Assembly: GCA_026395965.1 (NCBI GenBank)
Contig: JAPLXS010000006.1
Span: 118,683 to 182,682, forward strand
DNA: 64,000 nt
Direction: 5' to 3'
Source: Candidatus Nomurabacteria bacterium
GTDB lineage: Bacteria > Patescibacteriota > Minisyncoccia > Phycocordibacterales > UBA9973
Shown: piece after piece, positions 1-64,000 of the stretch
Layout of the letters: every line of letters starts with the position of its first letter
Position numbering within the stretch: position 1 is the first letter of the stretch
Made by a program: the position numbers and the translations under genes
Notes under the pieces: model-generated
Told to the model about the DNA's origin: nothing
The model's input: the letters and a program-made list of their open reading frames with translations, nothing else
Databases searched by the model: none

Positions 1-108
1 CCTCAACTTAGCCCCAAAAATATTTATTTTTGGATTATTTTGAGACATTGACTTATATTAATATGTATCGTAAGATGAACAAAAATCATACTTTAACAAC
101 TAAATAAA

Positions 109-1431
109 ATGGAAAATCAAAAAAAACTAAAGATGTTCGTTCTGGATACAAACGTCGTCTTGCATGATTCCTCTTGTATTTATAAATTTCAAGAACATGA
201 TGTTGTAATACCTATTCAAGTAATAGAAGAAATTGATACCTTTAAAAAAGGCCTTGATGCAATAAACTGGCACGCCAGAGAATTTTGTCGAATAATTGAT
301 GATCTTTCTGAGGATCATATCTTTAATGGTGGTGTTTCTTTGGGTGAAGGTTCAGGTAAACTTACAATTGCAATGGCTAAACCACTGCAAGAAAAAGTTC
401 GAATGAATCTAAAAACTAAAAATGTAGATATGGAAATAATTAATCTAGCTTATTGCTTAAAAGAAGAGCGCCAAGATAGAGAGGTTGTTATTGTATCAAA
501 AGACATAAACCTTAGAATCAAATCAAAAGCCTTATGCATTCTTGCTCAAGACTTTATGCATGAAACAGTTTCAGATTTAAACATTTTATCTGAAAAAGTA
601 AAAACTATTGATGTTCCATCAAAAATAATCGATTTGCTTTATAAAGGTAAAATGCCTGTACCGTACAATATAAAAGACGCTACAGCGAATCAAAATTTTA
701 TCTTAAAAAGCGAGGTAGGAAATCAAACTGCTTTAGTATGTCACAGGAATGGTCTTTTAACATTAATATTAAAAGATTCTCAATCTGCATTTGGTATTAA
801 ATCTAAAAATTCAGAACAATCATTTGCTGTTAATGCACTCTTAGACACGACTATATCTTTAGTCGCTATTGAGGGTAAAGCTGGTACTGGTAAAACTCTT
901 CTTTCTTTAGCTTGTGGTTTATCACAGATGGAAAAAGATTTATACGATCAAGTCCTTTACTCAAGAGTAACAATTTCAATGGGAGATCGTGAAATTGGAT
1001 TTTTGCCTGGTGATGCAAATGACAAGATAGGTCCATTTATGAACGGTATGAATGACAACATCAATGTTATCATTTCTGCAAATACTGGAAATGTTGGAAA
1101 AATCGATGCATTCAAAAGAAATGAAAAACTTGTGATTGAGCCTTTGCCATTTATTAGAGGTAGGAGTATTCACAAATCATTATTTATTCTTGATGAGTGT
1201 CAAAACCTAACACCTCACGAAATCAAAACAATTGTAACTCGTGCAGGAGAAGGAACGAAAATAGTACTCATTGGTGATACACACCAGATAGACAACCCAT
1301 ATCTGGACCAAAAATCGAATGGTTTTAGTTATTTAATTCAAAAATTTCAAGACCAGGATTGTTATTGCTATGTGCATTTATTTAATGGAGTAAGATCATC
1401 TCTCGCTGAACTTGCTTCAAATTTGTTGTAA
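109..1431 (+). CDS. PhoH-like ATPase with N-terminal PIN domain (PhoH2/YlaK-like)
   Basis: The N-terminus has a PIN motif (FVLDTNVVLHD). Walker A GKAGTGKT and a PhoH-type C-terminal ATPase follow. A terminator hairpin lies downstream at 1449-1476. Confidence 0.85.
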   Translation: MENQKKLKMFVLDTNVVLHDSSCIYKFQEHDVVIPIQVIEEIDTFKKGLDAINWHAREFCRIIDDLSEDHIFNGGVSLGEGSGKLTIAMAKPLQEKVRMNLKTKNVDMEIINLAYCLKEERQDREVVIVSKDINLRIKSKALCILAQDFMHETVSDLNILSEKVKTIDVPSKIIDLLYKGKMPVPYNIKDATANQNFILKSEVGNQTALVCHRNGLLTLILKDSQSAFGIKSKNSEQSFAVNALLDTTISLVAIEGKAGTGKTLLSLACGLSQMEKDLYDQVLYSRVTISMGDREIGFLPGDANDKIGPFMNGMNDNINVIISANTGNVGKIDAFKRNEKLVIEPLPFIRGRSIHKSLFILDECQNLTPHEIKTIVTRAGEGTKIVLIGDTHQIDNPYLDQKSNGFSYLIQKFQDQDCYCYVHLFNGVRSSLAELASNLL

Positions 1432-1448
1432 AAGTTATTTAAATCTTT

Positions 1449-1476
1449 AAAACCCTGAATTTATTCAGGGTTTTTT
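1449..1476 (+). terminator. rho-independent terminator (aaaaccctgaatttattcagggtttttt)
   Basis: GC stem plus T-tract directly after the PhoH-like stop. Confidence 0.7.
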
Positions 1477-1482
1477 ATTTAT

Positions 1483-1518
1483 TACGGTTTTTAGACGTCC
1501 AACGTCTAAAAACCGTAA
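1483..1518. repeat. perfect palindrome ttacggtttttagacgtccaacgtctaaaaaccgtaa (AGACGT-CCA-ACGTCT core)
   Basis: Self-complementary 17-bp arms. The core is related to the TAGACGTCCGACA palindromes elsewhere in the window. Confidence 0.7.
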
Positions 1519-1587
1519 ATTCTTTGACTTATATCTATATTTATGTTATGTTATTGAAAATATTGACCAATTTAAAAAATTTTAAAG

Positions 1588-1857
1588 ATGCCAAGAACAT
1601 TGTTTTTTCCAAAAATGACAGACATGACAGAAGATGATATAGATAAAAATATCATTAAACTTGAAGGAGATTTACCAGTTTTAACTCCATTTCACCTTCT
1701 ACATGTCCGATACTTTAGTGCTCCCCATTCGCGTCACAATGGAACACTTATCAAAATAGATGGTGATAAAATCACTTGTAATTCTTACGACAAAGACGAA
1801 TCATGTTTATCGGAAGAACACCCAGACTGTGAGGTTTATGAACTACTCATGGCTTAG
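1588..1857 (+). CDS. hypothetical small protein (89 aa)
   Basis: ORF followed by a strong terminator at 1885-1912 (cctcc...ggagg plus T7). No recognisable domain. Confidence 0.35.
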   Translation: MPRTLFFPKMTDMTEDDIDKNIIKLEGDLPVLTPFHLLHVRYFSAPHSRHNGTLIKIDGDKITCNSYDKDESCLSEEHPDCEVYELLMA

Positions 1858-1884
1858 TTGATTTATCAGCTATTTTAAAAATAA

Positions 1885-1912
1885 AGCCTCCCCAAAAAGG
1901 AGGTTTTTTTAT
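1885..1912 (+). terminator. rho-independent terminator
   Basis: aaagcctccccaaaaaggaggttttttt. Confidence 0.7.
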
Positions 1913-2021
1913 TTAACTACTCTTTCGATTCTAAGCCATAAACCTATTGACTTTTTAACACAAAGTTGTAATATAACACAAAACAAACATAGTTCTACAT
2001 AACTAAAAAAATTAATATAAA

Positions 2022-2495
2022 ATGAAAAAAGCAAAGGTTATCATATTGAATTATAATGGTATAGATTTTTATAAAGTAGAAGAAGTCTATGCACATGCGA
2101 AAGACACAGAGGATTGGAAACTATGGGAGCTTGTATTTCAAACTGAACATTCTACCACCTATCTAAACTCACTTGAAGCTATAGTGCTTATACAGCTTGC
2201 CAAAAAGTACAACTACTGGCGGCTATGGCAAGAAGTCATGAAGAGAAAATTTGTGTTAGATTATTTGAAAAAATTAACACCAACAGATGCTATTGATCTT
2301 GCTAGCAAGATCAACGACTGGCATTTATGGAAAATAATAATTTCAAATCAAAAAGTTTTAGATTATCTTCAAAACCTTACACCAAATGATGCTGTCATTT
2401 ATTCAAGAAAACCTGGTCGTGATCCTTTATGGAAAAAAACCATAAACAGAAAAGATGTACAAGACTATTTGTGTGAAATCGAAAAAGTGGCATAA
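2022..2495 (+). CDS. hypothetical protein with internal repeats (VLDYLKKLTPTDA / VLDYLQNLTPNDA)
   Basis: ORF with repeated ~35-aa modules. Terminator at 2514-2546. Confidence 0.4.
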   Translation: MKKAKVIILNYNGIDFYKVEEVYAHAKDTEDWKLWELVFQTEHSTTYLNSLEAIVLIQLAKKYNYWRLWQEVMKRKFVLDYLKKLTPTDAIDLASKINDWHLWKIIISNQKVLDYLQNLTPNDAVIYSRKPGRDPLWKKTINRKDVQDYLCEIEKVA

Positions 2496-2513
2496 ACTTT
2501 CATTAAAAACAAC

Positions 2514-2546
2514 AAAACGATCCTATAATAGGGTCGTTTTTTTATA
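2514..2546 (+). terminator. rho-independent terminator
   Basis: aaaacgatcctataatagggtcgttttttt. Confidence 0.65.
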
Positions 2547-2557
2547 TTGATTTCAGA

Positions 2558-2824
2558 TTATTTTAAAAACACCTCGAGTGCACCTTCGCCACCGTCTTGT
2601 ATTTTAGATTGATTATATCGAGCATTATGAGATTTTAAATAGTTTTTAACAAAATTGGGTAGTATTGGTCCATTTGCACTATTGTTCCCTTTGCCGACTA
2701 TTATGCGTACATGTTTATATTTCCTATCTTTAAATAATGATTTTAAAATAACTTCTGATTCGGCTGTTGTATGTCCATGTAGATCTATTTCTTTTTCAGC
2801 TTTTTGTTCATACTTGTTTGCCAT
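2558..2824 (-). CDS. Smr (small MutS-related) domain protein
   Basis: IDLHG ... IIVGKGNNS motifs typical of Smr nuclease domains. Confidence 0.6.
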   Translation of the reverse strand: MANKYEQKAEKEIDLHGHTTAESEVILKSLFKDRKYKHVRIIVGKGNNSANGPILPNFVKNYLKSHNARYNQSKIQDGGEGALEVFLK

Positions 2825-2844
2825 GCGACTAGTATAACACCCTA

Positions 2845-2878
2845 ATTTTAGGGGTCCAACCCCTAAAAAAGGGGTCGT
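2845..2878. repeat. hairpin element ttttaggggtCCAacccctaaaa (GGGGTCCAACCCC family)
   Basis: Perfect 10-bp stem with a CCA loop in the divergent intergenic region. The same unit is duplicated in inverted orientation at 4312-4349. Confidence 0.65.
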
Positions 2879-2896
2879 TCACACAATCCCCCATCT

Positions 2897-3379
2897 ATGC
2901 TAGAATCAAAAAAACAACGTTCTCTTAAATACAAAATCATGGAAAATAAAAATGAGGTTCTATATATTGACCGCTCAATACCCTTTGACCTAGAAGAATT
3001 TATAGGCCATGGATGGTCTATAGTTGACCAAGACAACAAGGCCTTAGATATAAGTAGTATACTTATATCAGAGATTATACTAGAAAAAATATTTGGCGAA
3101 AAAAATGAAGACAAGATTAAATACTTAAATGAGCAAAACTATGTAGAGTTAGACCCTAAGGTACTTGAAGCATTCTGGAATAATCAAGAATTAATTCCCG
3201 AGGAATGGAAAAAAGAATCATATGTTTTTTTCGGTGCACTTGTTTTTAAAAACTGCTACGAAGGAGAACATCATTTTGTATTGTGCTTGTATTGGCGATT
3301 CAACCAATGGCATTGGGGATGCTACGATATTAGTCATGATTTTGTAAAGGCTAGCCCTTGTGCGATTATGCATATCTAA
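2897..3379 (+). CDS. hypothetical protein (160 aa)
   Basis: ORF with a terminator hairpin at 3407-3440. No recognisable domain. Confidence 0.35.
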   Translation: MLESKKQRSLKYKIMENKNEVLYIDRSIPFDLEEFIGHGWSIVDQDNKALDISSILISEIILEKIFGEKNEDKIKYLNEQNYVELDPKVLEAFWNNQELIPEEWKKESYVFFGALVFKNCYEGEHHFVLCLYWRFNQWHWGCYDISHDFVKASPCAIMHI

Positions 3380-3492
3380 TTATGCAAAAAATTTAAACAA
3401 TATCTTTACCCTTTGTATTTTACACAAAGGGTATTTTTATTTATTAATAAAAAAAGCTATCACATATGTGACAGCTTTTGTTTTAATTAGAC

Positions 3493-4251
3493 TTACTTTT
3501 TTGAATTAAAAAATAATGCAATTTTTTTAATAATGAAAAATCTTGCCTCAGAATAATGTGGGGGTGTATTTTTAAGTGCCTCCATTAATTCAACAACATT
3601 TTTAGCAATTATACCCTCATTCATAGAAATCTTTTCCCATTTTTTAAGAGCTTTAAATTTAGCATTAGAATTTTCCGGTGAAAGTTCGCAAACTTCTTTT
3701 ATTTCTTTGCTATTTTTAGCAACTTCTTCCATTTTCAACAAAATCATTGTTGCAACATAAGAATTTTTGTGAACAGTCCCAAGTAATTTTTTAAGGAGCT
3801 GATAATTTTTTCCAACTTTTAAGAACTGGTCCAAGGAAAGCGCCTCATTTTTTGCTAAAGCCACTTGTTTGGCTTCAGAATTTTGAGGTGATTCTCTTAA
3901 TACCTTTTTAAAATCCTCTTGTGTTTTAATTTTATTCGCTTCTATCAAAGATAGTTCATCCCACTTCTTAAAGGCCAGTGCTTCATAAATAGTACCTACA
4001 GACACATTTTTAAACACTTTTCTTGCTTCTGTAGGACTAGTAACAAAACTTAACCAATCAATAAGTGCTTGTAATCTTTCATCAGAATATGCATCAGCTG
4101 AAAGAAAATTAATTCTTGCTTCGTCTATATTTTTCGGTTTATTACTATTTGCTTTTAGCGGCAAACCTAAAGCGAATTCGATTGTTGGAACAGATATTTT
4201 GGTTACACTAGCCATTTCAGAAATATCTACATTATTCTCATTTGAATCCAT
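3493..4251 (-). CDS. hypothetical protein with internal SPxxSEAK/ARK repeats
   Basis: Repeated ~55-aa modules (TSPTEARKVF, SPQNSEAKQVALAK, SPENSNAKFKALKKW, TPPHYSEARFF). Bidirectional terminator at 3453-3486. Confidence 0.4.
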   Translation of the reverse strand: MDSNENNVDISEMASVTKISVPTIEFALGLPLKANSNKPKNIDEARINFLSADAYSDERLQALIDWLSFVTSPTEARKVFKNVSVGTIYEALAFKKWDELSLIEANKIKTQEDFKKVLRESPQNSEAKQVALAKNEALSLDQFLKVGKNYQLLKKLLGTVHKNSYVATMILLKMEEVAKNSKEIKEVCELSPENSNAKFKALKKWEKISMNEGIIAKNVVELMEALKNTPPHYSEARFFIIKKIALFFNSKK

Positions 4252-4311
4252 ATTATTTAGTTTTTAATTATTTTAATTAAAATAACACTATTTAAGATAA
4301 AAGTCAACTTA

Positions 4312-4349
4312 TAGGGGTCCAACCCCTACGTTAGGGGTTGGACCCCTAA
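4312..4349. repeat. double hairpin taggggtccaaccccta-cg-ttaggggttggaccccta
   Basis: Two inverted copies of the GGGGTCCAACCCC hairpin form a 38-bp perfect palindrome upstream of the 3493..4251 gene. Confidence 0.65.
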
Positions 4350-4393
4350 CAATTTAAAAAACAACCAATGTTATTGGTTGTTTTAATGAAATT

Positions 4394-4695
4394 AATATGA
4401 ATCTGGGTTCAGTCCATATGTATTTATTTGCCATTCTGTAAAAGAGAATCCGCTACCTTCTTGTGGGAGTTCTTCTTCTTTTGGTTGTTCTTTTTTGCTT
4501 ATTTTAGCTTTATTTTTCAAATTTATTACTGCACTTTTAAATGCTGATAATTCATTTGGTTTATAGCCAAAATAGCTACCATACTTCTAAAATAAATTTT
4601 TTAAGATTTTAAGATAAAAAGGCCCCTTTTCTCCTTTTTTTAAAAATGCTTTCTTCTTATGATATCTACTTGAGAGCTCATTAGAAACGTCTGCT
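4394..4695 (-). pseudogene. ORF interrupted by an in-frame TAG (METLADVSNELSSRYHKKKAFLKKGEKGPFYLKILKNLF*KYGSYFGYKPNELSAFKSAV...)
   Basis: A 39-codon ATG-initiated ORF runs in frame through TAG into a 65-codon ORF without its own start. An A7 homopolymer lies inside. Confidence 0.3.
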
Positions 4696-4870
4696 AATGT
4701 TTCCATCTTTATAATATTTAAGGATATATTTGTTTGTATTATAAGACAGATAGGCGATTGTTGTCAATATCTAGTCGAATTTTATAAATTCCTAATCTGT
4801 ACTATTGATTCATTAGAATCATCTATAAGGATAATTTCCTCCCTCACCTCATATATGTTAAAATACGCTT

Positions 4871-6166
4871 ATGAAAAATAGAGCATGGGTTATAGTACTG
4901 GGTGATTTTATTTCATTTATAACAGCATTTATACTCCTTATATTAATCCGTTTTAAGAAAGCAGACTATCTTTCTGCTGTAAATAGCCATACGGTACCAT
5001 TTATAATACTCTATATATCTTGGGTTCTTATTTTCTATATATTTGGGCTCTATGACCTGCTCAACATAAAGCCAACTATTCCATATTTCAATAGATGGAT
5101 ACTAGCTCTTATTTCCTCTTTTACTATGGGTTTGTTATTTTTCTACTTTGTGCCGATCTTTGGTATCAGCCCAAAACTAAATCTCGTAATCCAAGTTGTA
5201 GGGTTTGGATTTTTTTCATTTTTATTGAGAAGAATGGCATACAATCTCTTTGCTAGAGCTATAACTCAACCTGCTATACTTGTCGGTGATTCATCGTATC
5301 TTGCTGAATTAGAGAAAACTATTGCATCCAATCCACAAATAGGTCTCCATGCAATCAACCACTTTAAAACTATCGGTGAAGTAAATCTAAATTTGAAAAA
5401 TATAAAAAATCTTGTCATTATTTTAGATAAAAATATTGAGAATCAAAACCAAAACATTTTAGAATTTTACAAAGAAAATATAGAGATTATTGATACCGCA
5501 AAAGCTTACGAAAAATATTTATATAAAATACCAGTAGAATACATAGATGTATCTTTTATTGTTGAAAATATTAATACAAAAAAAGATGTTTTATACTCAT
5601 TCATAACTTTTTTACTAAATATAGTATTTTCTATAACAATACTTATACTTACTCTTCCTTTCGTGATTATATCTGCCATCTTTATATATCTATATGATTA
5701 CGGTCCAGTATTTTATACACAAAAAAGGGTTGGAATAAATGGTAAAATATTTAAACTCTACAAACTTCGCTCTATGATCACAGACTCTGAAAAAGACGGC
5801 GCAAAGTGGTCCACAGGTACATCGGATACACGTGTGACTCCTGTAGGTAAAATACTTCGTAAGCTACATATAGATGAACTCCCACAAATGATAAATATTC
5901 TAAAAGGTGACCTATCTCTAGTTGGTCCTCGTCCTGAGAGACCAGAATTTGTAAACATACTTGGAAATGATATCCCCTACTACACACTACGCCATATCAT
6001 ACGTCCAGGATTTACTGGCTGGGCTCAGATAAAGTACAGATATGCTGGTTCAACAAAAGATTCCAAAGAAAAGTTTGAATATGATTTGTATTACATTAAA
6101 AATAGAAATATCTTTATGGATTTTGGGATTATAATGAGAACAATACAAATAATATTTACACATTAA
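4871..6166 (+). CDS. polyprenyl-phosphate glycosyl-1-phosphate transferase (WbaP/WsaP-like initiating sugar transferase)
   Basis: N-terminal TM helices and a C-terminal bacterial sugar-transferase domain (KLRSM...DELPQMINILKGDLSLVGPRPERPEF). Confidence 0.85.
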   Translation: MKNRAWVIVLGDFISFITAFILLILIRFKKADYLSAVNSHTVPFIILYISWVLIFYIFGLYDLLNIKPTIPYFNRWILALISSFTMGLLFFYFVPIFGISPKLNLVIQVVGFGFFSFLLRRMAYNLFARAITQPAILVGDSSYLAELEKTIASNPQIGLHAINHFKTIGEVNLNLKNIKNLVIILDKNIENQNQNILEFYKENIEIIDTAKAYEKYLYKIPVEYIDVSFIVENINTKKDVLYSFITFLLNIVFSITILILTLPFVIISAIFIYLYDYGPVFYTQKRVGINGKIFKLYKLRSMITDSEKDGAKWSTGTSDTRVTPVGKILRKLHIDELPQMINILKGDLSLVGPRPERPEFVNILGNDIPYYTLRHIIRPGFTGWAQIKYRYAGSTKDSKEKFEYDLYYIKNRNIFMDFGIIMRTIQIIFTH

Positions 6167-6224
6167 ACAGCATTCAATAACAATCTTCTTAAGATAAAAA
6201 TGGGTTAATTTTATGTGTTTATTT

Positions 6225-6350
6225 ACAGTATTGACACTATGTGCGATAAAAGTATATACTTCATTAGTAACTAGCCATCAGGGACAAATTCCTCTTAGGA
6301 AAAGCGAAAGCTACCTGTATGCGCTGACCGCCCCGTAAGGGGCGGTTTTC
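6225..6350 (+). ncRNA. candidate small RNA / structured 3' UTR
   Basis: Promoter-like TTGACA-17nt-ATATAC at 6231-6259. About 85 nt downstream there is a strong terminator (accgccccgtaaggggcggttttctttt) at 6324-6350. No ORF. Confidence 0.3.
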
Positions 6351-6355
6351 TTTTA

Positions 6356-6901
6356 TTAGTCTGAAATAGTTATTGAAATCTTTTTTGAAACTAGGTGATA
6401 GATATTCTTAATATTTTCATTTGCTGGATTTTCATTATTAAATCTTACAACTCCTGCAACAGCATCAGCTACACGAAGAGCAGGATAACCCTCGTCATTC
6501 CCTGTTTTAAGTTTCTTAACAGATATACCTTTATCTCGTAAAATTTTCTTAAATTTTCTTTCGTAAGTTTTATTCTTTTTTCCATCAATAATTAAATTTG
6601 TAATATTTTTTTCAATAATCAAATGTTCCAAGGCATACTCATATGCTGTATTGCTTTTAAATGGATTCTTTATAAAAGCAATTTTGATAGAAAATTCATA
6701 TTTACATATTTCTTCAATAAATTTTTGCCTAACAGCCCAAGTGCTATGAGACCAGTGGAAGTGTTTAATCTTTAATTTTTTTTCTGTTTCAATAACAGCT
6801 GTTTGAATAATATCTAATTTATTTATTTCAAGATAAACTAAAGCAATTGAAGATTTGCCGTCTTGTTTGTTTATTCCGGATTCATCTATAAAAATATACA
6901 T
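6356..6901 (-). CDS. DUF3800 family protein
   Basis: N-terminal IFIDESG and C-terminal RVADAVAG motifs are characteristic of DUF3800. Confidence 0.5.
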   Translation of the reverse strand: MYIFIDESGINKQDGKSSIALVYLEINKLDIIQTAVIETEKKLKIKHFHWSHSTWAVRQKFIEEICKYEFSIKIAFIKNPFKSNTAYEYALEHLIIEKNITNLIIDGKKNKTYERKFKKILRDKGISVKKLKTGNDEGYPALRVADAVAGVVRFNNENPANENIKNIYHLVSKKISITISD

Positions 6902-7003
6902 GGGTATATTGTATCATTCATAACCTAGTGAGCAAGGCTTCGCCACCACCTCTCTTTGTATTTAAACCTAGAAAAAATGCTTTAAAAATGGTAATATATT
7001 TCC

Positions 7004-7831
7004 ATGAGCAACGGCCATATTACTATCATAAAACCAAAGAAACTCTTCAGTCTTTCTGACTTAAAGGAAGTCTGGGAATATAGAGAATTACTATATTTCT
7101 TTACATGGCGGGACTTAAAAGTTAGATACAAACAGACTGCTATTGGTGCACTGTGGGCAATATTTCAACCATTCATGACAATGGTTGTTTTTTCTGTTTT
7201 TTTTGGGGGATTACTTCAAATACCTTCAGATGGAGTACCCTATCCTATATTTGTCTACACAGGACTACTTTTTTGGCAATTTTTCTCTAGTGCACTTTCT
7301 GATACTAGTAATGTGCTTATCACCAATCAAGCAATAATTACAAAAGTATACTTCCCTCGTCTATTACTTCCTCTTTCTTCTGTAGCAACTAAGTTTATGG
7401 ATTTTGCCATAGCTGCAGTTATTCTAGTAGGTATGATGATTTATTATGGATACACTCCTCATATAACAGGACTACTTATTATTCCCCTACTCCTTCTAAT
7501 TACTTTTATGGCATCTGTAGGATTTGGACTTATCCTAGCATCAATAAACGTTAAATACAGAGACGTAAGATATGCTCTGCCATTCTTTATTCAAATACTT
7601 ATGTTCGTAACTCCTGTTATTTATCCTGCTTCTATTGCTGGTAAATACTCTTGGATACTAGCTCTAAATCCTATGATGGGAGTTATTCAGAGTGCTCGTG
7701 CAGCTCTACTGGGAACAACTGTTTTAAACTGGACACTTATAGGTATATCTCTAGCTGCCACAACAATATTGATGATATTTGGAATTTATACATTCAAGAA
7801 AACTGAACGTTATTTTGCAGATATAATATAA
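7004..7831 (+). CDS. ABC-2 type polysaccharide exporter permease (Wzm/TagG-like)
   Basis: Six predicted TM helices and the ABC-2 family signature. Immediately followed by its ATPase. Confidence 0.8.
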   Translation: MSNGHITIIKPKKLFSLSDLKEVWEYRELLYFFTWRDLKVRYKQTAIGALWAIFQPFMTMVVFSVFFGGLLQIPSDGVPYPIFVYTGLLFWQFFSSALSDTSNVLITNQAIITKVYFPRLLLPLSSVATKFMDFAIAAVILVGMMIYYGYTPHITGLLIIPLLLLITFMASVGFGLILASINVKYRDVRYALPFFIQILMFVTPVIYPASIAGKYSWILALNPMMGVIQSARAALLGTTVLNWTLIGISLAATTILMIFGIYTFKKTERYFADII

Positions 7832-7835
7832 AAAT

Positions 7836-9086
7836 ATGGAACCCATAATTACAGTTAAAAATATTGGAAAGAAATACAATATAAACCATCAAAAAGGTGG
7901 ATATATAACTCTTCGAGATATCATAACCAATGCATTTAAAAATCCTTTTTCATTTTTAAAAACAAAAACTAAAAATATTTTAGGAATAGAAACAAAAGAA
8001 ATATTTTGGGCTTTAAAAGACGTAAATTTTGAAGTTATGAAAGGTGAAGTTATCGGAATAATAGGACGCAACGGTGCAGGTAAATCCACCTTACTTAAAA
8101 TACTTTCACAAATTACACCTCCTACTACTGGAGAGATACGAATCAATGGTACAGTTGGAAGTCTACTTGAAGTAGGTACTGGTTTTCATCCAGAACTTAC
8201 AGGTAGAGAGAATATTTTCCTAAATGGAGCAATTCTTGGAATGAAGAAAAAAGATATCGCTAAAAAATTTGATGAAATTGTTAAATTCGCAGATATAGAA
8301 AAGTTCCTAGATACTCCTGTTAAATACTACTCTAGCGGAATGTACGTTCGTCTCGCCTTCTCTGTAGCAGCCCATATGGATACAGATATTTTAATAATTG
8401 ATGAAGTCCTCGCTGTTGGAGATGCAGAATTTCAAAAAAAGTGTTTGGGTAAGATGGAAGATATTACACAAAAAGAAGGTAGAACTATCCTTTTTGTTAG
8501 TCATGATATTAAAGCCATAAAACAACTTTGCAATAAAACAATACAGATTGGGAATGGTCAGATTATTAATTTTGGAGAAACTGAAAATGTTGTAGAAAAA
8601 TACCTATCTATATCAAATGATATTACCTTAGAAAAATGGGAAAATAATAAAAATGAATTTAATAATGATTATTTTAAACCAGAAAAATTTTATATATCAA
8701 AAGAAAAAAATGATGAATTATCTATTAACTTAGAGGCAATAATAGATAAAATTGATAATTCTTTAACTGTCGGATATGCTTTATATTCAGAAGACAATAC
8801 GCTACTTTATTGGTCATATCAAATAGATGGAGATAATACCGATATACCAAAATTACAAATAGGTAGAAACATTATCAAATCAATAATACCTGTAGAAATA
8901 TTAAATAATGGTAGATATACAATAGAACTTATTGGCGGAATACACAACAAAGAATGGTTATTTGAACCAAATAAAGGAAACCCTACATTAACAATAGAGA
9001 TAGATAGAAAATTCAATACTTCGCATCTGTGGACAAAAAAAAGACCTGGATTATTAGCACCAACAATTAACTGGAAAAATAAATAA
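7836..9086 (+). CDS. polysaccharide ABC exporter ATP-binding protein (Wzt/TagH-like) with extra C-terminal domain
   Basis: Walker A GRNGAGKST, signature YSSGMYVRLAF and Walker B ILIIDE. A ~160-aa C-terminal extension resembles Wzt carbohydrate-binding domains. Confidence 0.85.
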   Translation: MEPIITVKNIGKKYNINHQKGGYITLRDIITNAFKNPFSFLKTKTKNILGIETKEIFWALKDVNFEVMKGEVIGIIGRNGAGKSTLLKILSQITPPTTGEIRINGTVGSLLEVGTGFHPELTGRENIFLNGAILGMKKKDIAKKFDEIVKFADIEKFLDTPVKYYSSGMYVRLAFSVAAHMDTDILIIDEVLAVGDAEFQKKCLGKMEDITQKEGRTILFVSHDIKAIKQLCNKTIQIGNGQIINFGETENVVEKYLSISNDITLEKWENNKNEFNNDYFKPEKFYISKEKNDELSINLEAIIDKIDNSLTVGYALYSEDNTLLYWSYQIDGDNTDIPKLQIGRNIIKSIIPVEILNNGRYTIELIGGIHNKEWLFEPNKGNPTLTIEIDRKFNTSHLWTKKRPGLLAPTINWKNK

Positions 9087-9087
9087 T

Positions 9088-10551
9088 ATGAATGATTTCG
9101 CAAAATATAAAAAAAATATTACATCACAATGGGGAGAAGATGGCATTATTACAGAAATTTTTAAACGTATTGGCGTACAAGAAAAATTTTGTATTGAATT
9201 TGGAGCATGGGATGGCAAACATTTAAGTAATGTATGGAATTTATGGCATGAAATGAAATGGTCCGCGCTATTAATAGAAGGAGATAAAAATAAATGTAGA
9301 GACCTAGAGCAGTTTGTATCAGATTTTCCTAAGGTTAAACCATATTGTACATATGTTGAAGCAGAAGGAATAAATTCTCTAGATAAAATATTAGAAAAAA
9401 CATTTCCTAATAAAATAATTGATATTTTATCTATTGATATTGATGGAAATGATTATTATATATTTGAATCACTAAAAGCTAAACCAAGAGTTATAATTAT
9501 TGAATACAACCCTACTATTCCTCTTCATATAGATCTTGTACAAAAAACAGATGAATATTTTGGAGCATCAGCTCTTTCTATGTACAAACTTGCTCATAGT
9601 AAAGGATATAAACTAGTAACAATGACAGAAACAAACTTTTTTTTAATAAATGATAATGAATTTAAAAAATTAGGCATAAATGAACCTGCGCTGGAAGATA
9701 TTTTTTCTACAGACAATTTAACATATATAATGACTGCATATGATGGTACTCCTGCTTTAACTAAAATACCAACATACCACAACATCATTAAAAGAACAGA
9801 GAGAGAACTACATTTTAATGAAAATGAATTTATAACTATCAATTTAAAAAAATACAAACAGGAAAACCTGCTTATAAAACTATTTTTAAAACTACTTAAT
9901 AAAGTTTCTTTAAAGATTGATTTTTATACAAACAAAAACAATATTGATTTGCAATCAAAAAGAGTTATTCCTTGGTTTAAAATAAATGGAGATAAAACAT
10001 TAAGATTGGATTATCCCTTAAATTCTTCTTCTGTCGTAGTAGATGTGGGAGGATACGAAGGTCAATGGGCAAGTGACATATTTGCAAAATATAACTCTGA
10101 TATAATAATATTTGAACCTGTTAAACAATTTGCCCAACAGATAGAAGAAAGATTTTCTAAAAACAATAAAATAACTTGTTATAATGTAGGCCTTTCAAAT
10201 ATAGATAAAACTGAAAAAATATCACTCTTAGATGATAGTTCGTCATTATTTAAAAATAATACACAATTAGAAAATATTACATTAGTAAATACTAATAATT
10301 TTTTTGAGCAAAAAAATATTAATAGTATTGATCTTATAAAAATAAATATCGAAGGAGGTGAATATGATTTATTAGAAAATCTGATAGAAAATAAACTTAT
10401 TTCTAAAATAAAAAATATCCAAGTTCAATTTCACGACTTTGTCCCAAATGCAAAAGAAAGGATGGCAAATATACAAGAAAAACTGAAAGAAACTCATCAT
10501 ACAACATATCAATATGAATTTGTTTGGGAAAACTGGGAAAGAAATAATTAA
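9088..10551 (+). CDS. tandem FkbM-family methyltransferase (two MTase-like domains)
   Basis: Both halves carry the FkbM pattern: a DxGxxxG-like segment (CIEFGAWDG / VVDVGGYEG) and IDIDGNDYYIFESL / INIEGGEYDLLENL. Confidence 0.65.
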   Translation: MNDFAKYKKNITSQWGEDGIITEIFKRIGVQEKFCIEFGAWDGKHLSNVWNLWHEMKWSALLIEGDKNKCRDLEQFVSDFPKVKPYCTYVEAEGINSLDKILEKTFPNKIIDILSIDIDGNDYYIFESLKAKPRVIIIEYNPTIPLHIDLVQKTDEYFGASALSMYKLAHSKGYKLVTMTETNFFLINDNEFKKLGINEPALEDIFSTDNLTYIMTAYDGTPALTKIPTYHNIIKRTERELHFNENEFITINLKKYKQENLLIKLFLKLLNKVSLKIDFYTNKNNIDLQSKRVIPWFKINGDKTLRLDYPLNSSSVVVDVGGYEGQWASDIFAKYNSDIIIFEPVKQFAQQIEERFSKNNKITCYNVGLSNIDKTEKISLLDDSSSLFKNNTQLENITLVNTNNFFEQKNINSIDLIKINIEGGEYDLLENLIENKLISKIKNIQVQFHDFVPNAKERMANIQEKLKETHHTTYQYEFVWENWERNN

Positions 10552-10555
10552 TTTT

Positions 10556-11371
10556 ATGCAAACAAGAATTTCAGTTATAATACCTACATACAATGGAGCC
10601 AAAACACTTGAAGCAGTTATAAAAAGTTGTCTTAAACAAACATTACAACCAATTGAGATACTTGTATGTGACGATGGATCTACAGATGAAAGCAAAATAA
10701 TAGTAGAACGAATAAATGACAATCGTGTTATTTGGGTCCCCTCTCAACATAGTGGAACTCCAGCCGTACCTAGAAATAATGGTATGAAAATAAGCAAAGG
10801 AGAATGGATTGCTTTTTGTGATAGTGACGATGAATGGCTACCCACAAAACTAGAAAAACAAATAAATTTAGCAATAAAATTAAAACTCAAAGCTGCGTGT
10901 ACAAGTGCTCTTATAAAAATAAACGGTAACATTAAAAATGAATTGGTTTCTAATTGGAATAAGGAGAATATTACATTTAGTAATATTCTAAAAAGTAATG
11001 ATATTGTATGTAGTTCAGTTATTATTCATAAATCAATAATCAATAACATTGGTGAATTTTCTACAGAAATTAAAAATAGAAGTTTCGCTGATTATATATA
11101 CTGGCTAAGAGTACTAACAGAAACTAATTTTGCCTTTGTGGTTGAACCACTCGTTATATATGACGACCACCCTGAAACTAGCATACGAAATGATAGGATA
11201 TCAGATAAAGAACTACAAGAGACATCATTTAATGATTTAATATCCTGGATGAAGAAAGATAAAAAAAACAAACTTAAAATTTTATATTTTAAGATACAAA
11301 TCTATCTATACAAAGTAAAACAAAAAAATATTAACATGATTAAAAATCATGTTAAATTAATAATAAAATGA
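10556..11371 (+). CDS. family 2 glycosyltransferase
   Basis: ISVIIPTYNGAKTL ... CDDGSTDES (GT-A DXD region). I chose the start at MQTRISV to avoid overlap with the upstream gene. Confidence 0.75.
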   Translation: MQTRISVIIPTYNGAKTLEAVIKSCLKQTLQPIEILVCDDGSTDESKIIVERINDNRVIWVPSQHSGTPAVPRNNGMKISKGEWIAFCDSDDEWLPTKLEKQINLAIKLKLKAACTSALIKINGNIKNELVSNWNKENITFSNILKSNDIVCSSVIIHKSIINNIGEFSTEIKNRSFADYIYWLRVLTETNFAFVVEPLVIYDDHPETSIRNDRISDKELQETSFNDLISWMKKDKKNKLKILYFKIQIYLYKVKQKNINMIKNHVKLIIK

Positions 11372-12951
11372 AAATAGGAATCTTATACATTTGCACGGGT
11401 AAATATACTATCTTTTGGAAAGATTTCTATTTGAGTATGGAAAAGAATTTTATAGAGGATTCCGAAAAACATTATTTTGTTTTTACTGATAGTAATGATA
11501 TTGATTTTGAAAATGAAAATCCTCGTATTCATAGAATACACCAAAATGATTTAGGCTGGCCATATAATACACTAAAGCGTTTCCATATATTTCTAGAACA
11601 TGAAAAAGAGTTAGTAAATATGGATTATTTATTCTTTTTTAATGCCAATTTATTTGTTTTAGAAAAAATTAATTCTAAAGAATTTTTACCTATAGATAAA
11701 GAAAATTTAGTTGCAACATTACACCCTGGATTTTATGATAAAGAAAAGATTAAATTTACATATGACCGAAATACCAAATCAACCGCATATATACCAAAAG
11801 GTTATGGGGATTCCTATTTTGCTGGTGGTTTGAATGGTGGTAAAACTATCAAATTCATAGAGGCAATGAAAATAATACGTGACAATGTAGATATTGATAA
11901 TAAAAAAAATGTTATTGCCCTATGGCACGATGAATCACATTGGAATAAATATTTAATAGAAAGATCAGATGTCAAAATACTAACACCTTCATACTTATAT
12001 CCTGAAGGTTGGACCCTACCCTTTAAACCTATAATACTTATTCGTGACAAAAATAAATATGGTGGACACAATTTATTGCGAAATAGTAAAAATACTTTTT
12101 ATAATATATTAATAAATGCACTTAGAAATATATTTTCTAAAATTGTAAAAAAAATTCCTAATTTATGGATACTTTTTATATATCACAAAACAAAAAGCAT
12201 AATCGAAACACAAGGAATAAAAATTGAAAAAACTCCTTTGTTAATAATAACTATAGCTTTCAATAATATTGAAATACTAAAAACACAATATATTTATATA
12301 AAAAATAATTTACAAGATGATTTCATATATATGATTGCTGATAATTCATCAGTACAAAATATATCTAATGAAATAAAAAAATATTGTAAAGACAACAAAA
12401 TTCCATATGTTAAACTCCCACCTAATCCATACAATAATCCGAGTAAATCACACGGGATGGCGTTAAATTGGACATATAAAAATATAGTAAAAACATACGA
12501 GCCTGTTTTATTTGGTTTCATAGACCATGATATATTCCCCTATCAAAAAACTTCTATAATATCCAGCATAAATAGTGGAATTTTCGGCCTCATTCAAGTA
12601 CGAAATGAAAAATGGTATTTATGGCCTGGATTTTGTTTTTATAAATATATAGGATTGAAAACAATTAAAATAAACTTTATGCCTAAAAAAGGACTAGATA
12701 CGGGTGGGGCAAATTATTACACACTTTATAAAAATATAAACAAAGATTTATTGATAAAAATACCACAAATATATATAGATATAAATACAAATACAGAAGT
12801 AAAAGGTATCAATGACACAAACACAGCAAATACAGTAGAGTGTATTGGTGACTGGCTTCACCTAATGAGAGTTTCAAACTGGAATAATAAAAATAATAAT
12901 AAAATTCATTCAGTTGAAGAAATTATATCCAAAGTTAAAAAAATACTTTAA
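11368..12951 (+). CDS. two-domain glycosyltransferase (GT6-like N-domain plus GT-A-like C-domain)
   Basis: The N-domain has KIGILYICTGKY...HYFVFTD and ALWHDESHWNKYL, which resemble family-6 glycosyltransferases. The C-domain has FIDHD. Confidence 0.55.
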   Translation: MKIGILYICTGKYTIFWKDFYLSMEKNFIEDSEKHYFVFTDSNDIDFENENPRIHRIHQNDLGWPYNTLKRFHIFLEHEKELVNMDYLFFFNANLFVLEKINSKEFLPIDKENLVATLHPGFYDKEKIKFTYDRNTKSTAYIPKGYGDSYFAGGLNGGKTIKFIEAMKIIRDNVDIDNKKNVIALWHDESHWNKYLIERSDVKILTPSYLYPEGWTLPFKPIILIRDKNKYGGHNLLRNSKNTFYNILINALRNIFSKIVKKIPNLWILFIYHKTKSIIETQGIKIEKTPLLIITIAFNNIEILKTQYIYIKNNLQDDFIYMIADNSSVQNISNEIKKYCKDNKIPYVKLPPNPYNNPSKSHGMALNWTYKNIVKTYEPVLFGFIDHDIFPYQKTSIISSINSGIFGLIQVRNEKWYLWPGFCFYKYIGLKTIKINFMPKKGLDTGGANYYTLYKNINKDLLIKIPQIYIDINTNTEVKGINDTNTANTVECIGDWLHLMRVSNWNNKNNNKIHSVEEIISKVKKIL

Positions 12952-12955
12952 ATTA

Positions 12956-13804
12956 CTACCAATTCTTTTTGTAAAATTTAATTAATTTATTTAGAGAAAA
13001 TTTAATAGGTGATTTCAAAATCAAACCATAGACCACCAGTCTGGCATAAGAACGAATAATTGCTCCAAAATAATTGGGGTATTTATTTTTATAATTTTTA
13101 ATTAATTTTATATCTTTTTTAAATTGATCTATTTTATTGGTTGAGCTAATACTACCCTCTCTTGAGGTAAATTTAACTGCATATATAGGTAAATTGGCAA
13201 ACTTGCCTATTGTTCCTAGCTTAAGCCACAAATCATAATCCTCGACATGTCGTGTATCTTTTGATTCATCATATCCATTAAAACCCAGAACTGCATCTTT
13301 TTTAAACATTACGCTAGAGTGCACAAAACAATTTTTGCCTAGAATTTTATTTCTTATTTCTCTGTCACTTCCTGGTAATAAATATCTAAATAATTCATTA
13401 TTATTGTCATTTACCACAACAACCCCTGTACCTACTAAAACAATATCCAGATTGTTATTTAAAAATTCAACTTGTTTATGAAGCTTATCTTTATCTACCC
13501 ATTCATCGTCATCGTCAATGCGGGCAATATATTCCCCCTTTGCTTCTTTTAAGCCCCTATTTAGAGTTTTTTGAATTCCTAGATTTATTTTATTTTTGAA
13601 ATATTTTATTCTTTTGTCATCTTTTACTAAATTATCAATCACAAACTCTGTATTATCAATAGAACCATCATCTACCACTAAAAGCTCCCAGTTATCATAT
13701 GACTGGCTAATAATACTCTTTACCGCATCTACTATGCGACCTGAGCCATTATATGTAGGTAATATGATTGATACTAATTTATCCATAATTATATCCTTAT
13801 CCAT
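12956..13804 (-). CDS. family 2 glycosyltransferase
   Basis: VSIILPTYNGS ... LVVDDGSIDNT ... RIDDDDEW. Confidence 0.8.
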   Translation of the reverse strand: MDKDIIMDKLVSIILPTYNGSGRIVDAVKSIISQSYDNWELLVVDDGSIDNTEFVIDNLVKDDKRIKYFKNKINLGIQKTLNRGLKEAKGEYIARIDDDDEWVDKDKLHKQVEFLNNNLDIVLVGTGVVVVNDNNNELFRYLLPGSDREIRNKILGKNCFVHSSVMFKKDAVLGFNGYDESKDTRHVEDYDLWLKLGTIGKFANLPIYAVKFTSREGSISSTNKIDQFKKDIKLIKNYKNKYPNYFGAIIRSYARLVVYGLILKSPIKFSLNKLIKFYKKNW

Positions 13805-14667
13805 TCTTTTGGTATTAAATCATCACTGTTAATACTTGCATCTCCAAACCATTTTTTGGGAACAATAACTATTTTGTCTTTATGTACAGAAAGCCATGCA
13901 GCCCACCATGAAAACGAGCTATTGGGTATTATAAAACTATGACACGCAGACATCAAAGAAAAATGCCCTTCTGCTTTTATACCTGAATATTCTTCTCCTA
14001 CAAACATAACAGGAAAATCAAATTTCATATTATCTTCACACCATTTTACATCGTCAGAAAAAACATATATTTTGTCTATTTTTGTTTTTTCACTTAATAT
14101 TTTAATACCTTTATCATAATATTCTTTTCCTACTATTTCGTGATTTGAATTTCCTACATAGTCTCCTCTTCTCACATGAATACATAGTGAATTTTCTTTT
14201 TTTATTACTTCCATTAAATTTTTAATATTTAATGATAATTCATCTTTTAAAGTAAAATCTTTACGTATAATATCTTCTATATCAGCAAAATATTTATAGC
14301 TTTGCCAGTATCCATCTAGATAAGCATTTGAACCAATATTTAAAATAGTTAGGTCAAAGTTAAAACTTTTTTCTATACCTCTTAATCTAAAAAATTTCCT
14401 TCTAAAATAATCAAAATATAAACCAAATTTACCATTGAAATTTCTATACAAAAAAGGAATTTTTGATTGTGATACACGATCAACATTTATTATATTAAAA
14501 ATATCTAGATCATACTCTCTAAATGTAAAATTTGGACGTGGAGTTCTGTCCAACAAAAAACTTAAATCTAGTCCTAAGGAAGTGCCATATTTAACAGAAA
14601 GAGCCCTACCTAGAGCATATTGAAACATTTGATTCCCCATTCCACCTTTTAGTTTTGTAATAATCAT
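13789..14667 (-). CDS. alpha-1,2-fucosyltransferase (GT11)
   Basis: [19 protein letters not shown]-terminus and the HVRRGDY motif typical of GT11. Confidence 0.75.
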
Positions 14668-15599
14668 TTATTTATATTTTCTTTATACCATTCATAAGTT
14701 CTCTTTATACCATCATTCAAATTTATTTTAGGACTCCATCCGAGTGCTTTTAATTTGGAAATATCGAGCAATTTTCTAGGTGTTCCATCTGGTTTCGATG
14801 AATCCCATACAATACTACCTTTGTATCCAACAATATCTTTTATAGTATTTGCCAGTTCTAAAATAGACAAATCCTCTCCTGTACCAATATTTATAATCTC
14901 TGGACTCGAATAATTATTCATCAAAAAAATACAAGCAGAAGCTAAGTCGTCTACATGTAAAAATTCTCGCTTTGGACTACCGCTACCCCAAAGATTCACC
15001 TCATTTATATTATTCTTCACAGCATCGTCAAATTTCCTTATCATTGCTGGAAGTACATGAGAACTCTCTAAATCAAAATTGTCGTTTTCCCCGTACAGAT
15101 TTGTAGGCATAACGCTTATCGCATTCATACCGTATTCCTTTGCATATGACTGACACATAACTATACCTGCTATCTTTGCTATAGCATACGCCTTGTTTGT
15201 AGGTTCCAGTTCTCCTGTTAATAAATACTCCTCTTTTATGGGCTGTAGAGCTATCCTAGGGTATATACACGAGCTGCCTAGAAATAGTAGCTTCTTTGTA
15301 TTGTTCTTATAAGCAGAGTCTATTATATTGGTCTCCATCATTAGATTCTCAGCTATAAATGATGCTGGGTAACTATTATTGGCAACTATGCCACCAACTT
15401 TTGCAGCGGCAAGAAATACGTATTCTGGCTTCTCTTCTTGAAAGAATTTAGCCACACTTAGTTGCGAGGTTAAATCTAGTTCTGTATGAGTTTTGGATAT
15501 TATATTTGTATATCCATCTTTTTTTAGTTCACGAATAAGAGCAGATCCTACGAGCCCACTGTGTCCTGCTATATATATCTTTGAATTCTTTTCCATCAC
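14664..15599 (-). CDS. fcl: GDP-L-fucose synthase (GDP-4-keto-6-deoxymannose 3,5-epimerase/4-reductase)
   Basis: [14 protein letters not shown] Rossmann motif and the Fcl/WcaG family pattern. Adjacent to gmd. Confidence 0.85.
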
Positions 15600-15853
15600 G
15601 TATGAAATAGGAATCGTTTTAAACGTGAATTTAAATATCTTCTTCCCATTCCTGTTTTTAAGTATAATTCTCTCGACAGTGCGTCTTCTTTATTTAAGCA
15701 TGCTTCGTAATATATTATATCATATGGTCCTCGTCCTTTTGTATAAGTTGATTTACCTTTGTTATGTTGTTTAAAACGTTTCCGTAAGTCACTCGTATAT
15801 CCAATATACCATTTACCATCTTTTTTACTTTTTAGTACGTAAGTATAGAACAT
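15596..15853 (-). CDS. GIY-YIG nuclease domain protein (free-standing, 85 aa)
   Basis: [30 protein letters not shown] ... is a classical GIY-YIG motif. Confidence 0.8.
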
Positions 15854-15895
15854 ATTTTATTTCATACGTGATAAATCATAAATAGAAATATATTT

Positions 15896-16957
15896 TTATA
15901 CTAAATAATCCTTACTTGAAATACCTCTATCTTCAAACTCTTCTTTCATCATTAAAACAACTAAATCTTTAAATTTAATATTTGTATCCCAGTTTAGTTT
16001 CTCTTTTGCTTTTGTGCTATCACCCAAAAGTATATCTACTTCAGATGGTCTGTAATATGTGGGGTCGATACTCACCAACACTTTTCCAGATTTTTCGTCT
16101 ATACCCTCTTCATTTAAACCTTCGCCTCTCCATACTATTTTATAGCCCACAAGCGAAGCAGCCTCTTCTACAAACTCTCTCACTGTATGAGTCTCTCCTG
16201 TCGATATAACATAATCATCTGGGGTGTCTTGCTGCAACATGAGCCACATAGCCTCTACGTAGTCTTTTGCATAACCCCAGTCTCTCTTTGCTTCTAGATT
16301 TCCTAGAAATATCTTTTCTTTTTTACCAAGTTTTATATCGGCCAGACCTTCTACTATTTTTTTGGTTACAAAGGTTCTACCTCGTCTTGGGGACTCATGA
16401 TTAAAAAGTATTCCATTACAAATAAACATACCATATGAATCACGATAATTATTACATATCATATGTGAAAAAACTTTGGCACAACCATATGGACTTTGTG
16501 GATTAAATGGAGTTTTTTCACTCTGAGGAACTTCTGATACTTTTCCAAACATTTCACTAGAACCTGCTTGATAGAATTTTATTTTAGGATTGGCTTCTTT
16601 TATTACATCAAGCATGCGAAGAGTTCCAAGTGCGTCCACATTTGCAGTATATTCTGGAATATCAAAACTTACTCTCACATGACTCTGTGCTCCAAGATTG
16701 TATACCTCCTCTGGATTACTTAGTTTTATTACTCTTAAAATACTATTTGAGTCAGAAAGATCACCATAATGAAGTATTAGATTTTTATTGTCGGTATGGG
16801 GGTCTTGATATATTTTTTCCAATCTTTCGGTATTAAAACTTGATGACCGTCTTATCATTCCGTGAACTTCATACCCTTTTTCTAAAAGTAATTCTGCTAG
16901 ATATGAACCATCCTGACCTGTGATACCTATTATTAGTGCTCGTTTTTTTGTTTTCAT
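15896..16957 (-). CDS. gmd: GDP-mannose 4,6-dehydratase
   Basis: [27 protein letters not shown] and full-length Gmd family conservation. Confidence 0.9.
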
Positions 16958-17001
16958 AATTTATTATGGTTTATTTATTAATTACTATTATCGAAAAATA
17001 T

Positions 17002-17622
17002 TTATCGCCAGCTTTCTGGCAATACTATATCTCCAACAGAATCAGAAATAATACCAGCGAACTGACTTTCTTTCAAAACTCCTTCGCGAATCTTTTTAAC
17101 AAAAGAAGCGATCTTTTTTAATTCTATTGTGTTTTTTTCATATGGACTAATAACAACTACAGGTAAATTTAATTCTTCTATTACTATTTTTATTGGTTCT
17201 ACTAAATCAGAGTCATTGGAAATAACAATAGCCATATCATAAAGACCTTTATATCCATCATTTATTAAATGGGATGCTATATTAACATCTGTTCCTTTCT
17301 CTTCTGTTTTTATAACCTTTGTATATCCTTTTTCTTCAGCATTCTTCATCAAAATAGAATGAGTTAAAAAAGTCCCTTTTATAATTTCAACATTGGGTAA
17401 AGTTTTTAAAGCACGAAGATACACTTGTTGTCTATTTGGCTTGTCATAATCAGAATCATTTTCTCTTATTTTTACCAGAGCTGTAAAATATTTTATTTTT
17501 GAAATTTCATGATTTGGGAAAAGTAAACAAGATAATTTATTGATATTAAGCCATTTATATTTACTATTTTTAAAACAACCATAATATAGATTAAATCCGT
17601 CTATGTATACGTGGAGTCTCAT
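17002..17622 (-). CDS. NYN/PIN-like domain protein
   Basis: MRLHVYIDGFNLYYG is an NYN-type N-terminal motif. The acidic residues are conserved. Confidence 0.5.
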   Translation of the reverse strand: MRLHVYIDGFNLYYGCFKNSKYKWLNINKLSCLLFPNHEISKIKYFTALVKIRENDSDYDKPNRQQVYLRALKTLPNVEIIKGTFLTHSILMKNAEEKGYTKVIKTEEKGTDVNIASHLINDGYKGLYDMAIVISNDSDLVEPIKIVIEELNLPVVVISPYEKNTIELKKIASFVKKIREGVLKESQFAGIISDSVGDIVLPESWR

Positions 17623-17855
17623 TTCAATATAATACTAGTAAAATGCAGAAACCGCAACTTACGTTGCGGTTTCGCGTCCTGCCACCGAAGCAACAAGAGA
17701 TGTACTTATATATTACCATTATACTTTTACTAAAGTCAAGTAATTACTCTAATTTATATATGATAATATTCTCCAGTGATAAATGGACCTTTCCTTAGCA
17801 TTGTTTAATTATATTAAACCTATTACCCTTACGTAAGGACTGTCCTTGCAAGTTC

Positions 17856-20070
<2,215 letters not shown>

Positions 20071-20158
20071 CCATAAAGGATGGTTTTTTGTATAAATTTA
20101 AGGTTATATATCCTGGTTTAAACTTTTAGATTAAACCAATCCAACCAACATCTACAGA

Positions 20159-21922
20159 CTAGAAACTAGCTGTAAGTGTAAGTGCTGTAAGACCATTAGT
20201 TATAGATGCGCCAGTTGGAGTTCCTGAAGCTGTTCCATAATTGATTGCAGTAGCAGCAATTGTTGTTGTTGAATTTGATGCACCACGTAGAGCAGCTGCA
20301 AATGTAAATGTGCGAGCTGAACTTGCTGGTATTACATATGAAACGCCTGCTGTATCACCTACCATTGTTGATGGTGCTGATGCAGTTACGTTTGATAATG
20401 CTGTAGCATAACCTGTACCAGAAACTGTCATAAATGTAAGTGGTGTAGCACTTACATACAAGTCGTTGTTACTGTTGTTTGTTAGAGTAAATACATATGT
20501 TGCATTGTATCCAACTGTACTATTACCTTGTACAATTGCTGCACCTAGGGTTGCTGAAGAAGCACTTAGGGCAACTGCGTTTGTAGTTAGAGTAAGAGTA
20601 CTTGCTGTACGAGTACCAGCTGTTAATGTTGCTGTACCATAGTTAGCATCTGTTACAGTAATATTAGCTGCATCAAATGATGTAGCAACTGAAGCAGATC
20701 CTGGAAGTGCCTTTATATCAGCTTTGATAGTAAAGTCTGTCCAAACATCTAATGCTAAAGGAACAGTTAAGTTACTAAATGTAACAACACCTGTACTTGT
20801 ATTTAATGATCCACCTGCAACATCTGTTCCATTTACTATTAATCTAAAATTACTGAAGTCTGTTTTAGTTCCAGCAATTAAAGTAACTGGTAATGTGTTT
20901 AGTGTTGCTGTGTTGTTTGATGCCTTAATACTGAACACACCTAGAGTAGCACCAGCTGTTGTTTGTGTAAGAGAAACAATTTGCTGGCCTGCTAATGGTG
21001 ATGAAGGACTAAGTCTTGAGTATATAACTGCTACAGAACCTGTTGCAGTTAATGTTACTGTATTTTCTCCTGCTGGTGATACTGGATTAATAGTATCAAA
21101 GTAACCAACTTCACTTGTTGTTCTTATTCCATTCAAAGTAGTAGTAACATTTTGAGTTGTTATAATCTTGTCTGTTGCAGAAAGAACTGATGCACTAACA
21201 GCTAAGTCAGGATTTGTTCCTGGAGTAACTGTGTAGTTAAGACCATCAAATCTTACTAGATAGTCAGAACCAACTGTTATTTCTGTTGAATCAGCTGAAC
21301 TTGAAAGAGTCTTTGTTGCAAGAACTTTTCCACTGTTGTCATGAAGTGTAACTGTACTGAAGAACAACCATGGTCTTACAGAGAAGTGTGCATCAACACG
21401 AGAAACCTTAACTGGACCTGCTGTTGCTTGTAATCTTACTGCTGCTACATCTTTAGTTTCACCTTTCTTAATTGAAATAAGAGAAGCAACATATGATGAA
21501 GTTGAAGCTGTAAGTGATCCATCTGTATTACCTGTAGCTACTGTTGTAGCTGTAGTTCCACATGATGCACCTGTTGTTGAACTAAACAAAGCACCTGCTG
21601 TACATCCTGCTACTGTTGTAGTAGTTGTTGTAGTTGTAGTTGTAGTTGTAGTTGAACCTGCGTTTGCTTTAGCCATTGAAGCTTTACCAAACATTCCATC
21701 AGCTGTTAAACCGTTTGCTGCTTGCCAAACTTTAACTTTAGCTGCTGTCATTTTACCGAAAGAACCGTCTGCTGGTGAACCTACAAGAGTCTGAAGAGTC
21801 TTTACGTATTCACCTTTACTACCAACCTTTAGGGTCATAGTACCGAAATCATAAGAAGCGAATGCTGTTGTTGTAACAAGAGCAAATGCAACCAATGTTC
21901 CTACTAAATATTTTTTGAACAT
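20159..21922 (-). CDS. secreted Thr/Ser-rich surface protein with two N-terminal peptidoglycan-binding (PG_binding_1) domains
   Basis: Signal peptide. Two LKVGSKGEYVKTLQ...DGxFG modules, a poly-Thr linker (T13), then ~450 aa rich in T/S/A/G/V. Confidence 0.6.
   Translation of the reverse strand: MFKKYLVGTLVAFALVTTTAFASYDFGTMTLKVGSKGEYVKTLQTLVGSPADGSFGKMTAAKVKVWQAANGLTADGMFGKASMAKANAGSTTTTTTTTTTTTTVAGCTAGALFSSTTGASCGTTATTVATGNTDGSLTASTSSYVASLISIKKGETKDVAAVRLQATAGPVKVSRVDAHFSVRPWLFFSTVTLHDNSGKVLATKTLSSSADSTEITVGSDYLVRFDGLNYTVTPGTNPDLAVSASVLSATDKIITTQNVTTTLNGIRTTSEVGYFDTINPVSPAGENTVTLTATGSVAVIYSRLSPSSPLAGQQIVSLTQTTAGATLGVFSIKASNNTATLNTLPVTLIAGTKTDFSNFRLIVNGTDVAGGSLNTSTGVVTFSNLTVPLALDVWTDFTIKADIKALPGSASVATSFDAANITVTDANYGTATLTAGTRTASTLTLTTNAVALSASSATLGAAIVQGNSTVGYNATYVFTLTNNSNNDLYVSATPLTFMTVSGTGYATALSNVTASAPSTMVGDTAGVSYVIPASSARTFTFAAALRGASNSTTTIAATAINYGTASGTPTGASITNGLTALTLTASF
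21612..21656. repeat. (GTTGTA)n hexanucleotide microsatellite encoding the poly-Thr linker
   Basis: gttgtagtagttgttgtagttgtagttgtagttgtagttg inside 20159..21922. Confidence 0.7.
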
Positions 21923-22026
21923 AATGTTTTTATAATTGTATACACGTTTAAATTAATTTCGACTAATCTCTGGGTACGACTAATAATAATGTACTCAAAG
22001 AAAAAAATTAATGTGTGTGTATTTAA

Positions 22027-22106
22027 TAAGAATTAAGAATTAGGAATTAATAATTAGGAATTGATAAACAACTCAGAATTAATAATTAATAAAAATTAAT
22101 AATTAT
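22027..22106. repeat. (GAATTAR)n heptanucleotide tandem array
   Basis: taagaattaagaattaggaattaataattaggaattga...aattaataattaataaaaattaataatta. Confidence 0.7.
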
Positions 22107-22432
22107 CTTTTACTAATCTCTAAATAACAGAACTCTAGACCATGACCTCTTTCTCTATCAAAAAAAGTTGCAATGGTTTTAAAGAAATAATATTTAGAAT
22201 TGTAAACTAAACTAAATAACTCTGCCTGTCCTTACCCTTCTAAAGAATTTCTTACGAAAGTAAAGAAAAGACGAGACAAGCATATCTGCCTTGTCGACAG
22301 GGCCGATACCACATCTTGAATCGAGTATCGATATAGATTATTCTTTTGCGCTCCTCTATCAAAGCAGCACGAGAATAAAAAATAAAAACAAAAGAAACAA
22401 AACGGATCTGACCAGAGAGAACTCAATTGAGA

Positions 22433-22458
22433 AATTAAGAATTAGGAATTAGGAATCC
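22433..22458. repeat. (GAATTAR)n heptanucleotide array
   Basis: aattaagaattaggaattaggaatcc. Confidence 0.7.
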
Positions 22459-22697
22459 ACAAAGGACCACTAATTAAGAATTCAAAATAAATAATTCCGG
22501 CTACAAGCTATTTGGTATTAACAACTTATAGTATTAAATTTTCAATGATCTTCTCTTCCCAAATGTACTTATATAAAACAAGAACATAGGGATACTATAT
22601 ACTACCACATCTAGCAATAAAATACCAGGGGTAATACACATAAATATTATATATGGAGTCATTTAAATATGCAACATATATGACCCAATTACGGATT

Positions 22698-22724
22698 AAA
22701 AATTAGGAATTAAGAATTAGAAAT
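22698..22724. repeat. (GAATTAR)n heptanucleotide array
   Basis: aaattaggaattaagaattagaaatac. Confidence 0.7.
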
Positions 22725-22826
22725 ACGAGCATACAATGAGGCCGTAGTGGGACTTGAGGGTGATACTCAGCTATACCCCTGTTTTGTGATTACATATGGA
22801 TTAAATATCCACCTAGACATTCATTA

Positions 22827-22866
22827 AAACACTCCCCAGAAAGCTCCGCTTTCTGGGGAGTGTTTT
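22827..22866 (-). terminator. rho-independent terminator of the 22889..23743 gene
   Basis: aaaacactccccagaaagc-ggagctttctggggagtgtttt with a T-tract on the minus strand. Confidence 0.65.
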
Positions 22867-22870
22867 AATG

Positions 22871-22901
22871 ATTCATAATTCATAATTTTTAATTCGTAAT
22901 T
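22871..22901. repeat. heptanucleotide array (AATTAYG variants) overlapping the stop codon of the 22889..23743 gene
   Basis: Minus strand reads aattacgaattaaaaattatgaattatgaatc. The TAA stop and last codons (IITN*) lie inside the array. Confidence 0.6.
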
Positions 22902-23743
22902 ATACTATACCTGCTCCATCTTTTTGCACCTGTCTTTTTGATGTGTCCTTTAGAGATGAGGGTGTTTAATTCGCGTTGAATTGTCTTTTCTGAACAGTTC
23001 GTGAATGCCAGTGATATGTCTTTTATTGAAATTCCCTCTTCACCGATTTGTATGCCTTTCTTATCTTTTATCATGCTCAATATTTTTGCTGTTCGGTCAT
23101 TTCTGTCTGATAGATTTGTCTCATAAGATTTTATTTTTTGAGGATAAGAAAGCGATAAAGGACTCTTGCGATTTGTAAGAGACATTCCATCTAATGATGT
23201 CCCTTTGTTGTTTGAAAATTGCTCTTTATTGTGATTAAAACTATCTACATTTCCGAGAGATATTTCGCTCTCATTTTCCTCTGGCAGATGAAACATTTTG
23301 TCGTCCAATTTGAAAGTAAAATGTTTGTCTTTCTCTTGGCTTGATTTCAAATCAGAAGCTAGTATAGAGAACTCTTTTTTTAGTATTGAAGTATTCATCT
23401 CTGAGATGAAACCTATAGTATGAGCTATCTCTATAAAAGAAAGTAGTTCGTATATGTGAGTTAGTGATACAGAAATATAAGAATGCTTTTCTACTGGAGA
23501 CAATGTAGAGAGCTTATATATATCGGACAGAAGTTCTACACCTAGTAAACGAAGCTTCCCCTTTAGTGCATCGTCTGTGTCCATGCAATCAGAAACCAAA
23601 TACAAAGCTGTCACTAGCTTCTCTGTCTTTTTGTTTGCAAAATGAGAAACATGTATATTTGACAATGATTTTATATCAGAGACATCAGAATGTCCGTATG
23701 TATTTAAGCTTGTCTTTTGTATGTCTTTTTGATTATTTATCAT
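22889..23743 (-). CDS. hypothetical protein with C-terminal winged-helix-like segment
   Basis: The C-terminus (ISIKDISLAFTNCSEKTIQRELNTLISKGHIKKTGAKRWSRYSI) looks like a wHTH. The rest has no recognisable domain. Confidence 0.35.
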   Translation of the reverse strand: MINNQKDIQKTSLNTYGHSDVSDIKSLSNIHVSHFANKKTEKLVTALYLVSDCMDTDDALKGKLRLLGVELLSDIYKLSTLSPVEKHSYISVSLTHIYELLSFIEIAHTIGFISEMNTSILKKEFSILASDLKSSQEKDKHFTFKLDDKMFHLPEENESEISLGNVDSFNHNKEQFSNNKGTSLDGMSLTNRKSPLSLSYPQKIKSYETNLSDRNDRTAKILSMIKDKKGIQIGEEGISIKDISLAFTNCSEKTIQRELNTLISKGHIKKTGAKRWSRYSIITN

Positions 23744-23839
23744 GTCTTTTTAGTATCACTTGATGAGTACTTATGTCTTTAATGTGTCCATTATACACTC
23801 ATTTTTCTTGAGTGCAATAGGAAGAAAAATGAGTGTATA

Positions 23840-23875
23840 AAATTAATAATTAGGAATTAGGAATTAAGAATTGAA
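23840..23875. repeat. (GAATTAR)n heptanucleotide array
   Basis: aaattaataattaggaattaggaattaagaattgaa. Confidence 0.7.
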
Positions 23876-23936
23876 TACAGAAATAATTATAAAATAATTG
23901 AAAATTTGGAATTTTAAATACGAAACACAGGTTCAT

Positions 23937-23986
23937 TTTTTAGACGTCGGATATCTATTAGTAAACAGGTGTCCGACGTCTAAAAT
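23937..23986. repeat. TAGACGTCCGACA-family long palindrome
   Basis: tttagacgtcgga-tatctattagtaaacaggtg-tccgacgtctaaa. Confidence 0.7.
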
Positions 23987-24000
23987 TGAGCTCCTGATCA

Positions 24001-24033
24001 CATTCTTAATTGTTAATTCTTAATTTGTAATTG
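24001..24033. repeat. (GAATTAR)n heptanucleotide array (reverse orientation)
   Basis: cattcttaattgttaattcttaatttgtaattg. Confidence 0.65.
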
Positions 24034-24280
24034 ACCTTAAGTGTGGATAACTTTTACATTAATATAATCCCTAGATGAACAACACCCGAAGCCAATTTTG
24101 ATGTTGGAAGTCTTAAGATTTTAATAGATGGATATGCTATAATGCATACACAAATTGTGATCCAAATTGAGATGGTTTTAAGACAAATTACTGAGTGTTT
24201 TTTAGATTACTAAATTAAATATTATTAACTTAATTAACAAAAGATAGGACCCCACTTACCGAGGAAATATCCCAAGAGAA

Positions 24281-26518
24281 ATGGCAAAAAAAGATAAAGA
24301 AAAAGAAGATGTTGAGAGCACATCCAAACAAGGAAATAGGAAGAATAAAAATATTAAGAAAGTAGAAATGAGAGAAGAGATTCGCATGAGTATTTGGGGT
24401 ATAACTTTTATGTTTCTCGGTCTTTTGATAACCTTATCTGTTTTCAAAATGGCTGGTCCTGTGGGCGATTTTATTTACGATAAATTGAGTGCATTCTTTG
24501 GGCTTGGGTACTTTCTCCTACCTGTACTTCTAGTAGTGATAGGATATTCTTTTTTGAAAAAAGAAAGACCACAAGTTGCAAAAATTCACGCTATCTTTGG
24601 TCTCGCTACACTACTCTCTACACTAGGAATAATGGACCTCGCAGCCAATGGAAAAGAGGCATCGGTCAATATAACTTTTGGTGGGTATCTAGGTAGTATT
24701 GTCGCATGGCCATTCTTGAAACTTTTCGGAGTATATGCAGGGATACTTTTGCTTGGAGCAATACTCATTACCTCTCTTATTATCTTGTGTGACGAGAGAC
24801 CAAACTTGGTAGAACTATTTAAAAAGTTTTGGAGTTTTTTGAAGAGAGATATTCGTACACCAAAAATCGATAATGAAGAAGGGGAAGAAAATTACGAATT
24901 AGAAGAAAATAAAATAGAGACAAAAGAATCAGCAGTAAAAACAAATGTAGTAGAATACGATGAGAACCCCGTAGAAGAAAAACAAGAAGGTCGCGCTTCA
25001 AAGGACACTGCGCGACATGATTCTGCAGAATCAGATATGAAGGTAAAGAAATTTACTACTGACTACATACCTCCCCCAATGTCTCTCTTAGAAAAAGATA
25101 AGGGTAAGCCAAACACAGGAGACATGAAAGGCAACATGAATATAATACAGAGAACTCTCCTCACCTTCGGTGTATCCGTAGAAATGGATGAAGTAACTGT
25201 CGGACCAACTGTTACTCGCTACGCAATGAAACCTGCACAAGGAGTAAAACTCTCACGCATAGTAGGACTTCAAAATGAACTAGCACTAGCACTCTCTGCA
25301 CGTACTATACGTATCGAAGCACCTATCCCTGGAAAGTCACTTGTGGGTATCGAAATACCAAACAAAGTAAAATCTATGGTTGGACTCGCTACACTTCTAT
25401 CTGATGATTTATTCCAAAACTCTGCAAAGCCACTCACTGTCGCACTCGGACGTGGACTATCTGGAAAGTCAGTATTTGGAAACATAGCAAAAATGCCACA
25501 CTTGCTAGTAGCAGGAACAACTGGTTCTGGTAAGTCTGTAACAATACACTCAATCATCACTTCCCTACTCTACAAAAATGGACCAGAAGATTTGAGACTA
25601 ATACTAGTGGATCCAAAAAGAGTAGAACTAACTTTGTATAACAAAATCCCCCACTTACTCACTCCAGTTATTACTGACCCAAAGAAAACAATCTTGGCTC
25701 TAAAGTGGGCAGCAAAAGAAATGGATAGACGCTACGACTTACTCCAAGCTCATTCTGTGCAAAATATAGAATCATACCAATCTAATGTTTATGGAAAAGC
25801 AAAGAAAGATGAGGTTATAGAAAAACTCCCTTATATAGTTATCTTTATCGATGAACTTGCAGATATAATGCAGTCATACCCTAGAGAGCTAGAAAGTGCT
25901 ATCGTTCGTCTTGCTCAGATGTCTCGTGCTGTGGGAATACACTTAATACTATCTACACAGAGACCATCTGTGAATGTCATCACAGGACTAATCAAGGCCA
26001 ATATTCCTACTCGTGTAGCTCTACAGGTGTCATCACAGATAGACTCCCGAACTATTTTAGACCATGGTGGTGCCGAACTACTAGGTGCTGGAGACATGCT
26101 CTACTCTTGTGCAGAAACTCCTCACCCAGAGAGAATACAGAGTGCATTTATATCTGAAGAAGAAGTTAAAAAAGTGGTAGAATACTTACGTAAGGCTTAT
26201 ATAGATGAAATACCTAGTACAATAGAACTATCTGGAAGTATAGATAAAGGAGGAAACAATCTTTTCAATGACAGTATCGGTGGAGATGATGGAGATGATG
26301 ACCTATATGAAGATGCAAGAATGACAGTTATAGAGGCAGGCAAAGCATCTACTTCATACCTACAGAGAAAACTTGGTATCGGATACGCTCGCGCAGCTAA
26401 ACTCATAGATATGCTAGAAGAACGTCATGTAATAGGAGCTGGTAATGGAGCAAAACCAAGAGATGTACTAGAAAAAGGAGTGAATAATACAGATGATATG
26501 ATTATGGGTAAGGAATAA
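24281..26518 (+). CDS. ftsK: DNA translocase FtsK/SpoIIIE
   Basis: N-terminal TM helices, Walker A LLVAGTTGSGKS, and a C-terminal gamma wHTH domain (YLQRKLGIGYARAAKLIDMLEE). Confidence 0.9.
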   Translation: MAKKDKEKEDVESTSKQGNRKNKNIKKVEMREEIRMSIWGITFMFLGLLITLSVFKMAGPVGDFIYDKLSAFFGLGYFLLPVLLVVIGYSFLKKERPQVAKIHAIFGLATLLSTLGIMDLAANGKEASVNITFGGYLGSIVAWPFLKLFGVYAGILLLGAILITSLIILCDERPNLVELFKKFWSFLKRDIRTPKIDNEEGEENYELEENKIETKESAVKTNVVEYDENPVEEKQEGRASKDTARHDSAESDMKVKKFTTDYIPPPMSLLEKDKGKPNTGDMKGNMNIIQRTLLTFGVSVEMDEVTVGPTVTRYAMKPAQGVKLSRIVGLQNELALALSARTIRIEAPIPGKSLVGIEIPNKVKSMVGLATLLSDDLFQNSAKPLTVALGRGLSGKSVFGNIAKMPHLLVAGTTGSGKSVTIHSIITSLLYKNGPEDLRLILVDPKRVELTLYNKIPHLLTPVITDPKKTILALKWAAKEMDRRYDLLQAHSVQNIESYQSNVYGKAKKDEVIEKLPYIVIFIDELADIMQSYPRELESAIVRLAQMSRAVGIHLILSTQRPSVNVITGLIKANIPTRVALQVSSQIDSRTILDHGGAELLGAGDMLYSCAETPHPERIQSAFISEEEVKKVVEYLRKAYIDEIPSTIELSGSIDKGGNNLFNDSIGGDDGDDDLYEDARMTVIEAGKASTSYLQRKLGIGYARAAKLIDMLEERHVIGAGNGAKPRDVLEKGVNNTDDMIMGKE

Positions 26519-26582
26519 TTAGGAATTAGGAATTTAGAAACAATAAGAGGGGTAAAAAATTAGGAATTAAAATACAATAAGA
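26515..26582. repeat. two (GAATTAR)n heptanucleotide arrays abutting the ftsK stop
   Basis: aataattaggaattaggaatttag ... aaattaggaattaaaatac. The ftsK TAA stop lies at the array edge. Confidence 0.65.
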
Positions 26583-26596
26583 ATACAGATACAATT

Positions 26597-26992
26597 ATGC
26601 AATTAAAAACTATAAAAAATAAAAATATGAAATGGTGGCTAGGAACAATATCCTGCGTAACACTATTTTCTATTATTATGATTTTTGGTTATGAAAAAAT
26701 GTTCTTTATGTTCCATGGAGTAAAAATAGAAGCTAGTATGGTACAAAGTGTTGACTCTCCCCTAACGATAGTGTCTGGCAAAGCAGAGAAAGCTATATAC
26801 TTATCTCTAAACGGTAGAGAAATATTTATAGATAAAAAAGGAAACTTTTCTGAATCGATAGCAGTGCTTCCTGGATTTTCTGTAATCACACTTAGCGCTG
26901 AAGATAAATTTGGAAAGACCGCAGAGAAAAAGTTTGAAATGGTTAAAGAAGAAAGTGTGCCAGCAGTAGCATTAGCAGCAACTAGTAACTAG
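26597..26992 (+). CDS. hypothetical membrane-anchored protein (131 aa)
   Basis: Single N-terminal TM helix. No recognisable domain. Confidence 0.3.
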   Translation: MQLKTIKNKNMKWWLGTISCVTLFSIIMIFGYEKMFFMFHGVKIEASMVQSVDSPLTIVSGKAEKAIYLSLNGREIFIDKKGNFSESIAVLPGFSVITLSAEDKFGKTAEKKFEMVKEESVPAVALAATSN

Positions 26993-27000
26993 AAATAAGG

Positions 27001-27130
27001 AAACTAAATTTAAATTTAAAATATATCTTTCCAAAGGGTACGAAAATTTTTTACTAAAAATTTTCTGAAGTGTTCGTTTCGACAAACTCACAACCCCCTT
27101 TGATAAGAATATTTTAAATTTAAATTTAGT
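27001..27130. repeat. ~130-bp element bounded by perfect 23-bp inverted repeats (aactaaatttaaatttaaaatat)
   Basis: 27001-27023 is the exact reverse complement of 27108-27130. The core contains a nested palindrome gaaaatttttTACTaaaaattttc. It lies immediately upstream of recA. Confidence 0.65.
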
Positions 27131-27159
27131 TAGTAATTTATTAATTAACATAATCATAT

Positions 27160-28242
27160 ATGATAAAAAAAGCAAAAAAGGCTCCAAAAGAAACAGGTGG
27201 TGCAATAGAAGATACAATTAGATCAATCCAAACAAAGTTTGGAGAAGGTGCAATTATGAAACTTGGAGATGCTCCAAAGGTAGACATAGATGTCATTCCT
27301 ACTGGCTCAATAGGGCTAGATATGGCTCTAGGAGTAGGTGGAGTACCAAGAGGCCGTATGATAGAAATATATGGACCGGAATCATCTGGTAAGACTACCC
27401 TAGCACTACACATAGTAGCTGAAGCTCAAAAGAAAGGTGGTGTATGTGCTTATATAGATGCTGAACACGCAATGGATCCAGACTATGCTGCTAAACTAGG
27501 GGTAAACATAAAAGACCTGCTTATATCTCAACCAGACAATGGTGAACAAGGATTAGAGATTACAGAGAGTCTTATTCGCTCTGGCAAGATAGATGTTATC
27601 GTTATCGACTCAGTAGCAGCATTAACACCCAAAGATGAAATAGAGGGAGATATGGGTCAATCACACGTAGGTAAACAAGCACGTCTAATGTCTCAAGCTC
27701 TTAGAAAGCTTACTGCTATAGTTGCCCACTCAAAAACTGTAGTTATATTTATCAACCAGATTCGTATGCAAATAGGAGTCATGTTTGGTAATCCTGAAAC
27801 AACTCCAGGAGGAAAGGCATTGAAGTTTTATACTACTATCCGTCTAGATATTCGCCGTATTGCTCAGATAAAAAAAGGTGAAGAAGTAGTAGGAAGTAGA
27901 ACAAGAGTAAAAGTGGTAAAAAATAAAGTCGCTGCCCCATTTAAACAGACAGAGTTTGATATACTTTACGGTGAAGGAATTTCTCGAGAAGGAGAAATAA
28001 TGGCTCTAGGCGAAAAACTAGGAGTTATCAGTAAATCAAGTGGAGCTATATACACTTATCTTGGAACTGCAAAACAAAAAGAAAAAGGACCGGTAGAAGA
28101 AATAAAACTAGGTCGTGGATATGATGCAGCTCGTACTTTTCTTCGTGGAAACAAAAAACTCTCTGATGAAATACTAAAAGAAGTAAGATTGAGATTTGGA
28201 GAGATACAAAGTACTGGTGGAAGTTCAGGAGATGAAGAATAA
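27160..28242 (+). CDS. recA: recombinase RecA
   Basis: Walker [11 protein letters not shown]1/L2 loops, and full-length RecA conservation. Confidence 0.95.
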
Positions 28243-28277
28243 GAAGAATTAAGAATTTATAATTACGAATTAGGAAT
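28243..28277. repeat. heptanucleotide array immediately after the recA stop
   Basis: gaattaagaatttataattacgaattaggaatac. Confidence 0.65.
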
Positions 28278-28288
28278 ACAGAGTGGGT

Positions 28289-28322
28289 TGCCGAAGGCAA
28301 CCCACTCTGTATTTATTTGTGT
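28289..28322 (+). terminator. rho-independent terminator of recA
   Basis: acagagtgggttgccgaaggcaacccactctgtatttatttg. Confidence 0.7.
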
Positions 28323-28442
28323 CCCCTGTTTTAATTTATTAAATATCTATACTGATTCACTAAAATAACCTATGGTAAAATCAATAGATTGGCTTACATA
28401 TGCCATAGTAAATACTTAGCATTTAAAAAATATATTGAATAA

Positions 28443-28491
28443 AATAAACTAACTCACTTTACGCTATAGCGTAAAGTGAGTTAGTTTATTT
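28443..28491. repeat. palindrome with ACGCTATAGCGT core
   Basis: aataaactaactcactttacgctatagcgtaaagtgagttagtttatt. The core is shared with 54048-54095. Confidence 0.6.
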
Positions 28492-28629
28492 ATAAAATTA
28501 TTATATGCTAGAAATCTAACGATTCATAGGCTCAATGACCTCTAATATACCCATTAAATATTGCCTTGAGAATAGCAGTACATTCTGTTATAATCGACTT
28601 ATTATTAAATCGCTAGCAACTAATTATAT

Positions 28630-29208
28630 ATGCTTGAATACAGTGAAATTTGTACAAAAAAAATAATAATCTACGAGAATGAGCCATGTGAAGTTATGGA
28701 AAACCATGTAGCCCGTACTCAACAAAGAAAGCCTCAAAATCAGGTAAAGCTAAAGAGTTTACTATCTGGACGTACTTGGAATACAGTATTTCATGCATCA
28801 GACAAGGCAGAGGAAGCAGATATTAGTAAAAAAGAAGTTAAATTCTTATATGCTAGTAAAGATGAATTTTGGTTCTCAAGCCCTACTGATCCAAAAGACC
28901 GTTTTACAATTACAGCAAAAATCATTGGCGATGCATCTAAATTCTTAAAAGCCAACGAAAATGCAACTGCAGTAGTCTGGGATAATGATGGAGAGGAACA
29001 AATCATAAAGATATCTACTCCTATCAAAATGGAATTTGTAATCAAAGACTGTCCACCATCAATAAAAGGAAGTACTGCTTCAGGTGGAGGTAAACTTGCA
29101 ACACTTGAAAATGATGTAAAAGTTCAAGTTCCCTTCTTTATAGAAACTGGCGACAAGGTTATAGTAAATACTGAAACTGGTGAATATGTAGAAAGAGTAC
29201 AGAAATAA
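28630..29208 (+). CDS. efp: elongation factor P
   Basis: N-terminal KOW-like motif (QQRKPQNQVKLKSLLSG) and the C-terminal motif VPFFIETGDKVIVNTETGEYVERV. Confidence 0.8.
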   Translation: MLEYSEICTKKIIIYENEPCEVMENHVARTQQRKPQNQVKLKSLLSGRTWNTVFHASDKAEEADISKKEVKFLYASKDEFWFSSPTDPKDRFTITAKIIGDASKFLKANENATAVVWDNDGEEQIIKISTPIKMEFVIKDCPPSIKGSTASGGGKLATLENDVKVQVPFFIETGDKVIVNTETGEYVERVQK

Positions 29209-29270
29209 AAGTTAGTAACTAGGATTTAGAGACTAGGTACTAGCAAATACAAAATATACAGTTGGGATTA

Positions 29271-29308
29271 CCCATTCAAAGGCCGTCGGAAGACGGCCTT
29301 TGAAATTT
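29271..29308 (+). terminator. rho-independent terminator of efp
   Basis: ttcaaaggccgtcggaagacggcctttgaaattt. Confidence 0.7.
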
Positions 29309-29395
29309 ACAGTGATTAATCTTTCTTTACCGGTCTAAACCTATGGGTTTGATTTGGTAATCTATAAAATATTAAAATACCTGACGAAAAACAAT

Positions 29396-29425
29396 AAAAA
29401 CCACCCGGATGGGTGGTTTTTATAT
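29396..29425 (-). terminator. terminator of rplK (bidirectional hairpin)
   Basis: aaaaaccacccggatgggtggtttttat. Confidence 0.65.
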
Positions 29426-29432
29426 TTGAGTA

Positions 29433-29861
29433 TTAGTCTACTATTGTTATTCCTGCTGAGCGAGCTGAACCTTCTATTATTTTCATTGCTCCTTCTATGT
29501 TTTTAGCATTAAGGTCGGGCATTTTCTTAATAGCGATCTCTTTCACTTGAGCTTTTGTGATAGTACCTACTTTTGAAACGTTTGGTTTTCCTGAACCTTT
29601 CTCTACTCCTGCTGCTTTTAATATTAGTCCAGCAACTGGAGGAGTTTTGATTTTGATATCATAAGTTCTATCTTCAAAAACAGTAATAAGAACTCCAACT
29701 GTTTCCCCTGCCATAGCGGCAGTCATTGCGTTAAACTTTTGACAGAATTCGGCAATGTTTACTCCGGCTTGTCCTAGTGCAGGTCCAAGTGGTGGAGCTG
29801 GTGTAGCCTTTGCAGCTGCGATTTGTAATTTTACTTTCTTTATAATTTTTTTTGCTGCCAT
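29433..29861 (-). CDS. rplK: 50S ribosomal protein L11
   Basis: [36 protein letters not shown] is a canonical L11 N-terminus. Confidence 0.95.
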
Positions 29862-29869
29862 ATAAATAG

Positions 29870-29912
29870 ATAATTAAGAATTAATAATTAGGAATTAAGA
29901 ATCTAGTGATTA
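29870..29912. repeat. (GAATTAR)n heptanucleotide array in the rplK 5' leader
   Basis: taattaagaattaataattaggaattaagaatctag. Confidence 0.65.
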
Positions 29913-30116
29913 TTTTCTAGAAAATACTTAATAATTGAAGCTTAGCGTAACGGGTGTAATATAACATAATTGGGCTCATAATACAATGTAGTAAGGAGAA
30001 AGTAGCAGGTAGTAAGGATAAGTGTATTTTAATTAGTTTAAGATTTTTAAAAATCGATTAAATAGTATTAGATGCGAGGCAAAGATGGGCATTATGAATA
30101 TTTTATAATTGAATCA

Positions 30117-30163
30117 AAATAGACGTCCGACATCTGTTGGTACAGGTGTCGGACGTCTATTAA
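30117..30163. repeat. TAGACGTCCGACA-family long palindrome
   Basis: aatagacgtccgacatctg-ttggta-caggtgtcggacgtctatt. Confidence 0.7.
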
Positions 30164-30185
30164 GATGATGCTATTTTACTAATAG

Positions 30186-30311
30186 TAAAATTAAAAAAAT
30201 GGCATTAGATGCGAGGCGCAGGCGAGGATTGCGACCAAAATGTATATTGATACATTGCGGAAGCAACCGGAGCCTGCAACAAAGCAGATAATGCCATTTT
30301 TTTAATTTTAA
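30186..30311. repeat. ~125-bp element bounded by perfect 21-bp inverted repeats (aaaattaaaaaaatggcatta); right arm covers the nusG stop codon
   Basis: 30187-30207 is the reverse complement of 30289-30309. A degenerate partial copy of its left end (attagatgcgaggc) lies at 30065-30100. Confidence 0.65.
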
Positions 30312-30859
30312 AGTTTTTTGATTTGTAGGAAGTCTAGCTCAACTGGAGTCTCACGTCCGAACATTGAAACAAGGACTTTTATCTTACCGCGTTCACGGTC
30401 TACATCACTAACCTTGCCTTCAAGGTCTTTAAATGGACCATCTGCAATACGAACCATCTCTCCTACTTCTGTATCTATCTGGTGTTTATTTTTTGAATCA
30501 ACTTTTTCCATTCTACTGAAAAGTTCATCAACTTCATTTTTGGCCAATGGAACTGGATTTACCCCTGCTCCTACGAAACCTGTTACGCGAGGAGTATTTC
30601 TAACTACGTACCATGAGTTGTCGTCTACTATCATATCTACAAGTACATAACCTGGGTAAACTTTTTCCTCAACTTCAACACGCTTTCCAGCTTTTATTTT
30701 TATTTTCTTTTCAACCGGAACAACAACAGAAAATATCTTATCGTTCATTCCAAGTGAATCTATACGCTGTTTCAAATTACGCATAACTGCATTCTCATAA
30801 CCAGCATAAGTATGAATTGCGTACCAATTTCTTTCTCCTCTTAATTCTTGTTTTGCCAT
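30308..30859 (-). CDS. nusG: transcription termination/antitermination factor NusG
   Basis: NGN domain (WYAIHTYAGYENAV) and a C-terminal KOW (GKRVEV...GYVLV). Confidence 0.9.
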   Translation of the reverse strand: MAKQELRGERNWYAIHTYAGYENAVMRNLKQRIDSLGMNDKIFSVVVPVEKKIKIKAGKRVEVEEKVYPGYVLVDMIVDDNSWYVVRNTPRVTGFVGAGVNPVPLAKNEVDELFSRMEKVDSKNKHQIDTEVGEMVRIADGPFKDLEGKVSDVDRERGKIKVLVSMFGRETPVELDFLQIKKL

Positions 30860-30892
30860 AATATATTAAAAATCTGCCTACCGGCAGGAAGG

Positions 30893-31078
30893 TTATCTTG
30901 TTAATAATAATTTAAGACCTTGTCCAAATATAAAATCTAGAAAACCTAGATAGTACGCAACTATAGCAGATACTGCTAAAACAGAAATAGTAAAATATAT
31001 TGTTTGTTTTTGAGTTGGCCAGGTTACATTTTTACCTTCTGCTATTACTTCTTTTATGTATTCTTTAGTTTTATTCAT
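30893..31078 (-). CDS. secE: preprotein translocase subunit SecE
   Basis: 61 aa with a single C-terminal TM helix. Conserved position upstream of nusG. Confidence 0.7.
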   Translation of the reverse strand: MNKTKEYIKEVIAEGKNVTWPTQKQTIYFTISVLAVSAIVAYYLGFLDFIFGQGLKLLLTR

Positions 31079-31289
31079 CCCATCAGAGATAGTTTCGCCA
31101 AAGTTGAAACGTATCTAATTAAATATTGTTAATAATATAAGCTTTATAATTGTTTTTACTATCTATGTAGAAAATAAATCACACATCTCTAACAGGGACT
31201 TGTATATTTTCTTAGTTCTAGTAAAAAACACCCCGGGGGTGTATTAAATATATATTAACACTTTTATTGAGATAGCGCAATGTAGAACA

Positions 31290-31337
31290 AAATAGACGTC
31301 CGACACCTGCCGTAGCAGATGTCGGACGTCTATTTTT
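31290..31337. repeat. TAGACGTCCGACA-family long palindrome (followed by T-tract)
   Basis: aatagacgtccgacacctgc-cgtag-cagatgtcggacgtctattttt. Confidence 0.7.
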
Positions 31338-31347
31338 ATGATTTAAA

Positions 31348-32136
31348 CTATCTTATCTCGTAAGCTATAGATACATTTGAAGTTATTTTATTTTCTCCCT
31401 TGGGAAGAACAGGTGCTTCGGGAGCAGAAACTAAACTATCTACTGCCATGGTTTTTGCATATACTCCATAATTATTACCAGTATTTTCTGAAAAACTTAC
31501 AACCTTACCAAGAGTAACTCCAAGTTCTTTAGACAAAACTTCGGCTTTAGCTTTTGCATCTATTATAGCTTTTGAGCGTGCTTGATCTTTAAATGCTTCT
31601 TCATCATCTATAGAGAATGTTGGACCACTTATATCTGTCACACCAATAGCTGTTAATCCTGTGCGTACGATACTTGCATTGTCTACAACACGTATTTTTA
31701 TAGTTATAGATTGCATAGCTGTGTAACCTATTATTTTTGGTTCTTGGGTTGGACATGGGTAAACAAGACAAGCTACTTGCCCATAAGAATATTTTGGTGA
31801 GAGACCTCCGTATTCTGATTTAATATCTTTGTCTTCTATTTTTTGTTCTTTTAGATAAGCTAATGTTTTTGTAATTGATTCATTTAGAAGAGTTTGTGCT
31901 TCTTTTGCTGTCTTACCTTCTTTATTTAGATTTACTGTTAATGATGCAATATCTGAAACAGCTAGAATATCCCCTGTTCCACTTACTGATATAACATTGG
32001 CTGGCTGATTTCCACGACCTACATAAGCACTAGATTTAATCTCATTGTACAGTTTTACTACTGTAAGTAGAGAAATTACTATTATTAATGCAAAAATTGA
32101 ATTCTTTATTTTTTTCTCATTTAAAAATGTTTCCAT
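31348..32136 (-). CDS. SIMPL (DUF541, BP26/OMP28-like) domain protein
   Basis: N-terminal TM anchor, then the SIMPL pattern (ISVSGTGD...SLTVNL ... C-terminal region). Confidence 0.6.
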   Translation of the reverse strand: METFLNEKKIKNSIFALIIVISLLTVVKLYNEIKSSAYVGRGNQPANVISVSGTGDILAVSDIASLTVNLNKEGKTAKEAQTLLNESITKTLAYLKEQKIEDKDIKSEYGGLSPKYSYGQVACLVYPCPTQEPKIIGYTAMQSITIKIRVVDNASIVRTGLTAIGVTDISGPTFSIDDEEAFKDQARSKAIIDAKAKAEVLSKELGVTLGKVVSFSENTGNNYGVYAKTMAVDSLVSAPEAPVLPKGENKITSNVSIAYEIR

Positions 32137-32356
32137 ATTTTTTGTGATAGCTCATCAAAGACAAGACATATCTTATTGGTTATTGTTAATAATATTTAGT
32201 GTGACCCATATATTTATTATAGCACGGTCTCTATAAACTAGCTCTCTTGATCTGAGAATCAACTATATTTAACAAATCTATATGATTGAAATCAATATTC
32301 ACATATAAATCTGTGAGTGTTGACAAATATCCATAAAGTGATAGAGTACATAAAAA

Positions 32357-32989
32357 GTGCTCATCAATAACAAAATTAACAGCAAAATGGAAACAGAAAA
32401 ATTAATGCCCAAAAACATTTTAATAGAATTTATTTTCGGTGAAGAGATAATTCGTATTTTAGAAAAAAGAATGCCAATCAGAGAACTCAAAACAGAGTCA
32501 CCTTTATTTATGGACTACTACAAAATGATGCAGCCTAGCCTAATAGAACCATTGGCAAAACAAATTGCTATGAAAATACTTGCAGAAGGTAAAGGAATCG
32601 AGATTATTGCTGGAAGCACATCTCCAATCCTTGCATTTGAAGTTGCATCCATTCTTAGACTTCCATTTTTATGGGTAGTAAATGAAAAAATGCCAGAAGA
32701 GGTTAAGGGTAGAAAAGTTGCTTTTGTAACAGATAATATTTGCACAGGGAAACATACATTCGAGGCCTTGCATTATATTAAACACAATTACGCAAAATGC
32801 GAAGACGTGTATTGCGTTTTTGATTACAATTTCAATCTAAACAAAGGACTAAAAGATATAAACATCTTTTCTCTTCTTGAAATTGAAGATATCAAAGATT
32901 TAGAACAAATAAGTAAATGGAAAGAAAATTCCAGATACTTGTTTGGAAAAGAAAACAGGAAAGAAATCTCTCCTGCGATTGCTGGTTAA
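32357..32989 (+). CDS. phosphoribosyltransferase-like protein (type I PRTase fold)
   Basis: KVAFVTDNICTGKHT resembles the PRPP-binding motif (hydrophobic-D-D/N-x-x-TG-x-T). Confidence 0.35.
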   Translation: MLINNKINSKMETEKLMPKNILIEFIFGEEIIRILEKRMPIRELKTESPLFMDYYKMMQPSLIEPLAKQIAMKILAEGKGIEIIAGSTSPILAFEVASILRLPFLWVVNEKMPEEVKGRKVAFVTDNICTGKHTFEALHYIKHNYAKCEDVYCVFDYNFNLNKGLKDINIFSLLEIEDIKDLEQISKWKENSRYLFGKENRKEISPAIAG

Positions 32990-33029
32990 TTTTTAATTCA
33001 ATTAAGCCTTCTTTTATTAGAAGGCTTTT

Positions 33030-34304
33030 TTATTCTTTATTGAGAGCTTCTATGGGGTTTAATTTTGCTGCATTTTGTGCAGGAAATACTCCAAATATAA
33101 TACCTATAATACCCGATACAGAAACGGCAATAATTACACCCCAAATAGGTACTATGAACTTCCATGCTAATCCTAGACTCTGTGCTATTTTAGAAATAAC
33201 AAATGCGCCGAATGCTCCACCCATAACCCCTATAACACCACCTATGATAGTTAGTAGTATTGATTCGACTAAAAATTCATACATAATATCGCGATTGCGA
33301 GCACCAAGAGCTTTTTTTAATCCTATCTCTCCGATACGTTCTGTCACTATGACATACATAATATTCATAACCCCTACCCCACCTACAAGCAGAGATATAG
33401 AGGCAATAGCAATAAGCAAAAATGTAACTGCGCTCAATATAGTATCGAAAGTTCCTAAACTCTCTGACTGAGTAGTAACTTTAAAATCATCACGAATAGG
33501 GTCTGTAATATAATGATTTTTTCTTACAATATCTGCTACGTCTAGAGCTGTGGCATCTGCCTTGGTATTGTCTATCAATCCTATAACTGAATAAATAAGA
33601 TAATCTATGCCTTGAATTTTCTTTTGAAGAGTTGTGACTGGAATAAAAGCTTGGTCGTCGTCATTCATAGGACCAAATCCTCCTTTCTTTGCATATACCC
33701 CGATAACTTCAAAATTATAATTACCTATTCTTATCAACTTACCTACGGGATCAACTCCATCAAATAAACTTGTAGCTAGCGTGTTACCAAGTACTACAAC
33801 TTGGGCAAGAGCTTTGTCTTCTTGAGAAGAATAACCTCTACCTTCTTCGATGATTCCTTTATCAATATCAAATCTATCTGCACTTGCTCCAAAAATAAAA
33901 ACATTTTTTGAAACATTTTTATATGTTACTATTTGCTGACCGATAGAAGCTCCGTATGCATTTTTTACATTTGGAATATTTTTAATATCTTCTACATCTC
34001 TCATTTTCAAACTTGTGATTGGAATAGCATTTGAAGCAGAAGAATTTGCTTGTTTTGAACCTGATCCAGAGTTTGAACGTGCCTTTGTAGAATCAGGAAG
34101 TGAAGTTTCAAGAGTAATAATATTTGAACCAAAAGCATCTATTTGGGAATTTATATAACTCTTAAAACCCTCTCCTGCTGATAGTACAAGGATAACAGTA
34201 CCTATACCAATCATAATACCGAGAGTCGTCAAAAAAGTCCTAGAAGGATTTGATTTAACACCACGTATAGCTTGTTTGATATTGTTATTCATAACGTAAT
34301 GCAA
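33030..34304 (-). CDS. ABC transporter permease, MacB/FtsX-like
   Basis: N-terminal TM helix, a large periplasmic MacB_PCD-like domain, and a C-terminal FtsX 3-TM bundle. Confidence 0.8.
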   Translation of the reverse strand: MHYVMNNNIKQAIRGVKSNPSRTFLTTLGIMIGIGTVILVLSAGEGFKSYINSQIDAFGSNIITLETSLPDSTKARSNSGSGSKQANSSASNAIPITSLKMRDVEDIKNIPNVKNAYGASIGQQIVTYKNVSKNVFIFGASADRFDIDKGIIEEGRGYSSQEDKALAQVVVLGNTLATSLFDGVDPVGKLIRIGNYNFEVIGVYAKKGGFGPMNDDDQAFIPVTTLQKKIQGIDYLIYSVIGLIDNTKADATALDVADIVRKNHYITDPIRDDFKVTTQSESLGTFDTILSAVTFLLIAIASISLLVGGVGVMNIMYVIVTERIGEIGLKKALGARNRDIMYEFLVESILLTIIGGVIGVMGGAFGAFVISKIAQSLGLAWKFIVPIWGVIIAVSVSGIIGIIFGVFPAQNAAKLNPIEALNKE

Positions 34305-35568
34305 CTATTGGGTCGAGCTTAGCTGCTTTTAATGCGGGATAAAGACCAAATATAACTCCGGTAAGAATAGACACAAAAACAGCGAGTATTATAGCCATAG
34401 GTGAGATAATAAAAGCCCAATCATAACCTGCAAACCTCGCTCCGAGTGCAATCAAATAAGAAATTAATATTCCTGAAATAATACCTAAAATACCACCTGA
34501 AAGAGTCAGGACTATTGATTCAAATAGGAATTGATTTCTTATATTTCTTTTGGTTGCGCCTATTGCTTTTCGAAGACCTATCTCGCGTGTACGCTCTGAA
34601 ACTGTCACAAGCATAATATTCATAATACCAATACCTCCTACTATGAGCGATATGCCTGCCATTAAACTCAAAAATATACTAAGCGTACCTGTAATACTAG
34701 TCAGAATTTTTATTGCATCTACTAGATCGCGAACAGAAAAATCGTCATCTTCTGGGTTTTTAATATTGTGTTGTTCACGCAAAACACGAGCGACATCATC
34801 TATTGTTGTTTTTACATTTTGAGAATCATTTACTTTCAGTCTTAGAAATTGAATATAATCTATACCAAGTAACTGACGTTGTCCTATAGAAAAAGGTATA
34901 AAAACTTGGTCATCTTGGTTTTGAAAAGCCACAGTTCCCATTTTCTTTTGAACTCCTATAACTCTAAATGGAATACTACCTGTGTCTCCTGTCACAGCAG
35001 GATTATTGTTTGGTATTTTAATTTTAACAATCTTTCCAAGTTCATCACCATAAGGAAATAAATTGGTTGCTACGTCATACCCGAGAACCATAACATTGTT
35101 ACCTGCCCTGCCTTCTTCTTCAGAGAAAAATTGACCTTTTTCCATTTCTACATTCTGAACATTTGGATAGCTCCCATCTGTAGCTGTAAAAGTAGTATCT
35201 AGACTTTCTCTTCCAGATATCAAAGTTGCACTACCACGAACGGTAGCTGCAACTGCAGTAGCATAAGGAACATTGCCCTTATCTTTTATTGCTTCTACAT
35301 CGCGTAATTTTAATGTTTTTATTTGAATACCAAAAACAGAAGCTGGAGGACCATTTTCATTGCTCTTTCCAGGGAGTACCCCTACTAGATTGGTTCCTAG
35401 TTTGGTTACTTGTCCAAGCACTAGAGATTGTGCACCAGCACCAAGAGACATGATAATGATAACTCCAGCGACACCGATAATAATACCTAAAATAGTCAGA
35501 AAAGTTCTTCCTTTTCTTGAAAGTAAGTTTTTAACAGTTGTTTTAATTTCAGATAAAAAGTTTTGCAT
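34285..35568 (-). CDS. ABC transporter permease, MacB/FtsX-like (paralogue)
   Basis: Same architecture as 33030..34304. The two genes overlap by 20 nt. Confidence 0.8.
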   Translation of the reverse strand: MQNFLSEIKTTVKNLLSRKGRTFLTILGIIIGVAGVIIIMSLGAGAQSLVLGQVTKLGTNLVGVLPGKSNENGPPASVFGIQIKTLKLRDVEAIKDKGNVPYATAVAATVRGSATLISGRESLDTTFTATDGSYPNVQNVEMEKGQFFSEEEGRAGNNVMVLGYDVATNLFPYGDELGKIVKIKIPNNNPAVTGDTGSIPFRVIGVQKKMGTVAFQNQDDQVFIPFSIGQRQLLGIDYIQFLRLKVNDSQNVKTTIDDVARVLREQHNIKNPEDDDFSVRDLVDAIKILTSITGTLSIFLSLMAGISLIVGGIGIMNIMLVTVSERTREIGLRKAIGATKRNIRNQFLFESIVLTLSGGILGIISGILISYLIALGARFAGYDWAFIISPMAIILAVFVSILTGVIFGLYPALKAAKLDPIVALRYE

Positions 35569-35572
35569 TCAT

Positions 35573-36286
35573 TTAGTCTTCTATTTGCTTTGAGTGTACT
35601 CTATCTTTTTCTTCTACTTTGCGATCTGATACTATTTCTCCGTCGCGTATAGTCACTATACGTTTTGAATGATTAGCAACATTTAAATCGTGAGTAACTA
35701 AAATAATAGTGCGACCTTCTTTGTTTAGATTCTCTAAAATATGCATAACGGTACTACCACTTTTTGAGTCTAGGTTACCTGTAGGTTCATCGGCAAAAAT
35801 AACTTTTGGATTACAAACCAAAGCACGAGCTATAGCTACGCGTTGTTTTTGACCACCAGAAATCTGATTGCTCATGTAGTTCATTCTCTCAGTCAGGTTG
35901 ACTGCAGCTAGGGCTTCTTTGGCTTTTTTCTCGTGGCCGATTTTTGAATCACTATACAAAAGAGGTAGAATTACATTGTCCAAAACTGATGTTCTAGGCA
36001 AAAGATTGAAAGATTGAAAAACGAAACCAATATGTTTATTACGAATTACTGCCAACTGGTCATCATCTAGGTCTTTTGTATTTTCACCTTCAAAGATATA
36101 CTCACCTGAAGTAGGTCTATCCAAAAAACCAATAGTATGCATGAGCGTAGATTTACCTGATCCAGATGGACCAATGATAGCGATAAACTCCCCTTCTTCA
36201 ACAGTCAGGTTTATATCTTTAAGAACGTGAGTTATTACATCACCATTTTCGTAATTTTTTACAATATTTTTAAGTTCTATCAACAT
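35573..36286 (-). CDS. ABC transporter ATP-binding protein (MacB/LolD-type)
   Basis: Walker [10 protein letters not shown], signature [14 protein letters not shown], Walker [13 protein letters not shown]. Confidence 0.9.
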
Positions 36287-36379
36287 CGAGATACTAAAAT
36301 TTTAATAATAATTTATTTTCTATATTTAACTATTTATTTGATGTATAAATTTAATTAAGTAAAATTTACAAAAGAAAAA

Positions 36380-37924
36380 TTATTTAGTTTTTATCAAAAC
36401 AACAAATTCGTCATTTTCTTTCAAGCCACTTATAACTTCTATAGTACTTCCATCTCCTTCTAACCCAGTAGTAACAGGTACCTCTTTAAATGACTTAGTT
36501 CTTGTATTGTCTACAACACGAACAATCTTGTTGCCAGTATTGTCTGAGATAATAGCACGTGAAGGAATAGTTAGAACGTGATCTTTTTCTTTTAGCTTAA
36601 TAGTCATGTTTGCTGTCATACCTGGACGTAGATCACTCGCTTGTTCAACACTTGCAGTTATTTTATAGTTTACAACTCCTGAAACAAGTGTAGATGAAGG
36701 ATCTATCTTTGTTATACTACCTTTAAATATTTTATCTGAACCAAATGCATCATAACTAATATCTATAGGCATACCAATATTAACACCAGCAATATTTGCT
36801 TCATTTATATTTGCTTCAATATAAATATTTGAAACATCTTGAAGAACAATAACTTGTTTCAAAGCAGATGCTAGCTCACCTTGTTTTATATCTATACTTG
36901 TTATAGTTCCACCAAGTGGAGCAACAATAACAGTGTCATTGTATTTTGCTGTAGCTTGTTGAACCTGACCTTCTGCGGAAATAATATCAGCTTTAGCTAA
37001 ATCAATATCAGATGCACGAGCGTTTGCTTGCTTTAATGCGAGCTCGGCTCCCCTTTGATCGATTAGTGATTGAGAGGAAGACAAAGCAGATGCTTGAGTC
37101 TTGAGCGCAGATTGATAAGCGTTGTAATTTGTTAAATAATTTGATGCTTTTTTGTTTGGTATTTCAATTTTCCAATCAGTAACACTAATATTGCTAGATG
37201 GGAAACGAAGATACAAACCAGAATCTCCAATAGGTTGAGCTATTATAGAGTTACTTGAACCACTACCTTGAGCAAGCCCAGTCACACTGTAACTTGTACC
37301 ACTATTACTATAGTAAAACTTTAGCTTTATAGCTCCCTCTACTCCCAAGTTATAAGTACCACTAATAATAGGAGCAACATAGTCACTTGTGCCATTTTCT
37401 GGAATTGCTTCTGGAGATGAATTGAGTAAATTACTATATGCATTTTTAACCAATGTATCTTGTTGGGTTTTTGTATTTTCCAAATCTCTCTTTGCATTTG
37501 AAAGTGCAAGTTGTGAAAGAGTTATCTCTTCATTTGTTGCTCCTTCTAGGGTACGTTTATATCTAGCATTCGCCGCAGCTAGTGCTCCGCGAGCTGATGT
37601 AAGAGTAGCGAGTACAGAAGCTTGGTCGAGAGTAGCGAGTACTTGTCCTTCTTTTACTTTGTCCCCCACTTTTACTTTGATTGATTTAACTACACCATTT
37701 GTGTTGAAAGATAGATTTAGATCAGTACTTGAAACTACTTGTCCTGTTGCAAGAATAGTCTGCTTTAGATCAGTATATTTAGCAAAATCGGTAACTGTAT
37801 TTTTTGCATTATTATTTGACCTAAAGAAAAAGAACAATCCGAGTGATAAAACAATAACAAGCGGAATCCAAATACGCTTTTGCTTAATAACTTTATCTAT
37901 AAATAAATCTTTAACTTTTTTCAT
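36380..37924 (-). CDS. HlyD/MacA-family periplasmic adaptor (membrane fusion protein) with long coiled-coil
   Basis: N-terminal TM helix, biotinyl-lipoyl-like segments flanking a long alpha-helical hairpin, and a C-terminal beta-barrel region. Confidence 0.7.
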   Translation of the reverse strand: MKKVKDLFIDKVIKQKRIWIPLVIVLSLGLFFFFRSNNNAKNTVTDFAKYTDLKQTILATGQVVSSTDLNLSFNTNGVVKSIKVKVGDKVKEGQVLATLDQASVLATLTSARGALAAANARYKRTLEGATNEEITLSQLALSNAKRDLENTKTQQDTLVKNAYSNLLNSSPEAIPENGTSDYVAPIISGTYNLGVEGAIKLKFYYSNSGTSYSVTGLAQGSGSSNSIIAQPIGDSGLYLRFPSSNISVTDWKIEIPNKKASNYLTNYNAYQSALKTQASALSSSQSLIDQRGAELALKQANARASDIDLAKADIISAEGQVQQATAKYNDTVIVAPLGGTITSIDIKQGELASALKQVIVLQDVSNIYIEANINEANIAGVNIGMPIDISYDAFGSDKIFKGSITKIDPSSTLVSGVVNYKITASVEQASDLRPGMTANMTIKLKEKDHVLTIPSRAIISDNTGNKIVRVVDNTRTKSFKEVPVTTGLEGDGSTIEVISGLKENDEFVVLIKTK

Positions 37925-37928
37925 AATT

Positions 37929-38519
37929 TTATTGAATAGAAATTAACTCAACATCGAAAACCAAATCAGCATTTGCTGGTATACCTGAACCTGGAGGAGG
38001 ATTTGATCCGTAAGCCTGAGCTGCTGGGATAACAAGTCTGCGAGTACCACCTATCTTCATTCCTGGGATACCATCTGTCCATCCTTTTATAACTTGGCCA
38101 AGTGGAAATGTTACTGGAGTAGGACCAAAGTCTTTTGATGATTGGAATATTACACCTGTTGCTGCTACTGCTCCTGTATAATGCACACTAACCGTAGCGC
38201 CTGCTTTTACTTCTGCGCCAGTACCAACCACAACATCAATCTTTTGTAGATTTGCTGTTTTAGAAACTGGAGTAAAGTTGCTTAAAGTTTTTGAATTTGT
38301 TTCCATTTTATTTTTGGGTGGTAAAGATTCTTTTTCTGTTGTAGTTGTTGGATCAGTTGTAATGTCTTGAACTTCATTTTGATTTACTGAAGATACTTCT
38401 TCGGGTAAATTTTGTTCATATTTTTTATTGTTCATAATGATATAAACAAAAAGACCTATAACACAAGCTACAATTATAAAAGAAAATACGATACCATTTT
38501 TTTCTATTTGATTCTTCAT
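37929..38519 (-). CDS. FKBP-type peptidyl-prolyl cis-trans isomerase (membrane-anchored)
   Basis: FKBP_C motif VSVHYTGAVAATGVIFQSS...FPLGQVIKGWTDGIPGMKIGGTRRLVIP. Confidence 0.8.
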   Translation of the reverse strand: MKNQIEKNGIVFSFIIVACVIGLFVYIIMNNKKYEQNLPEEVSSVNQNEVQDITTDPTTTTEKESLPPKNKMETNSKTLSNFTPVSKTANLQKIDVVVGTGAEVKAGATVSVHYTGAVAATGVIFQSSKDFGPTPVTFPLGQVIKGWTDGIPGMKIGGTRRLVIPAAQAYGSNPPPGSGIPANADLVFDVELISIQ

Positions 38520-38582
38520 ATTTAGAAAAATTAATTAATAATATCTTTATATTTTAACATTTTTTTAAATATAAAGGAAATG

Positions 38583-38621
38583 AAAAATGCCCGCTCAGAC
38601 AGTAGTCTGAGCGGGCATTTT
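38583..38621 (-). terminator. rho-independent terminator of fusA
   Basis: aaaaatgcccgctcagacagtagtctgagcgggcatttt. Confidence 0.7.
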
Positions 38622-38633
38622 AAAAATTTTAAA

Positions 38634-40775
38634 TTATTTTCTTGATTCTATAATTGTAGTTGCAACGTTTTGAGGAACTATATCATAACGAGTAAATTCC
38701 ATAGTAAATGATGCTCTACCCTCTGTCATAGAACGGAGAGTTGTCATGTATCCAAACATTTCTGATAGAGGGACAATGGCTTTAACAGCTTGGTTCATAC
38801 CACGAGCTTCCATTCCTTCTATAAGTCCACGCTTTGATGACAGACTTCCTGTAACATCTCCCATGAATTTATCTGGAGTAACAACTTCAACTTTCATCAT
38901 AGGTTCCAAGATAACTGGGCGAGCCATTTTACATGCATCTTGCATAGCCATAGAAGCTGCGATTTTGAAAGCCATTTCGTTTGAGTCGACATCGTGGTAA
39001 CTTCCGTCCCATAGTTCAACTGATACGTTAACAATCTTAAATCCAGCAAGTACTCCGCGATCAAGACCTTCTTTGAATCCTTTTTCACAAGCAGGAATGT
39101 ATTCTTGTGGAATAGCTCCTCCTTTGATTGTATTGATAAATTCAAATCCTTTCTCTCTCTTTGTGTTTCTTGGTAGGTCTTCATCTTTGATAGACATATC
39201 CATTGGCTTGATCTTGATTTTAACGTGACCATAGTTTCCTCTTCCTCCTGATTGCTTGATGTATTTACCTTCTACACCAGCTTCACCAGTAATAGTTTCT
39301 CTGTATGCAACTTGAGGTTTACCAACATTTGTTTCAACAGAAAATTCACGCTTCATACGATCAACAATGATTTCAAGATGGAGTTCTCCCATTCCTGCAA
39401 TAATAGTTTCGTTTGTTTCAGCATCTGTAGTAACACGGAAAGTAGGATCTTCTTGTGCAAGACGAGATAATGCCATACCCATTTTTTCTTGGTCTGCTTT
39501 TGTTTTTGGTTCAACACGTAGAGAAATAACTGGTTCTGGGAATACAATACGGTAAAGTTCGATTGGGTGCTCTTCTTCACACATTGTGTCTGAAGTAATA
39601 GTATCTTTAAGACCAACCGCTGCTGCGATTTCTCCTGCATAAACTTTCTTTACTTCTTCACGATCGTTTGCGTGCATTCTCAAAATACGTCCAATACGTT
39701 CTTTGTTGCGAGTACGAGGGTTGTAAATATAACTTCCAGCAGAAAGACTACCTGAGTAAACTCTGAAGAAAATTATTTGTCCTACGAATGGGTCTGTGGC
39801 AACCTTGAAAGCAAGAGCTGAAAAAGGTTCTGCGTCTGAAGCCTTACGTTCAATAATTTCATCGGTATTTGGATCAATACCTCCGATAGGAGGAATATCT
39901 GTTGGACTTGGAAGGTAATCAATAACAGCATCAAGTACCAACTGAACTCCTTTATTTTTCAAAGCACTTCCTGCAAACACTGGGAAAATCTCGTTTGCTA
40001 TTACTCCCTTTCTCATTAATTTCTTTAGAGTCTCGTAATCAGGAACGATACCTTCAAAATACTCATTCATAGTTTTGTCGTCTTGTTCAACTATTTTTTC
40101 AATCAATTCTGCGTGGTATTTTTTGGCATCAGCCATCATATCTTCTGGAATTTCTTTTTCAATAACTCTTGAACCCATCTCTCCTTCAAAGTAATAAGCT
40201 TTCATCTTTAGAAGATCTACAACTCCATCGTGGTTTTCTTCAAGACCAATAGGAATCTGCATACGAATAGCCTTCTTTGTTAGGCGGTCTAAAATAGTAG
40301 CATATGAGTGTTCGAAAGATGCACCTGTTCTATCTAGTTTGTTTATAAAACAGATTCGTGGAACACTGGCTTCGTCGGCATAGCGCCAGTTTGTTTCTGA
40401 TTGAGGTTCTACTCCAGCAACTCCATCAAATACAACAACAGCTCCGTCTAGAACACGAAGAGAACGCTTTACTTCAACAGTAAAGTCGATGTGTCCTGGT
40501 GTATCGATAATATTGAAACGGTGTTTTTTTGTTTTGTCTGTAAGTGCGTATGTTGGAGTCCAAAAACAAGTAACAGCAGCAGAAGTAATAGTGATGCCTC
40601 TTTCTCTTTCTTGTTCCATCCAGTCTGTGGTAGTTTCCCCATCGTGAACTTCACCTATTTTGTGTGATACTCCTGTATAAAAAAGCACACGCTCTGTTGT
40701 AGTTGTTTTACCCGCATCGATGTGGGCAATGATTCCTATATTTCTAACTTTTTCTAACGGATAATCTCTTTCCAT
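38634..40775 (-). CDS. fusA: elongation factor G
   Basis: G domain ([21 protein letters not shown]) and full-length EF-G conservation. Confidence 0.95.
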
Positions 40776-41033
40776 GTTTATATATATAATTAATAAAAAT
40801 AAAACCTGCCTGCCGAAAGTCAGGTTTACCCACTCATATGTAGGCGACGATTAAGTCTTTTGTCCTCTGAATATACAACAAAAAAAGTAAATTTGCAACA
40901 AAAAATCCCTCATATTTTGTATGAGGGATTTTTTAATTTAGATTTGAATTTATTATCAAGAAAGTGAGGGACTCCGACTATAAAGCTTTATTTCATAAAG
41001 CTAAGACCTATATGCTCCACTTTGCACTGGCAT

Positions 41034-41062
41034 AAAAAAAATCCCCAGATGGGGATTTTTTT
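41034..41062 (-). terminator. hairpin plus T-tract directly after rpsG
   Basis: aaaaaaaatccccagatggggatttttttt. Confidence 0.6.
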
Positions 41063-41533
41063 CTACCAAGCAAAGTGAGCAAACGCCTTGTTTGATTCTG
41101 CCATTTTGTGAGTATCATCACGCTTCTTAACAGCAGTTCCTTCGTTTTTAGATGCAAGTATTAGTTCTTCAGCAAGCTTTTCGTGGATTGGAGCTCCCTT
41201 TTTACCGCGAGCAGCTAGTATTATCCATCTCATTGCTAATGCAGTACGTCTTTCAGGTCTAACTTCACGAGGAACCTGGTAGTTTGCACCACCGATACGA
41301 CGAGAACGAACTTCAACCATAGGACCAGCATTTTTGATAGCTGTATCAAACACTTCTAGAGGATTTGGATTACCTGTCTTTTCTTTGATTATTTCAAAAG
41401 CTTTGTAAACAGCTTTACGAGCTGTCTCCTTCTTTCCGTGTACCATGATATTGTTAATAAACTTCGCAAGTTTTTGAGAGTTATAAACTATATCTGGTTC
41501 TACTATATTTCTGTTTGTTATTTTTCTTCGCAT
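41063..41533 (-). CDS. rpsG: 30S ribosomal protein S7
   Basis: Canonical S7 sequence (IMVHGKKETARK...). Confidence 0.95.
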   Translation of the reverse strand: MRRKITNRNIVEPDIVYNSQKLAKFINNIMVHGKKETARKAVYKAFEIIKEKTGNPNPLEVFDTAIKNAGPMVEVRSRRIGGANYQVPREVRPERRTALAMRWIILAARGKKGAPIHEKLAEELILASKNEGTAVKKRDDTHKMAESNKAFAHFAW

Positions 41534-41545
41534 ATTATTTAGGAA

Positions 41546-41971
41546 TTATTTTTTTACAGCTGCTTTAGGTGTCTTTGTACCATATAGACTTCTGGATTGA
41601 CGACGCTTTTCAACTCCTGTTGTATCAAGACGACCACGAACTATGTGGTAACGTACTCCGATCAAGTCTTTAACACGTCCTCCGCGAATCATAACAACTG
41701 AGTGTTCTTGTAGGTTGTGACCTTCTCCTGGAATATAAGCAGTAACTTCCATTCCATTTGTTAGACGAACACGAGCTATCTTACGAAGAGCTGAGTTAGG
41801 TTTCTTTGGAGTAGTTGTTGATACTTTAGTACAAACACCACGCTTAAATGGAGCAGGATAAAATACTGGCTTATTTTTAATAGAATTAAAACCGCGAGCA
41901 AGAGCTACGGCCTTTGACTTTCTTTTTATTATTTTACGGTTCTTTCGAACCAATTGATTGATTGTAGGCAT
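41546..41971 (-). CDS. rpsL: 30S ribosomal protein S12
   Basis: [13 protein letters not shown] is a canonical S12 N-terminus. I placed the start at this internal Met of the longer ORF. Confidence 0.95.
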
Positions 41972-42081
41972 AATTAAACAAAAATAGTCGTAAATGACTA
42001 GTGACACTACTTTACTATAACAGAAACAAAAAAGCAAGCCCTACAAAAAGGATACTCTTTGAATACTTGAGTAATCCACCC

Positions 42082-43833
42082 TTATGACAATGGGCTTTTG
42101 TTATAACCATCTGTATTATATATTTTAAACTTATTATTTATATAACCTTTGGTTATTTTAATAGGATTTGAAGTATACACAACACTGTAAGTTCCATCTG
42201 CATTTATATTTTCTACCCTTACATAATAATCTCCGTTTGGTACCAAGCAATAATATTTGCCAGATTTATTTGCAACATTTTTTGCTATTTCGTGATCTAG
42301 CCAAACAGAATAAACTTTCATGACTCCAAATGATACTGGTTTGCCATTTCTCTTGTTTGTAACATAACCCAAAGGACTAGGATCAAAAATAAAATCTTTT
42401 AATATAAACAATAAAACATATAGACCGAAAATTATTAGATTGTATATATTATCTGAAACTAGAACTGATACAGATGACAACGCAAACCCAGAATAAAAGA
42501 CTACAATCAAAATATGATACATTATTAAATCAAAAGTAGAATAGAATTTCTTTGTTTTTGGATCTTGTTTTTTAGATTCATCCATATCAAATACAACTGG
42601 ATCAATAGGAATATTTCTTTTAACAATCTCCCCTTCTTTGATTGTTACCAATTCACTTCTATATATATTTATATACAACTCGTCGTCTATATTTTCTTTT
42701 ATTTTTTGTGATGGGAATTGATAATTATTTTTAATAACTATTATTTTGTATTTACCTTCAGGAACCATAAATCCATAACGTCCATCAATATCTGTAATAG
42801 CTGTTGCAATATTGTTGCCTTGTAAATCTTGCAAAACAACTTTTGCCATATCAATAGGTAATTTTGTAACACTACTGTAAACAACTCCCCATGGATGATT
42901 TCTCTTTAAAATAATAAAAGCCAAGAGCCATAAAATCAAAAGATAAATAATTATAGAAAATATTTTTAACAATGAAGAAAGTTTGGTGTGTAATACAGGA
43001 AACAAAGAAAGATAACTTGTTTCTGTTATTATTTTGGTTACGAAACCACTGGTTTTCGATTGAAATATTTCAGGTGGATTAATATTATTTAAAACAGGTT
43101 CAACAGTGGTAGTATCTATACTTGGAATTGTTTTTGGAACAACAGGAAGTACCGGGTAAGTAACTGGTGGGTTGGTTGGATTACAATCTGAACCTATACA
43201 TGACGAAGGCAAGCAAGTAGGATCGGTTGGATGAAGAACACAGAAAGATATACTTCCCCCATTGTTGTCGGGTGGAGTTACTACCACAACATCTGAACCA
43301 GGACGCCAGTCTGTAGTAACACAATAGCTAGGACTTGAGCAGTCAAATTTTATCCAACCATTGTTTTGACTCCAAGCATACCCGTTGAATTGACCTAAAT
43401 TATTTATAACAACAGGTGTTGCGGAGCTATTTGAAAATGGACCAAAATTCACCCATCCTGAAGTCTGCCCCCATGCGTATCCAGATAACTGACCACTAGT
43501 ATTGTTTGCGACTTTAAAATTGCCATTTATACTACCACAACCACTTGTTGTATTTGAGCAGTTTAGAACCACCCAACCGAAAGACGCTCCCCAGATATAA
43601 CCAGAAAGAGAATCGCTAGTAACATGAACATTTGATGCAGGATTATTTGTAAAATAACCAAAATTTATAGGTGAAGTAACAGTGACTAAACATGCCGCTG
43701 TCTCACACACCTGAGCAGTGTGATTTGTACTATCTATCGTACCGTTTGTAGTGGATGCTCTAACTTGAAACGACCCCAACAAAAGTATCGAAAGGAAAAT
43801 ATATTTAAGATATTTTTTATAGTTTATTTGCAT
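42082..43833 (-). CDS. secreted Cys-rich polytopic membrane protein with GYxWG...GWxxF repeats and two carboxypeptidase-regulatory-like beta-sandwich segments
   Basis: Signal peptide, three SGYAWGxxxGWVNF-type repeats, many Cys, three internal TM helices, and DIDGRYGFMVPEGKYKIIV / KSGKYYCLVPNGDYYVRV motifs. Confidence 0.5.
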   Translation of the reverse strand: MQINYKKYLKYIFLSILLLGSFQVRASTTNGTIDSTNHTAQVCETAACLVTVTSPINFGYFTNNPASNVHVTSDSLSGYIWGASFGWVVLNCSNTTSGCGSINGNFKVANNTSGQLSGYAWGQTSGWVNFGPFSNSSATPVVINNLGQFNGYAWSQNNGWIKFDCSSPSYCVTTDWRPGSDVVVVTPPDNNGGSISFCVLHPTDPTCLPSSCIGSDCNPTNPPVTYPVLPVVPKTIPSIDTTTVEPVLNNINPPEIFQSKTSGFVTKIITETSYLSLFPVLHTKLSSLLKIFSIIIYLLILWLLAFIILKRNHPWGVVYSSVTKLPIDMAKVVLQDLQGNNIATAITDIDGRYGFMVPEGKYKIIVIKNNYQFPSQKIKENIDDELYINIYRSELVTIKEGEIVKRNIPIDPVVFDMDESKKQDPKTKKFYSTFDLIMYHILIVVFYSGFALSSVSVLVSDNIYNLIIFGLYVLLFILKDFIFDPSPLGYVTNKRNGKPVSFGVMKVYSVWLDHEIAKNVANKSGKYYCLVPNGDYYVRVENINADGTYSVVYTSNPIKITKGYINNKFKIYNTDGYNKSPLS

Positions 43834-43856
43834 TAAATATATTATTTACTAAATAT

Positions 43857-46800
43857 TTATAAAACTGGCAGAGCAGGAGTTTCAGTAGTATCTGCTGGTG
43901 GTGGAACTACGGCAGCAGGAGTTTCTACTGCTGGTGGTACTACTTCGACAGGAGGAATATTTGTATCCCCAGGAACGACAACTGAAGCGTCAACAGGAGG
44001 TGTATCTGAAGTTGTTGTATCTGTTATTGATGTTGCACCTGTTGTTGCAGATGAGCCTGATGTTGATGGAATTAATTGTTTTAATTTAATAAGATCAGTC
44101 TTGTTGATACACTCATACGAACCATCTGGGTCAGTAAGACAAATCTCTCCAGTAAAGATGCGAGTTATCTTATTTGCCGCATTAGATAACCATGCAAAGA
44201 GACTATCTCTCCATGTATTTTGTATAGTCATATCAGCTATTCCTGTTATTTTTAGATTCATCTCTCTTATCGCTTCTACTATGATAGGTGTCATCTGCGC
44301 GTAGTACACGGACTTGTACCCTTGTGAATCTGTTGCTACGAGTTGAGGAAAATATTGCTCCAAATCTTGAGCGAGGAATCCAACTTGTTGTGGAGATGCT
44401 GGATTTTCCAACCAGTTATAAGTAACTGTTTTTACTTTCAACAAGTTATCTAAAGTATTATCAGATAGATTTATAATATTTGTCTTTAGTCTTTCATCTG
44501 AAGTACAAGCGATACCTGTACCAGTAGTGATAGTACACTGAGTAGAAGAAGAGCCATTTATACGAGTAGTATTTATCGGTCTATTGGCAGAACCTACTAT
44601 AAACTGATTTGCGGCTGTATTGGTTGCGTATGCACCTATTGCTATACTGTTTGAAAAGCTTCCTGCGCTCGTGGCATGACCAATTAGGATAGAAGTATCG
44701 GCGAATGTAGTAGTGTCATTGTATACAGCTGTATTGTTGACTGTATTATTGTATCCTGAATTTCTACCAATAAATATTGAGTTGGCAGCATTTGTAGCAT
44801 TGTACCCTGCACTACTTCCAAAGAAATTTGAGTTAATAGCGTTAGCTGCACCATACCCTGACAATAAACCAAAAAAGTTTGAGTTATTGGCTGAAGTAGC
44901 ACCACTTCCGGAATTTTTTCCAAAGAAGTTTGAATATGAAGCAGTAGTTGCACCACTTCCTGCATTCGGACCAAAGAAGTTTGAGTTAATAGCTGAGGTT
45001 GCATTATACCCTGTAGCTCCTCCAAAGAAATTAGAGTTGTTAGCTGAGGTTGCACCATATCCTGAAAGTGCCCCAAAGAAATTAGAAGAAAAAGCACTAG
45101 TTGCATTTTGTCCGGCGCCGTTTCCCATAAAGATGGTACCATTAGCAGATGCTGTACCTTGGTTGCCACCAATAAAAATTGAGTTGATCTGTCTGTTAAC
45201 AGAACCTACCATAAACTGATTTGCGGCTGTATTGGTTGCGTATGCACCTATTGCAATACTGTTTGAGTACCCTCCTGTACCAGTACCATGGCCTAGGAGG
45301 ATTGAAGTATTGGCAAAAGTAGTTACATCGTCATATACAGAAGTATTAACAACGGTATCATTTAAGCCTGAATTTGTACCTATAAATATTGAGTTGGCTG
45401 CACTAGTTGCACTATGTCCTGCATCTGTTCCAAAGAAATTTGAATAAGCAGCAGAACCAGCTTGATTTCCTGCGTTTAATCCGAAGAAGTTTGAGTTGTT
45501 AGCGGAATTAGCACTACTTCCTGCATATGATCCAAAGAAATTTGAATCATGGGCATTGACAGAACTACTTCCTGCACTTGTTCCAAAGAAGCTTGATTGA
45601 TTCGCATAAGTTGCACCATTTCCTGCATTAGAACCAAAGAAATTTGAATTCGAAGCACCGGTTGCTAGTACTCCTGTATTAACTCCAAAGAAGTTTGATG
45701 CATAAGCACCAGTAGCACCCCATCCCGCCCAATACCCGAAAAAGTTTGAGCTATTAGCATTGGTTGCATTTATTCCCGATTTTACACCAAAGAAGTTTGA
45801 GCCATAGGCACTAGTTGCTGATAATCCCGCATCAGCACCAAAGAAGTTTGATGCACTAGCACCAGTAGCAAGCTTTCCTGCATTAGAACCAAAGAAGTTT
45901 GAACTATTAGAACTGGTTGCACCATATCCTGCACTATGACCAAAGAAGTTTGAGTTATTTGCACTGGTTGCACCATTTCCTGCATCTGTACCAAAGAAGT
46001 TTGAATATGGAGCAGAACTAGCATGATACCCCGCAAGATAACCAAAGAAGTTGGAAGCATCAGAATTTGTGGCTCCGTCACCTGCATTTGATCCAAAAAA
46101 GTTTGAGCTATTAGCATTGGTTGCGCCATTTCCTGCATATGATCCAAAGAAATTTGAACCACTTGCATTGGTTGCACTATTCCCTGCATTAATTCCAAAG
46201 AAGTTTGAAACATTGGCAAGAGAAGCATTAAGTCCTGCATTAACTCCAAAGAAGTTTGAATTAGATGCGCCAGTTGCACCACTTCCTGCATCTGTTCCAA
46301 AGAAGTTTGAATTATCTGCACTAGTTGCATTTTTACCCGCACTATTACCCATAAAGATTGTATTTTGAACAGATGCTGTGCCTTGATTGCCTCCAATAAA
46401 AATTGAGTTAATTGGTCTGTTAGCAGAACCTACCATAAACTGATTGGAATATGTATTGGTTGTATACGCACCTAATGCAATACTATTTGAGTACCCTCCA
46501 GTGCTAGTACTATGACCAATGAGGATGGAGGTGTCGGCGAAGGTAGTAGTCTCATTGTACAATGCAGTATTGTTTACAAGATCATTATTACCTGAATTAG
46601 TACCTATAAATATTGAGTTGGCAGCATTGGTTGCAGAATAACCCGCAGAAGAACCAAAGAAATTTGAATTAAATGCAAAAGTAGCTGTGCTTCCTGCACT
46701 TGGTCCAAAGAAGTTTGACGCAAGGGCATTTGTTGCGTTTGTTCCCGCAGAAGAACCGAAGAAATTTGAGCTACTGGCCTCAGTTGCACCATGACCTGAA

Positions 46801-49493
46801 TCTGTTCCAAAGAAGTTTGAGCCATTTGCATTTGTGGCACCATCACCTGCATTTGCTCCAAAGAAATTAGAATAATAAGCATTATAAGCATTGAGTCCTG
46901 AGCTTGATCCAAAGAAGTTGGAGTTATTTGCAGCAGTTGCATTTTCACCTGCACTTACGCCAAAAAAGTTTGAGGCAGTGGCGACAGTTGCATTTCTTCC
47001 TGCACTTAATCCAAAGAAGTTTGATTGGTTAGATAAACTTGCTCCATCTCCGGCATAACTTCCAAAAAAGTTTGAGTTGTTGGCATCAGTTGCATTTTGA
47101 CCAGAAAATGTACCAAAGAAGTTTGAGCTGTAAGCATTAGTTGCACTTATTCCTGAAAAATTTCCAAAGAAGTTTGAATTATTGGCACCACTAGCATTTT
47201 GACCAGAAAATGTACCAAAGAAGTTTGAGTGGTCGGCTGCATTTGCACCGTCACCTGCATTTTGTCCAAAGAAGTTAGAGTTATTGGCAGCAGTTGCATT
47301 TAGTCCAGAATTAAGTCCTAAAAAGTTTGAATAAGAAGCATCGGTAGCACTAAGTCCTGCATTCGCTCCCGAGAAGTTTGAATCATTTGCTTTTGTTGCA
47401 CCGTTTCCTGCACTTGGTCCAAAGAAGTTGGATGAGTAAGCTGAATTTGCACCTAAACCTGTGCTTGATCCAAAGAAATTTGAGTTGTTGGCACTAGTTG
47501 CACCATTTCCTGCGTCTGTACCAAAGAAGTTTGAGTTTGAGGCGGAAGCTGCATTCAATCCTGCGTTATTTCCCATAAAGATTGTACCAATTACTGATGC
47601 TGTGCCTTTGTTTCCGCCAATAAAAATAGAATTTATAGGTCTGTTATCAGAACCTACCACAAACTGATTGGGTGCTGTGTTGGTTGAGTATGCACCTATT
47701 GCAATACTATTTGAGAAACCACCAGTATTTGTATTGTGACCAAGGAGAATGGATGTATCAGCGAAGGTGGTAGTATCATCATACACTGCAGTATTGTTTA
47801 CTGTATCATTGTATCCTGAATTTTTACCAATAAATATTGAATTGGCGGCATTGATTGCATGATTTCCCGCATAATAACCAAAGAAATTTGAATCATAAGA
47901 ATTGTTTAAATTATTGGAATCTCCTCTTCCTGCATTTGATCCAAAAAAGTTTGAATTAGAAGCATTATTAGAATAAATTCCTGAGGAAGGTCCAAAGAAG
48001 TTTGAACTACTAGCACCATTTGCACTATTACCTGCACTATACCCAAAGAAGTTTGAGTAAGTAGAATTTATAGCTCCATATCCTGCTGTTTGTCCAAAAA
48101 AGTTTGAATAAGATGCACCTTCAGCAATTTTACCAGCTCTATCTCCAAAAAAATTTGAACCATCAAGACCTAAAATTCCCTCCCCAGCACTTCTACCAAA
48201 AAGGTTTGAACTAATTATATTTACTCCACCATTACCTGCATCTCTTCCAAAGAAGTTAGATTCGTAAGCATATATAGCTCCTAGGCCAGCACCTTCTCCA
48301 AAAAAATTTGAGTTGTAAGCACCAATTCCACCGCTTCCTGCATTTAGTCCAAAGAAGTTTGAACTTGTAGCATCAGTTGCATTCAATCCTGCGTTTGTTC
48401 CAAAGAAGTTTGAGTTAGCTGCGTTAGTAGCACTACTTCCTGCGCTTGTTCCAAAGAAATTGGAGTTAGCAGCAGCAGTTGCACTATTACCTGCGCTTGG
48501 TCCAAAGAAATTGGAGCTATTAGCACCAGTTGCACCAAACCCTGAATTGTCTCCAAAGAAGTTTGAATTATCTGCATTAGTTGCACCACTTCCTGCACTT
48601 AATCCAAAGAAATTTGATTTAGCAGCATTGGTTGCACCATCTCCTGCATTTGATCCAAAGAAGTTGGAACTACTCGCATTGGTTGCATTTGATCCAGATG
48701 CATAGCCTAAGAAGTTTGAGAAGGAGGCAGAAGCTGCATTCAATCCCGCATTTGTTCCAAAGAAGTTTGAATTAGAGGCGCCAGTGGCACCACTTCCAGC
48801 ATTATTTCCAAAGAAGTTTGACGAGAAGGCATTGGTTCCATTCAACCCAGCTCCATAACCTAAGAAGTTTGAATTATCAGCATTGGTCGCACCACTTCCT
48901 GCATTTTTTCCAAAGAAGTTTGAGTAAGTAGCAGACGAGCTTGATCCTGAGCCTGTTAGTCCTGTAGAAAAAAGTGATGTGGTGTTTTGTACTGTAATAG
49001 GTGAAGACACTACTGTCCCCCATGCTATATCTGTACCGTTGGTAGTGAGAAATTGACCCGCAATACCAGAGACAGATGGGATAACAACTTTCCAATCTGA
49101 AGATAAAGTAAGACAACGATTTTGATTGGCATCCAAAGAAGAGTCAGTGACAGTTGTTGTACAAGCTGGGTACCCTCCGCGGTTTGTAACTAGACGATAA
49201 GTTGCTGTCTGATTTCCTGCTGTGCCAGAGTCGGTATCTATAACAGTTGCTATCATTCCTAGAGATCTTCTTTCACTTGTGATAGCAAGTAGAGCTGTCA
49301 TATCTGCTACTTGCATGTGTCCTCCTTGGAGGTAGTTTGTATCAGCGATAGCAAAGTAACCGTTCCCTACTCCGAGAGTAGTAGGTACAGCTAGACCTCC
49401 GTTTTGAGAATAAGCTCGATATGAAAATGAACCAACCATAAGTAGGACGGTTGTAATAAAAAATATTTTTGTTTTAAGGTCTATTATTTTCAT
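43857..49493 (-). CDS. giant (1878 aa) secreted tail-fibre-like repeat protein with C-terminal Peptidase_S74 intramolecular chaperone domain
   Basis: Signal peptide. N-terminal fibre-like motif GQFLTTNGTDIAWGTV. More than 90 tandem 15-aa repeats (SNFFGxxAGxGATxA). Four higher-order ~100-aa modules (SIFIG.NSG...FADTSIL.GH...NQF.VGS.NRPINSIFIGGN). TSDERLKTNI...YNW...GF.AQDLEQ..P.LV matches the S74 autoproteolytic chaperone. A Pro/Thr/Val-rich tail follows. Confidence 0.7.
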   Translation of the reverse strand: MKIIDLKTKIFFITTVLLMVGSFSYRAYSQNGGLAVPTTLGVGNGYFAIADTNYLQGGHMQVADMTALLAITSERRSLGMIATVIDTDSGTAGNQTATYRLVTNRGGYPACTTTVTDSSLDANQNRCLTLSSDWKVVIPSVSGIAGQFLTTNGTDIAWGTVVSSPITVQNTTSLFSTGLTGSGSSSSATYSNFFGKNAGSGATNADNSNFLGYGAGLNGTNAFSSNFFGNNAGSGATGASNSNFFGTNAGLNAASASFSNFLGYASGSNATNASSSNFFGSNAGDGATNAAKSNFFGLSAGSGATNADNSNFFGDNSGFGATGANSSNFFGPSAGNSATAAANSNFFGTSAGSSATNAANSNFFGTNAGLNATDATSSNFFGLNAGSGGIGAYNSNFFGEGAGLGAIYAYESNFFGRDAGNGGVNIISSNLFGRSAGEGILGLDGSNFFGDRAGKIAEGASYSNFFGQTAGYGAINSTYSNFFGYSAGNSANGASSSNFFGPSSGIYSNNASNSNFFGSNAGRGDSNNLNNSYDSNFFGYYAGNHAINAANSIFIGKNSGYNDTVNNTAVYDDTTTFADTSILLGHNTNTGGFSNSIAIGAYSTNTAPNQFVVGSDNRPINSIFIGGNKGTASVIGTIFMGNNAGLNAASASNSNFFGTDAGNGATSANNSNFFGSSTGLGANSAYSSNFFGPSAGNGATKANDSNFSGANAGLSATDASYSNFLGLNSGLNATAANNSNFFGQNAGDGANAADHSNFFGTFSGQNASGANNSNFFGNFSGISATNAYSSNFFGTFSGQNATDANNSNFFGSYAGDGASLSNQSNFFGLSAGRNATVATASNFFGVSAGENATAANNSNFFGSSSGLNAYNAYYSNFFGANAGDGATNANGSNFFGTDSGHGATEASSSNFFGSSAGTNATNALASNFFGPSAGSTATFAFNSNFFGSSAGYSATNAANSIFIGTNSGNNDLVNNTALYNETTTFADTSILIGHSTSTGGYSNSIALGAYTTNTYSNQFMVGSANRPINSIFIGGNQGTASVQNTIFMGNSAGKNATSADNSNFFGTDAGSGATGASNSNFFGVNAGLNASLANVSNFFGINAGNSATNASGSNFFGSYAGNGATNANSSNFFGSNAGDGATNSDASNFFGYLAGYHASSAPYSNFFGTDAGNGATSANNSNFFGHSAGYGATSSNSSNFFGSNAGKLATGASASNFFGADAGLSATSAYGSNFFGVKSGINATNANSSNFFGYWAGWGATGAYASNFFGVNTGVLATGASNSNFFGSNAGNGATYANQSSFFGTSAGSSSVNAHDSNFFGSYAGSSANSANNSNFFGLNAGNQAGSAAYSNFFGTDAGHSATSAANSIFIGTNSGLNDTVVNTSVYDDVTTFANTSILLGHGTGTGGYSNSIAIGAYATNTAANQFMVGSVNRQINSIFIGGNQGTASANGTIFMGNGAGQNATSAFSSNFFGALSGYGATSANNSNFFGGATGYNATSAINSNFFGPNAGSGATTASYSNFFGKNSGSGATSANNSNFFGLLSGYGAANAINSNFFGSSAGYNATNAANSIFIGRNSGYNNTVNNTAVYNDTTTFADTSILIGHATSAGSFSNSIAIGAYATNTAANQFIVGSANRPINTTRINGSSSTQCTITTGTGIACTSDERLKTNIINLSDNTLDNLLKVKTVTYNWLENPASPQQVGFLAQDLEQYFPQLVATDSQGYKSVYYAQMTPIIVEAIREMNLKITGIADMTIQNTWRDSLFAWLSNAANKITRIFTGEICLTDPDGSYECINKTDLIKLKQLIPSTSGSSATTGATSITDTTTSDTPPVDASVVVPGDTNIPPVEVVPPAVETPAAVVPPPADTTETPALPVL
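44700..48950. repeat. intragenic 45-bp tandem repeat region (ccaaagaagtttga... units) encoding SNFFG repeats
   Basis: The recurring motifs ccaaagaagtttgag / ccaaagaaatttga are visible throughout the giant gene. Confidence 0.75.
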
Positions 49494-49512
49494 TATTTAT
49501 ATAACTTGCAAA

Positions 49513-50112
49513 CTATTTTATCGTGAACACAGATGAAACTCCTGTGTCTCTTGATCTATAAACATAATACTCTTGAGAGTCGTAAGACTGCACAGATCTA
49601 ACCATTACAGGATACGCTCCGATAGGTGTCATAAAACAAGTAGTATAGGTAGATGCGTCGTGACTGCACCCCTGCTCGGGTTCAAATGATTTTAGCCAAG
49701 CAAAGTAAATATACTCTGAACTTTTGGCATTGAATGATTGAGTACCTATAGAAGTTCTTGAAGTTCCGAAAACAGAGGAAACTGGTGTAAGGTTTGAAAA
49801 TTTGACTAGGGTTCCGTCGGGCTCTGCACTATAACCATAAAATACTTTTCCATTACCTTTTATTATTTTATTTATAGTGTCACTTTCTGTATTTTTTGTA
49901 TTTACATCTGTTGTTGTCTTCTCTCCAACACCAAGCAAAGTACCACTATTGATATTTAAATCTTTATTTTCAGCAAATGAAATATCTTGAATCTTTGTGT
50001 CTGGAGAATAATTTATTTTATATTTTTGATAAAAGAATATACACAAAACAATAATTATTGTAATTAGTATTATTATCTTTAAAAAATTTTTATCTTTCAT
50101 GTAATTTTTCAT
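49513..50112 (-). CDS. membrane-anchored secreted protein; paralogue of 50116..51258 (shared ~110-aa C-terminal Cys-pair domain)
   Basis: N-terminal TM anchor. The C-terminal domain (KVFYGYSAEPDGTLV...YIYFAWLKSF...GCSHD...CFMTPIGAY...YYVYRSRD) aligns with the neighbour. Confidence 0.5.
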   Translation of the reverse strand: MKNYMKDKNFLKIIILITIIIVLCIFFYQKYKINYSPDTKIQDISFAENKDLNINSGTLLGVGEKTTTDVNTKNTESDTINKIIKGNGKVFYGYSAEPDGTLVKFSNLTPVSSVFGTSRTSIGTQSFNAKSSEYIYFAWLKSFEPEQGCSHDASTYTTCFMTPIGAYPVMVRSVQSYDSQEYYVYRSRDTGVSSVFTIK

Positions 50113-50115
50113 AAT

Positions 50116-51258
50116 TTATTGGATTGTATAGGTTGCACTTGGGTTAATATCGTATGATCTATAAACCCAGTAAAGAATACCATTTCTTGTCTGTTGCGTA
50201 CGAACAAAGTTTGAGACATATCCAAGTGGTGTAGAGAAACAATCGGCTGCTCCTAGCCCATCGTGCTTACAGATTGTACCGGCATCAAAAGCTTGAGGCC
50301 AAGCAAAGTAAATATAATTTCCACCAGAGAGATTAAATGTACGACTTGCAGGAATAGATGTTCTAGCTGTAGAACTAGCAAGAGCAACAGATGTAAGAGT
50401 ATTCAAGTCTACAAGTGTTCCGTCAGATTGTGTAGATGAACCATAAAATACTTTTGATCTATAAACCACAGTTGATGTAGCAGCGACAACATTTGGTGGG
50501 TTTACACCACTTGCAACAGAACCAGCTCCACTAGACTGAGTACAAGATCCGGCTGCTGCTTGGAGTGCGCTACAAGGATAAGCTGTAAATGAAAATGTAG
50601 CTGTGCCGTTTAGAGTATTGTATGCAGCTGAGTTTGCAATATAAACCAAAGTACCAGAACCACTAGCTGCCCCACCTGAAATAGTTGAAGGCTGAGGACC
50701 AGAAGAGTATGTTGCATTTGAAGGAGTCACAGAACTTGCTCCGTAAATATAGAAACTGTTTCCATCACTATCTGCGGGACTTTTAGATAGAGACCAACCC
50801 AAAGAAATGTTTGTTGAATCTCCAACTTCTCTGACTGTAGTGGTAGCTGTATTGGATGCAATAATATTGCCAGATGGAGCCACGTATACAAATAATAATT
50901 TCTTTATGAAATCGTGCATTGAGGTAGCAGATGTTGGAGTATGAGTAGCTCCATTTGCGAGTGTAATTCCTGTAACACTTTTGTTCAGAAGATCAGAAAA
51001 ATCACTTTCCCATGATACGCCACCAACTCCGTTGGAAACAAGATTTTGATTTAGAATACCACCAGATGGAAAAATACTAACAAAACAATTTGGATCTCCT
51101 GGTGCACAAGCTGGGTCTAAAGTTTCTCCAGGTCCATAAGGACTTCCAGTCGCAAAGATTTTAAAGTATGCACCAAAAAGTATAACAATGAGAATTATGG
51201 CTACAAATTTTGGCCAGTGTTTAGATATAAAATTAAAATAGATGGAATCTCTTTTCAT
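50116..51258 (-). CDS. membrane-anchored secreted protein with S/T/A/G-rich spacer; paralogue of 49513..50112
   Basis: N-terminal TM anchor. The C-terminal domain (KVFYGSSTQSDGTLV...YIYFAWPQAF...CKHD...CFSTPLGY...YWVYRSYD) is shared. Confidence 0.5.
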   Translation of the reverse strand: MKRDSIYFNFISKHWPKFVAIILIVILFGAYFKIFATGSPYGPGETLDPACAPGDPNCFVSIFPSGGILNQNLVSNGVGGVSWESDFSDLLNKSVTGITLANGATHTPTSATSMHDFIKKLLFVYVAPSGNIIASNTATTTVREVGDSTNISLGWSLSKSPADSDGNSFYIYGASSVTPSNATYSSGPQPSTISGGAASGSGTLVYIANSAAYNTLNGTATFSFTAYPCSALQAAAGSCTQSSGAGSVASGVNPPNVVAATSTVVYRSKVFYGSSTQSDGTLVDLNTLTSVALASSTARTSIPASRTFNLSGGNYIYFAWPQAFDAGTICKHDGLGAADCFSTPLGYVSNFVRTQQTRNGILYWVYRSYDINPSATYTIQ

Positions 51259-51322
51259 TAATTATATTATACACCATTTATGCACAAAACCTATAATTTT
51301 TAAACCTAAAAAGTGGATAACA

Positions 51323-51985
51323 CTAAAAATAAATCCCCGTTAGTAGAGAAAAAACAACATACACAATTGGAGAAACTCTACTCCATAAAAATAGTATAAA
51401 GAAAAGTAAAAAAAACATCCCCCATCTTTCTAAAAAGTTTTCTATGTAGCGATATTTAAACGGAAGAAATGAAAATATTATCTTTGAACCATCAAGTGGT
51501 GGTATGGGAATAATATTGAACAGAGCAAGAACTAAATTCATTATTACTATGATTGAAGAAATTTTATAAAAAGGATGTAGTAGTAATGGTGTTGGATTGT
51601 ATGCAGGTATTCCAAATATTGGCGCAAATCTTATAAGGAGACCAAAGAAAATAGCAATAGTTAGGTTTGCGGCTATTCCTGAAAAGGCTACTATCATATT
51701 GCCCCACTTACCTTTTCTTAAATTGTTTGGATTGTAAGGCACAGGACGAGCCCAACCTATTAAAAAACTCCCTGCGGTTGATAGATACAGCAACAAAGGC
51801 AAAATAACAGAACCAAAAGGGTCTAAATGTTTGAGAGGATTTAAGGTAAGTCGTCCTTGTAGACGAGCAGTGTCATCTCCAAGAAGATACGCAGAATACC
51901 CATGAGCCACTTCGTGAATCACGATTGACATGATCAAAACTGACACATAAAATATTCCATCTATAAATTGTACTTGCATAGGCAT
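51323..51985 (-). CDS. peptidase M50 (site-2 protease family) membrane metalloprotease
   Basis: HEVAHGYSAYLLGD (HExxH) inside a TM helix. Polytopic. Confidence 0.65.
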   Translation of the reverse strand: MPMQVQFIDGIFYVSVLIMSIVIHEVAHGYSAYLLGDDTARLQGRLTLNPLKHLDPFGSVILPLLLYLSTAGSFLIGWARPVPYNPNNLRKGKWGNMIVAFSGIAANLTIAIFFGLLIRFAPIFGIPAYNPTPLLLHPFYKISSIIVIMNLVLALFNIIPIPPLDGSKIIFSFLPFKYRYIENFLERWGMFFLLFFILFLWSRVSPIVYVVFSLLTGIYF

Positions 51986-52012
51986 GATATATATGATAGC
52001 ATACCTCTACAT

Positions 52013-52258
52013 ATGGCGAAAGTTTGTGATATAACTAAAAAGGGCTCAAAGATGGCAGGAGGATACTCCAACGTTGTTCGTGCTACCAAGTTCAACCCTA
52101 CAGGTATGGTTCGTAAATATACCAATCTTCAAAAGAAGAGAATATATGTTCCTGAACTTAAAAAGTACTTCCCTCTTACACTATCTACTAAAGCAATCAA
52201 AACAATCAACAAAAACGGTGCTTACAAAGTATTAAAGAAAGCAGGAATCATTAAATAA
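52013..52258 (+). CDS. rpmB: 50S ribosomal protein L28
   Basis: MAKVCDITKKGSKMAGGYSNVVRATKF is an L28 N-terminus. I placed the start at this internal Met. Terminator at 52258-52290. Confidence 0.8.
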   Translation: MAKVCDITKKGSKMAGGYSNVVRATKFNPTGMVRKYTNLQKKRIYVPELKKYFPLTLSTKAIKTINKNGAYKVLKKAGIIK

Positions 52259-52290
52259 AAATCCCCACGAATAAATCGAGGGGATTTTTT
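52258..52290 (+). terminator. rho-independent terminator of rpmB
   Basis: aaatccccacgaataaatcgaggggatttttt. Confidence 0.7.
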
Positions 52291-52312
52291 ATTGATGATT
52301 AAAGTTACTTTA

Positions 52313-52447
52313 AATAATTTATTTTTAATCAAAAATAGTCTTTGTAAAATACATTGCGTAGGTTGTCGAGCCGAGCATAGCAAAAAATAAACAGATTTTT
52401 ATGCGCGTATTTTGAGAAGAGCTATTTTTGATTAAAAATAAATTATT
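52313..52447. repeat. ~135-bp element bounded by perfect 26-bp inverted repeats (aataatttatttttaatcaaaaatag)
   Basis: 52313-52338 is the exact reverse complement of 52422-52447, flanking an 83-bp core. It lies between convergent genes. Confidence 0.65.
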
Positions 52448-52451
52448 CCTC

Positions 52452-53315
52452 TTAATACACCAAATTTACTCCATCACTTTTAAATAAAATATTTCCTATT
52501 TCAGATGTATTCATAAATGGTATTTTTAAAGACGATAGTCTATTTAATGTTTCTTCGCTTGGATGCCCGTATTTATTATTCTTTCCAGCAGAAACAATAG
52601 CAACTTTTGGATTTACTTTCTCGAGCCACAAAATACTTGATGCTGTTTTTGCACCATGGTGTCCGAGCTTTAAAACATCTGAATGTATTGTCGCATCACT
52701 TTCATTCCATTCTATTAGATTCTCTACATAAAGACTTGCATCTCCTGTCAGCATAAAAGAATTATTTCCATAAACTAGCTTTCCTACTATTGATCCATCA
52801 TTACTTTCTAGTTTTGATATATCACGATCTGGATATAAAATATCAATATAAATATTATTCTTTTCATCTAAAATAATATGCATGCCGCGATGTGCAATAA
52901 TTTTATTTATTTTATTTTTTATAATTTTATTTTCCAAACTTGAAAATATTTTAGTATTAGATATATTTCCATTTTCTATAATACTTGCAACCTTGTAGCT
53001 ATCTAACAACAAAGGAAATCCTCCTATGTGATCCATATCTCCATGTGTTGCTATTATCATATCTATAGACCTATCTGCAAAAGGCATAACTTTCGATAGG
53101 CTCGAAAGTAGCTTAGAATCAGGTCCACCATCTACTAGAACTTGTTTTCCATTTGGTGCTTCTATGTATATAGCATCCCCTTGCCCAACATCCAAAAACA
53201 CAACCTTTAAATACTTGTTGTCGTGATTTTGAAAAGAGTTAAATAGAAGAGCAAATCCAACAGATAAAAGAATAATTATTAAAATATATGGTAAATATTT
53301 CTTGAGGTATTTCAT
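52452..53315 (-). CDS. MBL-fold metallo-hydrolase, ComEC C-terminal (lactamase_B) domain-like, membrane-anchored
   Basis: VVFLDVGQGDAIYIE...IATHGDMDHIGG...GHHGA are metallo-beta-lactamase motifs as found in ComEC/Rec2 C-terminal domains. Confidence 0.7.
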   Translation of the reverse strand: MKYLKKYLPYILIIILLSVGFALLFNSFQNHDNKYLKVVFLDVGQGDAIYIEAPNGKQVLVDGGPDSKLLSSLSKVMPFADRSIDMIIATHGDMDHIGGFPLLLDSYKVASIIENGNISNTKIFSSLENKIIKNKINKIIAHRGMHIILDEKNNIYIDILYPDRDISKLESNDGSIVGKLVYGNNSFMLTGDASLYVENLIEWNESDATIHSDVLKLGHHGAKTASSILWLEKVNPKVAIVSAGKNNKYGHPSEETLNRLSSLKIPFMNTSEIGNILFKSDGVNLVY

Positions 53316-53352
53316 GATATAATATACATATTAACATTAAACTTTAATTTAC

Positions 53353-53943
53353 ATGAAAGAAATATACACACCCAAAACATTTTCTATCCCCGAACTAGCT
53401 GGAATAGGCAAGATAAATATAGAAGAGCACTTGAAGCTATACAAAGGATACGTAACTAATACAAATTTAATTATAAATAAAATAGAAGAATACGAAAAAG
53501 ACAGAGAAGGAAATGCATATGTACTTGGCGAACTTCACAGACGTTTTGCTTTTGAATTTGATGGTATGAGAAACCATGAGTACTATTTTGCTTCTTTTGA
53601 AGGAGGTAAAAAAGAAATAAATACAAATGGTGAACTATATAAAAGCATAGAAAAAGAATGGGGTTCATTTGAAAACTGGCTAACTCAATACAAAGGTATG
53701 GCCATGACTCGTGGGGTTGGTTGGGTTATTTTATACAATGACAAACAAACAGGTCGTCTGATGAACCAGTGGGTAGATGAACAGCACCTAGGACACCTCA
53801 CAGGGCTTTCTCCCGTACTTTGCCTAGATATGTGGGAACATGCTTATGTTTATGACTACCCTACTAGTGAGAAGAAAAAATACATAGAAGCATTTTTTGA
53901 AAATTTGAACTGGAACGCAGCAGAAAAAAATTACGAATTATAA
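53353..53943 (+). CDS. sod: superoxide dismutase (Fe/Mn family)
   Basis: DMWEHAYVYDY signature and metal-ligand His residues. Confidence 0.9.
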   Translation: MKEIYTPKTFSIPELAGIGKINIEEHLKLYKGYVTNTNLIINKIEEYEKDREGNAYVLGELHRRFAFEFDGMRNHEYYFASFEGGKKEINTNGELYKSIEKEWGSFENWLTQYKGMAMTRGVGWVILYNDKQTGRLMNQWVDEQHLGHLTGLSPVLCLDMWEHAYVYDYPTSEKKKYIEAFFENLNWNAAEKNYEL

Positions 53944-53995
53944 AAATATAATTCTAAATCAAGAATCAAAAAAAATAGGAGTTAGAGATTACAAT

Positions 53996-54028
53996 ATGAG
54001 CCAAATTGACGAAGTCAATTTGGCTCAT
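53996..54028 (+). terminator. terminator hairpin after sod
   Basis: atgagccaaattgacgaagtcaatttggctcat followed by a T-rich stretch. Confidence 0.6.
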
Positions 54029-54047
54029 ATTTATAAACAGCAAATTA

Positions 54048-54095
54048 ACCACTCTAACCCAACTTACGCTATAGCGTAAGTTGGGTTAGAGTGGT
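54048..54095. repeat. palindrome with ACGCTATAGCGT core
   Basis: aaccactctaacccaacttacgctatagcgtaagttgggttagagtggtgg. Confidence 0.6.
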
Positions 54096-54145
54096 GGCTA
54101 CAATTTAAAATTACTGATTTTTAATCTGTGATTGTAAATTGTGAT

Positions 54146-54176
54146 TGCGAATTTTCTAATTCCTAATTCCTAATTT
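54146..54176. repeat. (GAATTAR)n heptanucleotide array overlapping the ComEC stop codon
   Basis: Minus strand reads aaaaattaggaattaggaattagaaaattc. The final ComEC codons R-N-stop are encoded by aggaattag within the array. Confidence 0.65.
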
Positions 54177-55460
54177 TTTTCCAAATATCCACCAAAATAA
54201 AAATATATAAATAATAACAGTTAGAAAAAGTGGAAAGGTTTGAATGGTAACACTAGCAAATGATAGTGTTCCAAAAAAATGAATAACAGAAAGAATATAT
54301 AAAAGTATTAGATAGGATAAATACCCAAAAATAACAGACAGTGGTGTAAAGATAAAACCAAAGATTCCTGTTATAAATACAAAGAGCATCGCTATTGGAA
54401 TAAACAAAAGTATTAAAATATTTGCAGGAAGTGAAACAAAAGAAAAAATACCAGTTAGATAGAGAAGTAGGGGCAAGACTGCAATAGTTGCAGCAACGGT
54501 AGATGAAAACATTTCTCTTATACCAAAACGCATTGGTAGAAATTTAAACCAATTTAATATTTTTGGTGTTAAATACAAAACTCCGCCTGTAGCTACAAAT
54601 GACAGCTGAAATGACATATCCGCGAGAACTCTAGGATCATATGCAAACATGAGTAAACCTGCGATGACAAGCGCCCTACCTGCCATATAGCTTCTACCTG
54701 TCATACGACCAACAAGCATGATAGTGACCATTATCCCTGCACGAATGGCAGTAGCACTAGCACCGGTCATAAGTATAAATAAAAGTATAATAAAAATACC
54801 ACAAATAATAGATAGGGTTTGTGATAATACCATACTAAAAGTTTTCATAACACCCTCAGCAACTATAGAAACATTGTACCCAGAGAGTGCAACTATATGT
54901 ATAGTACCTGTCTCAATAAACTCATCTCTCATTTCCTCATCAAAACCTCCCTTCTCTCCAAGTATTAACCCGTTTGCTAAATCACTTTCTGGTATTGAAA
55001 TAACCTGATTAATATTTTCCATAAAAGAATTTCTTAATTTATACAATAGCGATTTTATCTTACTACCATTATCGTGCGAGATTATTTTTATATCTGCATT
55101 TTTAATAATAAAATAAATATCTTGGTTTGCTAAATATCTTTTATAATTAAATTCTTTTCCCGAAGATGTGATAAAATTATCTGGCTCAACCAATACTCCT
55201 CTTGCAACAACAATATCTCCATAAGAAACTTCTGTATCTCTTCCCACTATGACTAAAATATTTATATCTTTATCAAGTATTTTTATGTTTAAATGCTTAT
55301 TTTTTAACCGTATATCTGGGTCATCATTTACTATTCCTTCTATATCTACAATCTTCCCTATCGCATTGTTATATAAAGGTATATTAGGTGTAAAAAACAA
55401 AAAACGCACAACTGCGATAATAAATAAAATAATTATTATAATAATTTCTTTTTTATTCAA
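54156..55460 (-). CDS. ComEC/Rec2-like competence membrane protein (N-terminal OB and polytopic competence domain, no MBL domain)
   Basis: N-terminal TM, a DUF4131-like region (GKIVDIEGIVNDDPDI), then at least 8 TM helices typical of the Competence domain. Confidence 0.6.
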   Translation of the reverse strand: MNKKEIIIIIILFIIAVVRFLFFTPNIPLYNNAIGKIVDIEGIVNDDPDIRLKNKHLNIKILDKDINILVIVGRDTEVSYGDIVVARGVLVEPDNFITSSGKEFNYKRYLANQDIYFIIKNADIKIISHDNGSKIKSLLYKLRNSFMENINQVISIPESDLANGLILGEKGGFDEEMRDEFIETGTIHIVALSGYNVSIVAEGVMKTFSMVLSQTLSIICGIFIILLFILMTGASATAIRAGIMVTIMLVGRMTGRSYMAGRALVIAGLLMFAYDPRVLADMSFQLSFVATGGVLYLTPKILNWFKFLPMRFGIREMFSSTVAATIAVLPLLLYLTGIFSFVSLPANILILLFIPIAMLFVFITGIFGFIFTPLSVIFGYLSYLILLYILSVIHFFGTLSFASVTIQTFPLFLTVIIYIFLFWWIFGKKLGIRN

Positions 55461-55551
55461 AGTATTATAAGTATATCAATTTATTATTAATAACATCAAA
55501 TAAAAAAACTACAGGATTATAAAATCTTGTAGTTTTTAATAAATTAAAAAT

Positions 55552-55812
55552 CTAATTAAATGATGAGCGAAAAAATAAATTTGCAGAATTAGAAAGTATA
55601 AATAAATCTCCTGAAGAATAAAAATTAAGAGCCAACAATGGATTTATTGAAGTATCTAAGTTCGACAATAATTCACTTTGTTGAAAAATACCTAAATTTT
55701 TAAAATAAGATTTTTTACCATCCCTATCTTTGCTTACTTCCCAAAAATAACCTACCGTTATTTCTGAACTGTTTTCGTTCGTACCTTCCGGTAAATCTTC
55801 TGATTTTCCCAT
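55552..55812 (-). CDS. hypothetical protein (86 aa)
   Basis: ORF only. Confidence 0.25.
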   Translation of the reverse strand: MGKSEDLPEGTNENSSEITVGYFWEVSKDRDGKKSYFKNLGIFQQSELLSNLDTSINPLLALNFYSSGDLFILSNSANLFFRSSFN

Positions 55813-55921
55813 TTTTTTTGATTTTTATTTGTTTATAAATAGCTATATACTCAATTATATTAGAGCATATTTTATACAAAATGTTAAGTAAATTGTGTTT
55901 TTATACAAAAATTATTTGATA

Positions 55922-56389
55922 CTATGCTGTATGTATCTTTTGTCCCGATGAACACTTTGTTGCAATTTCATCAGCTTTTTCATTATATATATGCCCTGAA
56001 TGTCCTTTCACTTTTTGCCATGATAGATTGACCCCAAACTCTCTCACAAGAGTGATAAGTTCTTGCCATAAATCCTTGTTTAGAACAGGTTTTTTATTTG
56101 CAGTTTTCCAATTATTTTTTTCCCAATTGTGAATCCAAGATGTTATACCAAGAAGAACATAAGTTGAGTCTGTATGTATAATAACAGGTCCATCGGGATA
56201 CTTTTTTATAATATGTTTTAGTGTTTCGATTACAGCTTGGAGCTCCATACGATTGTTTGTAGTTTCTGATTCATACCCACCAAACTCTTTTACAATCTCA
56301 GAGTTAATTACAACAACAGCACCCCACCCACCAGGACCAGGATTACCGAGAGATGAACCGTCTGTAAATATTTCAATATTTTTATTCAT
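55922..56389 (-). CDS. rnhA: ribonuclease HI
   Basis: IFTDGSSLGNPGPGGWGAVV...HTDS...GH.GH..NE.AD are RNase H catalytic motifs. Confidence 0.9.
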   Translation of the reverse strand: MNKNIEIFTDGSSLGNPGPGGWGAVVVINSEIVKEFGGYESETTNNRMELQAVIETLKHIIKKYPDGPVIIHTDSTYVLLGITSWIHNWEKNNWKTANKKPVLNKDLWQELITLVREFGVNLSWQKVKGHSGHIYNEKADEIATKCSSGQKIHTA

Positions 56390-56401
56390 ACTGTATAAAT
56401 T

Positions 56402-58684
56402 TTAAACAGCTGGTTTTGAAAGCGAATCAATAGCAGCATTTATATCCTGATTATTGGGTGATATTTTATTTAAAATGTTGAATTGAACTAAAGCATCATT
56501 GTTTCTTCCAACTTTTTGATAAGATAATCCCAAGAAATAACGGGCATTCCAATAACTATTATCAATCAAAACTGCTTGTTCAAATGAACTAACTGCATTG
56601 ATATAATCAGAATTGTTGTATCTCAACAAACCAAGACGGAAAAATATAGTTGAATCATTTGGATTTATTGCACTTGCTTTCTCTACTTGTTTTACAGCAG
56701 CTGACATGTTTCCTTCATCTACTTCAATCTTGGCAAGAAGAAACAATGCATCAGTGTAATTTGGTTTAATAACTAGAGCTTTCTCGATAAAATTTCTAGC
56801 CTCGGTATTATTTTTATTTGTAATTTCTAGATTTGCTAGATCAAGAAAAATAGATGGATTATTTGGTGCTAACTCTTGTGCTTTTTTATATGAATTAGAT
56901 GCATTACTATAACTACCATCCACAGAAAACAAAACAAGAGAGCTGTAAATATTACCCATATTCACATAATTTAAATATTGTTTTGGATTTTGATTTATAG
57001 CAAGAGAAGCAGAATTTAATGACAAGTTTATCAACTGTTGTAAGTTTGATTTAAGTACATCACTAGACAATTTATTGTCTTTTACCAAAAGTCCTATTTG
57101 TCCTACATATATTTGAGAAAGTGCCCTATAATAAACATCACTTTTGTTTAGAGAAATTGCACTTTTAATCATTTTTTCAGAAATAGAAAGTGACTGCATT
57201 GTATTATCTGTTTTTATTGCTTTTGAGAAATACAAAATAGAAACAAACTTTTCTATTTGTAAATATGTTACAGACAATGTAGTAATCATTAAAAATACCA
57301 ACAAAAGAATTGTGAAAAAACTTTTTCTAGGATCATCTAAGAAATAAAATTCTTTAACACTTACAACCTTTTTACTAACCAATATTCCTATAAAAACACC
57401 GCTTGAAATAAAAGCCAACATCAAAATCAAAACACCTGGAGAATAGAAAATAAAAGAAATCCATGAATATATTGATATCAATAATATTGAAAAAATATAA
57501 TAATTTGAAAGTGAATCTTTTGATGCTATGCGTGATGACTGTACTCCCCTTATCACAAAAACAATAAAGAAAATTACCCATGCAAGCAAACCAACAATAC
57601 CAGTAGTCGCAACAAAAGTAGACAGCATACTAACTCCATTTGGAAAATCAATACTCCAAAAAATTGTCTGTGCTACTTCTTTTGGTTGCCACAAAACCCA
57701 ATCCATAGAAAAAGTATTCGGACTTGTTCCAAATAAAGGATTATGTTTAATGGATTTCCAAACAATACCAGAAGTAGCTGAAATAGAAGGTCGAACTTCT
57801 GAATTTGAAATATTTATATATTTAGATACTAGATTACTTACAGCACCCCCACCAACCAAAAAAACAAAAGAGATTAGTACTACAACAAGTGCACTAAAAG
57901 GAAATCTTTTTTTGCCATCTCCTTTGTGAACTAAATGCATACCAGAATGCTGAGTAGAAATACTATATACAAATATAATTATTGAGAATATTCCAACCAA
58001 AAACCATACAAATGGTGTGTTTATTATGGCAATAAACATCAATCCAGTAACTAACAAGAAATATTGAATTGTGGTAAAAATTTTATTTAATTTTAGAAAT
58101 TCCAAATTAAATATAGACAACAAAATAATTAATCCGAAAAATAGAGCAAAATCATTCCAGTTTCCAATCAAATTGCCAGCAGATAGATTAACAAGGAATC
58201 CCCCAGGAAGATTGCCTAAAATAACAACTATATTAAAAATCTCAAATATTGAAATAAGTAACGCGCCAATAAATAATGCTCCAATAAAATACCATAATCT
58301 TTTTTCTGTTTGAAAAAATATTGACGATAAAAAAAATAACAAAAACATTATAAGGATTGAACCAAATGTCCCAAGTTCAAAACCATTACCCCAAAGTGAA
58401 GAGTTTAATGATGACGAAAAAAATGATGAAATTAAAAAAACCAAAGGTATCAAAGCCGCATAAACAATCAATCTGTCTTTAGGAAAGACAAATTTTCCTT
58501 CTCCCAATCGAGATATAAGCCAGAAAAAACAAGATAGTGTAACACCAAAAGAAATGATAAACCCCTTACTATCGTCTAAACTCATGGAAACATATGGTAT
58601 AAAGAAAAAGAGTGACAATAAAAACGTAGATAATAGTGTGATAAATGAGAGTTTATTGAAAAACTTTATACTTTTTGATTCCAT
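56402..58684 (-). CDS. polytopic membrane protein, Wzy_C-like, with C-terminal TPR repeats (paralogue of 17953..20070)
   Basis: About 12 TM helices, then a C-terminal ~250 aa with TPR-like repeats (YYRALSQIY..., NAAIDSL). Confidence 0.5.
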   Translation of the reverse strand: MESKSIKFFNKLSFITLLSTFLLSLFFFIPYVSMSLDDSKGFIISFGVTLSCFFWLISRLGEGKFVFPKDRLIVYAALIPLVFLISSFFSSSLNSSLWGNGFELGTFGSILIMFLLFFLSSIFFQTEKRLWYFIGALFIGALLISIFEIFNIVVILGNLPGGFLVNLSAGNLIGNWNDFALFFGLIILLSIFNLEFLKLNKIFTTIQYFLLVTGLMFIAIINTPFVWFLVGIFSIIIFVYSISTQHSGMHLVHKGDGKKRFPFSALVVVLISFVFLVGGGAVSNLVSKYINISNSEVRPSISATSGIVWKSIKHNPLFGTSPNTFSMDWVLWQPKEVAQTIFWSIDFPNGVSMLSTFVATTGIVGLLAWVIFFIVFVIRGVQSSRIASKDSLSNYYIFSILLISIYSWISFIFYSPGVLILMLAFISSGVFIGILVSKKVVSVKEFYFLDDPRKSFFTILLLVFLMITTLSVTYLQIEKFVSILYFSKAIKTDNTMQSLSISEKMIKSAISLNKSDVYYRALSQIYVGQIGLLVKDNKLSSDVLKSNLQQLINLSLNSASLAINQNPKQYLNYVNMGNIYSSLVLFSVDGSYSNASNSYKKAQELAPNNPSIFLDLANLEITNKNNTEARNFIEKALVIKPNYTDALFLLAKIEVDEGNMSAAVKQVEKASAINPNDSTIFFRLGLLRYNNSDYINAVSSFEQAVLIDNSYWNARYFLGLSYQKVGRNNDALVQFNILNKISPNNQDINAAIDSLSKPAV

Positions 58685-58777
58685 ATTTTATATTTTATAT
58701 TTTAATAATACTAAGTATAATTATATATCAAAATAGCAACAAATACTACGTATTTGTATTAAATATGTGTAAAAACA

Positions 58778-60463
58778 TTATATAATATCGGTAATTCTTA
58801 GTCTTAGTTCAGTACGGCCAGCAAAAGTACTTTTCTCAAAGGTTGCAACGAGATTAATAACGGAGCCCAACTCAAGTGCAGGGTCAAAACTTAATCTAGT
58901 TTTAAAAAATGATATAGCTTTTACGATGCGTCCCCTATCGGTCTTAAATGATAACTCAAGGTGATTTTTTTCTTTTCCAAATTCTTTTATGGAAAATATT
59001 TTTATCCCTTCAAATAAAAAAGTGGGTTTAGGGTTACCCATTCCAAATGGAGCAAGCTTGTTTATGATATTAAAATTTTCAATGTTAACATCATCTATTG
59101 CAATAGGTGCATCAATAAAATATTCTTTCTCATTTTTTTCATCTATTACACTATTATTAAAAACAGCAACAAGTCTTTCTTCTAGAAAGTGAACCTCTTC
59201 GTGTGAGACAGAAAACCCACCAGCACCTTTATGCCCCCCAAAACCAAGTAAACTATTTTCAGGGAGTAGTGTCATCATCTCTACAAGGTTCGCATTACCA
59301 TAACCACGACACGATCCTTTTATATCTCCATTTCCATCGCCTCCCCAAACGAAAGCAGGACATTTATATTCATCTACTATTTTTGATGCAATTATCCCTA
59401 AAACCCCTATCCTCCAAGTTGGATTACCTATCACTATTAGTGATTTTATCTCTCTTTTATGTAAAATATTTTTTACATCTTTCATTATATGAGCAACAAC
59501 TATTTTTCTTTCATCATTTATTTTTGCCAAATAATCTGCCAGTACTCGAGCTTCAACAAGATCAGTAGTAGAGAGCATACCATACGCTTTTGAAGGGTCT
59601 GACATACGAGATGCTGCATTTATGCGTGGAGCCAAGGTAAAAGTAACATCTTCTTCGTTTAGTTTTGTAATATCAACAGATGCTTTTTTGAAAAGTTCCA
59701 CAAGGCCGGGACGTCTTCCTTTTTGTAAAACTTTCAAACCAAAATATGCGAGAACTCTATTTTCATCTATGAGTGGAACCTGGTCAGAAAGAGTAGCTAC
59801 TCCTGCCATATCGAGTAACCATTTTTCCCAACCATTATTTATTTTCCAATATTCACCATATTTTATTATTAATGCTTGTAAGAGTTTGAAGGCAACACCA
59901 GCTCCGCAGAGCATTTTATCTGGATACATACAACCTATCTGTTTTGGATTTAAAATAGCGTAAGCTCTAGGAATATCTGCTTGTGGTAAATGGTGGTCTG
60001 TAATAATTACATCTATGCCAGATGCTTGTGCATGAGCAACTTCTTCTACAGCAGTAATACCTAAATCAAAAGTAATTAATAGATTTACATTATTATCAAT
60101 AAACTTATCTATGGCATCACGATGTAGACCATACCCTTCGTCGTGACGATCTGGAATATAAATAGAAAAATTAGCATAACCAATTTTTGTAAAAAAATCA
60201 TGCATTATTACTGCCGCGGGAATACCATCACAATCATAATCACTATATACAACTATCTTTTCATTTGCTTCTACGCTTTCAAAAATACGCACACAAACAC
60301 GCTCCATATTTTTCATTAAATATGGGTCATAAAGATGCTTTTCATAAGATGGATTTAAAAATCGGTCTCTTTCCTCTATTGGTATACCTCTATTTGTCAG
60401 TAAAAGGTCAAGCAATTCAATATTATTTGGCATACAAGAGATTGTACCATATAATGTATGCAT
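58778..60463 (-). CDS. recJ: single-stranded-DNA-specific exonuclease RecJ
   Basis: DHH motifs (VVYSDYDCDGI, ITDHH) and DHHA1 (GGHKGAGG). No C-terminal OB-fold domain recognised. Confidence 0.85.
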   Translation of the reverse strand: MHTLYGTISCMPNNIELLDLLLTNRGIPIEERDRFLNPSYEKHLYDPYLMKNMERVCVRIFESVEANEKIVVYSDYDCDGIPAAVIMHDFFTKIGYANFSIYIPDRHDEGYGLHRDAIDKFIDNNVNLLITFDLGITAVEEVAHAQASGIDVIITDHHLPQADIPRAYAILNPKQIGCMYPDKMLCGAGVAFKLLQALIIKYGEYWKINNGWEKWLLDMAGVATLSDQVPLIDENRVLAYFGLKVLQKGRRPGLVELFKKASVDITKLNEEDVTFTLAPRINAASRMSDPSKAYGMLSTTDLVEARVLADYLAKINDERKIVVAHIMKDVKNILHKREIKSLIVIGNPTWRIGVLGIIASKIVDEYKCPAFVWGGDGNGDIKGSCRGYGNANLVEMMTLLPENSLLGFGGHKGAGGFSVSHEEVHFLEERLVAVFNNSVIDEKNEKEYFIDAPIAIDDVNIENFNIINKLAPFGMGNPKPTFLFEGIKIFSIKEFGKEKNHLELSFKTDRGRIVKAISFFKTRLSFDPALELGSVINLVATFEKSTFAGRTELRLRITDII

Positions 60464-60526
60464 GAATAATAACCCCGAATGAATTTTTCATTATTACTCA
60501 TATTTTCGGGAATTAAAAAATATATT

Positions 60527-60952
60527 ATGACCATAAACGACATCAAAAATTCTGACGGGGCAAGCTGTATTTTTTGTAAAATTATAGCAAAAGAAATTCC
60601 AAGTCATATAGTATACGATGACTCCAATTTTTTATGCTTTTTAGACAACAATCCAGTAGTTAAAGGGCATAGTCTCTTAATACCAAAAGAACATCATGTT
60701 TGGATGCATGAAACCCCAGATGAATTAATCTCTGAAACTTTTATTACAGCCAAAAAAATTATGAATATAATGAGAAAAGGTATACCTTGCGATTATGTCC
60801 AAATGGTTGTTGTGGGTAAAGATGTACCCCATTTTCACATACACCTAATGCCTCGTTTGTTAAACGATAACCTCCCTCAACTTATAAATATAAAATATGA
60901 AAGTGAGGAAGAAGAAAAATACTATGCTTCTAAAATAAAAAACGCCATCTAA
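60527..60952 (+). CDS. HIT family hydrolase
   Basis: CIFCKI N-terminus and the histidine triad HFHIHLMPR. I placed the start at MTINDIKN. Confidence 0.8.
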   Translation: MTINDIKNSDGASCIFCKIIAKEIPSHIVYDDSNFLCFLDNNPVVKGHSLLIPKEHHVWMHETPDELISETFITAKKIMNIMRKGIPCDYVQMVVVGKDVPHFHIHLMPRLLNDNLPQLINIKYESEEEEKYYASKIKNAI

Positions 60953-60964
60953 GGCGTTTTTTAT
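60936..60964 (+). terminator. terminator hairpin overlapping the HIT stop
   Basis: aaaaacgccatctaaggcgtttttta. Confidence 0.65.
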
Positions 60965-60971
60965 TTTAATA

Positions 60972-62093
60972 TTATTTTAAAACTCTGATACCTGGCAGTG
61001 TTCCTTTTGATAAGAAATCAAGAGTAGCTCCACCTCCTGTAGATACAAAACCCAGCTTATCTTCTATTTTTAGTTTTGCTACCAGAGCAGCAGTATCTCC
61101 TCCACCTATTACACTTTTTGCTTTACTCTTTGAAATAAGTTTAAGGACTTCTTCTGTTGCTCCCCCAAAACCACTTTCGTATTTACCTAGTGGACCATTC
61201 CATAAAATAAATTCTGCTTTATTTATTAGGTCTTTCAATTGAGAAATTGTTTGTGGACCAACATCAACAATATTTTCGTCTGGCATTACATCACTTGCTC
61301 TAGTAAAATGATTTTTTGAATTTTTAGTAACTTCAACATCAATAGGAAGTATCAGATTTTTGCTCTTCATAATAAGAGGAACTTGAAAATTTACAGGACC
61401 AACTAGTGATGTACCTATCTCATAACCCTTTGCTCTAAAAAAGTCGTTTGCTATTGCACCTGCTATAAATATAGTGTCTGCTGTTCTAAGGTATTTCTTT
61501 ATTAGAGGAATTTTTGTATCAAATTTTGCACCTCCCAAAATAAATAAAAATGGATGTGTTGGAGTAAAAACTTTTGATAGATTTTCTATCTCTGTCATAA
61601 ATTGAAAACCAGCATAACCAGGAAGATATTTGGTAATACCAACAACAGAAGCATGCTCTCTGTGAGAAACTGAAAATGCATCATTTACATATATTTCACC
61701 ATAACGAGATAGAGCTCTTGCAAATGAAGGTGAATTCTTTTTTTCTCCTGTTTCTCGGCGAAGGTTTTCAAGTAAAACTATATCTCCATTTTTCAGAGCT
61801 TTTATTCTTTTTTCAGTTTCATCTGAAAAAATTGGTGTTCCAATAAATTCAACTTCTTTAATAGATTTTTTTAGTTTTACAGCAACAGGAAGAAGACTTT
61901 CTTTGCCCTCATCTCCAATATGCGAAATTATAATAACTTTTGCTCCTTTTTTCTGTAAATACTCGATTGTTGGAATAACTTTTTTGATTCTAAAATCGTC
62001 AAGAACTTTACCATCTTTTATTGGAACATTAAAATCTGCTCTTAAGATAACACTCTTCCCTGCCAAACTTTTCAAATCTTTTATTGATTTCAT
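60972..62093 (-). CDS. pgk: phosphoglycerate kinase
   Basis: Full-length Pgk conservation (ILRADFNVP..., GGGDT). Confidence 0.95.
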   Translation of the reverse strand: MKSIKDLKSLAGKSVILRADFNVPIKDGKVLDDFRIKKVIPTIEYLQKKGAKVIIISHIGDEGKESLLPVAVKLKKSIKEVEFIGTPIFSDETEKRIKALKNGDIVLLENLRRETGEKKNSPSFARALSRYGEIYVNDAFSVSHREHASVVGITKYLPGYAGFQFMTEIENLSKVFTPTHPFLFILGGAKFDTKIPLIKKYLRTADTIFIAGAIANDFFRAKGYEIGTSLVGPVNFQVPLIMKSKNLILPIDVEVTKNSKNHFTRASDVMPDENIVDVGPQTISQLKDLINKAEFILWNGPLGKYESGFGGATEEVLKLISKSKAKSVIGGGDTAALVAKLKIEDKLGFVSTGGGATLDFLSKGTLPGIRVLK

Positions 62094-62098
62094 ATTAT

Positions 62099-62851
62099 TT
62101 AATTTAGGGCGCTTAATACTGCACCGAATTTTTTAGGATTAATACTGTCGCGACCCACAAGTAAACCATCAGCTCCTCCATCTTGTATAAAAGATCTAGT
62201 ATTTAGAGGGTTAACTGAACCACCGTAAATAATAATAATACTATGTGCTATTTTAGGAGTATAAATATCTGAAACTACTTTTTTTATGAAAATTTTCATT
62301 TCCATAAATTCTTCTTTTGTTGCTTCTCGAGTTGCATTCTTTCCTATTGCCCATATTGGCTCATAAGCAACAATAATATTTTTCATCTGAGCACCTGAAA
62401 CTCCTATCAATGATTTTTTGATTTGTTCTTCTACCAATAAAAGAAATGACCCATTGGCATCTCTAACACTCTCTCCAACGCAAAGAATCGGTGTAAGTTT
62501 ATATTTAAGTAAGTTTAATATTTTTTGATTTATAATTTCATTGGTTTCTCCAAGACGACGACTCTCTCCGTGCCCTACTATAGTATAGCTAACACCCATA
62601 TCTTTTAGCATTTTGGGTGAGACTTCTCCAGTATAAGACCCCTCTGTTTTAGTTGATACATTTTGAGAACCAAGAGAAATATTTTTGTTTTTGAATTTTT
62701 TAGAAACAAAAAGGAATGGAAATGGTGGGCAAAGAATTATTTTAGTATTTTTGATATTTTTTGCTAAAGAATATGACTCCTTAAAAAGAACCTCTGCCTC
62801 TTTTTGAGATTGGGGGTTCATTTTCCAATTAGCAACAACTATTCTATTCAT
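62099..62851 (-). CDS. tpiA: triosephosphate isomerase
   Basis: VVANWKMN, VAYEPIWAIG and GGS motifs. Confidence 0.95.
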   Translation of the reverse strand: MNRIVVANWKMNPQSQKEAEVLFKESYSLAKNIKNTKIILCPPFPFLFVSKKFKNKNISLGSQNVSTKTEGSYTGEVSPKMLKDMGVSYTIVGHGESRRLGETNEIINQKILNLLKYKLTPILCVGESVRDANGSFLLLVEEQIKKSLIGVSGAQMKNIIVAYEPIWAIGKNATREATKEEFMEMKIFIKKVVSDIYTPKIAHSIIIIYGGSVNPLNTRSFIQDGGADGLLVGRDSINPKKFGAVLSALN

Positions 62852-62920
62852 ATTACTATTATACCATATAATCCTTGTTTTACTTCATTAAAACAAATAA
62901 TCATGTATTTATAAGGAGTT

Positions 62921-62988
62921 AATTAGTAAAAAGGTCATATTTATAAAATATGACCTTTTTACTAAAACCAGACGTTGGACGTCTATTT
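62921..62988. repeat. palindromic terminator region containing short AGACGT-TGG-ACGTCT palindrome
   Basis: agtaaaaaggtcatat-ttataa-aatatgacctttttact, followed by ccagacgttggacgtctattt at 62967-62988. Confidence 0.6.
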
Positions 62989-63562
62989 AATTTAACCTAG
63001 AAATATATTTATAATTCAAAAGAATTGAAATAATAAATAATGACAGAGTAAGTGCCATAACTGGCATAGACACATAACCAAATTCATAAATATATCTAAT
63101 AGCACAAGATACCTCGGTAGTACTTGTTGGGTTTAGGGTTGCACAAGAAAGACTAGATGTTCCTCCATTTTCTATATATATATGATACAAAGAAGTAAGA
63201 GAACCAAGAGACGCGAAAGCAATACTAAAATCAACAATCGAGCGGTCTTTCTTATATAACTCCATTCCAAAAAGAACTAGCTGTGGATATAAAAATATTC
63301 TTTGTATCCAACAAAGTTCACATGGTGGGTATCCTACTATTTGAGAATAAAATAATGAAGTAACGACTGCACCAAGTGCAATTAAAAATCCAAAGATAAA
63401 TGTATATCTTTTGAAAAAGATTAAAGTTTTATTACTACGATTGCGAGCAAAAATTAAATTCGATACTAAAAGTATGATTATTAGTTGAATAATAATTGTC
63501 CCAATAGAAAGTATTTTATTTATTATATCTACGTATATTGGCATATTATTGAGTATAAGCAC
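62987..63562 (-). CDS. disulfide bond formation protein B-like (DsbB/BdbC family)
   Basis: Four TM helices and a periplasmic CxxC loop (PPCELCWIQR). Confidence 0.65.
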   Translation of the reverse strand: MLILNNMPIYVDIINKILSIGTIIIQLIIILLVSNLIFARNRSNKTLIFFKRYTFIFGFLIALGAVVTSLFYSQIVGYPPCELCWIQRIFLYPQLVLFGMELYKKDRSIVDFSIAFASLGSLTSLYHIYIENGGTSSLSCATLNPTSTTEVSCAIRYIYEFGYVSMPVMALTLSLFIISILLNYKYISRLN

Positions 63563-63923
63563 ACTGTGTTTTGCTTGCTAAAGTAACGAGAGATAATTCT
63601 CCGGATAGACGGCTTGCGTCTGCAAAAATCCATGTTGGATATCCCTCTATTTTTTTATCTTTACAGATTTGATTTACACCTTGGCCGTCTGCAGTAGAAC
63701 ATTCGATATAAGGAAGATATTGTTTAGAAAAACCAAATAATTCTTTTTGTTTTTGGCAATGAGGACACCAAAATGCTCCATAAAACTCAGCACCGGAAGA
63801 TTTCAAACACTGAGCAAACCCATCCAACTTTCCAGGACCTTGTGTTCTTGTTCCAGAATAAATTCCAAGACCTCCGACAATAAGAACTGTTAATACTATA
63901 AATATAATAAATTTTGTTTTCAT
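63546..63923 (-). CDS. secreted thioredoxin-fold thiol-disulfide oxidoreductase (DsbA-like)
   Basis: Signal/TM anchor and the WCPHC active site. Overlaps the DsbB-like gene. Confidence 0.6.
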   Translation of the reverse strand: MKTKFIIFIVLTVLIVGGLGIYSGTRTQGPGKLDGFAQCLKSSGAEFYGAFWCPHCQKQKELFGFSKQYLPYIECSTADGQGVNQICKDKKIEGYPTWIFADASRLSGELSLVTLASKTQCAYTQ

Positions 63924-64000
63924 TTATCTATTGTATCAAAAACCTAGACGATACCATAGCCAAGAAAATGGGGCCTTTATTTTAATGACTATTTTATGAA

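Follow-up and report, generated by a model that had tools for sequence, protein, structure and literature searches.

Classical REPs occur in tens to hundreds of copies per genome and carry an unpaired GTAG at the 5' foot. The genomes of CPR bacteria (Patescibacteria) are tiny and streamlined, and mobile DNA is regarded as scarce in them. REP/BIME/REPIN repeats and their RAYT (TnpA-REP) transposases are known in Proteobacteria, namely in E. coli, Pseudomonas and Stenotrophomonas (PMC2817692, PMC3116915, PMC3333891). CGTC-tagged REPs have an unpaired terminal CGTC, stems of 8-9 bp starting with AT, loops of 4-5 nt and CCA as the usual 3' tail, and a dedicated transposase was not found for them (Di Nocera et al. 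2013, PMC3733652). Here we analyse a window of 64 kb, the whole stretch of DNA under study, from a Candidatus Nomurabacteria MAG (CPR/Patescibacteria). Our preferred reading, to which we assign a probability of roughly 80%, is that three long palindromes in this window are non-autonomous REP/REPIN-type repeats of a family that is spread across the Patescibacteria and mobilised by a RAYT.

All three palindromes are found where the preliminary description had placed them (Table 1). Each is intergenic, as it had held, and the arms of about 20 bp that it gave correspond to stems of 19-21 bp, while the loops, which it put at 5-20 nt, in fact measure ~10 nt in copy 1 and ~4 nt in the other two copies. 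The core common to the three is AGACGTCSGAYA...TRTCSGACGTCT, and the flanks of the long copies read AAAT/TTTT-AGACGTC. Folded as single-stranded DNA, the long copies form hairpins of -15 to -23 kcal/mol with z = -6.5 to -12.9, specifically -15.3 kcal/mol (z -7.3) for copy 1, -21.1 kcal/mol (z -9.2) for copy 2 and -21.6/-23.4 kcal/mol for copy 3. Copy 1 has diverged, with GTCGGA/TCCGAC replacing GTCCGA/TCGGAC (a compensatory swap) and two G.T pairs. Copies 2 and 3 lie in opposite orientations, as judged from the conserved CATCTG...CAGGTG asymmetry. The half-site TAGACGTCCGACA, with up to two mismatches allowed, matches 10 times in the window against 0.34 expected, a count attained by 0 of 100 shuffles. 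Rfam searches of both repeat regions, at the gathering threshold and at permissive E-values, returned nothing beyond generic hairpin noise, far under the thresholds.

The earlier count of three relatives was incomplete, as five short units TAGNNGTCCAACNNCTA had been overlooked, at 1492, 2849, 4312, 4332 and 62969 (5 matches against 0.03 expected). The 64 kb hold three long and five short units, every one of them intergenic, and the stems of the five short units covary around a constant loop. An inverted-pair arrangement is present at 4312-4348, and doublets also occur in the related loci L071, L076 and L080. Because the arms of the long palindromes differ from the short unit at only ~2 of 18 bases (16/18 identity), the long palindromes may be read as inverted dimers of the short unit, each folding into a single long hairpin. 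The ORFs adjoining the short units (2022-2495, 2897-3379 and 3493-4251) have zero Pfam matches. Palindromes of the sequence ACTTACGCTATAGCGTAAGT do not recur in the other loci with which they were compared.

Table 1. Long palindromes and short repeat units in the 64-kb window.
Feature	Position	Strand	Sequence and context
Long palindrome copy 1	23937..23986		core 23941-23982, with AGACGTCGGATA...TGTCCGACGTCT at 23942-23981; between divergent 284-aa gene and ftsK
Long palindrome copy 2	30117..30163		AATAGACGTCCGACATCTG-TTGGTA-CAGGTGTCGGACGTCTATT, core 30120-30159; nusG-rplK spacer
Long palindrome copy 3	31290..31337		core 31293-31332; upstream of secE, 11 nt past stop of SIMPL/DUF541 gene
Short REP unit	1482..1518	+	TAGAC-GTCCAAC-GTCTA; within 17-bp-stem hairpin, just past terminator of PhoH-like gene
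Short REP unit	2846..2868	+	TTTTAGGG-GTCCAAC-CCCTAAAA; same loop as unit at 1492, stem covaries with that unit
Inverted short-unit pair	4312..4348		TAGGGGTCCAACCCCTA-CGT-TAGGGGTTGGACCCCTA; REPIN/BIME-like doublet, -20.3 kcal/mol
Short REP unit	62969..62985	-	TAGACGTCCAACGTCTG; between stop of DsbB-like gene and terminator hairpin

The family extends well beyond the window. A strict hairpin pattern matches 19 loci in species-representative reference genomes, most of them labelled Paceibacterota, Patescibacteria, Nomurabacteria, Saccharibacteria or Jorgensenbacteria, with just one or two copies per reference genome, and a further 50 loci in metagenomes; a scan of viral contigs gave 0 matches, leaving a phage origin unsupported. 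The core of the long palindrome is AGACGTC[C/G]GAC, and related loci carry the short unit CAGAC-GTCCAAC-GTCTG, which shares this core. From genus to genus the hairpin centre GTCCAAC stays the same, while the stem varies by genome (CAGAC/GTCTG, ATTCGGAC/GTCCGAAT, CGGGT/ACCCG, CAGGTA/TACCTG) around the unchanged loop. Furthermore, the free S position is complementary in 46 of 46 distinct hairpins (33 G..C, 13 C..G, 0 mismatched), which bears out the covariation that the preliminary description had proposed to look for. Several copies have the loop TGGGAATCTTG in common, a few nucleotides from genes. Integron attC sites, dif, parS and DNA-uptake sequences were considered as candidates, and none matches in anatomy or density. 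A full-text literature search with the core sequence strings retrieved unrelated primers and constructs only, and searches of the literature agree with the earlier claim that no such family had been characterised in organisms of this kind. The element is of an established type, but the host group is new to it; RAYT genes are already auto-annotated in MAGs of this group, while the REP-like family itself is widespread in ultra-small Patescibacteria, yet apparently undescribed.

In related genomes the hairpins accompany a transposase gene. Specifically, the same long hairpin stands on both sides of a ~220-aa Y1/HUH transposase ORF in four loci (L031, L047, L062 and L040), and core-sharing short units flank homologous Y1 genes in five others (L071, L076, L073, L080 and L081). 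The hairpin-flanked ORF passes Pfam Y1_Tnp (PF01797) with 25.9-27.1 bits (cutoff 23) and matches NCBIfam NF047646 REP_Tyr_transpos at E 1e-6 to 1e-9; its 27-36 bits stay short of the equivalog cutoff of 80, and the protein is related but forms a distinct clade. Invariant motifs are YYH..NRG, NHFH (HUH) and Y..N..H, with H87-F-H89 and Y147..N151..H155. PDB sequence and profile searches gave no match, and the fold search alone succeeded: with an AF2 model of only moderate quality (pLDDT 59.6), 28 of the top 31 Foldseek matches, including ranks 1-28, are TnpA of IS608, ISDra2, IS200 or Sulfolobus, at a target TM of 0.5-0.65. There are ~3000 RAYT homologues, whose named best matches come from Parcubacteria, Paceibacterota, Nomurabacteria and Zambryskibacteria; several are called RayT, and the JGI name for the hairpin-flanked protein is 'REP element-mobilizing transposase RayT'.

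The gene order ftsK, 28x-aa gene ... RAYT ... rplJ-rplL is kept in five genomes, and in two genomes (L009/L071 and L006/L080) a RAYT and a dispersed long hairpin occupy one contig. The RAYT gene itself holds an embedded in-frame REP unit, and RAYT-proximal hairpin copies have a tail GGTTWTSCAC(A) with a DnaA-box-like TTWTNCACA. Where relatives have the RAYT, the window has a Wzy_C/glycan cluster. The proposal of REP/BIME-type dispersed palindromes thus gains support from the flanking of a Y1/HUH transposase by the same hairpins and from sites that differ between relatives. The cognate RAYT that was sought alongside is present between hairpins in related loci and absent from the 64-kb window, where neither tblastn nor Pfam on 30 ORFs detected a homologue; the MAG's 333,080-bp contig is likewise home to none of the RAYT homologues listed.

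Comparison with a close syntenic relative (L078/L079) reveals that all three long hairpins are missing at the orthologous sites. The spacer corresponding to copy 1 is empty in L078, and also in L071, L073 and L076; copy 2 lies within a ~240-nt segment that L078/L079 lack; and at the site of copy 3, L078/L079 have a hairpin of another kind. Because this relative is without all three, the hairpins appear to have been gained or lost, rather than kept as conserved regulators, and the differences are consistent with mobile or unstable repeats. The same absences weigh against the view that the palindromes are in the first place RNA elements under host selection (stabilisers of mRNA 3' ends or factor-independent terminators) that resemble each other through a shared RNA-binding or processing factor, which we regard as quite unlikely. 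Copy 3 would suit such a role, being terminator-like on the - strand, the sense strand there, at a short distance past a stop codon (the T-tract reported earlier behind one copy follows this one), as would the position of copy 2 at the nusG/rplK operon boundary and that of hairpins behind tuf, rplL, efp and rpsH in other genomes, at 2-20 nt from a start or stop codon. However, the terminator scan does not pick out copies 1 and 2, copy 1 is located in a divergent promoter region, a canonical terminator at 31228-31242 already follows copy 3, and ~17 of 64 copies across genomes lie inside ORFs. In addition, orientation relative to transcription is mixed, as copies 2 and 3 show, and these very sequences are found on either side of a transposase gene. 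The idea of a conserved CPR RNA motif was dropped on account of this mixed orientation and of sites that lack orthologous conservation.

It is very improbable that the palindromes are double-stranded DNA sites, such as operators or nucleoid- or replication-protein sites, of a conserved CPR DNA-binding protein. Sequence conservation across many lineages, the DnaA-box-like tail on the RAYT-flanking copies and the window's only perfect TTATCCACA, 56 nt from copy 1, could be taken in this sense, but arms of 19-21 bp far exceed operator length, the window has no enrichment of DnaA-box-like words, and the sites vary between close relatives. Moreover, the short-unit stems covary around a constant, non-palindromic CCA centre, which points to a single-strand hairpin, and the long hairpins keep a G.T/C.A asymmetry (mismatch). 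No less remote is the suggestion that the palindromes are remnants or target sites of a different mobile element (IS200/IS605 ends, MITEs of another transposase, or DNA-uptake sequences paired as terminators): the fold matches of the Y1 protein are IS608/ISDra2 TnpA, a direct repeat brackets copy 2 and CPR bacteria are believed to depend on the uptake of DNA, but the Y1 gene is syntenic in five genomes and apparently not a mobile, multi-copy one, the loci read have no tnpB partner, half-sites occur at ~1 per 6-8 kb in the window and in intergenic hairpins only, against ~1 per kb for uptake sequences, and terminal inverted repeats beyond the hairpin were not seen.

In the REP/RAYT reading that we prefer, the family would be built on a short hairpin whose stem is specific to the genome and whose GTCCAAC centre is constant. 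In a mechanism patterned on E. coli TnpA-REP and IS608 TnpA, the repeat would fold into a hairpin on single-stranded DNA, for example on the lagging-strand template, and would be recognised by a RAYT dimer. The enzyme would cut beside the hairpin through an HUH-bound metal and a catalytic tyrosine and rejoin the DNA, which would allow units to be excised, to be copied or to enter intergenic DNA in trans; catalysis, mobilisation and a RAYT in this genome are all presumed here. Some settled copies, copy 3 being an example, would probably have a secondary effect on transcripts, in terminating them or in stabilising mRNA 3' ends. The ~20-nt direct repeat that brackets copy 2 counts against this reading, because Y1 'peel-and-paste' transposition predicts none. 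The invariant GTCCAAC, the fixed ftsK-rplJL location of the RAYT, the in-frame REP unit and the DnaA-box-like tail lead us to leave open, as unlikely, that the RAYT-REP pair is of ancient origin, passed on vertically and perhaps domesticated over much of the CPR radiation, and not a parasite specific to one lineage. If so, a host role, for example in replication-coupled genome structuring or self-regulation, would be possible.

A widespread, syntenic REP-RAYT system in CPR bacteria would widen the range of within-genome replicators to take in a vast, uncultured section of the bacterial tree. Because the hairpin centre is conserved across genera, a ready sequence signature, comprising GTCCAAC-centred hairpins and AGACGTCSGACA palindromes, is available for annotating CPR intergenic DNA, and it should also be useful in recognising assembly break-points. 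The system would further provide a clean test of how a RAYT reads hairpins, since its loop is fixed and its stems change along with the enzyme. For the window itself, annotation of the three palindromes as conserved regulatory sites is unwarranted.

The CPR elements resemble the proteobacterial REP/RAYT systems in being short extragenic palindromes that would make single-stranded DNA hairpins, in occurring both as single units and as inverted pairs, and in the co-variation of hairpin sequence and RAYT. They further share an apparently single-copy Y1/HUH transposase gene flanked by repeats (here in related genomes) and positions that differ among relatives and often fall just past stop codons. 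Unlike proteobacterial REPs, they lack the unpaired GTAG tag (absent from 73 of 73 copies listed), their RAYT-proximal copies end in the tail described above, and their host is a reduced-genome CPR bacterium. In contrast to the species-specific proteobacterial repeats, a 3-nt CCA loop within the invariant GTCCAAC centre is kept across many lineages, and the CPR RAYT of ~220 aa possesses an additional helical region at its C-terminus, with scores far under the NCBIfam equivalog cutoff.

With the CGTC-tagged REPs (PMC3733652) the CPR repeats have in common a CGTC next to or inside the palindrome, the presence of CCA, intragenic copies and frequent head-to-head dimers, but here the CGTC is base-paired within stems of 7-21 bp, CCA forms the 3-nt loop rather than the 3' tail, and the repeats stand on both sides of a RAYT gene. 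The predicted TnpA fold and the hairpins in the same orientation on both sides of the gene are reminiscent of IS200/IS605 elements (IS608, ISDra2), as would be the single-stranded DNA chemistry presumed for the CPR system. Unlike in IS200/IS605, the CPR gene lies in conserved chromosomal synteny, was not seen in multiple copies and is without tnpB, and its hairpins are also dispersed alone, far from the gene.

The three long palindromes (copies 1-3) that the preliminary description placed in intergenic regions are present at the positions collected in the table below, and each indeed lies between genes. They have in common the core AGACGTC-S-GA-Y-A ... T-R-TC-S-GACGTCT, and the 13-mer TAGACGTCCGACA, with up to two mismatches allowed, is matched 10 times in the window versus 0.34 expected, a number attained by 0 of 100 shuffles. 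Folded as single-stranded DNA, the copies form stems of 19-21 bp, for which folding energies are -15 to -23 kcal/mol and z-scores -6.5 to -12.9. The stem changes on both sides with pairing kept (GTCGGA/TCCGAC in copy 1, GTCCGA/TCGGAC in copies 2 and 3), and copies 2 and 3 contain the same internal asymmetry, CATCTG...CAGGTG, which reads as a G.T pair in one strand and as a C.A mismatch in its complement; by this asymmetry, copy 3 is copy 2 inverted. The surrounding DNA has the gene content of an ordinary chromosome (recA, ftsK, efp, ribosomal protein and glycolysis genes; G+C 33%), and part of it is identical to a Logan contig of 10.6 kb.

Positions of the repeat elements and of other features in the window and in compared loci
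Feature	Locus	Position	Context
Copy 1	window	23937-23986	between divergent 284-aa gene and ftsK
Copy 2	window	30117-30163	nusG-rplK spacer
Copy 3	window	31290-31337	begins 11 nt past SIMPL/DUF541 gene stop; upstream of secE
Short unit TAGNNGTCCAACNNCTA	window	1492-1508
Short unit TAGNNGTCCAACNNCTA	window	2849-2865
Short units TAGNNGTCCAACNNCTA	window	4312-4348	inverted pair (4312 and 4332)
Short unit TAGNNGTCCAACNNCTA	window	62969-62985
Direct repeat ...ATTAGATGCGAGGC..., ~20 nt	window	30050-30093, 30187-30230	on both sides of copy 2
Perfect TTATCCACA	window	24042-24050	56 nt from copy 1
Perfect 48-50-nt palindromes	window	28442-28491, 54048-54095
AATTAGG/AATTAAG words	window	21992-22106, 22419-22494, 22695-22741, 23841-23902, 26490-26580, 28234-28295, 29865-29926
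121-nt hairpin	window, - strand	30186-30306	directly after nusG; A7/T7 either side
94-nt direct repeat	window	16865-16958, 17859-17952	brackets NYN-domain ORF 17002-17622
DUF3800-II RNA (Rfam RF02961, 49 bits)	window	6267-6329	adjoins DUF3800 protein gene 6356-6901
1878-aa ORF	window	43857-49493
Hairpins flanking a more distant RAYT	L040	1948-2780
RAYT-flanking unit CAGAC-GTCCAAC-GTCTG	L071, L076
RAYT-flanking unit ATTCGGAC-GTCCAAC-GTCCGAAT	L080
RAYT-flanking unit CGGGT-GTCCAAC-ACCCG	L081
RAYT-flanking unit CAGGTA-TCCGA-TACCTG	L073
REP unit in frame within RAYT gene	L080	10171-10209	variable loop
REP unit in frame within RAYT gene	L081	10173-10207	variable loop; translates to KAPSGVGHPTGL
Short-loop hairpin in frame within murD	L002	2650-2678	encodes PDVGHLMSDVW
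Short-loop hairpin in frame within murD	L022	492-520	encodes PDVGHLMSDVW
Short-loop hairpin in frame within murD	L066	1589-1617	encodes PDVGHLMSDVW

A second, shorter hairpin emerged from k-mer over-representation and from a pattern search, the latter with five matches in the window versus 0.03 expected. The stems of these short units covary (AGAC/GTCT versus AGGG/CCCT) around a constant GTCCAAC centre. The long-palindrome arm TAGACGTCCGACA differs from the short unit TAGACGTCCAAC by one base in the first 12 nt. In the long form, the left arm (CCAGACGTCGGACATCTG) has the same base as the TGG-oriented short unit (CCAGACGTTGGACGTCTG) at 16 of 18 positions, and forms intermediate between the two types are present in L076, one of the genome and metagenome loci compared (L-numbers). 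From the 16/18 match and these intermediates, we infer that each long palindrome is an inverted dimer of short units. Of the window's nine GACGTC (AatII-type) sites, eight fall within repeat elements and one lies elsewhere. Two perfect palindromes with the common core CTAAC.CA.CTT(T)ACGCTA/TAGCGT(A)AAG.TG.GTTAG may represent a further family of palindromes; the one at 28442-28491 also gets a terminator-like score, and none of the other loci compared contains the core.

Outside the window, scans used a strict pattern, AGACGTCSGAYA-N(4-30)-TRTCSGACGTCT, which by our own estimate should match about once by chance in the 596-Gb genome collection. With one genome per species, 19 loci were found at 1-2 copies per genome, most of them labelled Paceibacterota, Patescibacteria, Nomurabacteria, Saccharibacteria or Jorgensenbacteria; metagenomes yielded 50 loci, the viral collection yielded none, and Rfam has no family matching the palindromes. 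The covariation that the preliminary description proposed to look for is there: the S position, which the pattern leaves unconstrained, is complementary in 46 of 46 distinct hairpins (33 G..C, 13 C..G, 0 mismatched), among which the G.T/C.A asymmetry is found again at the same stem position. The motif extends outside the Patescibacteria (CPR), since the other genes of the L040 contig (panB, mltG-like, glycerophosphodiesterase) are not CPR-like in appearance and three genome matches (L012, L017 and L018) carry non-CPR labels. In three genomes, a short-loop hairpin lies in frame within murD.

In four loci (L040, L047, L031 and L062), a hairpin of this family stands on either side of an ORF of ~225 aa, which in L040 is a more distant homologue (~23% identity). 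This ORF is a Y1/HUH transposase of the REP-associated tyrosine transposase (RAYT) type, as judged from Pfam, NCBIfam, motifs and predicted fold. Specifically, its Pfam Y1_Tnp score of 26-27 bits exceeds the cutoff of 23, it matches NCBIfam REP_Tyr_transpos at E values of 1e-6 to 1e-9, far under the 80-bit equivalog cutoff, and has the invariant motifs YYH..NRG, N-H-F-H (HUH) and Y..N..H, while Foldseek with its AlphaFold model (pLDDT 59.6) ranks IS608, ISDra2, IS200 or Sulfolobus TnpA at all of positions 1-28. About 3000 homologues were found, and the top matches bearing names are proteins of Parcubacteria, Paceibacterota, Nomurabacteria and Zambryskibacteria, several of them titled 'REP element-mobilizing transposase RayT'.

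All five RAYT loci fetched have one neighbourhood, in the order ftsK, a divergent 28x-aa gene, further genes that usually include peptidoglycan-binding proteins, RAYT, large proteins and rplJ-rplL, with recA beyond ftsK wherever the fetched stretch extends there. Each RAYT gene is bordered on both sides by short units with a genome-specific stem and the centre kept, and the short unit of the window is the one flanking RAYT genes elsewhere among CPR genomes. In two genomes, the contig with RAYT also has a long palindrome like those of the window, the palindrome following rplL (L009/L071) or efp (L006/L080). The RAYT-proximal units (L047, L071, L076, L073, L080, L031 and L033) end in GG(A/T)GGTT(T/A)T(C/G)CAC(A), a tail (GGTTTATCCACA) that matches the DnaA-box consensus TTWTNCACA; the window has a single perfect TTATCCACA and no overall enrichment of DnaA-box-like words. 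REP units also occur in frame within RAYT genes, and peptides of REP-derived look (TDVQRL, DVGRL) are at the matching place in other homologues.

The 64-kb window has no RAYT homologue, and the position equivalent to the RAYT site of relatives is occupied by a Wzy_C/glycan gene cluster. A 94-nt direct repeat (97% identical), the duplicated 5' end of a GDP-mannose dehydratase gene, falls where relatives have the RAYT region and has the look of a scar left by insertion or rearrangement. Elsewhere in the window, the 1878-aa ORF is made of tandem repeats, dozens of units of 51 nt (17 aa) each, that show a higher-order period of 1224 nt, and a DUF3800-II RNA was found.

Comparison with a close syntenic relative (L078/L079) bears on whether the palindromes are inserted or regulatory. 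Its NusG belongs to the 90%-identity cluster of the window's NusG, DNA identity is 76-84% over the segments that align, and the two share their gene order across the three sites, at which 0 of 3 palindrome hairpins is present. A different hairpin follows the SIMPL gene in place of copy 3; the nusG-rplK spacer is 203 nt versus 446 nt in the window and lacks a ~240-nt segment containing copy 2; and the ftsK upstream region aligns at its ends only, copy 1 being absent in more distant relatives too. By crude ORF calling, 24 of 64 non-redundant hairpins lie between co-directional ORFs, 7 between convergent and 3 between divergent ones, ~17 inside ORFs and 13, unclassified, at contig ends; many are just 2-20 nt off neighbouring genes, and orientation relative to transcription is mixed. 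The mixed orientation and this pattern of contexts fit inserted repeats rather than a conserved cis-regulatory RNA. Copy 3 gets a terminator-like score on the sense strand, with a canonical terminator 50 nt further on, and a secondary effect of this copy on the host is plausible; copies 1 and 2 do not score as terminators. The direct repeat around copy 2, enclosing a region that belongs to the ~240-nt segment missing in relatives, is not predicted by Y1 transposition. A 121-nt hairpin directly after nusG (-51.9 kcal/mol, z -9.8) is conserved in L078/L079, has no Rfam match and could be the nusG terminator or an rplK leader. AT-rich, 7-nt-periodic words (e.g. TTAGGAATTAGGAATTAAGAATT) adjoin gene starts or stops in many spacers and are also present in L078.

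The best-supported reading, by analogy with known systems, is that the palindromes are REP/REPIN-type non-autonomous elements handled by RAYT, in line with the REP/BIME-type character suggested in the preliminary description. The repeats would be recognised by RAYT as single-strand hairpins, and the enzyme would cut and join hairpin units by catalytic steps like those of IS608 TnpA. Further analogues of this putative mechanism are E. coli TnpA-REP (PMC3333891) and the REPINs of Pseudomonas (PMC3116915). Both REPs and RAYTs are well known, and CPR MAGs already contain auto-annotated RAYT genes. The earlier statement that no such family had been characterised holds for the literature searched, which gives no REP or REP-RAYT system in Patescibacteria/Parcubacteria; one 2026 preprint merely mentions a RAYT KO match, in an archaeon. 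Nor does the family match the CGTC-tagged REPs (Di Nocera et al., PMC3733652), in which CGTC is left unpaired and which have no associated transposase. Classical REPs carry a GTAG tag, whereas the family in the window is without one, and some of its traits are unusual: the hairpin centre does not vary between genera, the RAYT is syntenic, RAYT-proximal units end in a DnaA-box-like tail, and units lie in frame in RAYT and murD.

Follow-up and report, generated by a model that had tools for sequence, protein, structure and literature searches.

Stop-codon-containing AATTARG heptamer repeats show polar placement at ORF ends in a candidate-phyla-radiation bacterium

Long simple-sequence repeats of 5–11 nt in prokaryotes were surveyed by Mrazek et al. 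(2007); as that survey is summarized in two later papers (PMC4679880, PMC4692102), no class of long repeat is more over-represented than the heptanucleotides, which are intergenic, have a scattered phylogenetic distribution and include the cyanobacterial STRR heptamers, and polymerase slippage has been proposed as the mechanism for long simple-sequence repeats. Rehm et al. (2015; PMC4692102) described the heptamers GGGAATC in Xanthomonas and GGGGA(C/T)T in Nostoc PCC 7120, in which the purine-rich strand is the coding strand at a stop codon or the non-coding strand upstream of an ORF, and proposed G-quadruplex formation as the mechanism for these G-rich repeats. MacGregor (2015; PMC4679880) reported TAACTGA direct repeats in marine Beggiatoaceae, some Cyanobacteria and Bacteroidetes. 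The class members already described are thus GGGAATC (Xanthomonas), GGGGAYT and STRR (Nostoc, Calothrix), and TAACTGA (Beggiatoaceae). The arrays analyzed here fall into this class of intergenic bacterial heptamer repeats, which is known but poorly understood.

The window, a 64,000-nt stretch of contig JAPLXS010000006.1, comes from a candidate-phyla-radiation (CPR, Paceibacterota) bacterium with a small genome of 32% GC, and its gene identities were assigned with Pfam. On the purine-rich strand, the 7-nt repeat unit reads AATTARG; since both ends of an array are AAT, its natural register is TARGAAT. Ten arrays with at least three AATTARG units were found in the window, nine of them at 22–30 kb, and both the number and the order of units differ from site to site (Table 1). 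The sequence AATTARGAATTARGAAT with at most two mismatches gave 28 matches against 0.42 expected from shuffles, and period-7 chains of at least four stop codons numbered 15 compared with 2.8 in shuffles (maximum 7) and 1–5 for other periods. Each unit contains a stop codon and at most two consecutive G residues, which makes a G-quadruplex impossible, and three or more units place stop codons in all six frames of the two strands. Approximately 7 of about 57 genes in the window end in such a repeat motif, while most have a plain hairpin terminator straight after the stop codon and no array. Shine-Dalgarno sites were found at 2 of 56 genes; the organism does not use them.

Table 1. Positions of the heptamer arrays, period-7 motifs and recA-proximal hairpin in the window
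Feature	Positions	Strand	Units and setting
Array upstream of PG-binding-domain gene	22024–22067	+	5–6 units; gene 20159–21922, minus strand
Non-coding array	22433–22456	+	3 units (+2 at 22472–22485), in 966-nt non-coding region
Non-coding array	22694–22724	+	3–4 units, in non-coding region
wHTH array	22871–22904	-	4–5 units overlapping stop of wHTH gene (22889–23743, minus strand)
Inverted pair, left arm	23841–23877	+	5 units, 97 nt upstream of wHTH start, non-coding strand
Inverted pair, right arm	24002–24035	-	4–5 units, 245 nt upstream of ftsK start, non-coding strand
ftsK array	26516–26540	+	3 units; unit 1 overlaps ftsK stop TAA 26516–26518
Array before 131-aa gene	26558–26571	+	2 units, 26 nt upstream of ATG (26597)
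131-aa gene motif	26980–26993	+	AACTAGT AACTAGA; unit 2 holds stop TAG 26990–26992; weak, 2 units only
recA array	28243–28277	+	4 units, from 4 nt past stop TAA 28240–28242, into hairpin 28274–28314
Intrinsic-terminator-like hairpin	28274–28314	+	directly 3' of recA array; 19 pairs, then T-rich tail
efp motif	29206–29243	+	stop TAA, then five TAGs at exact 7-nt spacing; chain of 6 stops
Array upstream of rplK	29872–29902	+	4 units, 10 nt before rplK ATG (29861); purine-rich strand is non-coding strand
SOD motif	53929–53943	+	two units AATTACG AATTATA overlap stop TAA 53941–53943
ComEC array	54152–54178	-	3 units overlapping stop of ComEC gene (54156–55460, minus strand)

The first-pass annotation had placed arrays at the stop codons of ftsK, recA, the wHTH gene and the ComEC gene and in the 5' leader of rplK, and all five placements were borne out. 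The ftsK stop is made up of the T preceding the array and the first AA of unit 1 (GGAAT-AATTAGG-AATTAGG-AATTTAG), and the recA stop is followed by GAAG and then by AATTAAG AATTTAT AATTACG AATTAGG AAT. At the wHTH gene, the final codons and the stop (ATA ATT ACG AAT TAA) come from the array, and the protein ends in ...KRWSRYSIITN* compared with ...KRWSRYSIA* in homologues; the ComEC gene likewise takes its end from an array (...AAA ATT AGG AAT TAG). Three cases had been overlooked, the stops of efp, a small gene of 131 aa and SOD, which also lie in period-7 motifs. In the efp motif (TAA-aagt-TAG-taac-TAG-gatt-TAG-agac-TAG-gtac-TAG), the stop triplet alone is conserved between units. When the arrays were compared with random placement in non-coding DNA, the 5' end of the purine strand overlapped or lay within 10 nt of a same-strand stop in 4 of the 10 arrays against 0.88 expected (P=0.007).

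The same polarity was seen far beyond the window. Across 120 loci from many phyla, the ORF on the 5' side was the nearer one in 101 versus 32 arrays (p=1.6e-9) with a median gap of 5 nt to the same-strand stop, and the polarity was replicated in 120 viral contigs. About 30 of 84 sense arrays across phyla overlap the stop, at -5, -12 or -19 nt, and of 168 arrays, only one is within a long ORF. Because at least three units carry stops in six frames, arrays cannot sit within ORFs and part of the placement bias is trivial; antisense arrays, however, have an equal stop content and yet do not hug stops, and the bias is therefore real. The earlier claim of non-random placement at gene boundaries is supported, and enrichment at gene 3' ends, the absence of which the first-pass annotation had named as its refutation, is present in the available data. 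Period 7 accounted for 180 arrays in 830 kb of array-bearing loci, against at most 11 for any other period. The AATTARG unit recurs in many phyla and viral contigs, including DNA of 55–68% GC (22 genomic and 28 viral loci out of 120 each), where three composition-matched control heptamers almost never occurred (1–3 loci each); where the locus is GC-rich, AATTAGG arrays fade out through GATTGGG and GACTGGG units. Toward their 3' ends, where arrays decay, the stop triplet persists no better than the AAT triplet, and these tails lend no support to selection on stops.

Other arrays of the window lie upstream of genes or in non-coding DNA. The array at 22024 (AATTAAG AATTAGG AATTAAT AATTAGG AATTGAT) stands 108 nt before the PG-binding-domain gene begins, with its purine strand on the non-coding strand of that gene, and the array at 22433 sits just 3' of a conserved non-coding block. 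If the rplK array is within the leader, it would be transcribed as a CUUAAUU-type pyrimidine-rich RNA. Sigma-70-like promoter matches were not enriched in the region (24 against 33 expected).

Folding calculations drew a line between the arrays and their neighbors. The hairpin beside the recA array has a minimum free energy (MFE) of -35.3 kcal/mol (z = -9.6) and is probably the 3'-end-forming element, and a terminator hairpin (22832–22870) follows the wHTH array on the minus strand. The spacer from ftsK to the next gene had an MFE of 0 and is predicted to be free of structure, as are the arrays themselves. The two arms of the inverted pair can pair around a hairpin (MFE -62.4 kcal/mol, z = -9.5). 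Across phyla, hairpins with z < -2 were more frequent on the 3' side of arrays (24% of flanks) than on the 5' side (7%). A role of the arrays in transcript 3'-end formation, as initially suggested, is not supported by these results: the arrays fold to nothing, it is the strong hairpins directly 3' of them at recA and wHTH that resemble terminators, and arrays also occur in the rplK leader and between cistrons. Separately, the window contains a family of REP-like hairpins.

Comparison with strains and relatives revealed both stepwise variation and shared sites. In strain L121 (99.35% identical), the ftsK-stop array is identical and the recA array is longer by one 7-nt unit and differs by one substitution. 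The site orthologous to the 22024 array, which is conserved along with the promoter region of the PG-binding gene, has 3 units in L451, 4 in L453, 5 in L122/L450, L448 and L454, and 6 in L452. At the 22433 site (flank GGATCTGACCAG...), arrays are also present in L452 (3234–3261) and L448 (18–52) and absent from L122, the window being about 70 nt longer there, arrays included; the inverted pair was found in L122 too. In L452, a four-unit array overlaps the wHTH stop, another overlaps the ftsK stop through the same T and AA, with FtsK only 74% identical, and the rplK array lies 8 nt before the ATG, where 35 consecutive aligned bases match in a region that is 88% identical overall. These same-site arrays and the 35-base match suggest constraint rather than mere tolerance. 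The rplK array is absent from L122, L124 and L126. No array was found at the recA stop in L452, L122 or seven other relatives; in L452, the spacer between a stop codon and the recA ATG is occupied along its whole length by a five-unit array. Among nine relatives with 91–93% RecA identity, only L122 has arrays, a sporadic distribution among close relatives that is typical of the heptamer repeat class.

Taking these results together, we consider it reasonably probable that the arrays are slippage-variable heptamer simple-sequence repeats with polar placement at ORF ends and that hairpins make the 3' ends. Strains and relatives differ in array length by multiples of 7 nt, as expected of replication slippage, and, because three units close six frames, arrays survive only where they lie between ORFs or cover no more than the last six codons of a gene. 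The 5' end of the purine strand abuts a neighboring ORF, usually at a same-strand stop that the array often supplies; otherwise, the array lies 10–250 nt upstream of an opposite-strand gene. The array RNA is expected to be C-free, almost without start codons and free of structure, and we infer that it may act as an all-frame-stop spacer, which would end translation in every frame and keep the RNA open before a terminator hairpin (at recA and wHTH) or before the next start codon (between ftsK and the gene after it, and at rplK), with transcript 3' ends coming from the adjacent hairpins, not from the arrays. That close relatives without arrays manage counts against this explanation. Slippage and tolerance do not explain the recurrence of an AT-rich unit across phyla and viruses, also at high GC, nor the strand bias, given that stops close every frame on either strand. 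The GGGAATC arrays of Xanthomonas follow the same placement rule without stops; thus, stop content cannot be its cause.

Two other explanations also act on the transcript or on the ribosome. A dedicated RNA-level punctuation, in which a specific factor would bind or cleave (AAUUARG)n just after a stop and thereby determine mRNA ends, mRNA stability or read-through of the terminator, appears unlikely to us. A candidate factor is a ring-shaped RNA-binding protein reading UAR every 7 nt in the manner of HutP (UAG-N4-UAG-N4-UAG), a family known from Bacilli only, with no homologue known outside them; another candidate is an RNase E/G-type enzyme, whose cleavage consensus RN↓WUU fits the GA↓AUU present in each unit. 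The strong sense-strand bias at gene 3' ends, a unit conserved across phyla whatever the genome GC, unlike control heptamers, the arrays shared in position by the window and L452, the efp array that retains nothing but UAG at 7-nt spacing and the arrays directly 5' of terminator hairpins would all agree with punctuation, as would the finding in Xanthomonas that related repeats coincide with transcript starts or stops more often than control repeats do (PMC4692102). However, no binding or cutting factor is known or was found, antisense arrays occur in leaders too (rplK), copy number varies freely, the majority of genes and of close relatives have no arrays, and decaying tails show no preferential retention of the stop/UAR triplet. 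The last point also weighs on a selected translational barrier, in which an all-three-frame stop after a gene would catch read-through or frameshifted ribosomes and protect terminator folding and downstream initiation, an explanation that strikes us as rather improbable. It is consistent with the closing of six frames by three units, with the stop codons that arrays supply to several genes, with the efp stop in phase with five further TAGs of which the stop triplet alone is conserved, and with arrays in GC-rich genomes, where off-frame stops are rare. Nevertheless, off-frame stops are already frequent at the host's 32% GC, stop-containing control heptamers are rare in GC-rich DNA, either orientation closes all frames but the sense one alone hugs stops, and GGGAATC arrays are placed alike though they lack stops.

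At the DNA level, protein-binding sites, for a nucleoid protein, the neighboring wHTH protein, or as UP-element-like promoter enhancers or insulators, seem to us very improbable. AATT tracts have a narrow minor groove, four arrays lie 10–250 nt upstream of genes, conservation extends over both the array and the promoter region of the PG-binding gene, and 9 of 10 arrays are clustered around the wHTH gene; on the other hand, the main class is sense-oriented at stops, which a double-strand binding site does not need, arrays occur in very many phyla and viral contigs, and the promoter matches described above were not enriched. We give even less credence to the alternative raised in the first-pass annotation, a small mobile or copy-and-paste element inserting at AT-rich sequence near stop codons. 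Its lineage-specific occurrence at stops with unrelated 3' flanks in relatives, the rewritten wHTH C-terminus, the roughly 70 extra nt with arrays at 22433 compared with L122 and the unit common to every site and to viral contigs would fit insertion, but Rehm et al. also saw no insertion-sequence association (PMC4692102). This suggestion is not supported: the arrays vary in length, show neither terminal inverted repeats nor target-site duplication and have no transposase associated with them, their unit number and order vary at every site, and strains differ by single 7-nt units.

Among known systems, the HutP site of the Bacillus subtilis hut operon has three UAG triplets 4 nt apart next to a terminator. 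The arrays resemble it in having UAG/UAA at exact 7-nt spacing immediately 5' of a terminator hairpin, with UAG alone kept in the efp array, and differ in occurring at many unrelated genes in both orientations; the resemblance may point to a way of working, not to membership. REP/BIME and MITE elements, which are built on a defined palindromic unit of 20–40 nt or on terminal inverted repeats and owe their spread to a transposase, are likewise intergenic, often at gene 3' ends or between convergent genes, and can form hairpins when paired, whereas the arrays consist of a 7-nt unit repeated directly a variable number of times. The dominance of period 7 in the 830 kb of array-bearing loci matches the class of Mrazek et al. 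(2007), a statistical survey that, as far as the two later papers present it, does not include the AATTARG unit, the stop-codon polarity or the GC independence. Like the repeats of Rehm et al., the arrays have a 7-nt unit of purines, AAT/GAT and a pyrimidine (AGGAATT versus GGGAATC), typically about four units, scarcity within ORFs and between divergent ORFs, closeness to the 5'-side ORF regardless of its orientation, overlap with stops, inverted pairs and length variation among related genomes; unlike them, the window unit is incapable of quadruplexes, has a stop codon in every copy and resides in a CPR host of 32% GC. They share with TAACTGA the intergenic heptamer, forward-strand stops that limit ORF-end overlap to about 18 nt, a patchy distribution across distant phyla, presence in ribosomal-protein operons, the lack of predicted RNA structure and genomes that seldom use Shine-Dalgarno sites (PMC4679880). 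The unit is different, however, and TAACTGA lies mostly a few nt upstream of start codons (PMC4679880), whereas the dominant site of the window arrays is the stop of the upstream gene, although several still reach a start codon (rplK; recA in L452). Within this class, an AT-rich unit that contains a stop codon and is unable to form quadruplexes, a CPR (Paceibacterota) host, and the recurrence of AATTARG across phyla and viral contigs, even at 55–68% GC, all appear to be new.

We found ten arrays in the window with at least three in-register units of the heptamer AATTARG on the purine-rich strand, joined head to tail in chains of three to five, together with several runs of two units, and TRF also reported period-7 rows. 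The motif AATTARGAATTARGAAT with no more than two mismatches matched the window 28 times against 0.42 expected from shuffles, and period-7 chains of at least four stop codons numbered 15, compared with 2.8 (maximum 7) in shuffled non-coding DNA; the same count at periods 4, 5, 8, 10, and 11 was 1-5. These excesses over shuffles rule out chance or low complexity as the origin of the arrays. The window of this candidate-phyla-radiation bacterium has a GC content of about 32% and is 89% coding. Its placement in that radiation comes from RecA homologues, which carry the source names Paceibacterota, Parcubacteria, and Nomurabacteria. UGA is read as a sense codon in Gracilibacteria and SR1; here the long ORFs were identical under codes 11 and 4, that is, unchanged whether TGA was read as stop or not, which rules out such recoding and indicates the standard genetic code. 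Pfam bore out the gene names proposed by the first-pass annotation (see the table). No tRNA genes were found in the window, and no Rfam family was found at or near the arrays at gathering and E-value thresholds. Elsewhere in the window, a DUF3800-II RNA match in Rfam (6267-6329, plus strand) scored above the gathering threshold (49 bits, E = 6e-7), and the minus strand of 43857-49493 held an ORF of 1878 aa, most of which consists of degenerate repeats of 51 nt (17 aa); TRF also gave higher-order periods of 102 and 153 nt.

Genes and hairpin elements of the window considered in the analysis of the heptamer arrays
Feature	Position	Strand	Source
FtsK	24281-26518	plus	Pfam
RecA	27160-28242	plus	Pfam
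EF-P (efp)	28630-29208	plus	Pfam
L11/rplK	29433-29861	minus	Pfam
NusG			Pfam
ComEC	54156-55460	minus	Pfam
Fe/Mn superoxide dismutase (SOD)	53353-53943	plus	Pfam
284-aa protein, weak winged-helix match (wHTH gene)	22889-23743	minus	Pfam
REP-like hairpins	1493-1520, 23942-23985, 30121-30165, 31294-31338, 62960-62985

According to the first-pass annotation, arrays abut or overlap the stop codons of ftsK, recA, the ComEC gene, and the wHTH gene and sit in the rplK leader, and all of these placements were reproduced. The ftsK TAA consists of a T before the array and the AA of its first unit, and the recA TAA is followed by four units beginning 4 nt after the stop. The wHTH gene (ATA ATT ACG AAT TAA) and the ComEC gene (...ATT AGG AAT TAG) both end within arrays, and the rplK leader carries four units, 10 nt upstream of the ATG. 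That annotation had missed the efp stop, which stands in exact 7-nt phase with five TAGs after it (29206-29243), the stop of a 131-aa gene within AACTAGT AACTAGA, and the SOD stop within AATTACG AATTATA. Arrays donate not only stop codons but also tail residues: a stop-overlapping array rewrote the end of the wHTH protein, which reads ...KRWSRYSIITN* in the window and ...KRWSRYSIA* in homologues. Only about 7 of 57 genes have such an array-type end, most having an ordinary hairpin terminator directly after the stop, and nine of the ten arrays of at least three units lie between 22 and 30 kb; the arrays are not a genome-wide punctuation system.

Stop-free units (AATTACG/AATTACC) occur in frame within the FtsK linker (...NYELPITNDEL...) of the window (24890-24903) and of two array-bearing relatives (L122, 7957-7977; L452, 5782-5802), and entry of the repeat into a coding region is possible when position 6 is C. 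Directly 3' of several arrays lies an AATACAG motif (window 23873-23880, 26581-26587, and 28274-28280; L452 7447-7455, where it reads AATTGAAATACAG-ATG); it could be either a final unit that has degenerated or a signal of its own.

An array of at least three perfect units carries a stop in all three frames of both strands. This bars such arrays from ORF interiors, and with 89% of the genome coding they inevitably fall close to a gene boundary, which is the trivial part of their placement. As a null for the remainder, ten arrays were dropped randomly into non-coding space in random orientation. The 5' end of the purine-rich strand lay within 10 nt of a same-strand stop in 4 of the 10 arrays against 0.88 expected (P = 0.007), with gaps of -2, +4, -13, and -20 nt, and the nearer ORF was on the 5' side of that strand in 8 of the 10. 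All arrays at stops (ftsK, recA, wHTH gene, ComEC, SOD, and efp) are sense to the gene. The purine strand of the four arrays upstream of genes, at distances to the opposite-strand start of 10 nt for rplK, 97 nt for the wHTH gene, 108 nt for the PG-binding-domain gene, and 245 nt for ftsK, is always the non-coding strand. The non-random placement at gene boundaries claimed in the first-pass annotation is thus real, polar, and beyond trivial ORF exclusion. Most arrays relate to stops; on the start-codon side, the array at 26558-26571 lies in forward orientation 26 nt upstream of a start, and arrays of L452 lie in the same orientation 0 and 13 nt before ATGs.

Comparison of strains and relatives revealed how the arrays change. 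In L121, a 2.8-kb contig of a near-identical strain recovered from a different sample, sequence identity to the window is 99.35%; the ftsK arrays of the two do not differ, and the recA array of L121 carries a single additional 7-nt unit (GAATTAG) and one substitution. Upstream of the PG-binding gene, seven related genomes have arrays of 3, 4, 5, 5, 5, or 6 units. Among nine relatives at 91-93% RecA identity, arrays were present only in L122 and only at three upstream sites, and a metagenome pattern scan yielded eight loci from the clade that carries arrays. The window, L452, L448, L451, and L453-L455 have arrays, L122 has them in part, and eight other relatives lack them. L452 (contig Ga0247841_10001444), whose amino acid identity to the window is 74% for FtsK, 87% for RecA, and 88% for L11, a distance similar to that of L122, has arrays at window sites: overlapping the stops of the wHTH gene and of ftsK, the latter again in the T+AA arrangement, at the counterpart of 22433, upstream of the PG-binding gene, and 8 nt before the rplK ATG. 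In the rplK region, where the window and L452 are 88% identical overall, their leader arrays agree at 35 aligned bases in a row. These shared sites are either old and constrained or repeatedly colonised.

The first-pass annotation had also raised the insertion of a small element with a preference for AT-rich stop-proximal sequence. Alignments with L122 and L452 gave no boundaries, terminal repeats, or target duplications, which leaves that idea without support; unit number and order differ at every site, strain differences are single-unit indels, and the features of MITE or REP elements are lacking. The arrays instead show head-to-tail repetition, length change by whole units, exclusion from ORFs, and patchy distribution, as heptanucleotide simple-sequence repeats do. 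Between the 131-aa gene and recA, the window holds a 127-nt insert (27002-27128) bounded by perfect terminal inverted repeats of 21 nt (CTAAATTTAAATTTAAAATAT ... ATATTTTAAATTTAAATTTAG), which looks like a miniature inverted-repeat element; the spacer matching this site in L452 consists only of a five-unit array, which extends from the stop of the small gene up to recA, whose ATG falls within the final unit (AATTATG). The PG-binding gene and the wHTH gene are separated by 966 nt free of genes, and relatives retain a gap of 630-1170 nt there. Two blocks of this region (22181-22320 and 22500-22681) are 81-89% identical to L448 and L450-L455, with divergent flanks. They have no Rfam match and may be small RNA genes or regulatory regions, and the motif CTCTATCAA recurs near them. 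The rplK gene has no rplA downstream, being followed by a terminator (29394-29423) and the convergent efp gene (region 29209-29432), and is separated from nusG by 446 nt (29862-30307) with several long hairpins. The rplK neighbourhood has gained different inserts in relatives: L126 and L445 carry an ATP-grasp gene there, and L122 carries both a PDDEXK gene and an IS200-like Y1 transposase.

Arrays alone were predicted to be single-stranded (MFE 0 to -5 kcal/mol, z >= 0) and do not have the form of intrinsic terminators; the spacer from ftsK to the next gene (MFE 0) was less structured than all 200 shuffles, and the rplK leader folded no better than shuffles. The recA array is followed by a predicted hairpin at 28274-28314 (-35 kcal/mol, z = -9.6), which also passes the terminator scan (hairpin plus U-tract), and the wHTH array by one at 22832-22870 (about -30 kcal/mol, z = -7.4). 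Two arrays, one on the plus strand at 23841 and one on the minus strand at 24002, are predicted to base-pair with a REP-like hairpin between them (-62.4 kcal/mol, z = -9.5), and the same inverted-pair arrangement is found in L122. Because the arrays are predicted to be unstructured and strong hairpins come directly after those of recA and the wHTH gene, the hairpins are the likely 3'-end-forming elements and the arrays an open stretch ahead of them; a role of the arrays themselves in transcript 3'-end formation, as suggested in the first-pass annotation, is unsupported. The REP-like hairpins (TAGACGTCCGACA ... TGTCGGACGTCTA; short form TAGACGTCCAACGTCTA) form a family of five copies, all intergenic and mostly in terminator position, and an exact search of JGI metagenomes gave no match for the long form.

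Other familiar signals did not fit the arrays. The organism of the window does not use Shine-Dalgarno sites, a Shine-Dalgarno-like motif being found in only 2 of 56 genes, below the 10% background, and this rules out the arrays as such sites (AGGA). Leaders are 79% A+T, and the 20 nt ahead of starts are 46% A, 33% T, and 9% G; with Shine-Dalgarno sites unused, an open AU-rich stretch ahead of a start is plausibly useful. A reading of the arrays as promoters was rejected, sigma-70-like matches showing no enrichment (24 against 33 expected). A G-quadruplex is impossible with this unit, which offers at most GG and in many copies a single G (AATTAAG) in place of at least four G-tracts of three or more G.

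Beyond the window, an exact scan for three AATTARG units in one genome per species gave at least 120 loci, and viral contigs likewise gave at least 120, both totals being lower bounds. ORFs at these loci were called by a simple longest-ORF rule, which makes start positions unreliable. The matches listed included Cyanobacteria, Bacteroidota, Ignavibacteria, Chloroflexi, Planctomycetes, Verrucomicrobia, Acidobacteriota, Clostridia, Treponema, and several CPR groups, with local GC of 0.28-0.68. Sediminibacterium roseum and Rufibacter psychrotolerans are among the cultivable species rich in arrays. Among the 168 arrays in the matches listed, one was inside a long ORF, and arrays nearest a gene 3' end were sense in 84 cases and antisense in 19; about 30 of the 84 sense arrays overlapped the stop, at -5, -12, or -19 nt, and the median gap to a same-strand stop was 5 nt. 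In the same listed matches, the nearer ORF was on the 5' side of the purine strand in 101 cases versus 32 (p = 1.6e-9), arrays between tandem genes were sense in 56 cases and antisense in 22, 26 of 33 arrays between convergent genes were closer to the gene they were sense to, and only 8 of 119 arrays lay between divergent genes. Viral contigs had the same 5'-side bias (56 versus 18 among the matches listed).

Three composition-matched control heptamers gave 55-83 viral matches versus at least 120 for AATTARG; their median GC was 0.31-0.33 with 1-3 loci at GC of 0.55 or more, as compared with 0.42-0.46 and 22-28 such loci among the matches listed for AATTARG. Their strand bias was weaker and in the same direction, although two of them lack reverse-strand stops and are thus an imperfect negative control for that bias. 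In 830 kb of listed array-bearing genomic loci, perfect arrays of at least three units numbered 180 at period 7 versus at most 11 at any other period, and 61 of the 180 were built of other units. In two genomes of 62-67% GC (L009, 3382-3500; L088, 1959-2080), perfect AATTAGG units by the ORF are followed by G-richer GATTGGG, GACTGGG, and AATTGAG, which suggests that the part of an array closest to the ORF is the youngest or the best maintained. Unit similarity in the flanks of all arrays was 4.08 of 7 on the 3' side versus 3.32 on the 5' side (p = 6e-5). Arrays at GC-rich loci are AT-rich intergenic islands, often inverted pairs giving long hairpins, as at Chloroflexia ribosomal-protein genes. 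A Chloroflexia locus of 58% GC (L050) has inverted pairs, (CTTAATT)n-loop-(AATTAAG)n, in four intergenic spacers, at least some of them between ribosomal-protein genes (690-770, 3038-3112, 4797-4861, and 5621-5709); each pair forms a perfect hairpin of 21-35 bp just before the next gene's SD and ATG, and these hairpins are possible RNase III-type processing sites.

Taking these results together, we infer that slippage creates the arrays and changes their length, that they persist wherever they are harmless, and that in RNA an array would be an open, C-free spacer that terminates every frame, lying between an ORF and the terminator or next start. This slippage and spacer account does not explain the recurrence of AATTARG regardless of genome GC, the preference for the sense strand when both strands carry stops, or the sites occupied in both the window and L452. 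A reading in which the arrays are kept as an all-frame translational barrier after the gene would make use of their stops. However, in the decaying 3' tails of arrays the stop triplet was lost as fast as the AAT triplet, so that selection specifically on the stop is unsupported, and the heptamer arrays of Xanthomonas are stop-free; both observations argue against such a barrier as the cause of the placement rule. A less likely alternative is a factor that would bind or cut the RNA specifically, for example one with HutP-like UAG-N4 recognition or RNase E-type cleavage between GA and AUU. The efp TAA with its five TAGs fits the HutP-type pattern of at least three UAGs at 7-nt spacing by a terminator, and the recA and wHTH arrays stand just 5' of hairpins; no HutP-family protein was found among the 10 window proteins scanned against Pfam.

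The occurrence of AATTARG in GC-rich genomes and viral contigs without the matched heptamers indicates more than AT-rich slippage noise. It is conceivable, though we consider it unlikely, that AATTARG, perhaps with a wider RAYYRRG-like set (GGGAATC, GGGGAYT, and possibly TAACTGA), is one cis-element, ancient in origin or recruited convergently, that conserved machinery (ribosome, RNase, or RNA polymerase) reads as the end of the translated region. A single cis-element of this kind would explain an AT-rich unit beside stops in many bacterial phyla and viral contigs at any GC, as well as the sense-strand preference and the dominance of heptamers among long bacterial repeats. If a factor reads the arrays, they would represent a widespread, unrecognised layer of gene-end punctuation; if none does, they would be a clear example of ORF selection shaping where unstable repeats live. 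The rewriting of stop codons and C-terminal residues by arrays also affects the annotation of metagenome-assembled genomes.

Among long simple repeats in bacteria, those with a heptanucleotide unit are the most over-represented; their phylogenetic distribution is scattered, and polymerase slippage has been proposed as their cause (Mrazek 2007, as cited in PMC4679880 and PMC4692102). Our literature searches found no paper on AATTAGG or AATTAAG arrays, and the literature found assigned no function to bacterial heptamer repeats. In TAACTGA repeats, stop codons cap the overlap with ORF ends at about 18 nt (MacGregor 2015; PMC4679880); the window arrays differ in their AATTARG unit, any likeness of which to the rotated form AACTGAT is no more than an impression. 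A forward-oriented position before a start, expected within a few nucleotides for TAACTGA repeats, is seen at 26558-26571 and in L452, and the rplK array is reverse-oriented. The GGGAATC repeats of Xanthomonas and the GGGGAYT repeats of Nostoc are rarer in ORFs and between divergent ORFs, lie on the coding strand at or overlapping the stop or on the non-coding strand just upstream of an ORF, are closer to the 5' neighbouring ORF in either orientation, typically have about four units, and can form inverted pairs (Rehm et al. 2015; PMC4692102). Quadruplex formation, put forward by Rehm et al. and the one mechanistic proposal for stop-hugging heptamers, is inapplicable to AATTARG, yet the placement rule is the same, which directs attention to the shared traits of period 7, a purine-rich sense strand, and a position at ORF ends. 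The AATTARG arrays of the window and across phyla follow the placement rule of the Xanthomonas and Nostoc repeats, and the window arrays belong to this known class of heptamer repeats, from which they differ in a unit that is AT-rich, carries a stop codon, and lacks quadruplex potential.

What the first reader, a model, noticed from the sequence alone, without database searches (positions are those of the whole stretch)
30061..30311. nusG-rplK spacer is a 445-bp repeat hotspot: IR-bounded element overlapping the nusG stop, a degenerate partial copy, and a TAGACGTCCGACA palindrome
nusG and rplK are normally adjacent. Here 446 bp separate them. The 21-bp perfect IR aaaattaaaaaaatggcatta (30187-30207 and 30289-30309) brackets an 81-bp core that is richer in GC. 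Its right arm covers the nusG TAA. A fragment attagatgcgaggc...atgggcattatg at 30065-30100 duplicates the left interior of the element. The long palindrome at 30117-30163 lies between them. This indicates repeated insertion and decay of small non-autonomous elements at this site.
Basis: seen in the sequence. Interest (0 to 1): 0.5.

Follow-up and report, generated by a model that had tools for sequence, protein, structure and literature searches.

The report
Stop-codon-anchored hairpin element after nusG
The odd 446-bp gap between nusG and rplK in this Patescibacteria genome holds one copy of a previously undescribed, strongly structure-conserved 125-nt hairpin that starts at the nusG stop codon, followed by a repeated terminator-like palindrome and a decayed second copy; it is a real new element family, but its function is not yet known.

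Summary
The organism is a Paceibacterota (Patescibacteria) bacterium, and the genes lie on the minus strand.

In 77 related genomes the nusG-rplK spacer has a median length of 53 bp. Here, about 335 bp sit directly after the nusG TAA. The eight closest relatives lack this block. The rplK-proximal ~114 bp are ancestral.

The "IR-bounded element" (30186-30310) is not a classical MITE. It belongs to a family of 11 copies in 7 genomes.
- All copies have one orientation.
- All begin -10 to +4 nt from a stop codon.
- Nine of the 11 follow nusG or rplK.
- 35 of 41 base pairs show compensatory changes, and two internal loops are conserved.
- The outer "inverted repeat" is a locus-specific basal helix. 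In some copies it pairs with the last codons of the upstream gene.

Rfam has no match. The window encodes no transposase.

The TAGACGTCCGACA palindrome is a separate REP-like repeat with three copies in the window. Here it is placed as the nusG terminator.

Best reading: a labile, locally duplicating structured 3'-UTR module. Puzzle: all copies fold better on the antisense strand.

The parts
30308..30859 (-). nusG (183 aa). Its TAA (30310-30308) forms the first base pairs of the hairpin.
   Evidence: ORF. Pfam NusG/KOW on the identical product. Homologues are named NusG.
30186..30310 (-). 125-nt imperfect hairpin, a member of the new family 'R'. Orientation is given as gene sense.
   Evidence: IR. 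Fold. Covariance models R1 (128 bits) and R2 (118 bits). Homologues in L011, L014, L045, L046, L078 and L018.
30289..30310 (-). 5' strand (in gene sense) of the perfect 22-bp AT-rich basal helix. It contains the nusG stop codon.
30186..30207 (-). 3' strand (in gene sense) of the basal helix, U-rich.
30208..30288 (-). GC-richer core. It holds the conserved internal loops (sense strand: AUCUgCUuuGUU and GCGCCUyGnAUCU) and the apical hairpin.
   Evidence: 51.9% GC. Conserved columns and pair counts.
30173..30191 (.). Small palindrome ATTTTACTAATAGTAAAAT. It overlaps the last 6 nt of the hairpin and offers an alternative pairing for the end of the basal helix.
   Evidence: Self-match over 19 nt at 94.7%. 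I4 and I7.
30113..30166 (-). Palindrome B (TAGACGTCCGACA...TGTCGGACGTCTA), followed on the minus strand by TTTTGATT. This REP-like repeat sits where a nusG intrinsic terminator would be.
   Evidence: The T-run is read. The simple scanner did not flag it.
30050..30100 (-). Decayed 3' fragments of a second family-R copy: GCCTCGCATCTAATAC..., preceded by TAATGCCCATCTTT.
   Evidence: D1 and I6..
29976..30049 (-). Rest of the lineage-specific insertion. It contains a 13-nt direct repeat (29988-30000 / 30009-30021), has no ORF and has no homologue.
   Evidence: Alignment gap. D3. No hits.
29862..29975 (-). Ancestral rplK-proximal spacer, conserved in relatives. It holds the GTTACGCT motif (29943-29950) and the 7-nt tandem array (29872-29902) directly upstream of the rplK ATG.
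   Evidence: Alignment A2..
29433..29861 (-). rplK (L11, 142 aa). It is followed by its own terminator at 29423-29394. No rplA lies downstream.
   Evidence: Pfam L11 on homologues.
31289..31336 (-). Second copy of palindrome B. It starts 11 nt after the stop of the SIMPL gene (31348-32136) and has a T-run on the minus strand.
23938..23985 (.). Third, variant copy of palindrome B. It lies between divergent genes and is flanked by inverted 7-mer arrays.

Best explanation
The 125-nt inverted repeat is one copy of an undescribed family of long imperfect hairpins in Paceibacterota.

The homologous, copied unit is the inner ~85 nt. It consists of two conserved internal loops and an apical hairpin. 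The outer AT-rich 'inverted repeat' is a locus-specific basal helix. Its 3' strand is complementary to whatever lies at the end of the upstream gene, so the stop codon (and in some copies the last 2-3 codons) is inside the helix.

The element sits between a stop codon and, usually, an ordinary intrinsic terminator. It is found overwhelmingly at the 3' ends of nusG and rplK.

In this window it is part of a ~335-bp lineage-specific block inserted directly after the nusG TAA. The block also brought a REP-like palindrome that provides a terminator hairpin plus T-run, and it contains decayed 3' fragments of another copy.

Most likely mode of action (inferred, not shown): it is transcribed as the 3' UTR of nusG. 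There it acts in cis like REP/ERIC-type palindromes that lie within 15 nt of a stop codon. A stable helix that must be melted for the ribosome to terminate also blocks 3' exonucleases. This would tune nusG output and, together with palindrome B, uncouple nusG from rplK transcription.

It appears to spread by local duplication or gene conversion between neighbouring 3' UTRs, and it turns over quickly between species.

Shown: the anatomy, the family, the orientation, the position, the covariation and the lineage-specific presence.
Inferred: transcription, the cis effect and the mode of spread.
For: - Insertion: alignment with eight close relatives shows a ~335-nt gap directly after the TAA and a conserved rplK-proximal segment.
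- Family: nhmmer lead. Model R1 finds 10 sense copies in 1.37 Mb. Model R2 finds an 11th copy, L018, which was not in the training set.
- Structure: 94% of cells are paired, against 73% in shuffles and 35-49% when the partners are slid. 26 of 41 pairs have double changes in 5 sequences. 35 of 41 pairs are compensatory in 10 sequences.
- Position: all copies start -10 to +4 nt from the stop codon of a same-strand ORF of at least 140 codons.
- Pairing with the coding sequence: the basal helices AAGAAGGTG/CACCTTCTT (L045) and AAGAAAGTG/CACTTTCTT (L046) pair with nusG codons and differ by a synonymous change that is matched in the other arm.
- Locus preference: 9 of 11 copies follow nusG or rplK (Fisher p = 5e-10).
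- Terminators: seven copies have a GC-stem hairpin flanked by A- and T-runs within about 25 nt downstream (read; the scanner flags those of L011 and L014).
- Within-genome similarity: the cores of L011a and L011b are ~96% identical although their basal helices differ.
- Precedent: REPs fewer than 16 nt from a stop codon stall ribosomes and lower translation (PMC12306157, citing Liang et al. 2015).
Against: - All 11 copies fold 3-17 kcal/mol better as the antisense strand (Wilcoxon p = 0.001). The consensus fold is -44 kcal/mol antisense against -31 sense. The unpaired positions are 73% pyrimidine on the sense strand, which is atypical for a functional RNA. Other stop-anchored hairpins in relatives show the opposite bias.
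- No expression data exist.
- The copy number is low: one full copy in 64 kb with filters off. The strong preference for nusG and rplK is also unlike dispersed REP/ERIC repeats.
- The genome-wide distribution could not be examined.
- The element is absent from most Paceibacterota, including the nearest relatives of both the window and L011. Any function is therefore dispensable.
Confidence: 0.45

Rival explanations
1. Classical non-autonomous transposon (MITE). The 21-22-bp arms are terminal inverted repeats recognised by a transposase encoded elsewhere. The site shows repeated insertion and decay.
For: - The terminal IR is perfect over 22 bp and the element is 125 bp long.
- A decayed partial copy lies nearby.
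- The element is present in a lineage-specific way.
- Copies within one genome are more alike than copies between genomes.
Against: - The arms are not conserved between copies, even between two copies in one genome whose cores are ~96% identical.
- In L045 and L046 the 5' arm is coding sequence.
- No target-site duplication can be shown. The TA at both ends is part of the palindrome.
- There is a single full copy in 64 kb.
- The orientation relative to the upstream ORF is invariant.
- No transposase Pfam hit occurs in the window.
Confidence: 0.07
2. A DNA-level element whose functional form is the folded antisense (template) strand. It would be a structure-specific recombination or transposition substrate, comparable to the bottom strand of integron attC sites or to the hairpins used by HUH/Y1 enzymes. 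The basal helix would be generated or extended by template switching.
For: - The antisense strand is more stable in 11 of 11 copies. It has purine-rich loops and tandem G.A mismatches (AGAU/AGAU).
- Bidirectional terminators 1-25 nt away leave no room for an antisense promoter.
- It resembles attC in several ways: position at the 3' end of an ORF, overlap with the stop codon, structure conserved more than sequence, within-genome similarity, and patchy distribution.
- The outer helices are perfect and the inner stems imperfect, which fits palindrome extension.
Against: - There are no R''/R' boxes (RYYYAAC/GTTRRRY), no arrays and no integrase or HUH gene in any locus examined (sequences).
- nusG and rplK are not cassettes.
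- Within the helices shared by both strands, wobble counts are balanced: 9 pairs compatible only with the sense strand against 6 compatible only with the antisense strand.
- The energy bias comes largely from loop composition.
Confidence: 0.2
3. A dedicated cis-regulatory RNA of the nusG-rplK junction. It could be a protein-binding operator or a factor-dependent attenuator that sets read-through from nusG into rplK, or L11 synthesis.
For: - 9 of 11 copies follow nusG or rplK, and all copies lie within ~4 kb of nusG.
- Unpaired nucleotides are conserved in two internal loops.
- In L011 and L014 the element lies directly upstream of a TTGAAA-17-TAnAnT promoter-like site for rplK and again after rplK.
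- The sense loops are C-rich and G-poor, which is reminiscent of Rho loading sites.
Against: - It is absent from about 80 of 88 sampled relatives, including sister species.
- It also follows a SIMPL gene and a CYTH gene in L046.
- Copies after rplK are followed directly by terminators, so they cannot be leaders.
- There is no Rfam r-protein leader match.
- No convincing mimicry of the L11 rRNA site was seen, and what resemblance there is lies on the wrong strand.
Confidence: 0.2
4. Simply an unusually long intrinsic terminator of nusG.
For: - It is a stable hairpin whose 3' strand is U-rich (CAUUUUUUUAAUUUUA) directly after a G+C-containing helix.
- Close relatives L089 and L093 have ordinary terminators at the same place.
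Against: - Seven of 11 copies are followed by a separate canonical terminator.
- Two copies (L011a and L014a) sit inside a nusG-rplK unit with no sign of termination.
- The conserved loop sequences are unnecessary for a terminator.
- The U-run is paired within the basal helix.
Confidence: 0.06

Closest known systems
REP/BIME elements of Enterobacteria and Pseudomonas (repetitive extragenic palindromes)
   Same: - Transcribed palindromes in 3' UTRs, often within 15 nt of the stop codon. At that distance they stall ribosomes and protect mRNA 3' ends (PMC12306157).
- Homogenised within genomes, possibly by gene conversion.
- Palindrome B of this spacer (three copies in 64 kb, about 45-50 nt, conserved sequence, either orientation) resembles a REP closely.
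   Different: - The 125-nt element is three to four times longer.
- It is low-copy and locus-biased (nusG/rplK).
- It has a locus-specific outer helix and conserved internal loops.
- It occurs in one orientation only.
- No RAYT transposase was seen.
ERIC (IRU) and Correia/NEMIS elements (100-155-bp imperfect palindromic intergenic repeats)
   Same: - Similar size, about 125 nt.
- A long hairpin in mRNA.
- Co-transcribed with neighbouring genes.
- Patchy between species.
- Variants with internal insertions exist; L014b has an extra 23 nt.
(This comparison rests on my own knowledge of these families.)
   Different: - ERIC and Correia elements have conserved terminal repeats, occur in both orientations and at many loci, and duplicate TA.
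- In family R the termini differ at every locus, and the position is tied to a stop codon.
Integron attC sites
   Same: - Located at the 3' end of an ORF and often overlapping its stop codon.
- One orientation.
- 57-141 nt.
- Structure conserved while sequence is not.
- Conserved unpaired bases.
- Within-genome similarity.
- The functional strand is the one antisense to the gene.
(These attC features come from my own knowledge.)
   Different: - There are no RYYYAAC/GTTRRRY boxes.
- There is no cassette array.
- No integrase is present.
- The upstream genes are core housekeeping genes.
Ribosomal-protein operon leaders (L11/L1 and L10 leaders)
   Same: A structured RNA next to rplK in the secE-nusG-rplK cluster.
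   Different: - There is no Rfam match.
- The element also lies downstream of rplK and of unrelated genes.
- It is not conserved across the clade.

Membership tests
MITE (non-autonomous DNA transposon) | Terminal inverted repeats with the same sequence in all copies of a family | tested here: not met
   The outer arms differ in every one of the 11 copies while remaining complementary. L011a and L011b have ~96% identical cores but different arms.
MITE (non-autonomous DNA transposon) | Target-site duplication flanking the element | tested here: inconclusive
   Seven of 11 copies begin and end with TA, but this TA is part of the palindrome. The empty site in relatives cannot be matched on the 3' side because more inserted DNA follows.
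MITE (non-autonomous DNA transposon) | Many dispersed copies; a related autonomous element with a transposase | tested here: not met
   One full copy is found in 64 kb with filters off. No transposase, integrase or RT Pfam hit occurs in window ORFs. The rest of the genome could not be searched.
REP-like palindrome (applies to palindrome B, 30113-30166) | Short (20-50 nt) imperfect palindrome of conserved sequence, repeated in extragenic regions | tested here: met
   Three full copies lie at 30113-30166, 31289-31336 and 23938-23985, all intergenic. The 13-mer gives 10 hits against 0.34 expected. Related copies occur in two metagenome contigs.
REP-like palindrome (applies to palindrome B) | Associated RAYT (TnpA_REP) transposase | not testable with these tools
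   None is present in the window. The remainder of the genome is not available.
Intrinsic terminator (palindrome B on the minus strand) | G+C-rich stem followed immediately by a U-run | tested here: inconclusive
   There is a 13-bp G+C-rich stem, an extension with one C.A mismatch, then TTTTGATT. The simple scanner did not list it. The copy at 31289-31336 sits exactly where the SIMPL gene needs a terminator.
Intrinsic terminator (the 125-nt hairpin itself) | It is the structure at which transcripts of the upstream gene end | tested here: not met
   Seven of 11 copies are followed within about 25 nt by a separate canonical terminator. Two copies lie inside nusG-rplK units.
Any Rfam 15 family (including r-protein leaders, ribozymes, SRP, 6S, group II intron domains) | Match to the family covariance model | tested here: not met
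   Only microRNA-type noise appears at E up to 10 on the spacer. Nothing reaches gathering score on the element in the window, L011, L014 or L046.
Integron attC | R''/R' core sites (RYYYAAC ... GTTRRRY) paired at the base of the hairpin | tested here: not met
   Read directly in the 11 sequences. The bases of the hairpins are locus-specific, and no conserved AAC/GTT pair exists.
Integron attC | Array of cassettes and an intI integrase nearby | tested here: not met
   The upstream genes are nusG, rplK, a SIMPL gene and a CYTH gene. No integrase is present in the window.
Integron attC | Location at the 3' end of an ORF, fixed orientation, structure conserved more than sequence, folding favoured on the strand antisense to the gene | tested here: met
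New family 'R' (defined here) | Match to models R1/R2: the 5' motif AUCUnCU..GU, the 3' motif GCGCCUyGnAUCU, four helices, and a start at a stop codon | tested here: met
   The window copy scores 128 bits with R1 and 118 bits with R2. The stop codon is at element positions 2-4.

The most novel reading that the evidence does not exclude
The family may be a new class of structure-specific element that builds its own basal helix from the end of the upstream gene. Two forms of this reading remain open.
- A single-stranded-DNA recombination or mobility substrate that works through the antisense strand. It would be attC-like in logic but unrelated in sequence, and it would target stop-codon/terminator gaps of core genes.
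- A new regulatory RNA class dedicated to nusG/rplK, in which translation termination and UTR structure are physically coupled.
Probability: 0.2. Interest if true: 0.8.

Novelty: new variant of a known kind. Interest (0 to 1): 0.6.

Why it matters
Almost nothing is known about non-coding elements in Patescibacteria, which have tiny genomes with very short intergenic regions.

This is a well-supported structured element: 35 of 41 pairs are compensatory, the loops are conserved, and Rfam has no match. It also has an unusual rule. It begins at a stop codon, and its outer helix is complementary to the end of the upstream gene, to the point that a synonymous codon change is mirrored 115 nt downstream.

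Whether that complementarity is made by selection or by a copying mechanism, it is a concrete and testable case of coupling between a coding-sequence end and 3'-UTR structure.

The element also marks the nusG-rplK junction as a hotspot where transcription units are repeatedly split or joined in this phylum.

The consistent antisense-strand folding bias is unexplained. It could point to a DNA-level mechanism.

Tried and rejected
- Rfam at E up to 10 on the spacer, and at gathering score on the window and three loci: no family.
- tRNA/tmRNA scan: none.
- Metagenome scan for the core pattern TTAGATGCGAGGCNNAGNNGNGNATT: 0 hits.
- Palindrome B pattern: 2 loci in another organism and 0 in viral contigs.
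- BLASTN of the spacer against 1.3 Mb of relatives' loci: nothing. Only nhmmer gave the lead.
- A regex for the 3' motif found no copies beyond those from the covariance model.
- MAFFT could not align the interior of the 10 copies. This was solved by feeding the model-derived, gap-free alignment.
- Small ORFs in the hairpin (30-31 aa on both strands) were rejected. They are not conserved in other copies, and the substitution pattern is that of base pairs.
- The resemblance of the apical GAGCCGUAC...GUACGGUGAG to group II intron domain V was rejected. The helix is too short, the AGC triad is not paired as in domain V, and there is no Rfam hit.
- A resemblance to the L11-binding region of 23S rRNA (UUAGAAGCAG) exists only on the antisense strand and is weak.
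- attC R-boxes are absent.
- Recent recombination at the nusG 3' end was checked. Nucleotide identity to relatives is flat (75-93% per 60-nt window), with no mosaic.
- An ancestral rplK promoter spanning the nusG end (TTGCAA-N15-TATAAT in relatives, changed to CTACAA in the window) was considered. The spacer length is atypical and the scanner does not support it.
- Close relatives of L011 (L097 and L098) were fetched to look for orthologous copies. They lack the element.

Full report
**What is there.**
The window is 32.9% G+C. NusG homologues identify the organism as a Paceibacterota/Nomurabacteria-type member of the Patescibacteria (record titles).

The genes lie on the minus strand in this order:
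- a SIMPL-family gene (31348-32136)
- secE (30893-31078)
- nusG (30308-30859)
- a 446-bp spacer
- rplK (29433-29861)
- a terminator (29423-29394)
- efp and recA on the other strand

- The IR arms 30186-30212 / 30284-30310 are 27 nt and 93% complementary, and the outer 22 nt are perfect. The nusG TAA lies inside the right arm.
- The 81-nt core is 51.9% G+C against 13.6% in the arms.
- A partial direct copy lies at 30050-30093 (73% over 44 nt, with an exact 14-mer).
- The palindrome lies at 30113-30166.
- An independently assembled contig from run SRR20698642 has the identical spacer.

**The spacer compared with relatives.**
In 77 genomes of related species the nusG-rplK distance has a median of 53 bp. 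It is under 100 bp in 56 genomes.

Contigs carrying NusG proteins 92-95% identical to the window's were fetched. Their nusG genes are only 81-84% identical at the nucleotide level, so these are different species.

Aligning their spacers with the window's gives two results.
- The rplK-proximal ~114 nt (29862-29975) are conserved. This segment contains a CCYGTTACGCT motif and a 7-nt tandem array just before the ATG.
- About 335 nt directly after the nusG TAA (30307 down to ~29976) are present only in the window.

The same junction is variable in every relative.
- Some have nothing there (L082, L085).
- Some have an ordinary terminator followed by an extra ORF (L089, L093).
- One has a different 86-nt hairpin (L094).

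**The 125-nt hairpin belongs to a family.**
BLASTN found no relatives. nhmmer gave weak hits in L011 and L014, each directly after the nusG stop and again directly after the rplK stop. An alignment of these four with the window copy shows shared motifs and a common fold, with 27 of 43 pairs compensatory.

| Model | Training set | Result |
|---|---|---|
| R1 | these 5 sequences | five more copies in 1.37 Mb: L045 (after nusG), L046 (after a SIMPL gene, after nusG, after a CYTH-domain gene) and L078 (after rplK) |
| R2 | all ten copies | recovers all ten on the sense strand only, and adds L018 (after nusG), which was not used in training |

With filters off, R2 finds no second copy in the 64-kb window.

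The tool's controls on the five-sequence alignment are clear. 94.1% of cells are paired, against 73.3% in shuffles (0 of 500 reach the observed value) and 35-49% with slid partners. 26 pairs have changes on both sides, against 3-7 with slid partners. In the ten-sequence model-based alignment, 35 of 41 pairs show compensatory types and 89.5% of cells pair.

Conserved unpaired nucleotides lie in two internal loops. On the sense strand these are AUCUnCU..GU on the 5' side and GCGCCUyGnAUCU on the 3' side. More lie around the apical hairpin. Rfam 15 has no match for any copy.

**Rules of placement.**
All 11 copies are in the sense orientation of an upstream ORF and begin between -10 and +4 nt from its stop codon.

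The outer helix has a different sequence at every locus but is always complementary. In L045 and L046 its 5' strand is the last codons of the upstream gene. The nusG copies read AAGAAGGTG...CACCTTCTT in L045 and AAGAAAGTG...CACTTTCTT in L046. A synonymous Lys-codon difference is therefore mirrored ~115 nt downstream.

The two L011 copies have ~96% identical cores but different outer helices. The "terminal inverted repeat" is thus not a transposon end. It is either selected or generated in place.

Nine of 11 copies follow nusG (6) or rplK (3). The other two lie within 4 kb of nusG. Against roughly 153 other gene ends in the same loci, this gives p = 5e-10.

Seven copies are followed within about 25 nt by a G+C-stem hairpin flanked by A- and T-runs. 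This was read. The simple scanner lists the hairpins of L011 and L014 but not the others, because it absorbs the T-run into the stem. The window follows this pattern, because palindrome B comes 19 nt after the hairpin.

**Palindrome B and the rest of the block.**
The TAGACGTCCGACA palindrome has further copies in the window.
- 31289-31336 lies 11 nt after the SIMPL stop, with a T-run on the gene strand.
- A variant at 23938-23985 lies between divergent genes.
- Shorter TAGACGT hairpins lie at 1482-1518 and ~62970.

Related copies occur in two metagenome contigs of another organism, embedded in TTAGACG tandem repeats. Palindrome B is a REP-like repeat. In this spacer it sits where a nusG terminator is expected (inference).

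The region 30050-30100 holds decayed 3' pieces of the hairpin: GCCTCGCATCTAATAC..., preceded by TAATGCCCATCTTT. The remaining 74 nt have no homologue and no ORF.

**Distribution.**
The family is patchy at every level.
- It is absent from the eight closest relatives of the window.
- It is absent from L097 and L098, which are closer to L011 and L014 (88-90% NusG identity) than those two are to each other.
- About 80 of the 88 sampled genomes lack it.

Copies within one genome share apical sequences that differ between genomes. This fits local duplication or gene conversion, and rapid gain and loss. No transposase, integrase or reverse transcriptase is encoded in the window.

**The strand puzzle.**
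All 11 copies fold more stably as the antisense strand, by 3-17 kcal/mol (mean 11, p = 0.001). The RNAalifold consensus energy is -44.4 antisense against -31.4 sense.

On the sense strand the unpaired positions are 73% pyrimidine (U 168, C 115, A 66, G 36). Mismatches inside helices are U.C in 17 cells and G.A in 1. On the antisense strand these become purine-rich loops and tandem G.A pairs, which is the usual look of a functional folded strand.

Wobble counts inside the helices shared by both strands are balanced (9 against 6). The bias therefore comes mainly from loops and a few extra pairs.

Non-homologous stop-anchored hairpins after nusG in other relatives (L003, L009, L048, L058, L094) show the opposite bias. 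Two other AT-armed elements in the window (27002-27131 and 52313-52447) share the antisense bias.

Bidirectional terminators lie 1-25 nt from the element, so an antisense promoter has no room. The bias therefore points either to a DNA-level role of the template strand or to sense-RNA loops that are kept open and C-rich for a reason. I could not resolve this.

**Interpretation.**

The best-supported reading is a labile, locally duplicating, structure-constrained module in the 3' UTR of nusG (and rplK). It is a long hairpin that engulfs the stop codon and is followed by a terminator. By analogy with REP sequences fewer than 16 nt from stop codons, which stall ribosomes and affect mRNA fate (PMC12306157), it would tune upstream gene output. 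In this genome it would also separate nusG from rplK transcription.

The rivals that remain open are:
- an attC-like or HUH-like single-stranded DNA substrate
- a dedicated nusG/rplK regulatory RNA

A classical MITE and a plain terminator are largely excluded.

Noticed in passing
window 29872-29902; also 22027-22067, 22433-22456, 22687-22724, 22871-22901, 23841-23877, 24002-24032, 26517-26534, 28244-28277, 54156-54175: Tandem arrays of a 7-nt unit (AATTAGG/AATTAAG, read ATTCTTA/CCTAATT on the gene strand) occupy many 5' intergenic regions. One lies directly before the rplK ATG, where no Shine-Dalgarno sequence is visible. Near-identical relatives differ by exactly one 7-nt unit (L085 against L086)..
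   Followed up: partly
window 28442-28491, 54048-54095, 29943-29950: The octamer TTACGCTA occurs 7 times against 1.5 expected. It forms the centre of two perfect 25-26-nt-arm palindromes. It also occurs once in the conserved rplK-proximal spacer, as CCYGTTACGCT, which is conserved in relatives. It is a candidate operator or promoter motif..
   Followed up: partly
window 27002-27131 and 52313-52447 (also 22665-22923): Other ~130-nt elements have long AT-rich inverted arms and a G+C-richer core. They lie 9 nt and 4 nt after the stop codons of ORF 26597-26992 and of the MBL-fold gene 52452-53315. They are not detectably homologous to the nusG hairpin, but they share its architecture and its antisense folding bias..
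   Followed up: partly
L003 10548-10709; L009 10543-10701; L058 10534-10651; L048 10545-10674; L094 3555-3640: Unrelated long hairpins (86-162 nt) are also anchored at the nusG stop codon in other Paceibacterota. L009, L025 and L058 share an AACGAGCRTAGCGA motif. The stop codon of nusG seems to be a recurrent seat of long hairpins in this phylum..
   Followed up: partly
window 6267-6329: A DUF3800-II RNA (Rfam RF02961, 49 bits against a gathering score of 43.2) lies next to a DUF3800 gene (6356-6901). It is the only Rfam match in the window..
   Followed up: no
window 28630-32136 and loci L085, L089, L093, L094: rplK is not followed by rplA and has its own terminator. The SIMPL-secE-nusG-rplK-efp neighbourhood is an insertion hotspot in relatives. 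Extra ORFs of 177-185 aa lie between nusG and rplK. A 403-aa ORF or a RelB/YafQ pair lies between rplK and efp. Glug/PG-binding ORFs lie before secE. Several short-read contigs break right after the nusG stop (L092, L096)..
   Followed up: partly
window 30323-30331 (nusG codons FLQ) compared with relatives: All seven relatives with a short spacer keep TTGCA(A/G) in the last codons of nusG, 15 nt upstream of a TATAAT that follows the stop. The window and L089 have the synonymous CTACAA, and L093 has TTACAA. All three have DNA inserted after the stop. This may be a lost -35 box of an ancestral rplK promoter, but the spacing is atypical and the scanner does not support it..
   Followed up: partly
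L090 4420-4545; L091 4780-4988: In another organism the TAGACGTCGGACA palindrome sits between an agmatinase-like gene and a deoxyhypusine-synthase-like gene. It lies inside tandem repeats of TTAGACGAGACGAGAA / CTCTTCTCGTCTAATT..
   Followed up: no
window 43857-49493: A giant ORF (1878 aa) is built largely of 51-nt (17-residue) tandem repeats. Separately, no tRNA gene was found in the whole 64 kb..
   Followed up: no

What the first reader, a model, noticed from the sequence alone, without database searches (positions are those of the whole stretch)
42082..51258. Four-gene operon of secreted/membrane proteins centred on a tail-fibre-like giant protein, inserted directly upstream of the str operon
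Four co-directional genes at 50116..51258, 49513..50112, 43857..49493 and 42082..43833 have 3-24 nt spacers and no intervening terminators. All encode proteins with a signal peptide or TM anchor. They end about 110 nt before rpsL-rpsG-fusA. The centrepiece is an 1878-aa protein with a fibre-like N-terminus, more than 90 SNFFG repeats of 15 aa, and a Peptidase_S74 intramolecular-chaperone/autoprocessing domain otherwise typical of phage tail fibres and endosialidases. The window contains no other phage structural genes, integrase or lysis genes. This looks like a domesticated fibre or adhesin module rather than a prophage. The two upstream paralogues and the downstream Cys-rich membrane protein have no recognisable homology. 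For a putatively host-dependent CPR-type cell, a long self-processing surface fibre could mediate host attachment. That is speculative, but this operon is the most distinctive system in the window.
Basis: partly seen in the sequence, partly recalled or inferred. Interest (0 to 1): 0.85.

Follow-up and report, generated by a model that had tools for sequence, protein, structure and literature searches.

The report
Phage-type surface fibre locus in Nomurabacteria
An ultra-small CPR bacterium carries chromosomal genes for exported proteins built from phage tail-fibre parts (a 1878-residue self-cleaving fibre plus two small proteins with a phage fibre-tip domain), most likely cell-surface attachment fibres, in a variable slot of an otherwise conserved housekeeping gene block.

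Summary
The four co-directional genes, their 3/19/23-nt spacers and the 110-nt gap to rpsL are real. The giant protein has a genuine Peptidase_S74 intramolecular-chaperone domain, with Ser1665 and Lys1670 invariant in 40 relatives.

- The repeat is 17 aa, not 15, and there are 63 units, not more than 90. They form four arrays separated by four copies of a ~100-aa module.
- The downstream 583-aa membrane protein is not an orphan. It belongs to a large Patescibacteria family (relatives in 397 species-representative genomes).
- It is part of a conserved block MBL–(L28)–M50–[slot]–p583–rpsL–rpsG–fusA. Only the fibre genes between M50 and p583 are variable: 16 of 70 loci have a fibre there, and 33 have none, with M50 directly next to p583.
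- The two upstream paralogues share a rare C-terminal domain that also ends a collagen-like phage tail fibre.
- The 17-aa repeat also occurs in a phage contig.

No phage genes lie within ±12 kb, GC3 is host-like, and all four proteins carry export signals or membrane anchors.

Verdict: these are long-resident, modular, phage-derived surface fibres of a Candidatus Nomurabacteria cell, not a prophage. Host attachment is plausible but untested. This is a new variant of a known kind, of moderate to high interest.

The parts
51323..51985 (-). Peptidase_M50 (site-2-protease-type intramembrane metalloprotease), 220 aa. It is the conserved upstream border of the variable slot, co-directional and 64 nt before the 380-aa gene.
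   Evidence: Pfam PF02163, E 3.5e-12. M50 lies directly next to the p583 homologue in 33 of 70 loci and precedes the fibre genes in others.
50116..51258 (-). p380. It has an N-terminal TM/signal segment plus the motif 'GSPYGPGETLDPACAPGDPNC', which is the common N-terminus of CPR S74 fibres. A Ser/Thr/Ala-rich body follows, then the C-terminal ~125-aa phage fibre-tip-type domain (aa 255-380).
49513..50112 (-). p199. It has an N-terminal TM anchor, a short linker and the same C-terminal tip-type domain (aa ~75-199). GenBank starts it 4 codons later (195 aa, NTU81_01490).
49404..49493 (-). Giant protein signal peptide (aa 1-30, '...SFSYRAYS/Q').
   Evidence: Sequence and hydropathy. The cleavage site is inferred.
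48924..49403 (-). Giant protein N-terminal domain (aa 31-190, motif 'GGHMQVAD...RRSLGM', Cys111/Cys127). The same domain heads a p380-type protein in a relative (P0122).
   Evidence: 45% identity, E 1e-27 to the P0122 N-terminus. Also found in P0005, P0250 and P0258.
44781..48923 (-). Fibre shaft, aa 191-1571. It holds four arrays of the 17-aa unit S-N-F-F-G-x-x-A-G-x-(G/N)-A-T-x-A-x-x (21, 18, 18 and 6 units). Three ~102-aa modules interrupt them (aa 552-653, 960-1061, 1368-1469). The super-period is 408 aa.
   Evidence: The AF2 model shows one short strand per unit. The same repeat occurs in a phage ORF in L083.
44502..44780 (-). Fourth copy of the ~100-aa module (aa 1572-1664, 'NSIFIG...TTTFADTSILIGH...NSIAIGAY...NQFIVGS', Cys1653/Cys1663), directly before the cleavage site.
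44109..44501 (-). Peptidase_S74 / intramolecular chaperone autoprocessing domain (aa 1665-~1795). The motif S1665-D-E-R-L-K1670 carries the catalytic Ser (codon 44499-44501) and Lys (44484-44486).
   Evidence: Pfam, 56.4 bits. SDERLK is identical in the PDB 8jov tail fibre. S, D and K are invariant in 40 sequences. Foldseek matches 7dc3, 3gw6 and 3gud at prob 0.99-1.00, with E-values from 4.7e-3 (7dc3) to about 0.1.
43857..44108 (-). C-terminal Ser/Thr/Pro-rich tail after the chaperone domain (aa ~1796-1878) plus the stop codon. S74 cleavage would remove it together with the chaperone.
   Evidence: Sequence. Homologues carry 170-310 aa after the motif.
42082..43833 (-). p583, a conserved Patescibacteria membrane protein. 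It has a signal peptide and an extracytoplasmic beta-rich domain with three 'GYAWGxxxGW(I/V)NF'-type repeats and paired Cys (aa ~30-175). A Pro/Cys-rich linker and TM1 (~290-312) follow, then a transthyretin-like domain (316-410), a TM hairpin (436-482) and a second beta-sandwich (489-571).
41546..41971 (-). rpsL, first gene of the str operon and the conserved downstream border. A 110-nt gap separates it from p583 and holds a weak hairpin followed by a U-run.
   Evidence: fold z-score only -1.24.

Best explanation
The locus encodes Sec-exported cell-surface proteins of a Candidatus Nomurabacteria (CPR) cell, assembled from phage receptor-binding-protein modules.

The 1878-aa protein is made as a precursor with an N-terminal signal peptide. 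Outside the membrane, its C-terminal S74 intramolecular-chaperone domain is expected to bring three chains together. That would nucleate folding of the upstream shaft: 63 seventeen-residue beta-coil units in four arrays, punctuated by four ~100-aa modules. The domain would then cut itself off at Ser1665 using a Ser1665/Lys1670 dyad. This removes the last 214 residues and leaves a stable trimeric fibre of about 1630 residues per chain. From generic beta-helix geometry the fibre would be tens of nanometres long.

The two small upstream proteins are membrane-anchored by an N-terminal TM segment. Each displays a ~125-aa domain that in phages sits at the distal end of tail fibres, so they are probably alternative or accessory binding heads.

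The three genes occupy a variable slot between two conserved membrane-protein genes, the M50 intramembrane protease and the three-TM p583 protein, just upstream of rpsL-rpsG-fusA. In other species the slot holds different fibres or none.

The most likely role is adhesion to a partner cell or another surface. Specificity would be changed by module exchange, as in phage host-range evolution.

Shown: gene structure, domain identities, conservation of the catalytic residues, phage kinship of the repeat and tip domains, synteny and its variability, and the absence of a prophage.
Inferred: trimerisation, autocleavage, surface display, any role of p583 or M50 as anchor or processing partners, and the adhesive function.
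For: S74 domain:
- The Pfam hit is far above the cut-off.
- The SDERLK motif is identical to a solved tail fibre.
- S1665, D1666 and K1670 are invariant in a 40-sequence alignment.
- The AF2 model (pLDDT 77) matches the MyRF ICA domain and the endosialidase and GA-1 chaperones at prob 0.99-1.00, although the Foldseek E-values are weak (4.7e-3 to about 0.1).

Export:
- All four proteins have N-terminal hydrophobic segments, and their ectodomains have paired Cys.
- DsbB and thioredoxin genes are in the window.
- 66 of the top 120 homologues have an N-terminal hydrophobic segment, and 43 of those also carry the S74 motif.

Phage kinship:
- The 17-aa repeat is 45% identical to a 994-aa ORF on an 87.7-kb phage contig, next to an S74 tail fibre, a DNA polymerase and a helicase.
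- The p380/p199 tip domain matches the C-terminus of a 1037-aa collagen-like tail fibre on a 61.9-kb phage contig.
- Other relatives of the tip domain are phage-fibre-like proteins without a signal peptide.

Not a prophage:
- The flanks are housekeeping genes.
- GC3 is 0.20-0.24, the same as neighbouring housekeeping genes.
- The same position is occupied by fibres in other species.
- Homologues elsewhere also sit among housekeeping genes.

Modularity:
- P0122 joins the giant's N-terminal domain to a p380 body.
- The p380 N-terminus is the commonest N-terminus of CPR S74 fibres.
- L087 carries three tip-domain genes in the same slot.
- The closest species representative, L073, has an empty slot.
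Against: - No experiment or proteomic datum shows that the proteins are made, exported, trimeric, cleaved or surface-attached.
- After signal-peptide and S74 cleavage the mature fibre would have no obvious covalent or membrane anchor. Retention on the cell is therefore unexplained, and release into the medium is possible.
- The monomer AF2 model cannot show the quaternary structure, and the repeat region has no match among solved structures.
- Adjacency of fibres to p583 could reflect inherited synteny rather than function. Most p583 loci have no fibre.
- The middle 2.6 kb of the giant gene is not independently assembled. The exact protein is absent from the protein collection.
Confidence: 0.6

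Rival explanations
1. The locus is a prophage or decayed-prophage tail-fibre region. The genes would be virion receptor-binding proteins left behind by, or still belonging to, a phage integrated next to the str operon.
For: - The S74 domain, the 17-aa shaft repeat and the tip domain all occur in genuine phage tail-fibre genes.
- Occupancy of the slot varies between species.
Against: - No capsid, terminase, tail-tube, integrase or lysis gene lies within ~12 kb on either side, nor around the homologues examined.
- All three proteins carry an N-terminal signal or TM segment, whereas the phage counterparts examined (the L083 ORF and the signal-less tip-domain relatives) do not.
- GC3 is host-like.
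- The same slot between M50 and p583 holds fibres in at least 16 species-level lineages.
Confidence: 0.07
2. The proteins are a structural envelope component, such as an S-layer-like coat, sheath or wall-spanning scaffold, rather than a specific adhesin. The link to M50, p583 and a highly expressed ribosomal operon would reflect constitutive envelope biogenesis.
For: - p583 and M50 are conserved envelope proteins flanking the slot.
- The shaft has a low-complexity N/S/G/A-rich composition.
- Fibres sit next to ribosomal operons in two different arrangements.
Against: - The slot is empty in about half of related species, including the closest one. An essential coat would not be expected to show that.
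- The tip-type domains and the module shuffling resemble binding-specificity evolution.
Confidence: 0.15
3. The fibre is released rather than cell-bound. After signal-peptide and S74 cleavage the trimer would be a secreted, phage-fibre-like binding protein, for example for receptor masking against phages or for inter-cell competition or aggregation.
For: - The mature product has no predicted anchor.
- The S74 domain removes the C-terminal 214 aa, including the Pro-rich tail.
Against: - p380 and p199 appear membrane-anchored, and p583 offers a possible dock.
- No toxin or enzymatic domain was detected.
Confidence: 0.13
4. It is a trimeric autotransporter adhesin, as JGI names two homologues.
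For: - JGI labels P0002 and P0110 this way.
- The ~100-aa modules contain 'NSIAIGAY' motifs like those of the YadA head.
- One homologue has a borderline YadA_head hit (24.9 bits against a cut-off of 25).
Against: - The giant has no YadA anchor and no Pfam YadA_head or stalk hit.
- The C-terminus is an S74 chaperone, not a beta-barrel anchor.
- From general knowledge, CPR cells are monoderm, so there is no outer membrane to hold an autotransporter barrel.
Confidence: 0.02

Closest known systems
Phage tail fibres and tailspikes matured by a C-terminal intramolecular chaperone (Peptidase_S74: K1F/endoNF endosialidase, phage GA-1 neck appendage, T5 L-shaped tail fibre pb1)
   Same: - It has a C-terminal S74 domain with the Ser-x4-Lys dyad in an SDxRxK motif.
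- The domain lies directly after a repetitive beta-rich shaft.
- The predicted fold matches 3gw6 and 3gud.
- The shaft repeat and the neighbours' tip domain also occur in phage fibres.
   Different: - It is chromosomal, lies among housekeeping genes and has no virion genes nearby.
- It has a Sec signal peptide, so assembly would be extracytoplasmic.
- It carries an extra Cys-pair and a Ser/Thr/Pro-rich tail after the chaperone.
- The shaft is unusually long, with 63 units in a 408-aa super-period.
MYRF (myelin regulatory factor) ICA domain, a cellular (eukaryotic) use of the S74 fold
   Same: - It is the best structural match to the model (7dc3, prob 1.00).
- It is a non-viral protein that uses the same trimerise-then-self-cleave device. 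That description of MYRF is from general knowledge.
   Different: - MYRF cleavage frees a transcription factor from an ER membrane anchor.
- Here there is no TM segment after the domain, and the released part is the chaperone and tail, as in phage fibres.
'Tail fiber domain-containing protein' of Patescibacteria MAGs (the NCBI annotation name for P0012, P0025, P0033, P0104)
   Same: It has the same architecture: N-terminal signal or TM segment, 17-aa repeats, and S74 about 170-310 aa from the C-terminus. At least 359 relatives were found.
   Different: - This member is among the longer ones. It has a giant-specific N-terminal domain (GGHMQV type, seen in only 2 of the 120 listed relatives) instead of the common PGETLDP type.
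- I found no publication describing the family.
Trimeric autotransporter adhesins (YadA family)
   Same: Both would be long, repetitive, probably trimeric surface fibres, and the modules contain head-like 'SIAIG' motifs.
   Different: There is no beta-barrel anchor and no significant YadA Pfam hit, the C-terminus is different, and the host is monoderm.

Membership tests
Peptidase_S74 / intramolecular chaperone autoprocessing (ICA, CIMCD) domain proteins | Significant match to the family profile (PF13884). | tested here: met
   56.4 bits against a gathering score of 22, E 3.7e-15, aa 1665-1719, covering profile positions 1-57 of 58.
Peptidase_S74 / intramolecular chaperone autoprocessing (ICA, CIMCD) domain proteins | Catalytic Ser at the cleavage site and Lys five residues downstream. 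| tested here: met
   S1665-D-E-R-L-K1670. SDERLK is identical in the PDB 8jov tail fibre. S, D and K are invariant and R nearly invariant in 40 aligned relatives.
Peptidase_S74 / intramolecular chaperone autoprocessing (ICA, CIMCD) domain proteins | ICA fold. | tested here: met
   The AF2 model has pLDDT ~85-92 over the domain core. Foldseek matches 7dc3 (E 4.7e-3, prob 1.00) and, more weakly, 3gw6 (E ~0.1, prob 0.99) and 3gud (E 0.14, prob 1.00). No match reaches E 0.001.
Peptidase_S74 / intramolecular chaperone autoprocessing (ICA, CIMCD) domain proteins | Trimerisation and autoproteolytic release of the domain. | not testable with these tools
   This needs expression with mass spectrometry, or a multimer prediction. 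Only monomer models were available.
Phage virion tail fibre (component of a phage or prophage) | Encoded within a phage genome, next to structural, packaging or lysis genes. | tested here: not met
   Flanks of ±12 kb are SOD, ComEC, RNase H, RecJ, PGK, TIM, DsbB, FKBP, the MacB ABC system, NusG, L11, EF-P and RecA. Related loci are likewise housekeeping.
Phage virion tail fibre (component of a phage or prophage) | Cytoplasmic assembly, meaning no secretion signal. | tested here: not met
   An N-terminal hydrophobic signal or TM segment is present in the giant, p380 and p199. The phage homologue in L083 has none.
Trimeric autotransporter adhesin | C-terminal YadA-type beta-barrel membrane anchor. 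| tested here: not met
   There is no such Pfam hit, and the C-terminus is S74 plus a Pro-rich tail.
Trimeric autotransporter adhesin | YadA head or stalk repeats. | tested here: inconclusive
   The giant has no hit. One homologue, P0112, is borderline (24.9 bits against a cut-off of 25).
Patescibacteria CarboxypepD_reg membrane protein family (p583) | Full-length similarity with the conserved architecture: N-terminal GW-repeat ectodomain, TM, transthyretin-like domain, TM hairpin, second sandwich. | tested here: met
Patescibacteria CarboxypepD_reg membrane protein family (p583) | Conserved position between M50 and rpsL. | tested here: met
   M50 lies directly next to p583 in 33 of 70 loci, and M50 with a fibre in between occurs in 16 of 70. 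rpsG lies within 1.5 kb downstream in 39 of 80 loci.

The most novel reading that the evidence does not exclude
The M50/p583 slot upstream of the str operon could be a host-range cassette of episymbiotic Paceibacteria. The cells would display phage-derived receptor-binding fibres, matured outside the cell by an S74 chaperone, to recognise their partner cells. They would change partner specificity by swapping N-terminal, shaft and tip modules, as phages do. The conserved M50 protease and the three-TM p583 protein would be the membrane platform that processes or docks these fibres. If so, this would be the attachment apparatus of a major CPR lineage for which no adhesin is known.
Probability: 0.25. 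Interest if true: 0.85.

Novelty: new variant of a known kind. Interest (0 to 1): 0.6.

Why it matters
Paceibacteria (Parcubacteria) are among the most abundant CPR lineages, and they are thought to depend on other cells. Their attachment machinery is unknown. The characterised cases concern Saccharibacteria type IV pili and a few adhesins (PMC11665869, as read).

This locus gives concrete, testable candidates: a self-processing trimeric fibre and two tip-domain proteins. Their phage ancestry suggests how specificity could evolve. It also shows the S74 'assemble then self-cleave' device apparently working outside the cytoplasm of a bacterium, which would be a third context after phage virions and eukaryotic MYRF.

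Separately, it exposes a conserved M50-p583-rpsL gene block of unknown function in hundreds of Patescibacteria species.

Tried and rejected
- PHROGs, NCBIfam and Pfam scans of p380 and p199 gave nothing. Only a profile search of 1.84 billion representatives found relatives.
- A word-indexed search with p380 found only 3 proteins.
- The repeat shaft of the giant's model had no PDB match.
- I suspected that the giant's N-terminal motif resembles the N-terminus of phage proteins P0275 and P0280 (phrog_23630). BLAST did not support this (E 0.34), so I dropped it.
- The hairpin between p583 and rpsL is not more stable than shuffles (z -1.24). Whether p583 is co-transcribed with rpsL is left open.
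- The raised G+C of the giant gene (0.39-0.40) is not evidence of foreign origin. It comes from codon position 2 (Gly/Ala/Ser/Thr), while GC3 is host-like.
- The 408-aa super-modules are only 68% identical at the DNA level, so they are not a recent duplication.
- Four literature searches found no paper on S74 fibres in CPR.
- The meaning of Pfam PF26696 ('PTL_trimer'), present in some homologues, could not be checked because it is not in the local Pfam copy.
Full report
**1. Observation**

The spacers are 3, 19 and 23 nt. The rpsL ATG is at 41971, 110 nt after the p583 stop, and rpsG and fusA follow. Terminator-like sites in the region are not more frequent than in shuffles, and none lies in a spacer.

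A fifth co-directional gene, a Peptidase_M50 intramembrane protease (51323..51985), ends only 64 nt upstream of p380. Beyond it lies a divergently oriented rpmB. The transcription unit may therefore begin with M50.

**2. The giant protein**

Pfam places Peptidase_S74 at aa 1665-1719 (56.4 bits against a cut-off of 22). The domain begins with S1665-D-E-R-L-K1670, and the same hexapeptide occurs in the solved tail fibre 8jov. In an alignment of 40 family members, Ser1665, Asp1666 and Lys1670 are invariant and Arg1668 is nearly so. An AlphaFold2 model of aa 1300-1800 (mean pLDDT 77) matches the MyRF ICA domain and the endosialidase and GA-1 intramolecular chaperones at Foldseek probability 0.99-1.00, though with weak E-values of 4.7e-3 to about 0.1.

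The repeat description needs correcting. The unit is 17 residues, S-N-F-F-G-x-x-A-G-x-(G/N)-A-T-x-A-x-x, not 15. There are 63 units (57 with exact SNFFG), not more than 90. They form four arrays of 21, 18, 18 and 6 units separated by four copies of a ~100-aa module. That gives a 408-aa super-period whose copies are only 62% (protein) and 68% (DNA) identical, so the duplication is old. The model gives one short strand per unit, at the N-F-F positions.

One caveat applies. Independent short-read assemblies of the same sample are 100% identical to the window over 47200-53993 and 40482-44628 but break inside the repeats. Residues 765-1621 therefore rest on the MAG contig only. In addition, the exact giant sequence is absent from the 15-billion-protein collection although its three neighbours are present.

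**3. Organism and family**

p380, p199 and p583 are identical to proteins of a 333-kb contig of a Candidatus Nomurabacteria MAG (locus tags NTU81_01495 and NTU81_01490). The CPR guess was right.

The giant has at least 359 relatives, most with PF13884. The named ones come from Patescibacteria or Paceibacterota MAGs, and NCBI calls them 'tail fiber domain-containing protein'. All 120 listed relatives have a dominant 17-aa period. Of these, 66 have an N-terminal hydrophobic segment and 43 of those also carry the S74 motif. The other 54 lack an N-terminal hydrophobic segment, and several of them have N-termini that look like those of phage fibres.

**4. Phage kinship of every module**

A scan of IMG/VR found the 17-aa repeat (45% identity) in a 994-aa ORF with no signal peptide. 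It lies on an 87.7-kb phage contig beside an S74-bearing tail fibre, a DNA polymerase and a helicase.

The C-terminal ~125-aa domain shared by p380 and p199 (39% identity, E 1e-25) is rare. Only 41 relatives reach E <= 1e-3 among 1.84 billion representatives, and in nearly all of them the domain is at the C-terminus. Several of these relatives lack a signal peptide and have collagen-like or other phage tail-fibre N-terminal parts. On a 61.9-kb phage contig, the domain ends a 1037-aa collagen-like tail fibre (phrog_6320, E 6e-136) that sits among other tail-fibre genes.

The upstream paralogues are therefore not orphans. They carry a domain that sits at the distal end of a phage tail fibre.

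**5. Modularity**

The p380 N-terminus (a TM segment followed by 'GSPYGPGETLDPACAPGDPNC') is the commonest N-terminus of the CPR S74 fibres. The giant's own N-terminal domain (aa 31-190) recurs at 45% identity (E 1e-27) at the head of P0122, whose body is 74% identical to p380. P0122 lies in the same slot of a relative, in the order M50, a 338-aa p380-like gene, P0122, then a p199-like gene. N-terminal, shaft and tip modules are thus being exchanged among these genes.

**6. Context**

p583 is not an orphan either. It has CarboxypepD_reg domains and at least 863 relatives, with 73 invariant columns in a 22-sequence alignment. Relatives were confirmed in 397 species-representative genomes, and nearly all of the 80 loci listed are titled as Patescibacteria-type MAGs.

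Its model shows a confident beta-rich N-terminal ectodomain, a disordered Pro/Cys linker, a TM helix, a transthyretin-like sandwich, a TM hairpin and a second sandwich.

I analysed synteny in 80 fetched loci. They show a conserved block: MBL, (L28), M50, [slot], p583, rpsL, rpsG, fusA.
- Of 70 loci with upstream sequence, 16 have an S74 or 17-aa-repeat ORF immediately upstream of p583. Complete ORFs among them are 594-2178 aa. Two of the 16 are cut by a contig end, and one (L017) is the same contig as L002.
- 33 have M50 directly next to p583.
- 21 have neither.
- Three further loci have a fibre immediately downstream of p583, and three (L047, L048, L058) have p380-like genes downstream.
- The closest representative (L073, p583 65% identical) has an empty slot.
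- One genome (L002, the same contig as L017) has the full arrangement M50, 329-aa p380-like gene, 2178-aa fibre, p583, rpsL.

Fibres also occur elsewhere, always among housekeeping genes. One case is again M50, then a 1395-aa protein, then an S74 fibre, ahead of tuf and the S10 operon.

In the window, every gene within about 12 kb on either side is housekeeping. GC3 of the four genes (0.20-0.24) falls within the housekeeping range. The raised G+C of the giant comes from codon position 2.

The 'insertion upstream of the str operon' is therefore better described as variable cargo between two conserved membrane-protein genes. It has been resident long enough to be compositionally indistinguishable from the host.

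**7. How it most likely works**

Shown: all four proteins have N-terminal hydrophobic segments, and their ectodomains carry closely spaced Cys pairs. DsbB and thioredoxin genes are in the window.

Inferred from what is established for S74 domains in endosialidase, GA-1 and T5 fibres and in MYRF (general knowledge):
- After Sec export, three precursor chains would be brought together by the C-terminal chaperone.
- The shaft would fold from the C-terminus.
- The chaperone and the Ser/Thr/Pro-rich tail (214 aa) would be cut off at Ser1665.

With 63 coils, the shaft would be roughly 30 nm long if each chain forms its own solenoid, or up to about 90 nm if the three chains intertwine. This estimate comes from generic beta-helix geometry and is not computed from the model.

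p380 and p199 would be membrane-anchored proteins displaying phage-type tip domains. How the mature fibre stays on the cell is unexplained. The extracytoplasmic domain of p583 is a candidate dock. M50 is a candidate processing enzyme, because site-2 proteases cut TM segments with the N-terminus inside the cell, which is the orientation predicted for p380 and p199. Both ideas rest only on gene neighbourhood.

Adhesion to a partner cell fits the phage receptor-binding ancestry, the module shuffling and the presence/absence polymorphism, but it is untested.

**8. Rivals**

- Prophage remnant: unlikely, given the export signals, the housekeeping flanks, the host-like GC3 and the recurrent chromosomal position.
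- Constitutive envelope scaffold or S-layer-like component: possible, but hard to reconcile with empty slots in close relatives.
- Secreted rather than cell-bound fibre: cannot be excluded.
- Trimeric autotransporter (JGI's label for two homologues): fails on the defining anchor domain.

**9. Novelty**

The S74 device, fibre shafts and tip domains are known phage parts, and the family already carries a generic database name. I found no paper linking S74 or endosialidase-chaperone domains to CPR bacteria.

New here are four things: the 17-aa repeat architecture; the recognition that the neighbouring small proteins carry a phage fibre-tip domain; the modular exchange between these genes; and the definition of a variable slot inside a conserved M50-p583-str block. 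I rate it a new variant of a known kind, with interest 0.6.

Noticed in passing
window 42082-43833 and 51323-51985; loci L003-L082: M50 protease and the three-TM p583 protein form a conserved gene pair immediately upstream of rpsL in many Patescibacteria. Relatives of p583 occur in 397 species-representative genomes, and M50 lies directly next to p583 in 33 of 70 loci. Hydropathy and the positive-inside rule predict that p583's two transthyretin-like sandwiches are cytoplasmic, which is unusual for this fold. The function is unknown.
   Followed up: partly
window 43857-49493: The exact 1878-aa protein is absent from the 15-billion-protein collection, although the three neighbouring proteins from the same GenBank contig are present. 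The gene may be uncalled or marked as a pseudogene in the record. Short-read Logan assemblies break inside it at 47200 and 44628.
   Followed up: partly
window 6267-6329 (+): The only Rfam hit in the window is DUF3800-II RNA (49 bits against a gathering score of 43.2).
   Followed up: no
window 62987-63923 (-): Adjacent DsbB and thioredoxin-like genes suggest extracytoplasmic disulfide formation. That is consistent with the paired cysteines in the exported proteins of the locus.
   Followed up: no
window 51259-51300 (-): A 'TGTATAAT' extended -10-like element ends 7 nt before the p380 ATG. This would imply a nearly leaderless transcript starting inside the M50-p380 spacer. The consensus promoter scan did not report it.
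   Followed up: no
window 52452-53315 (-): The conserved metallo-beta-lactamase-fold protein upstream of the block matches PHROG families strongly (phrog_14556, E 2.9e-54, and phrog_7043 'tail protein', E 1.3e-35). Yet it sits in the conserved SOD-MBL-L28-M50 housekeeping block.
   Followed up: no
L087 1-3857: A relative carries three tip-domain genes in the M50 slot: a 338-aa p380-like gene, the chimeric 588-aa P0122 and a p199-like gene. This shows rapid rearrangement of the cassette.
   Followed up: yes
L086 815-13176: A second arrangement links M50, a 1395-aa protein, an S74 fibre and a PG_binding/Flg_new protein directly to the tuf-S10 ribosomal operon in a Paceibacterota genome. No p583 gene lies in that run.
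   Followed up: partly
window 33030-37924 (-): A HlyD-type membrane-fusion protein, a MacB-type ABC ATPase and two MacB/FtsX permeases form a tripartite-efflux-like set in what general knowledge says is a monoderm organism.
   Followed up: no
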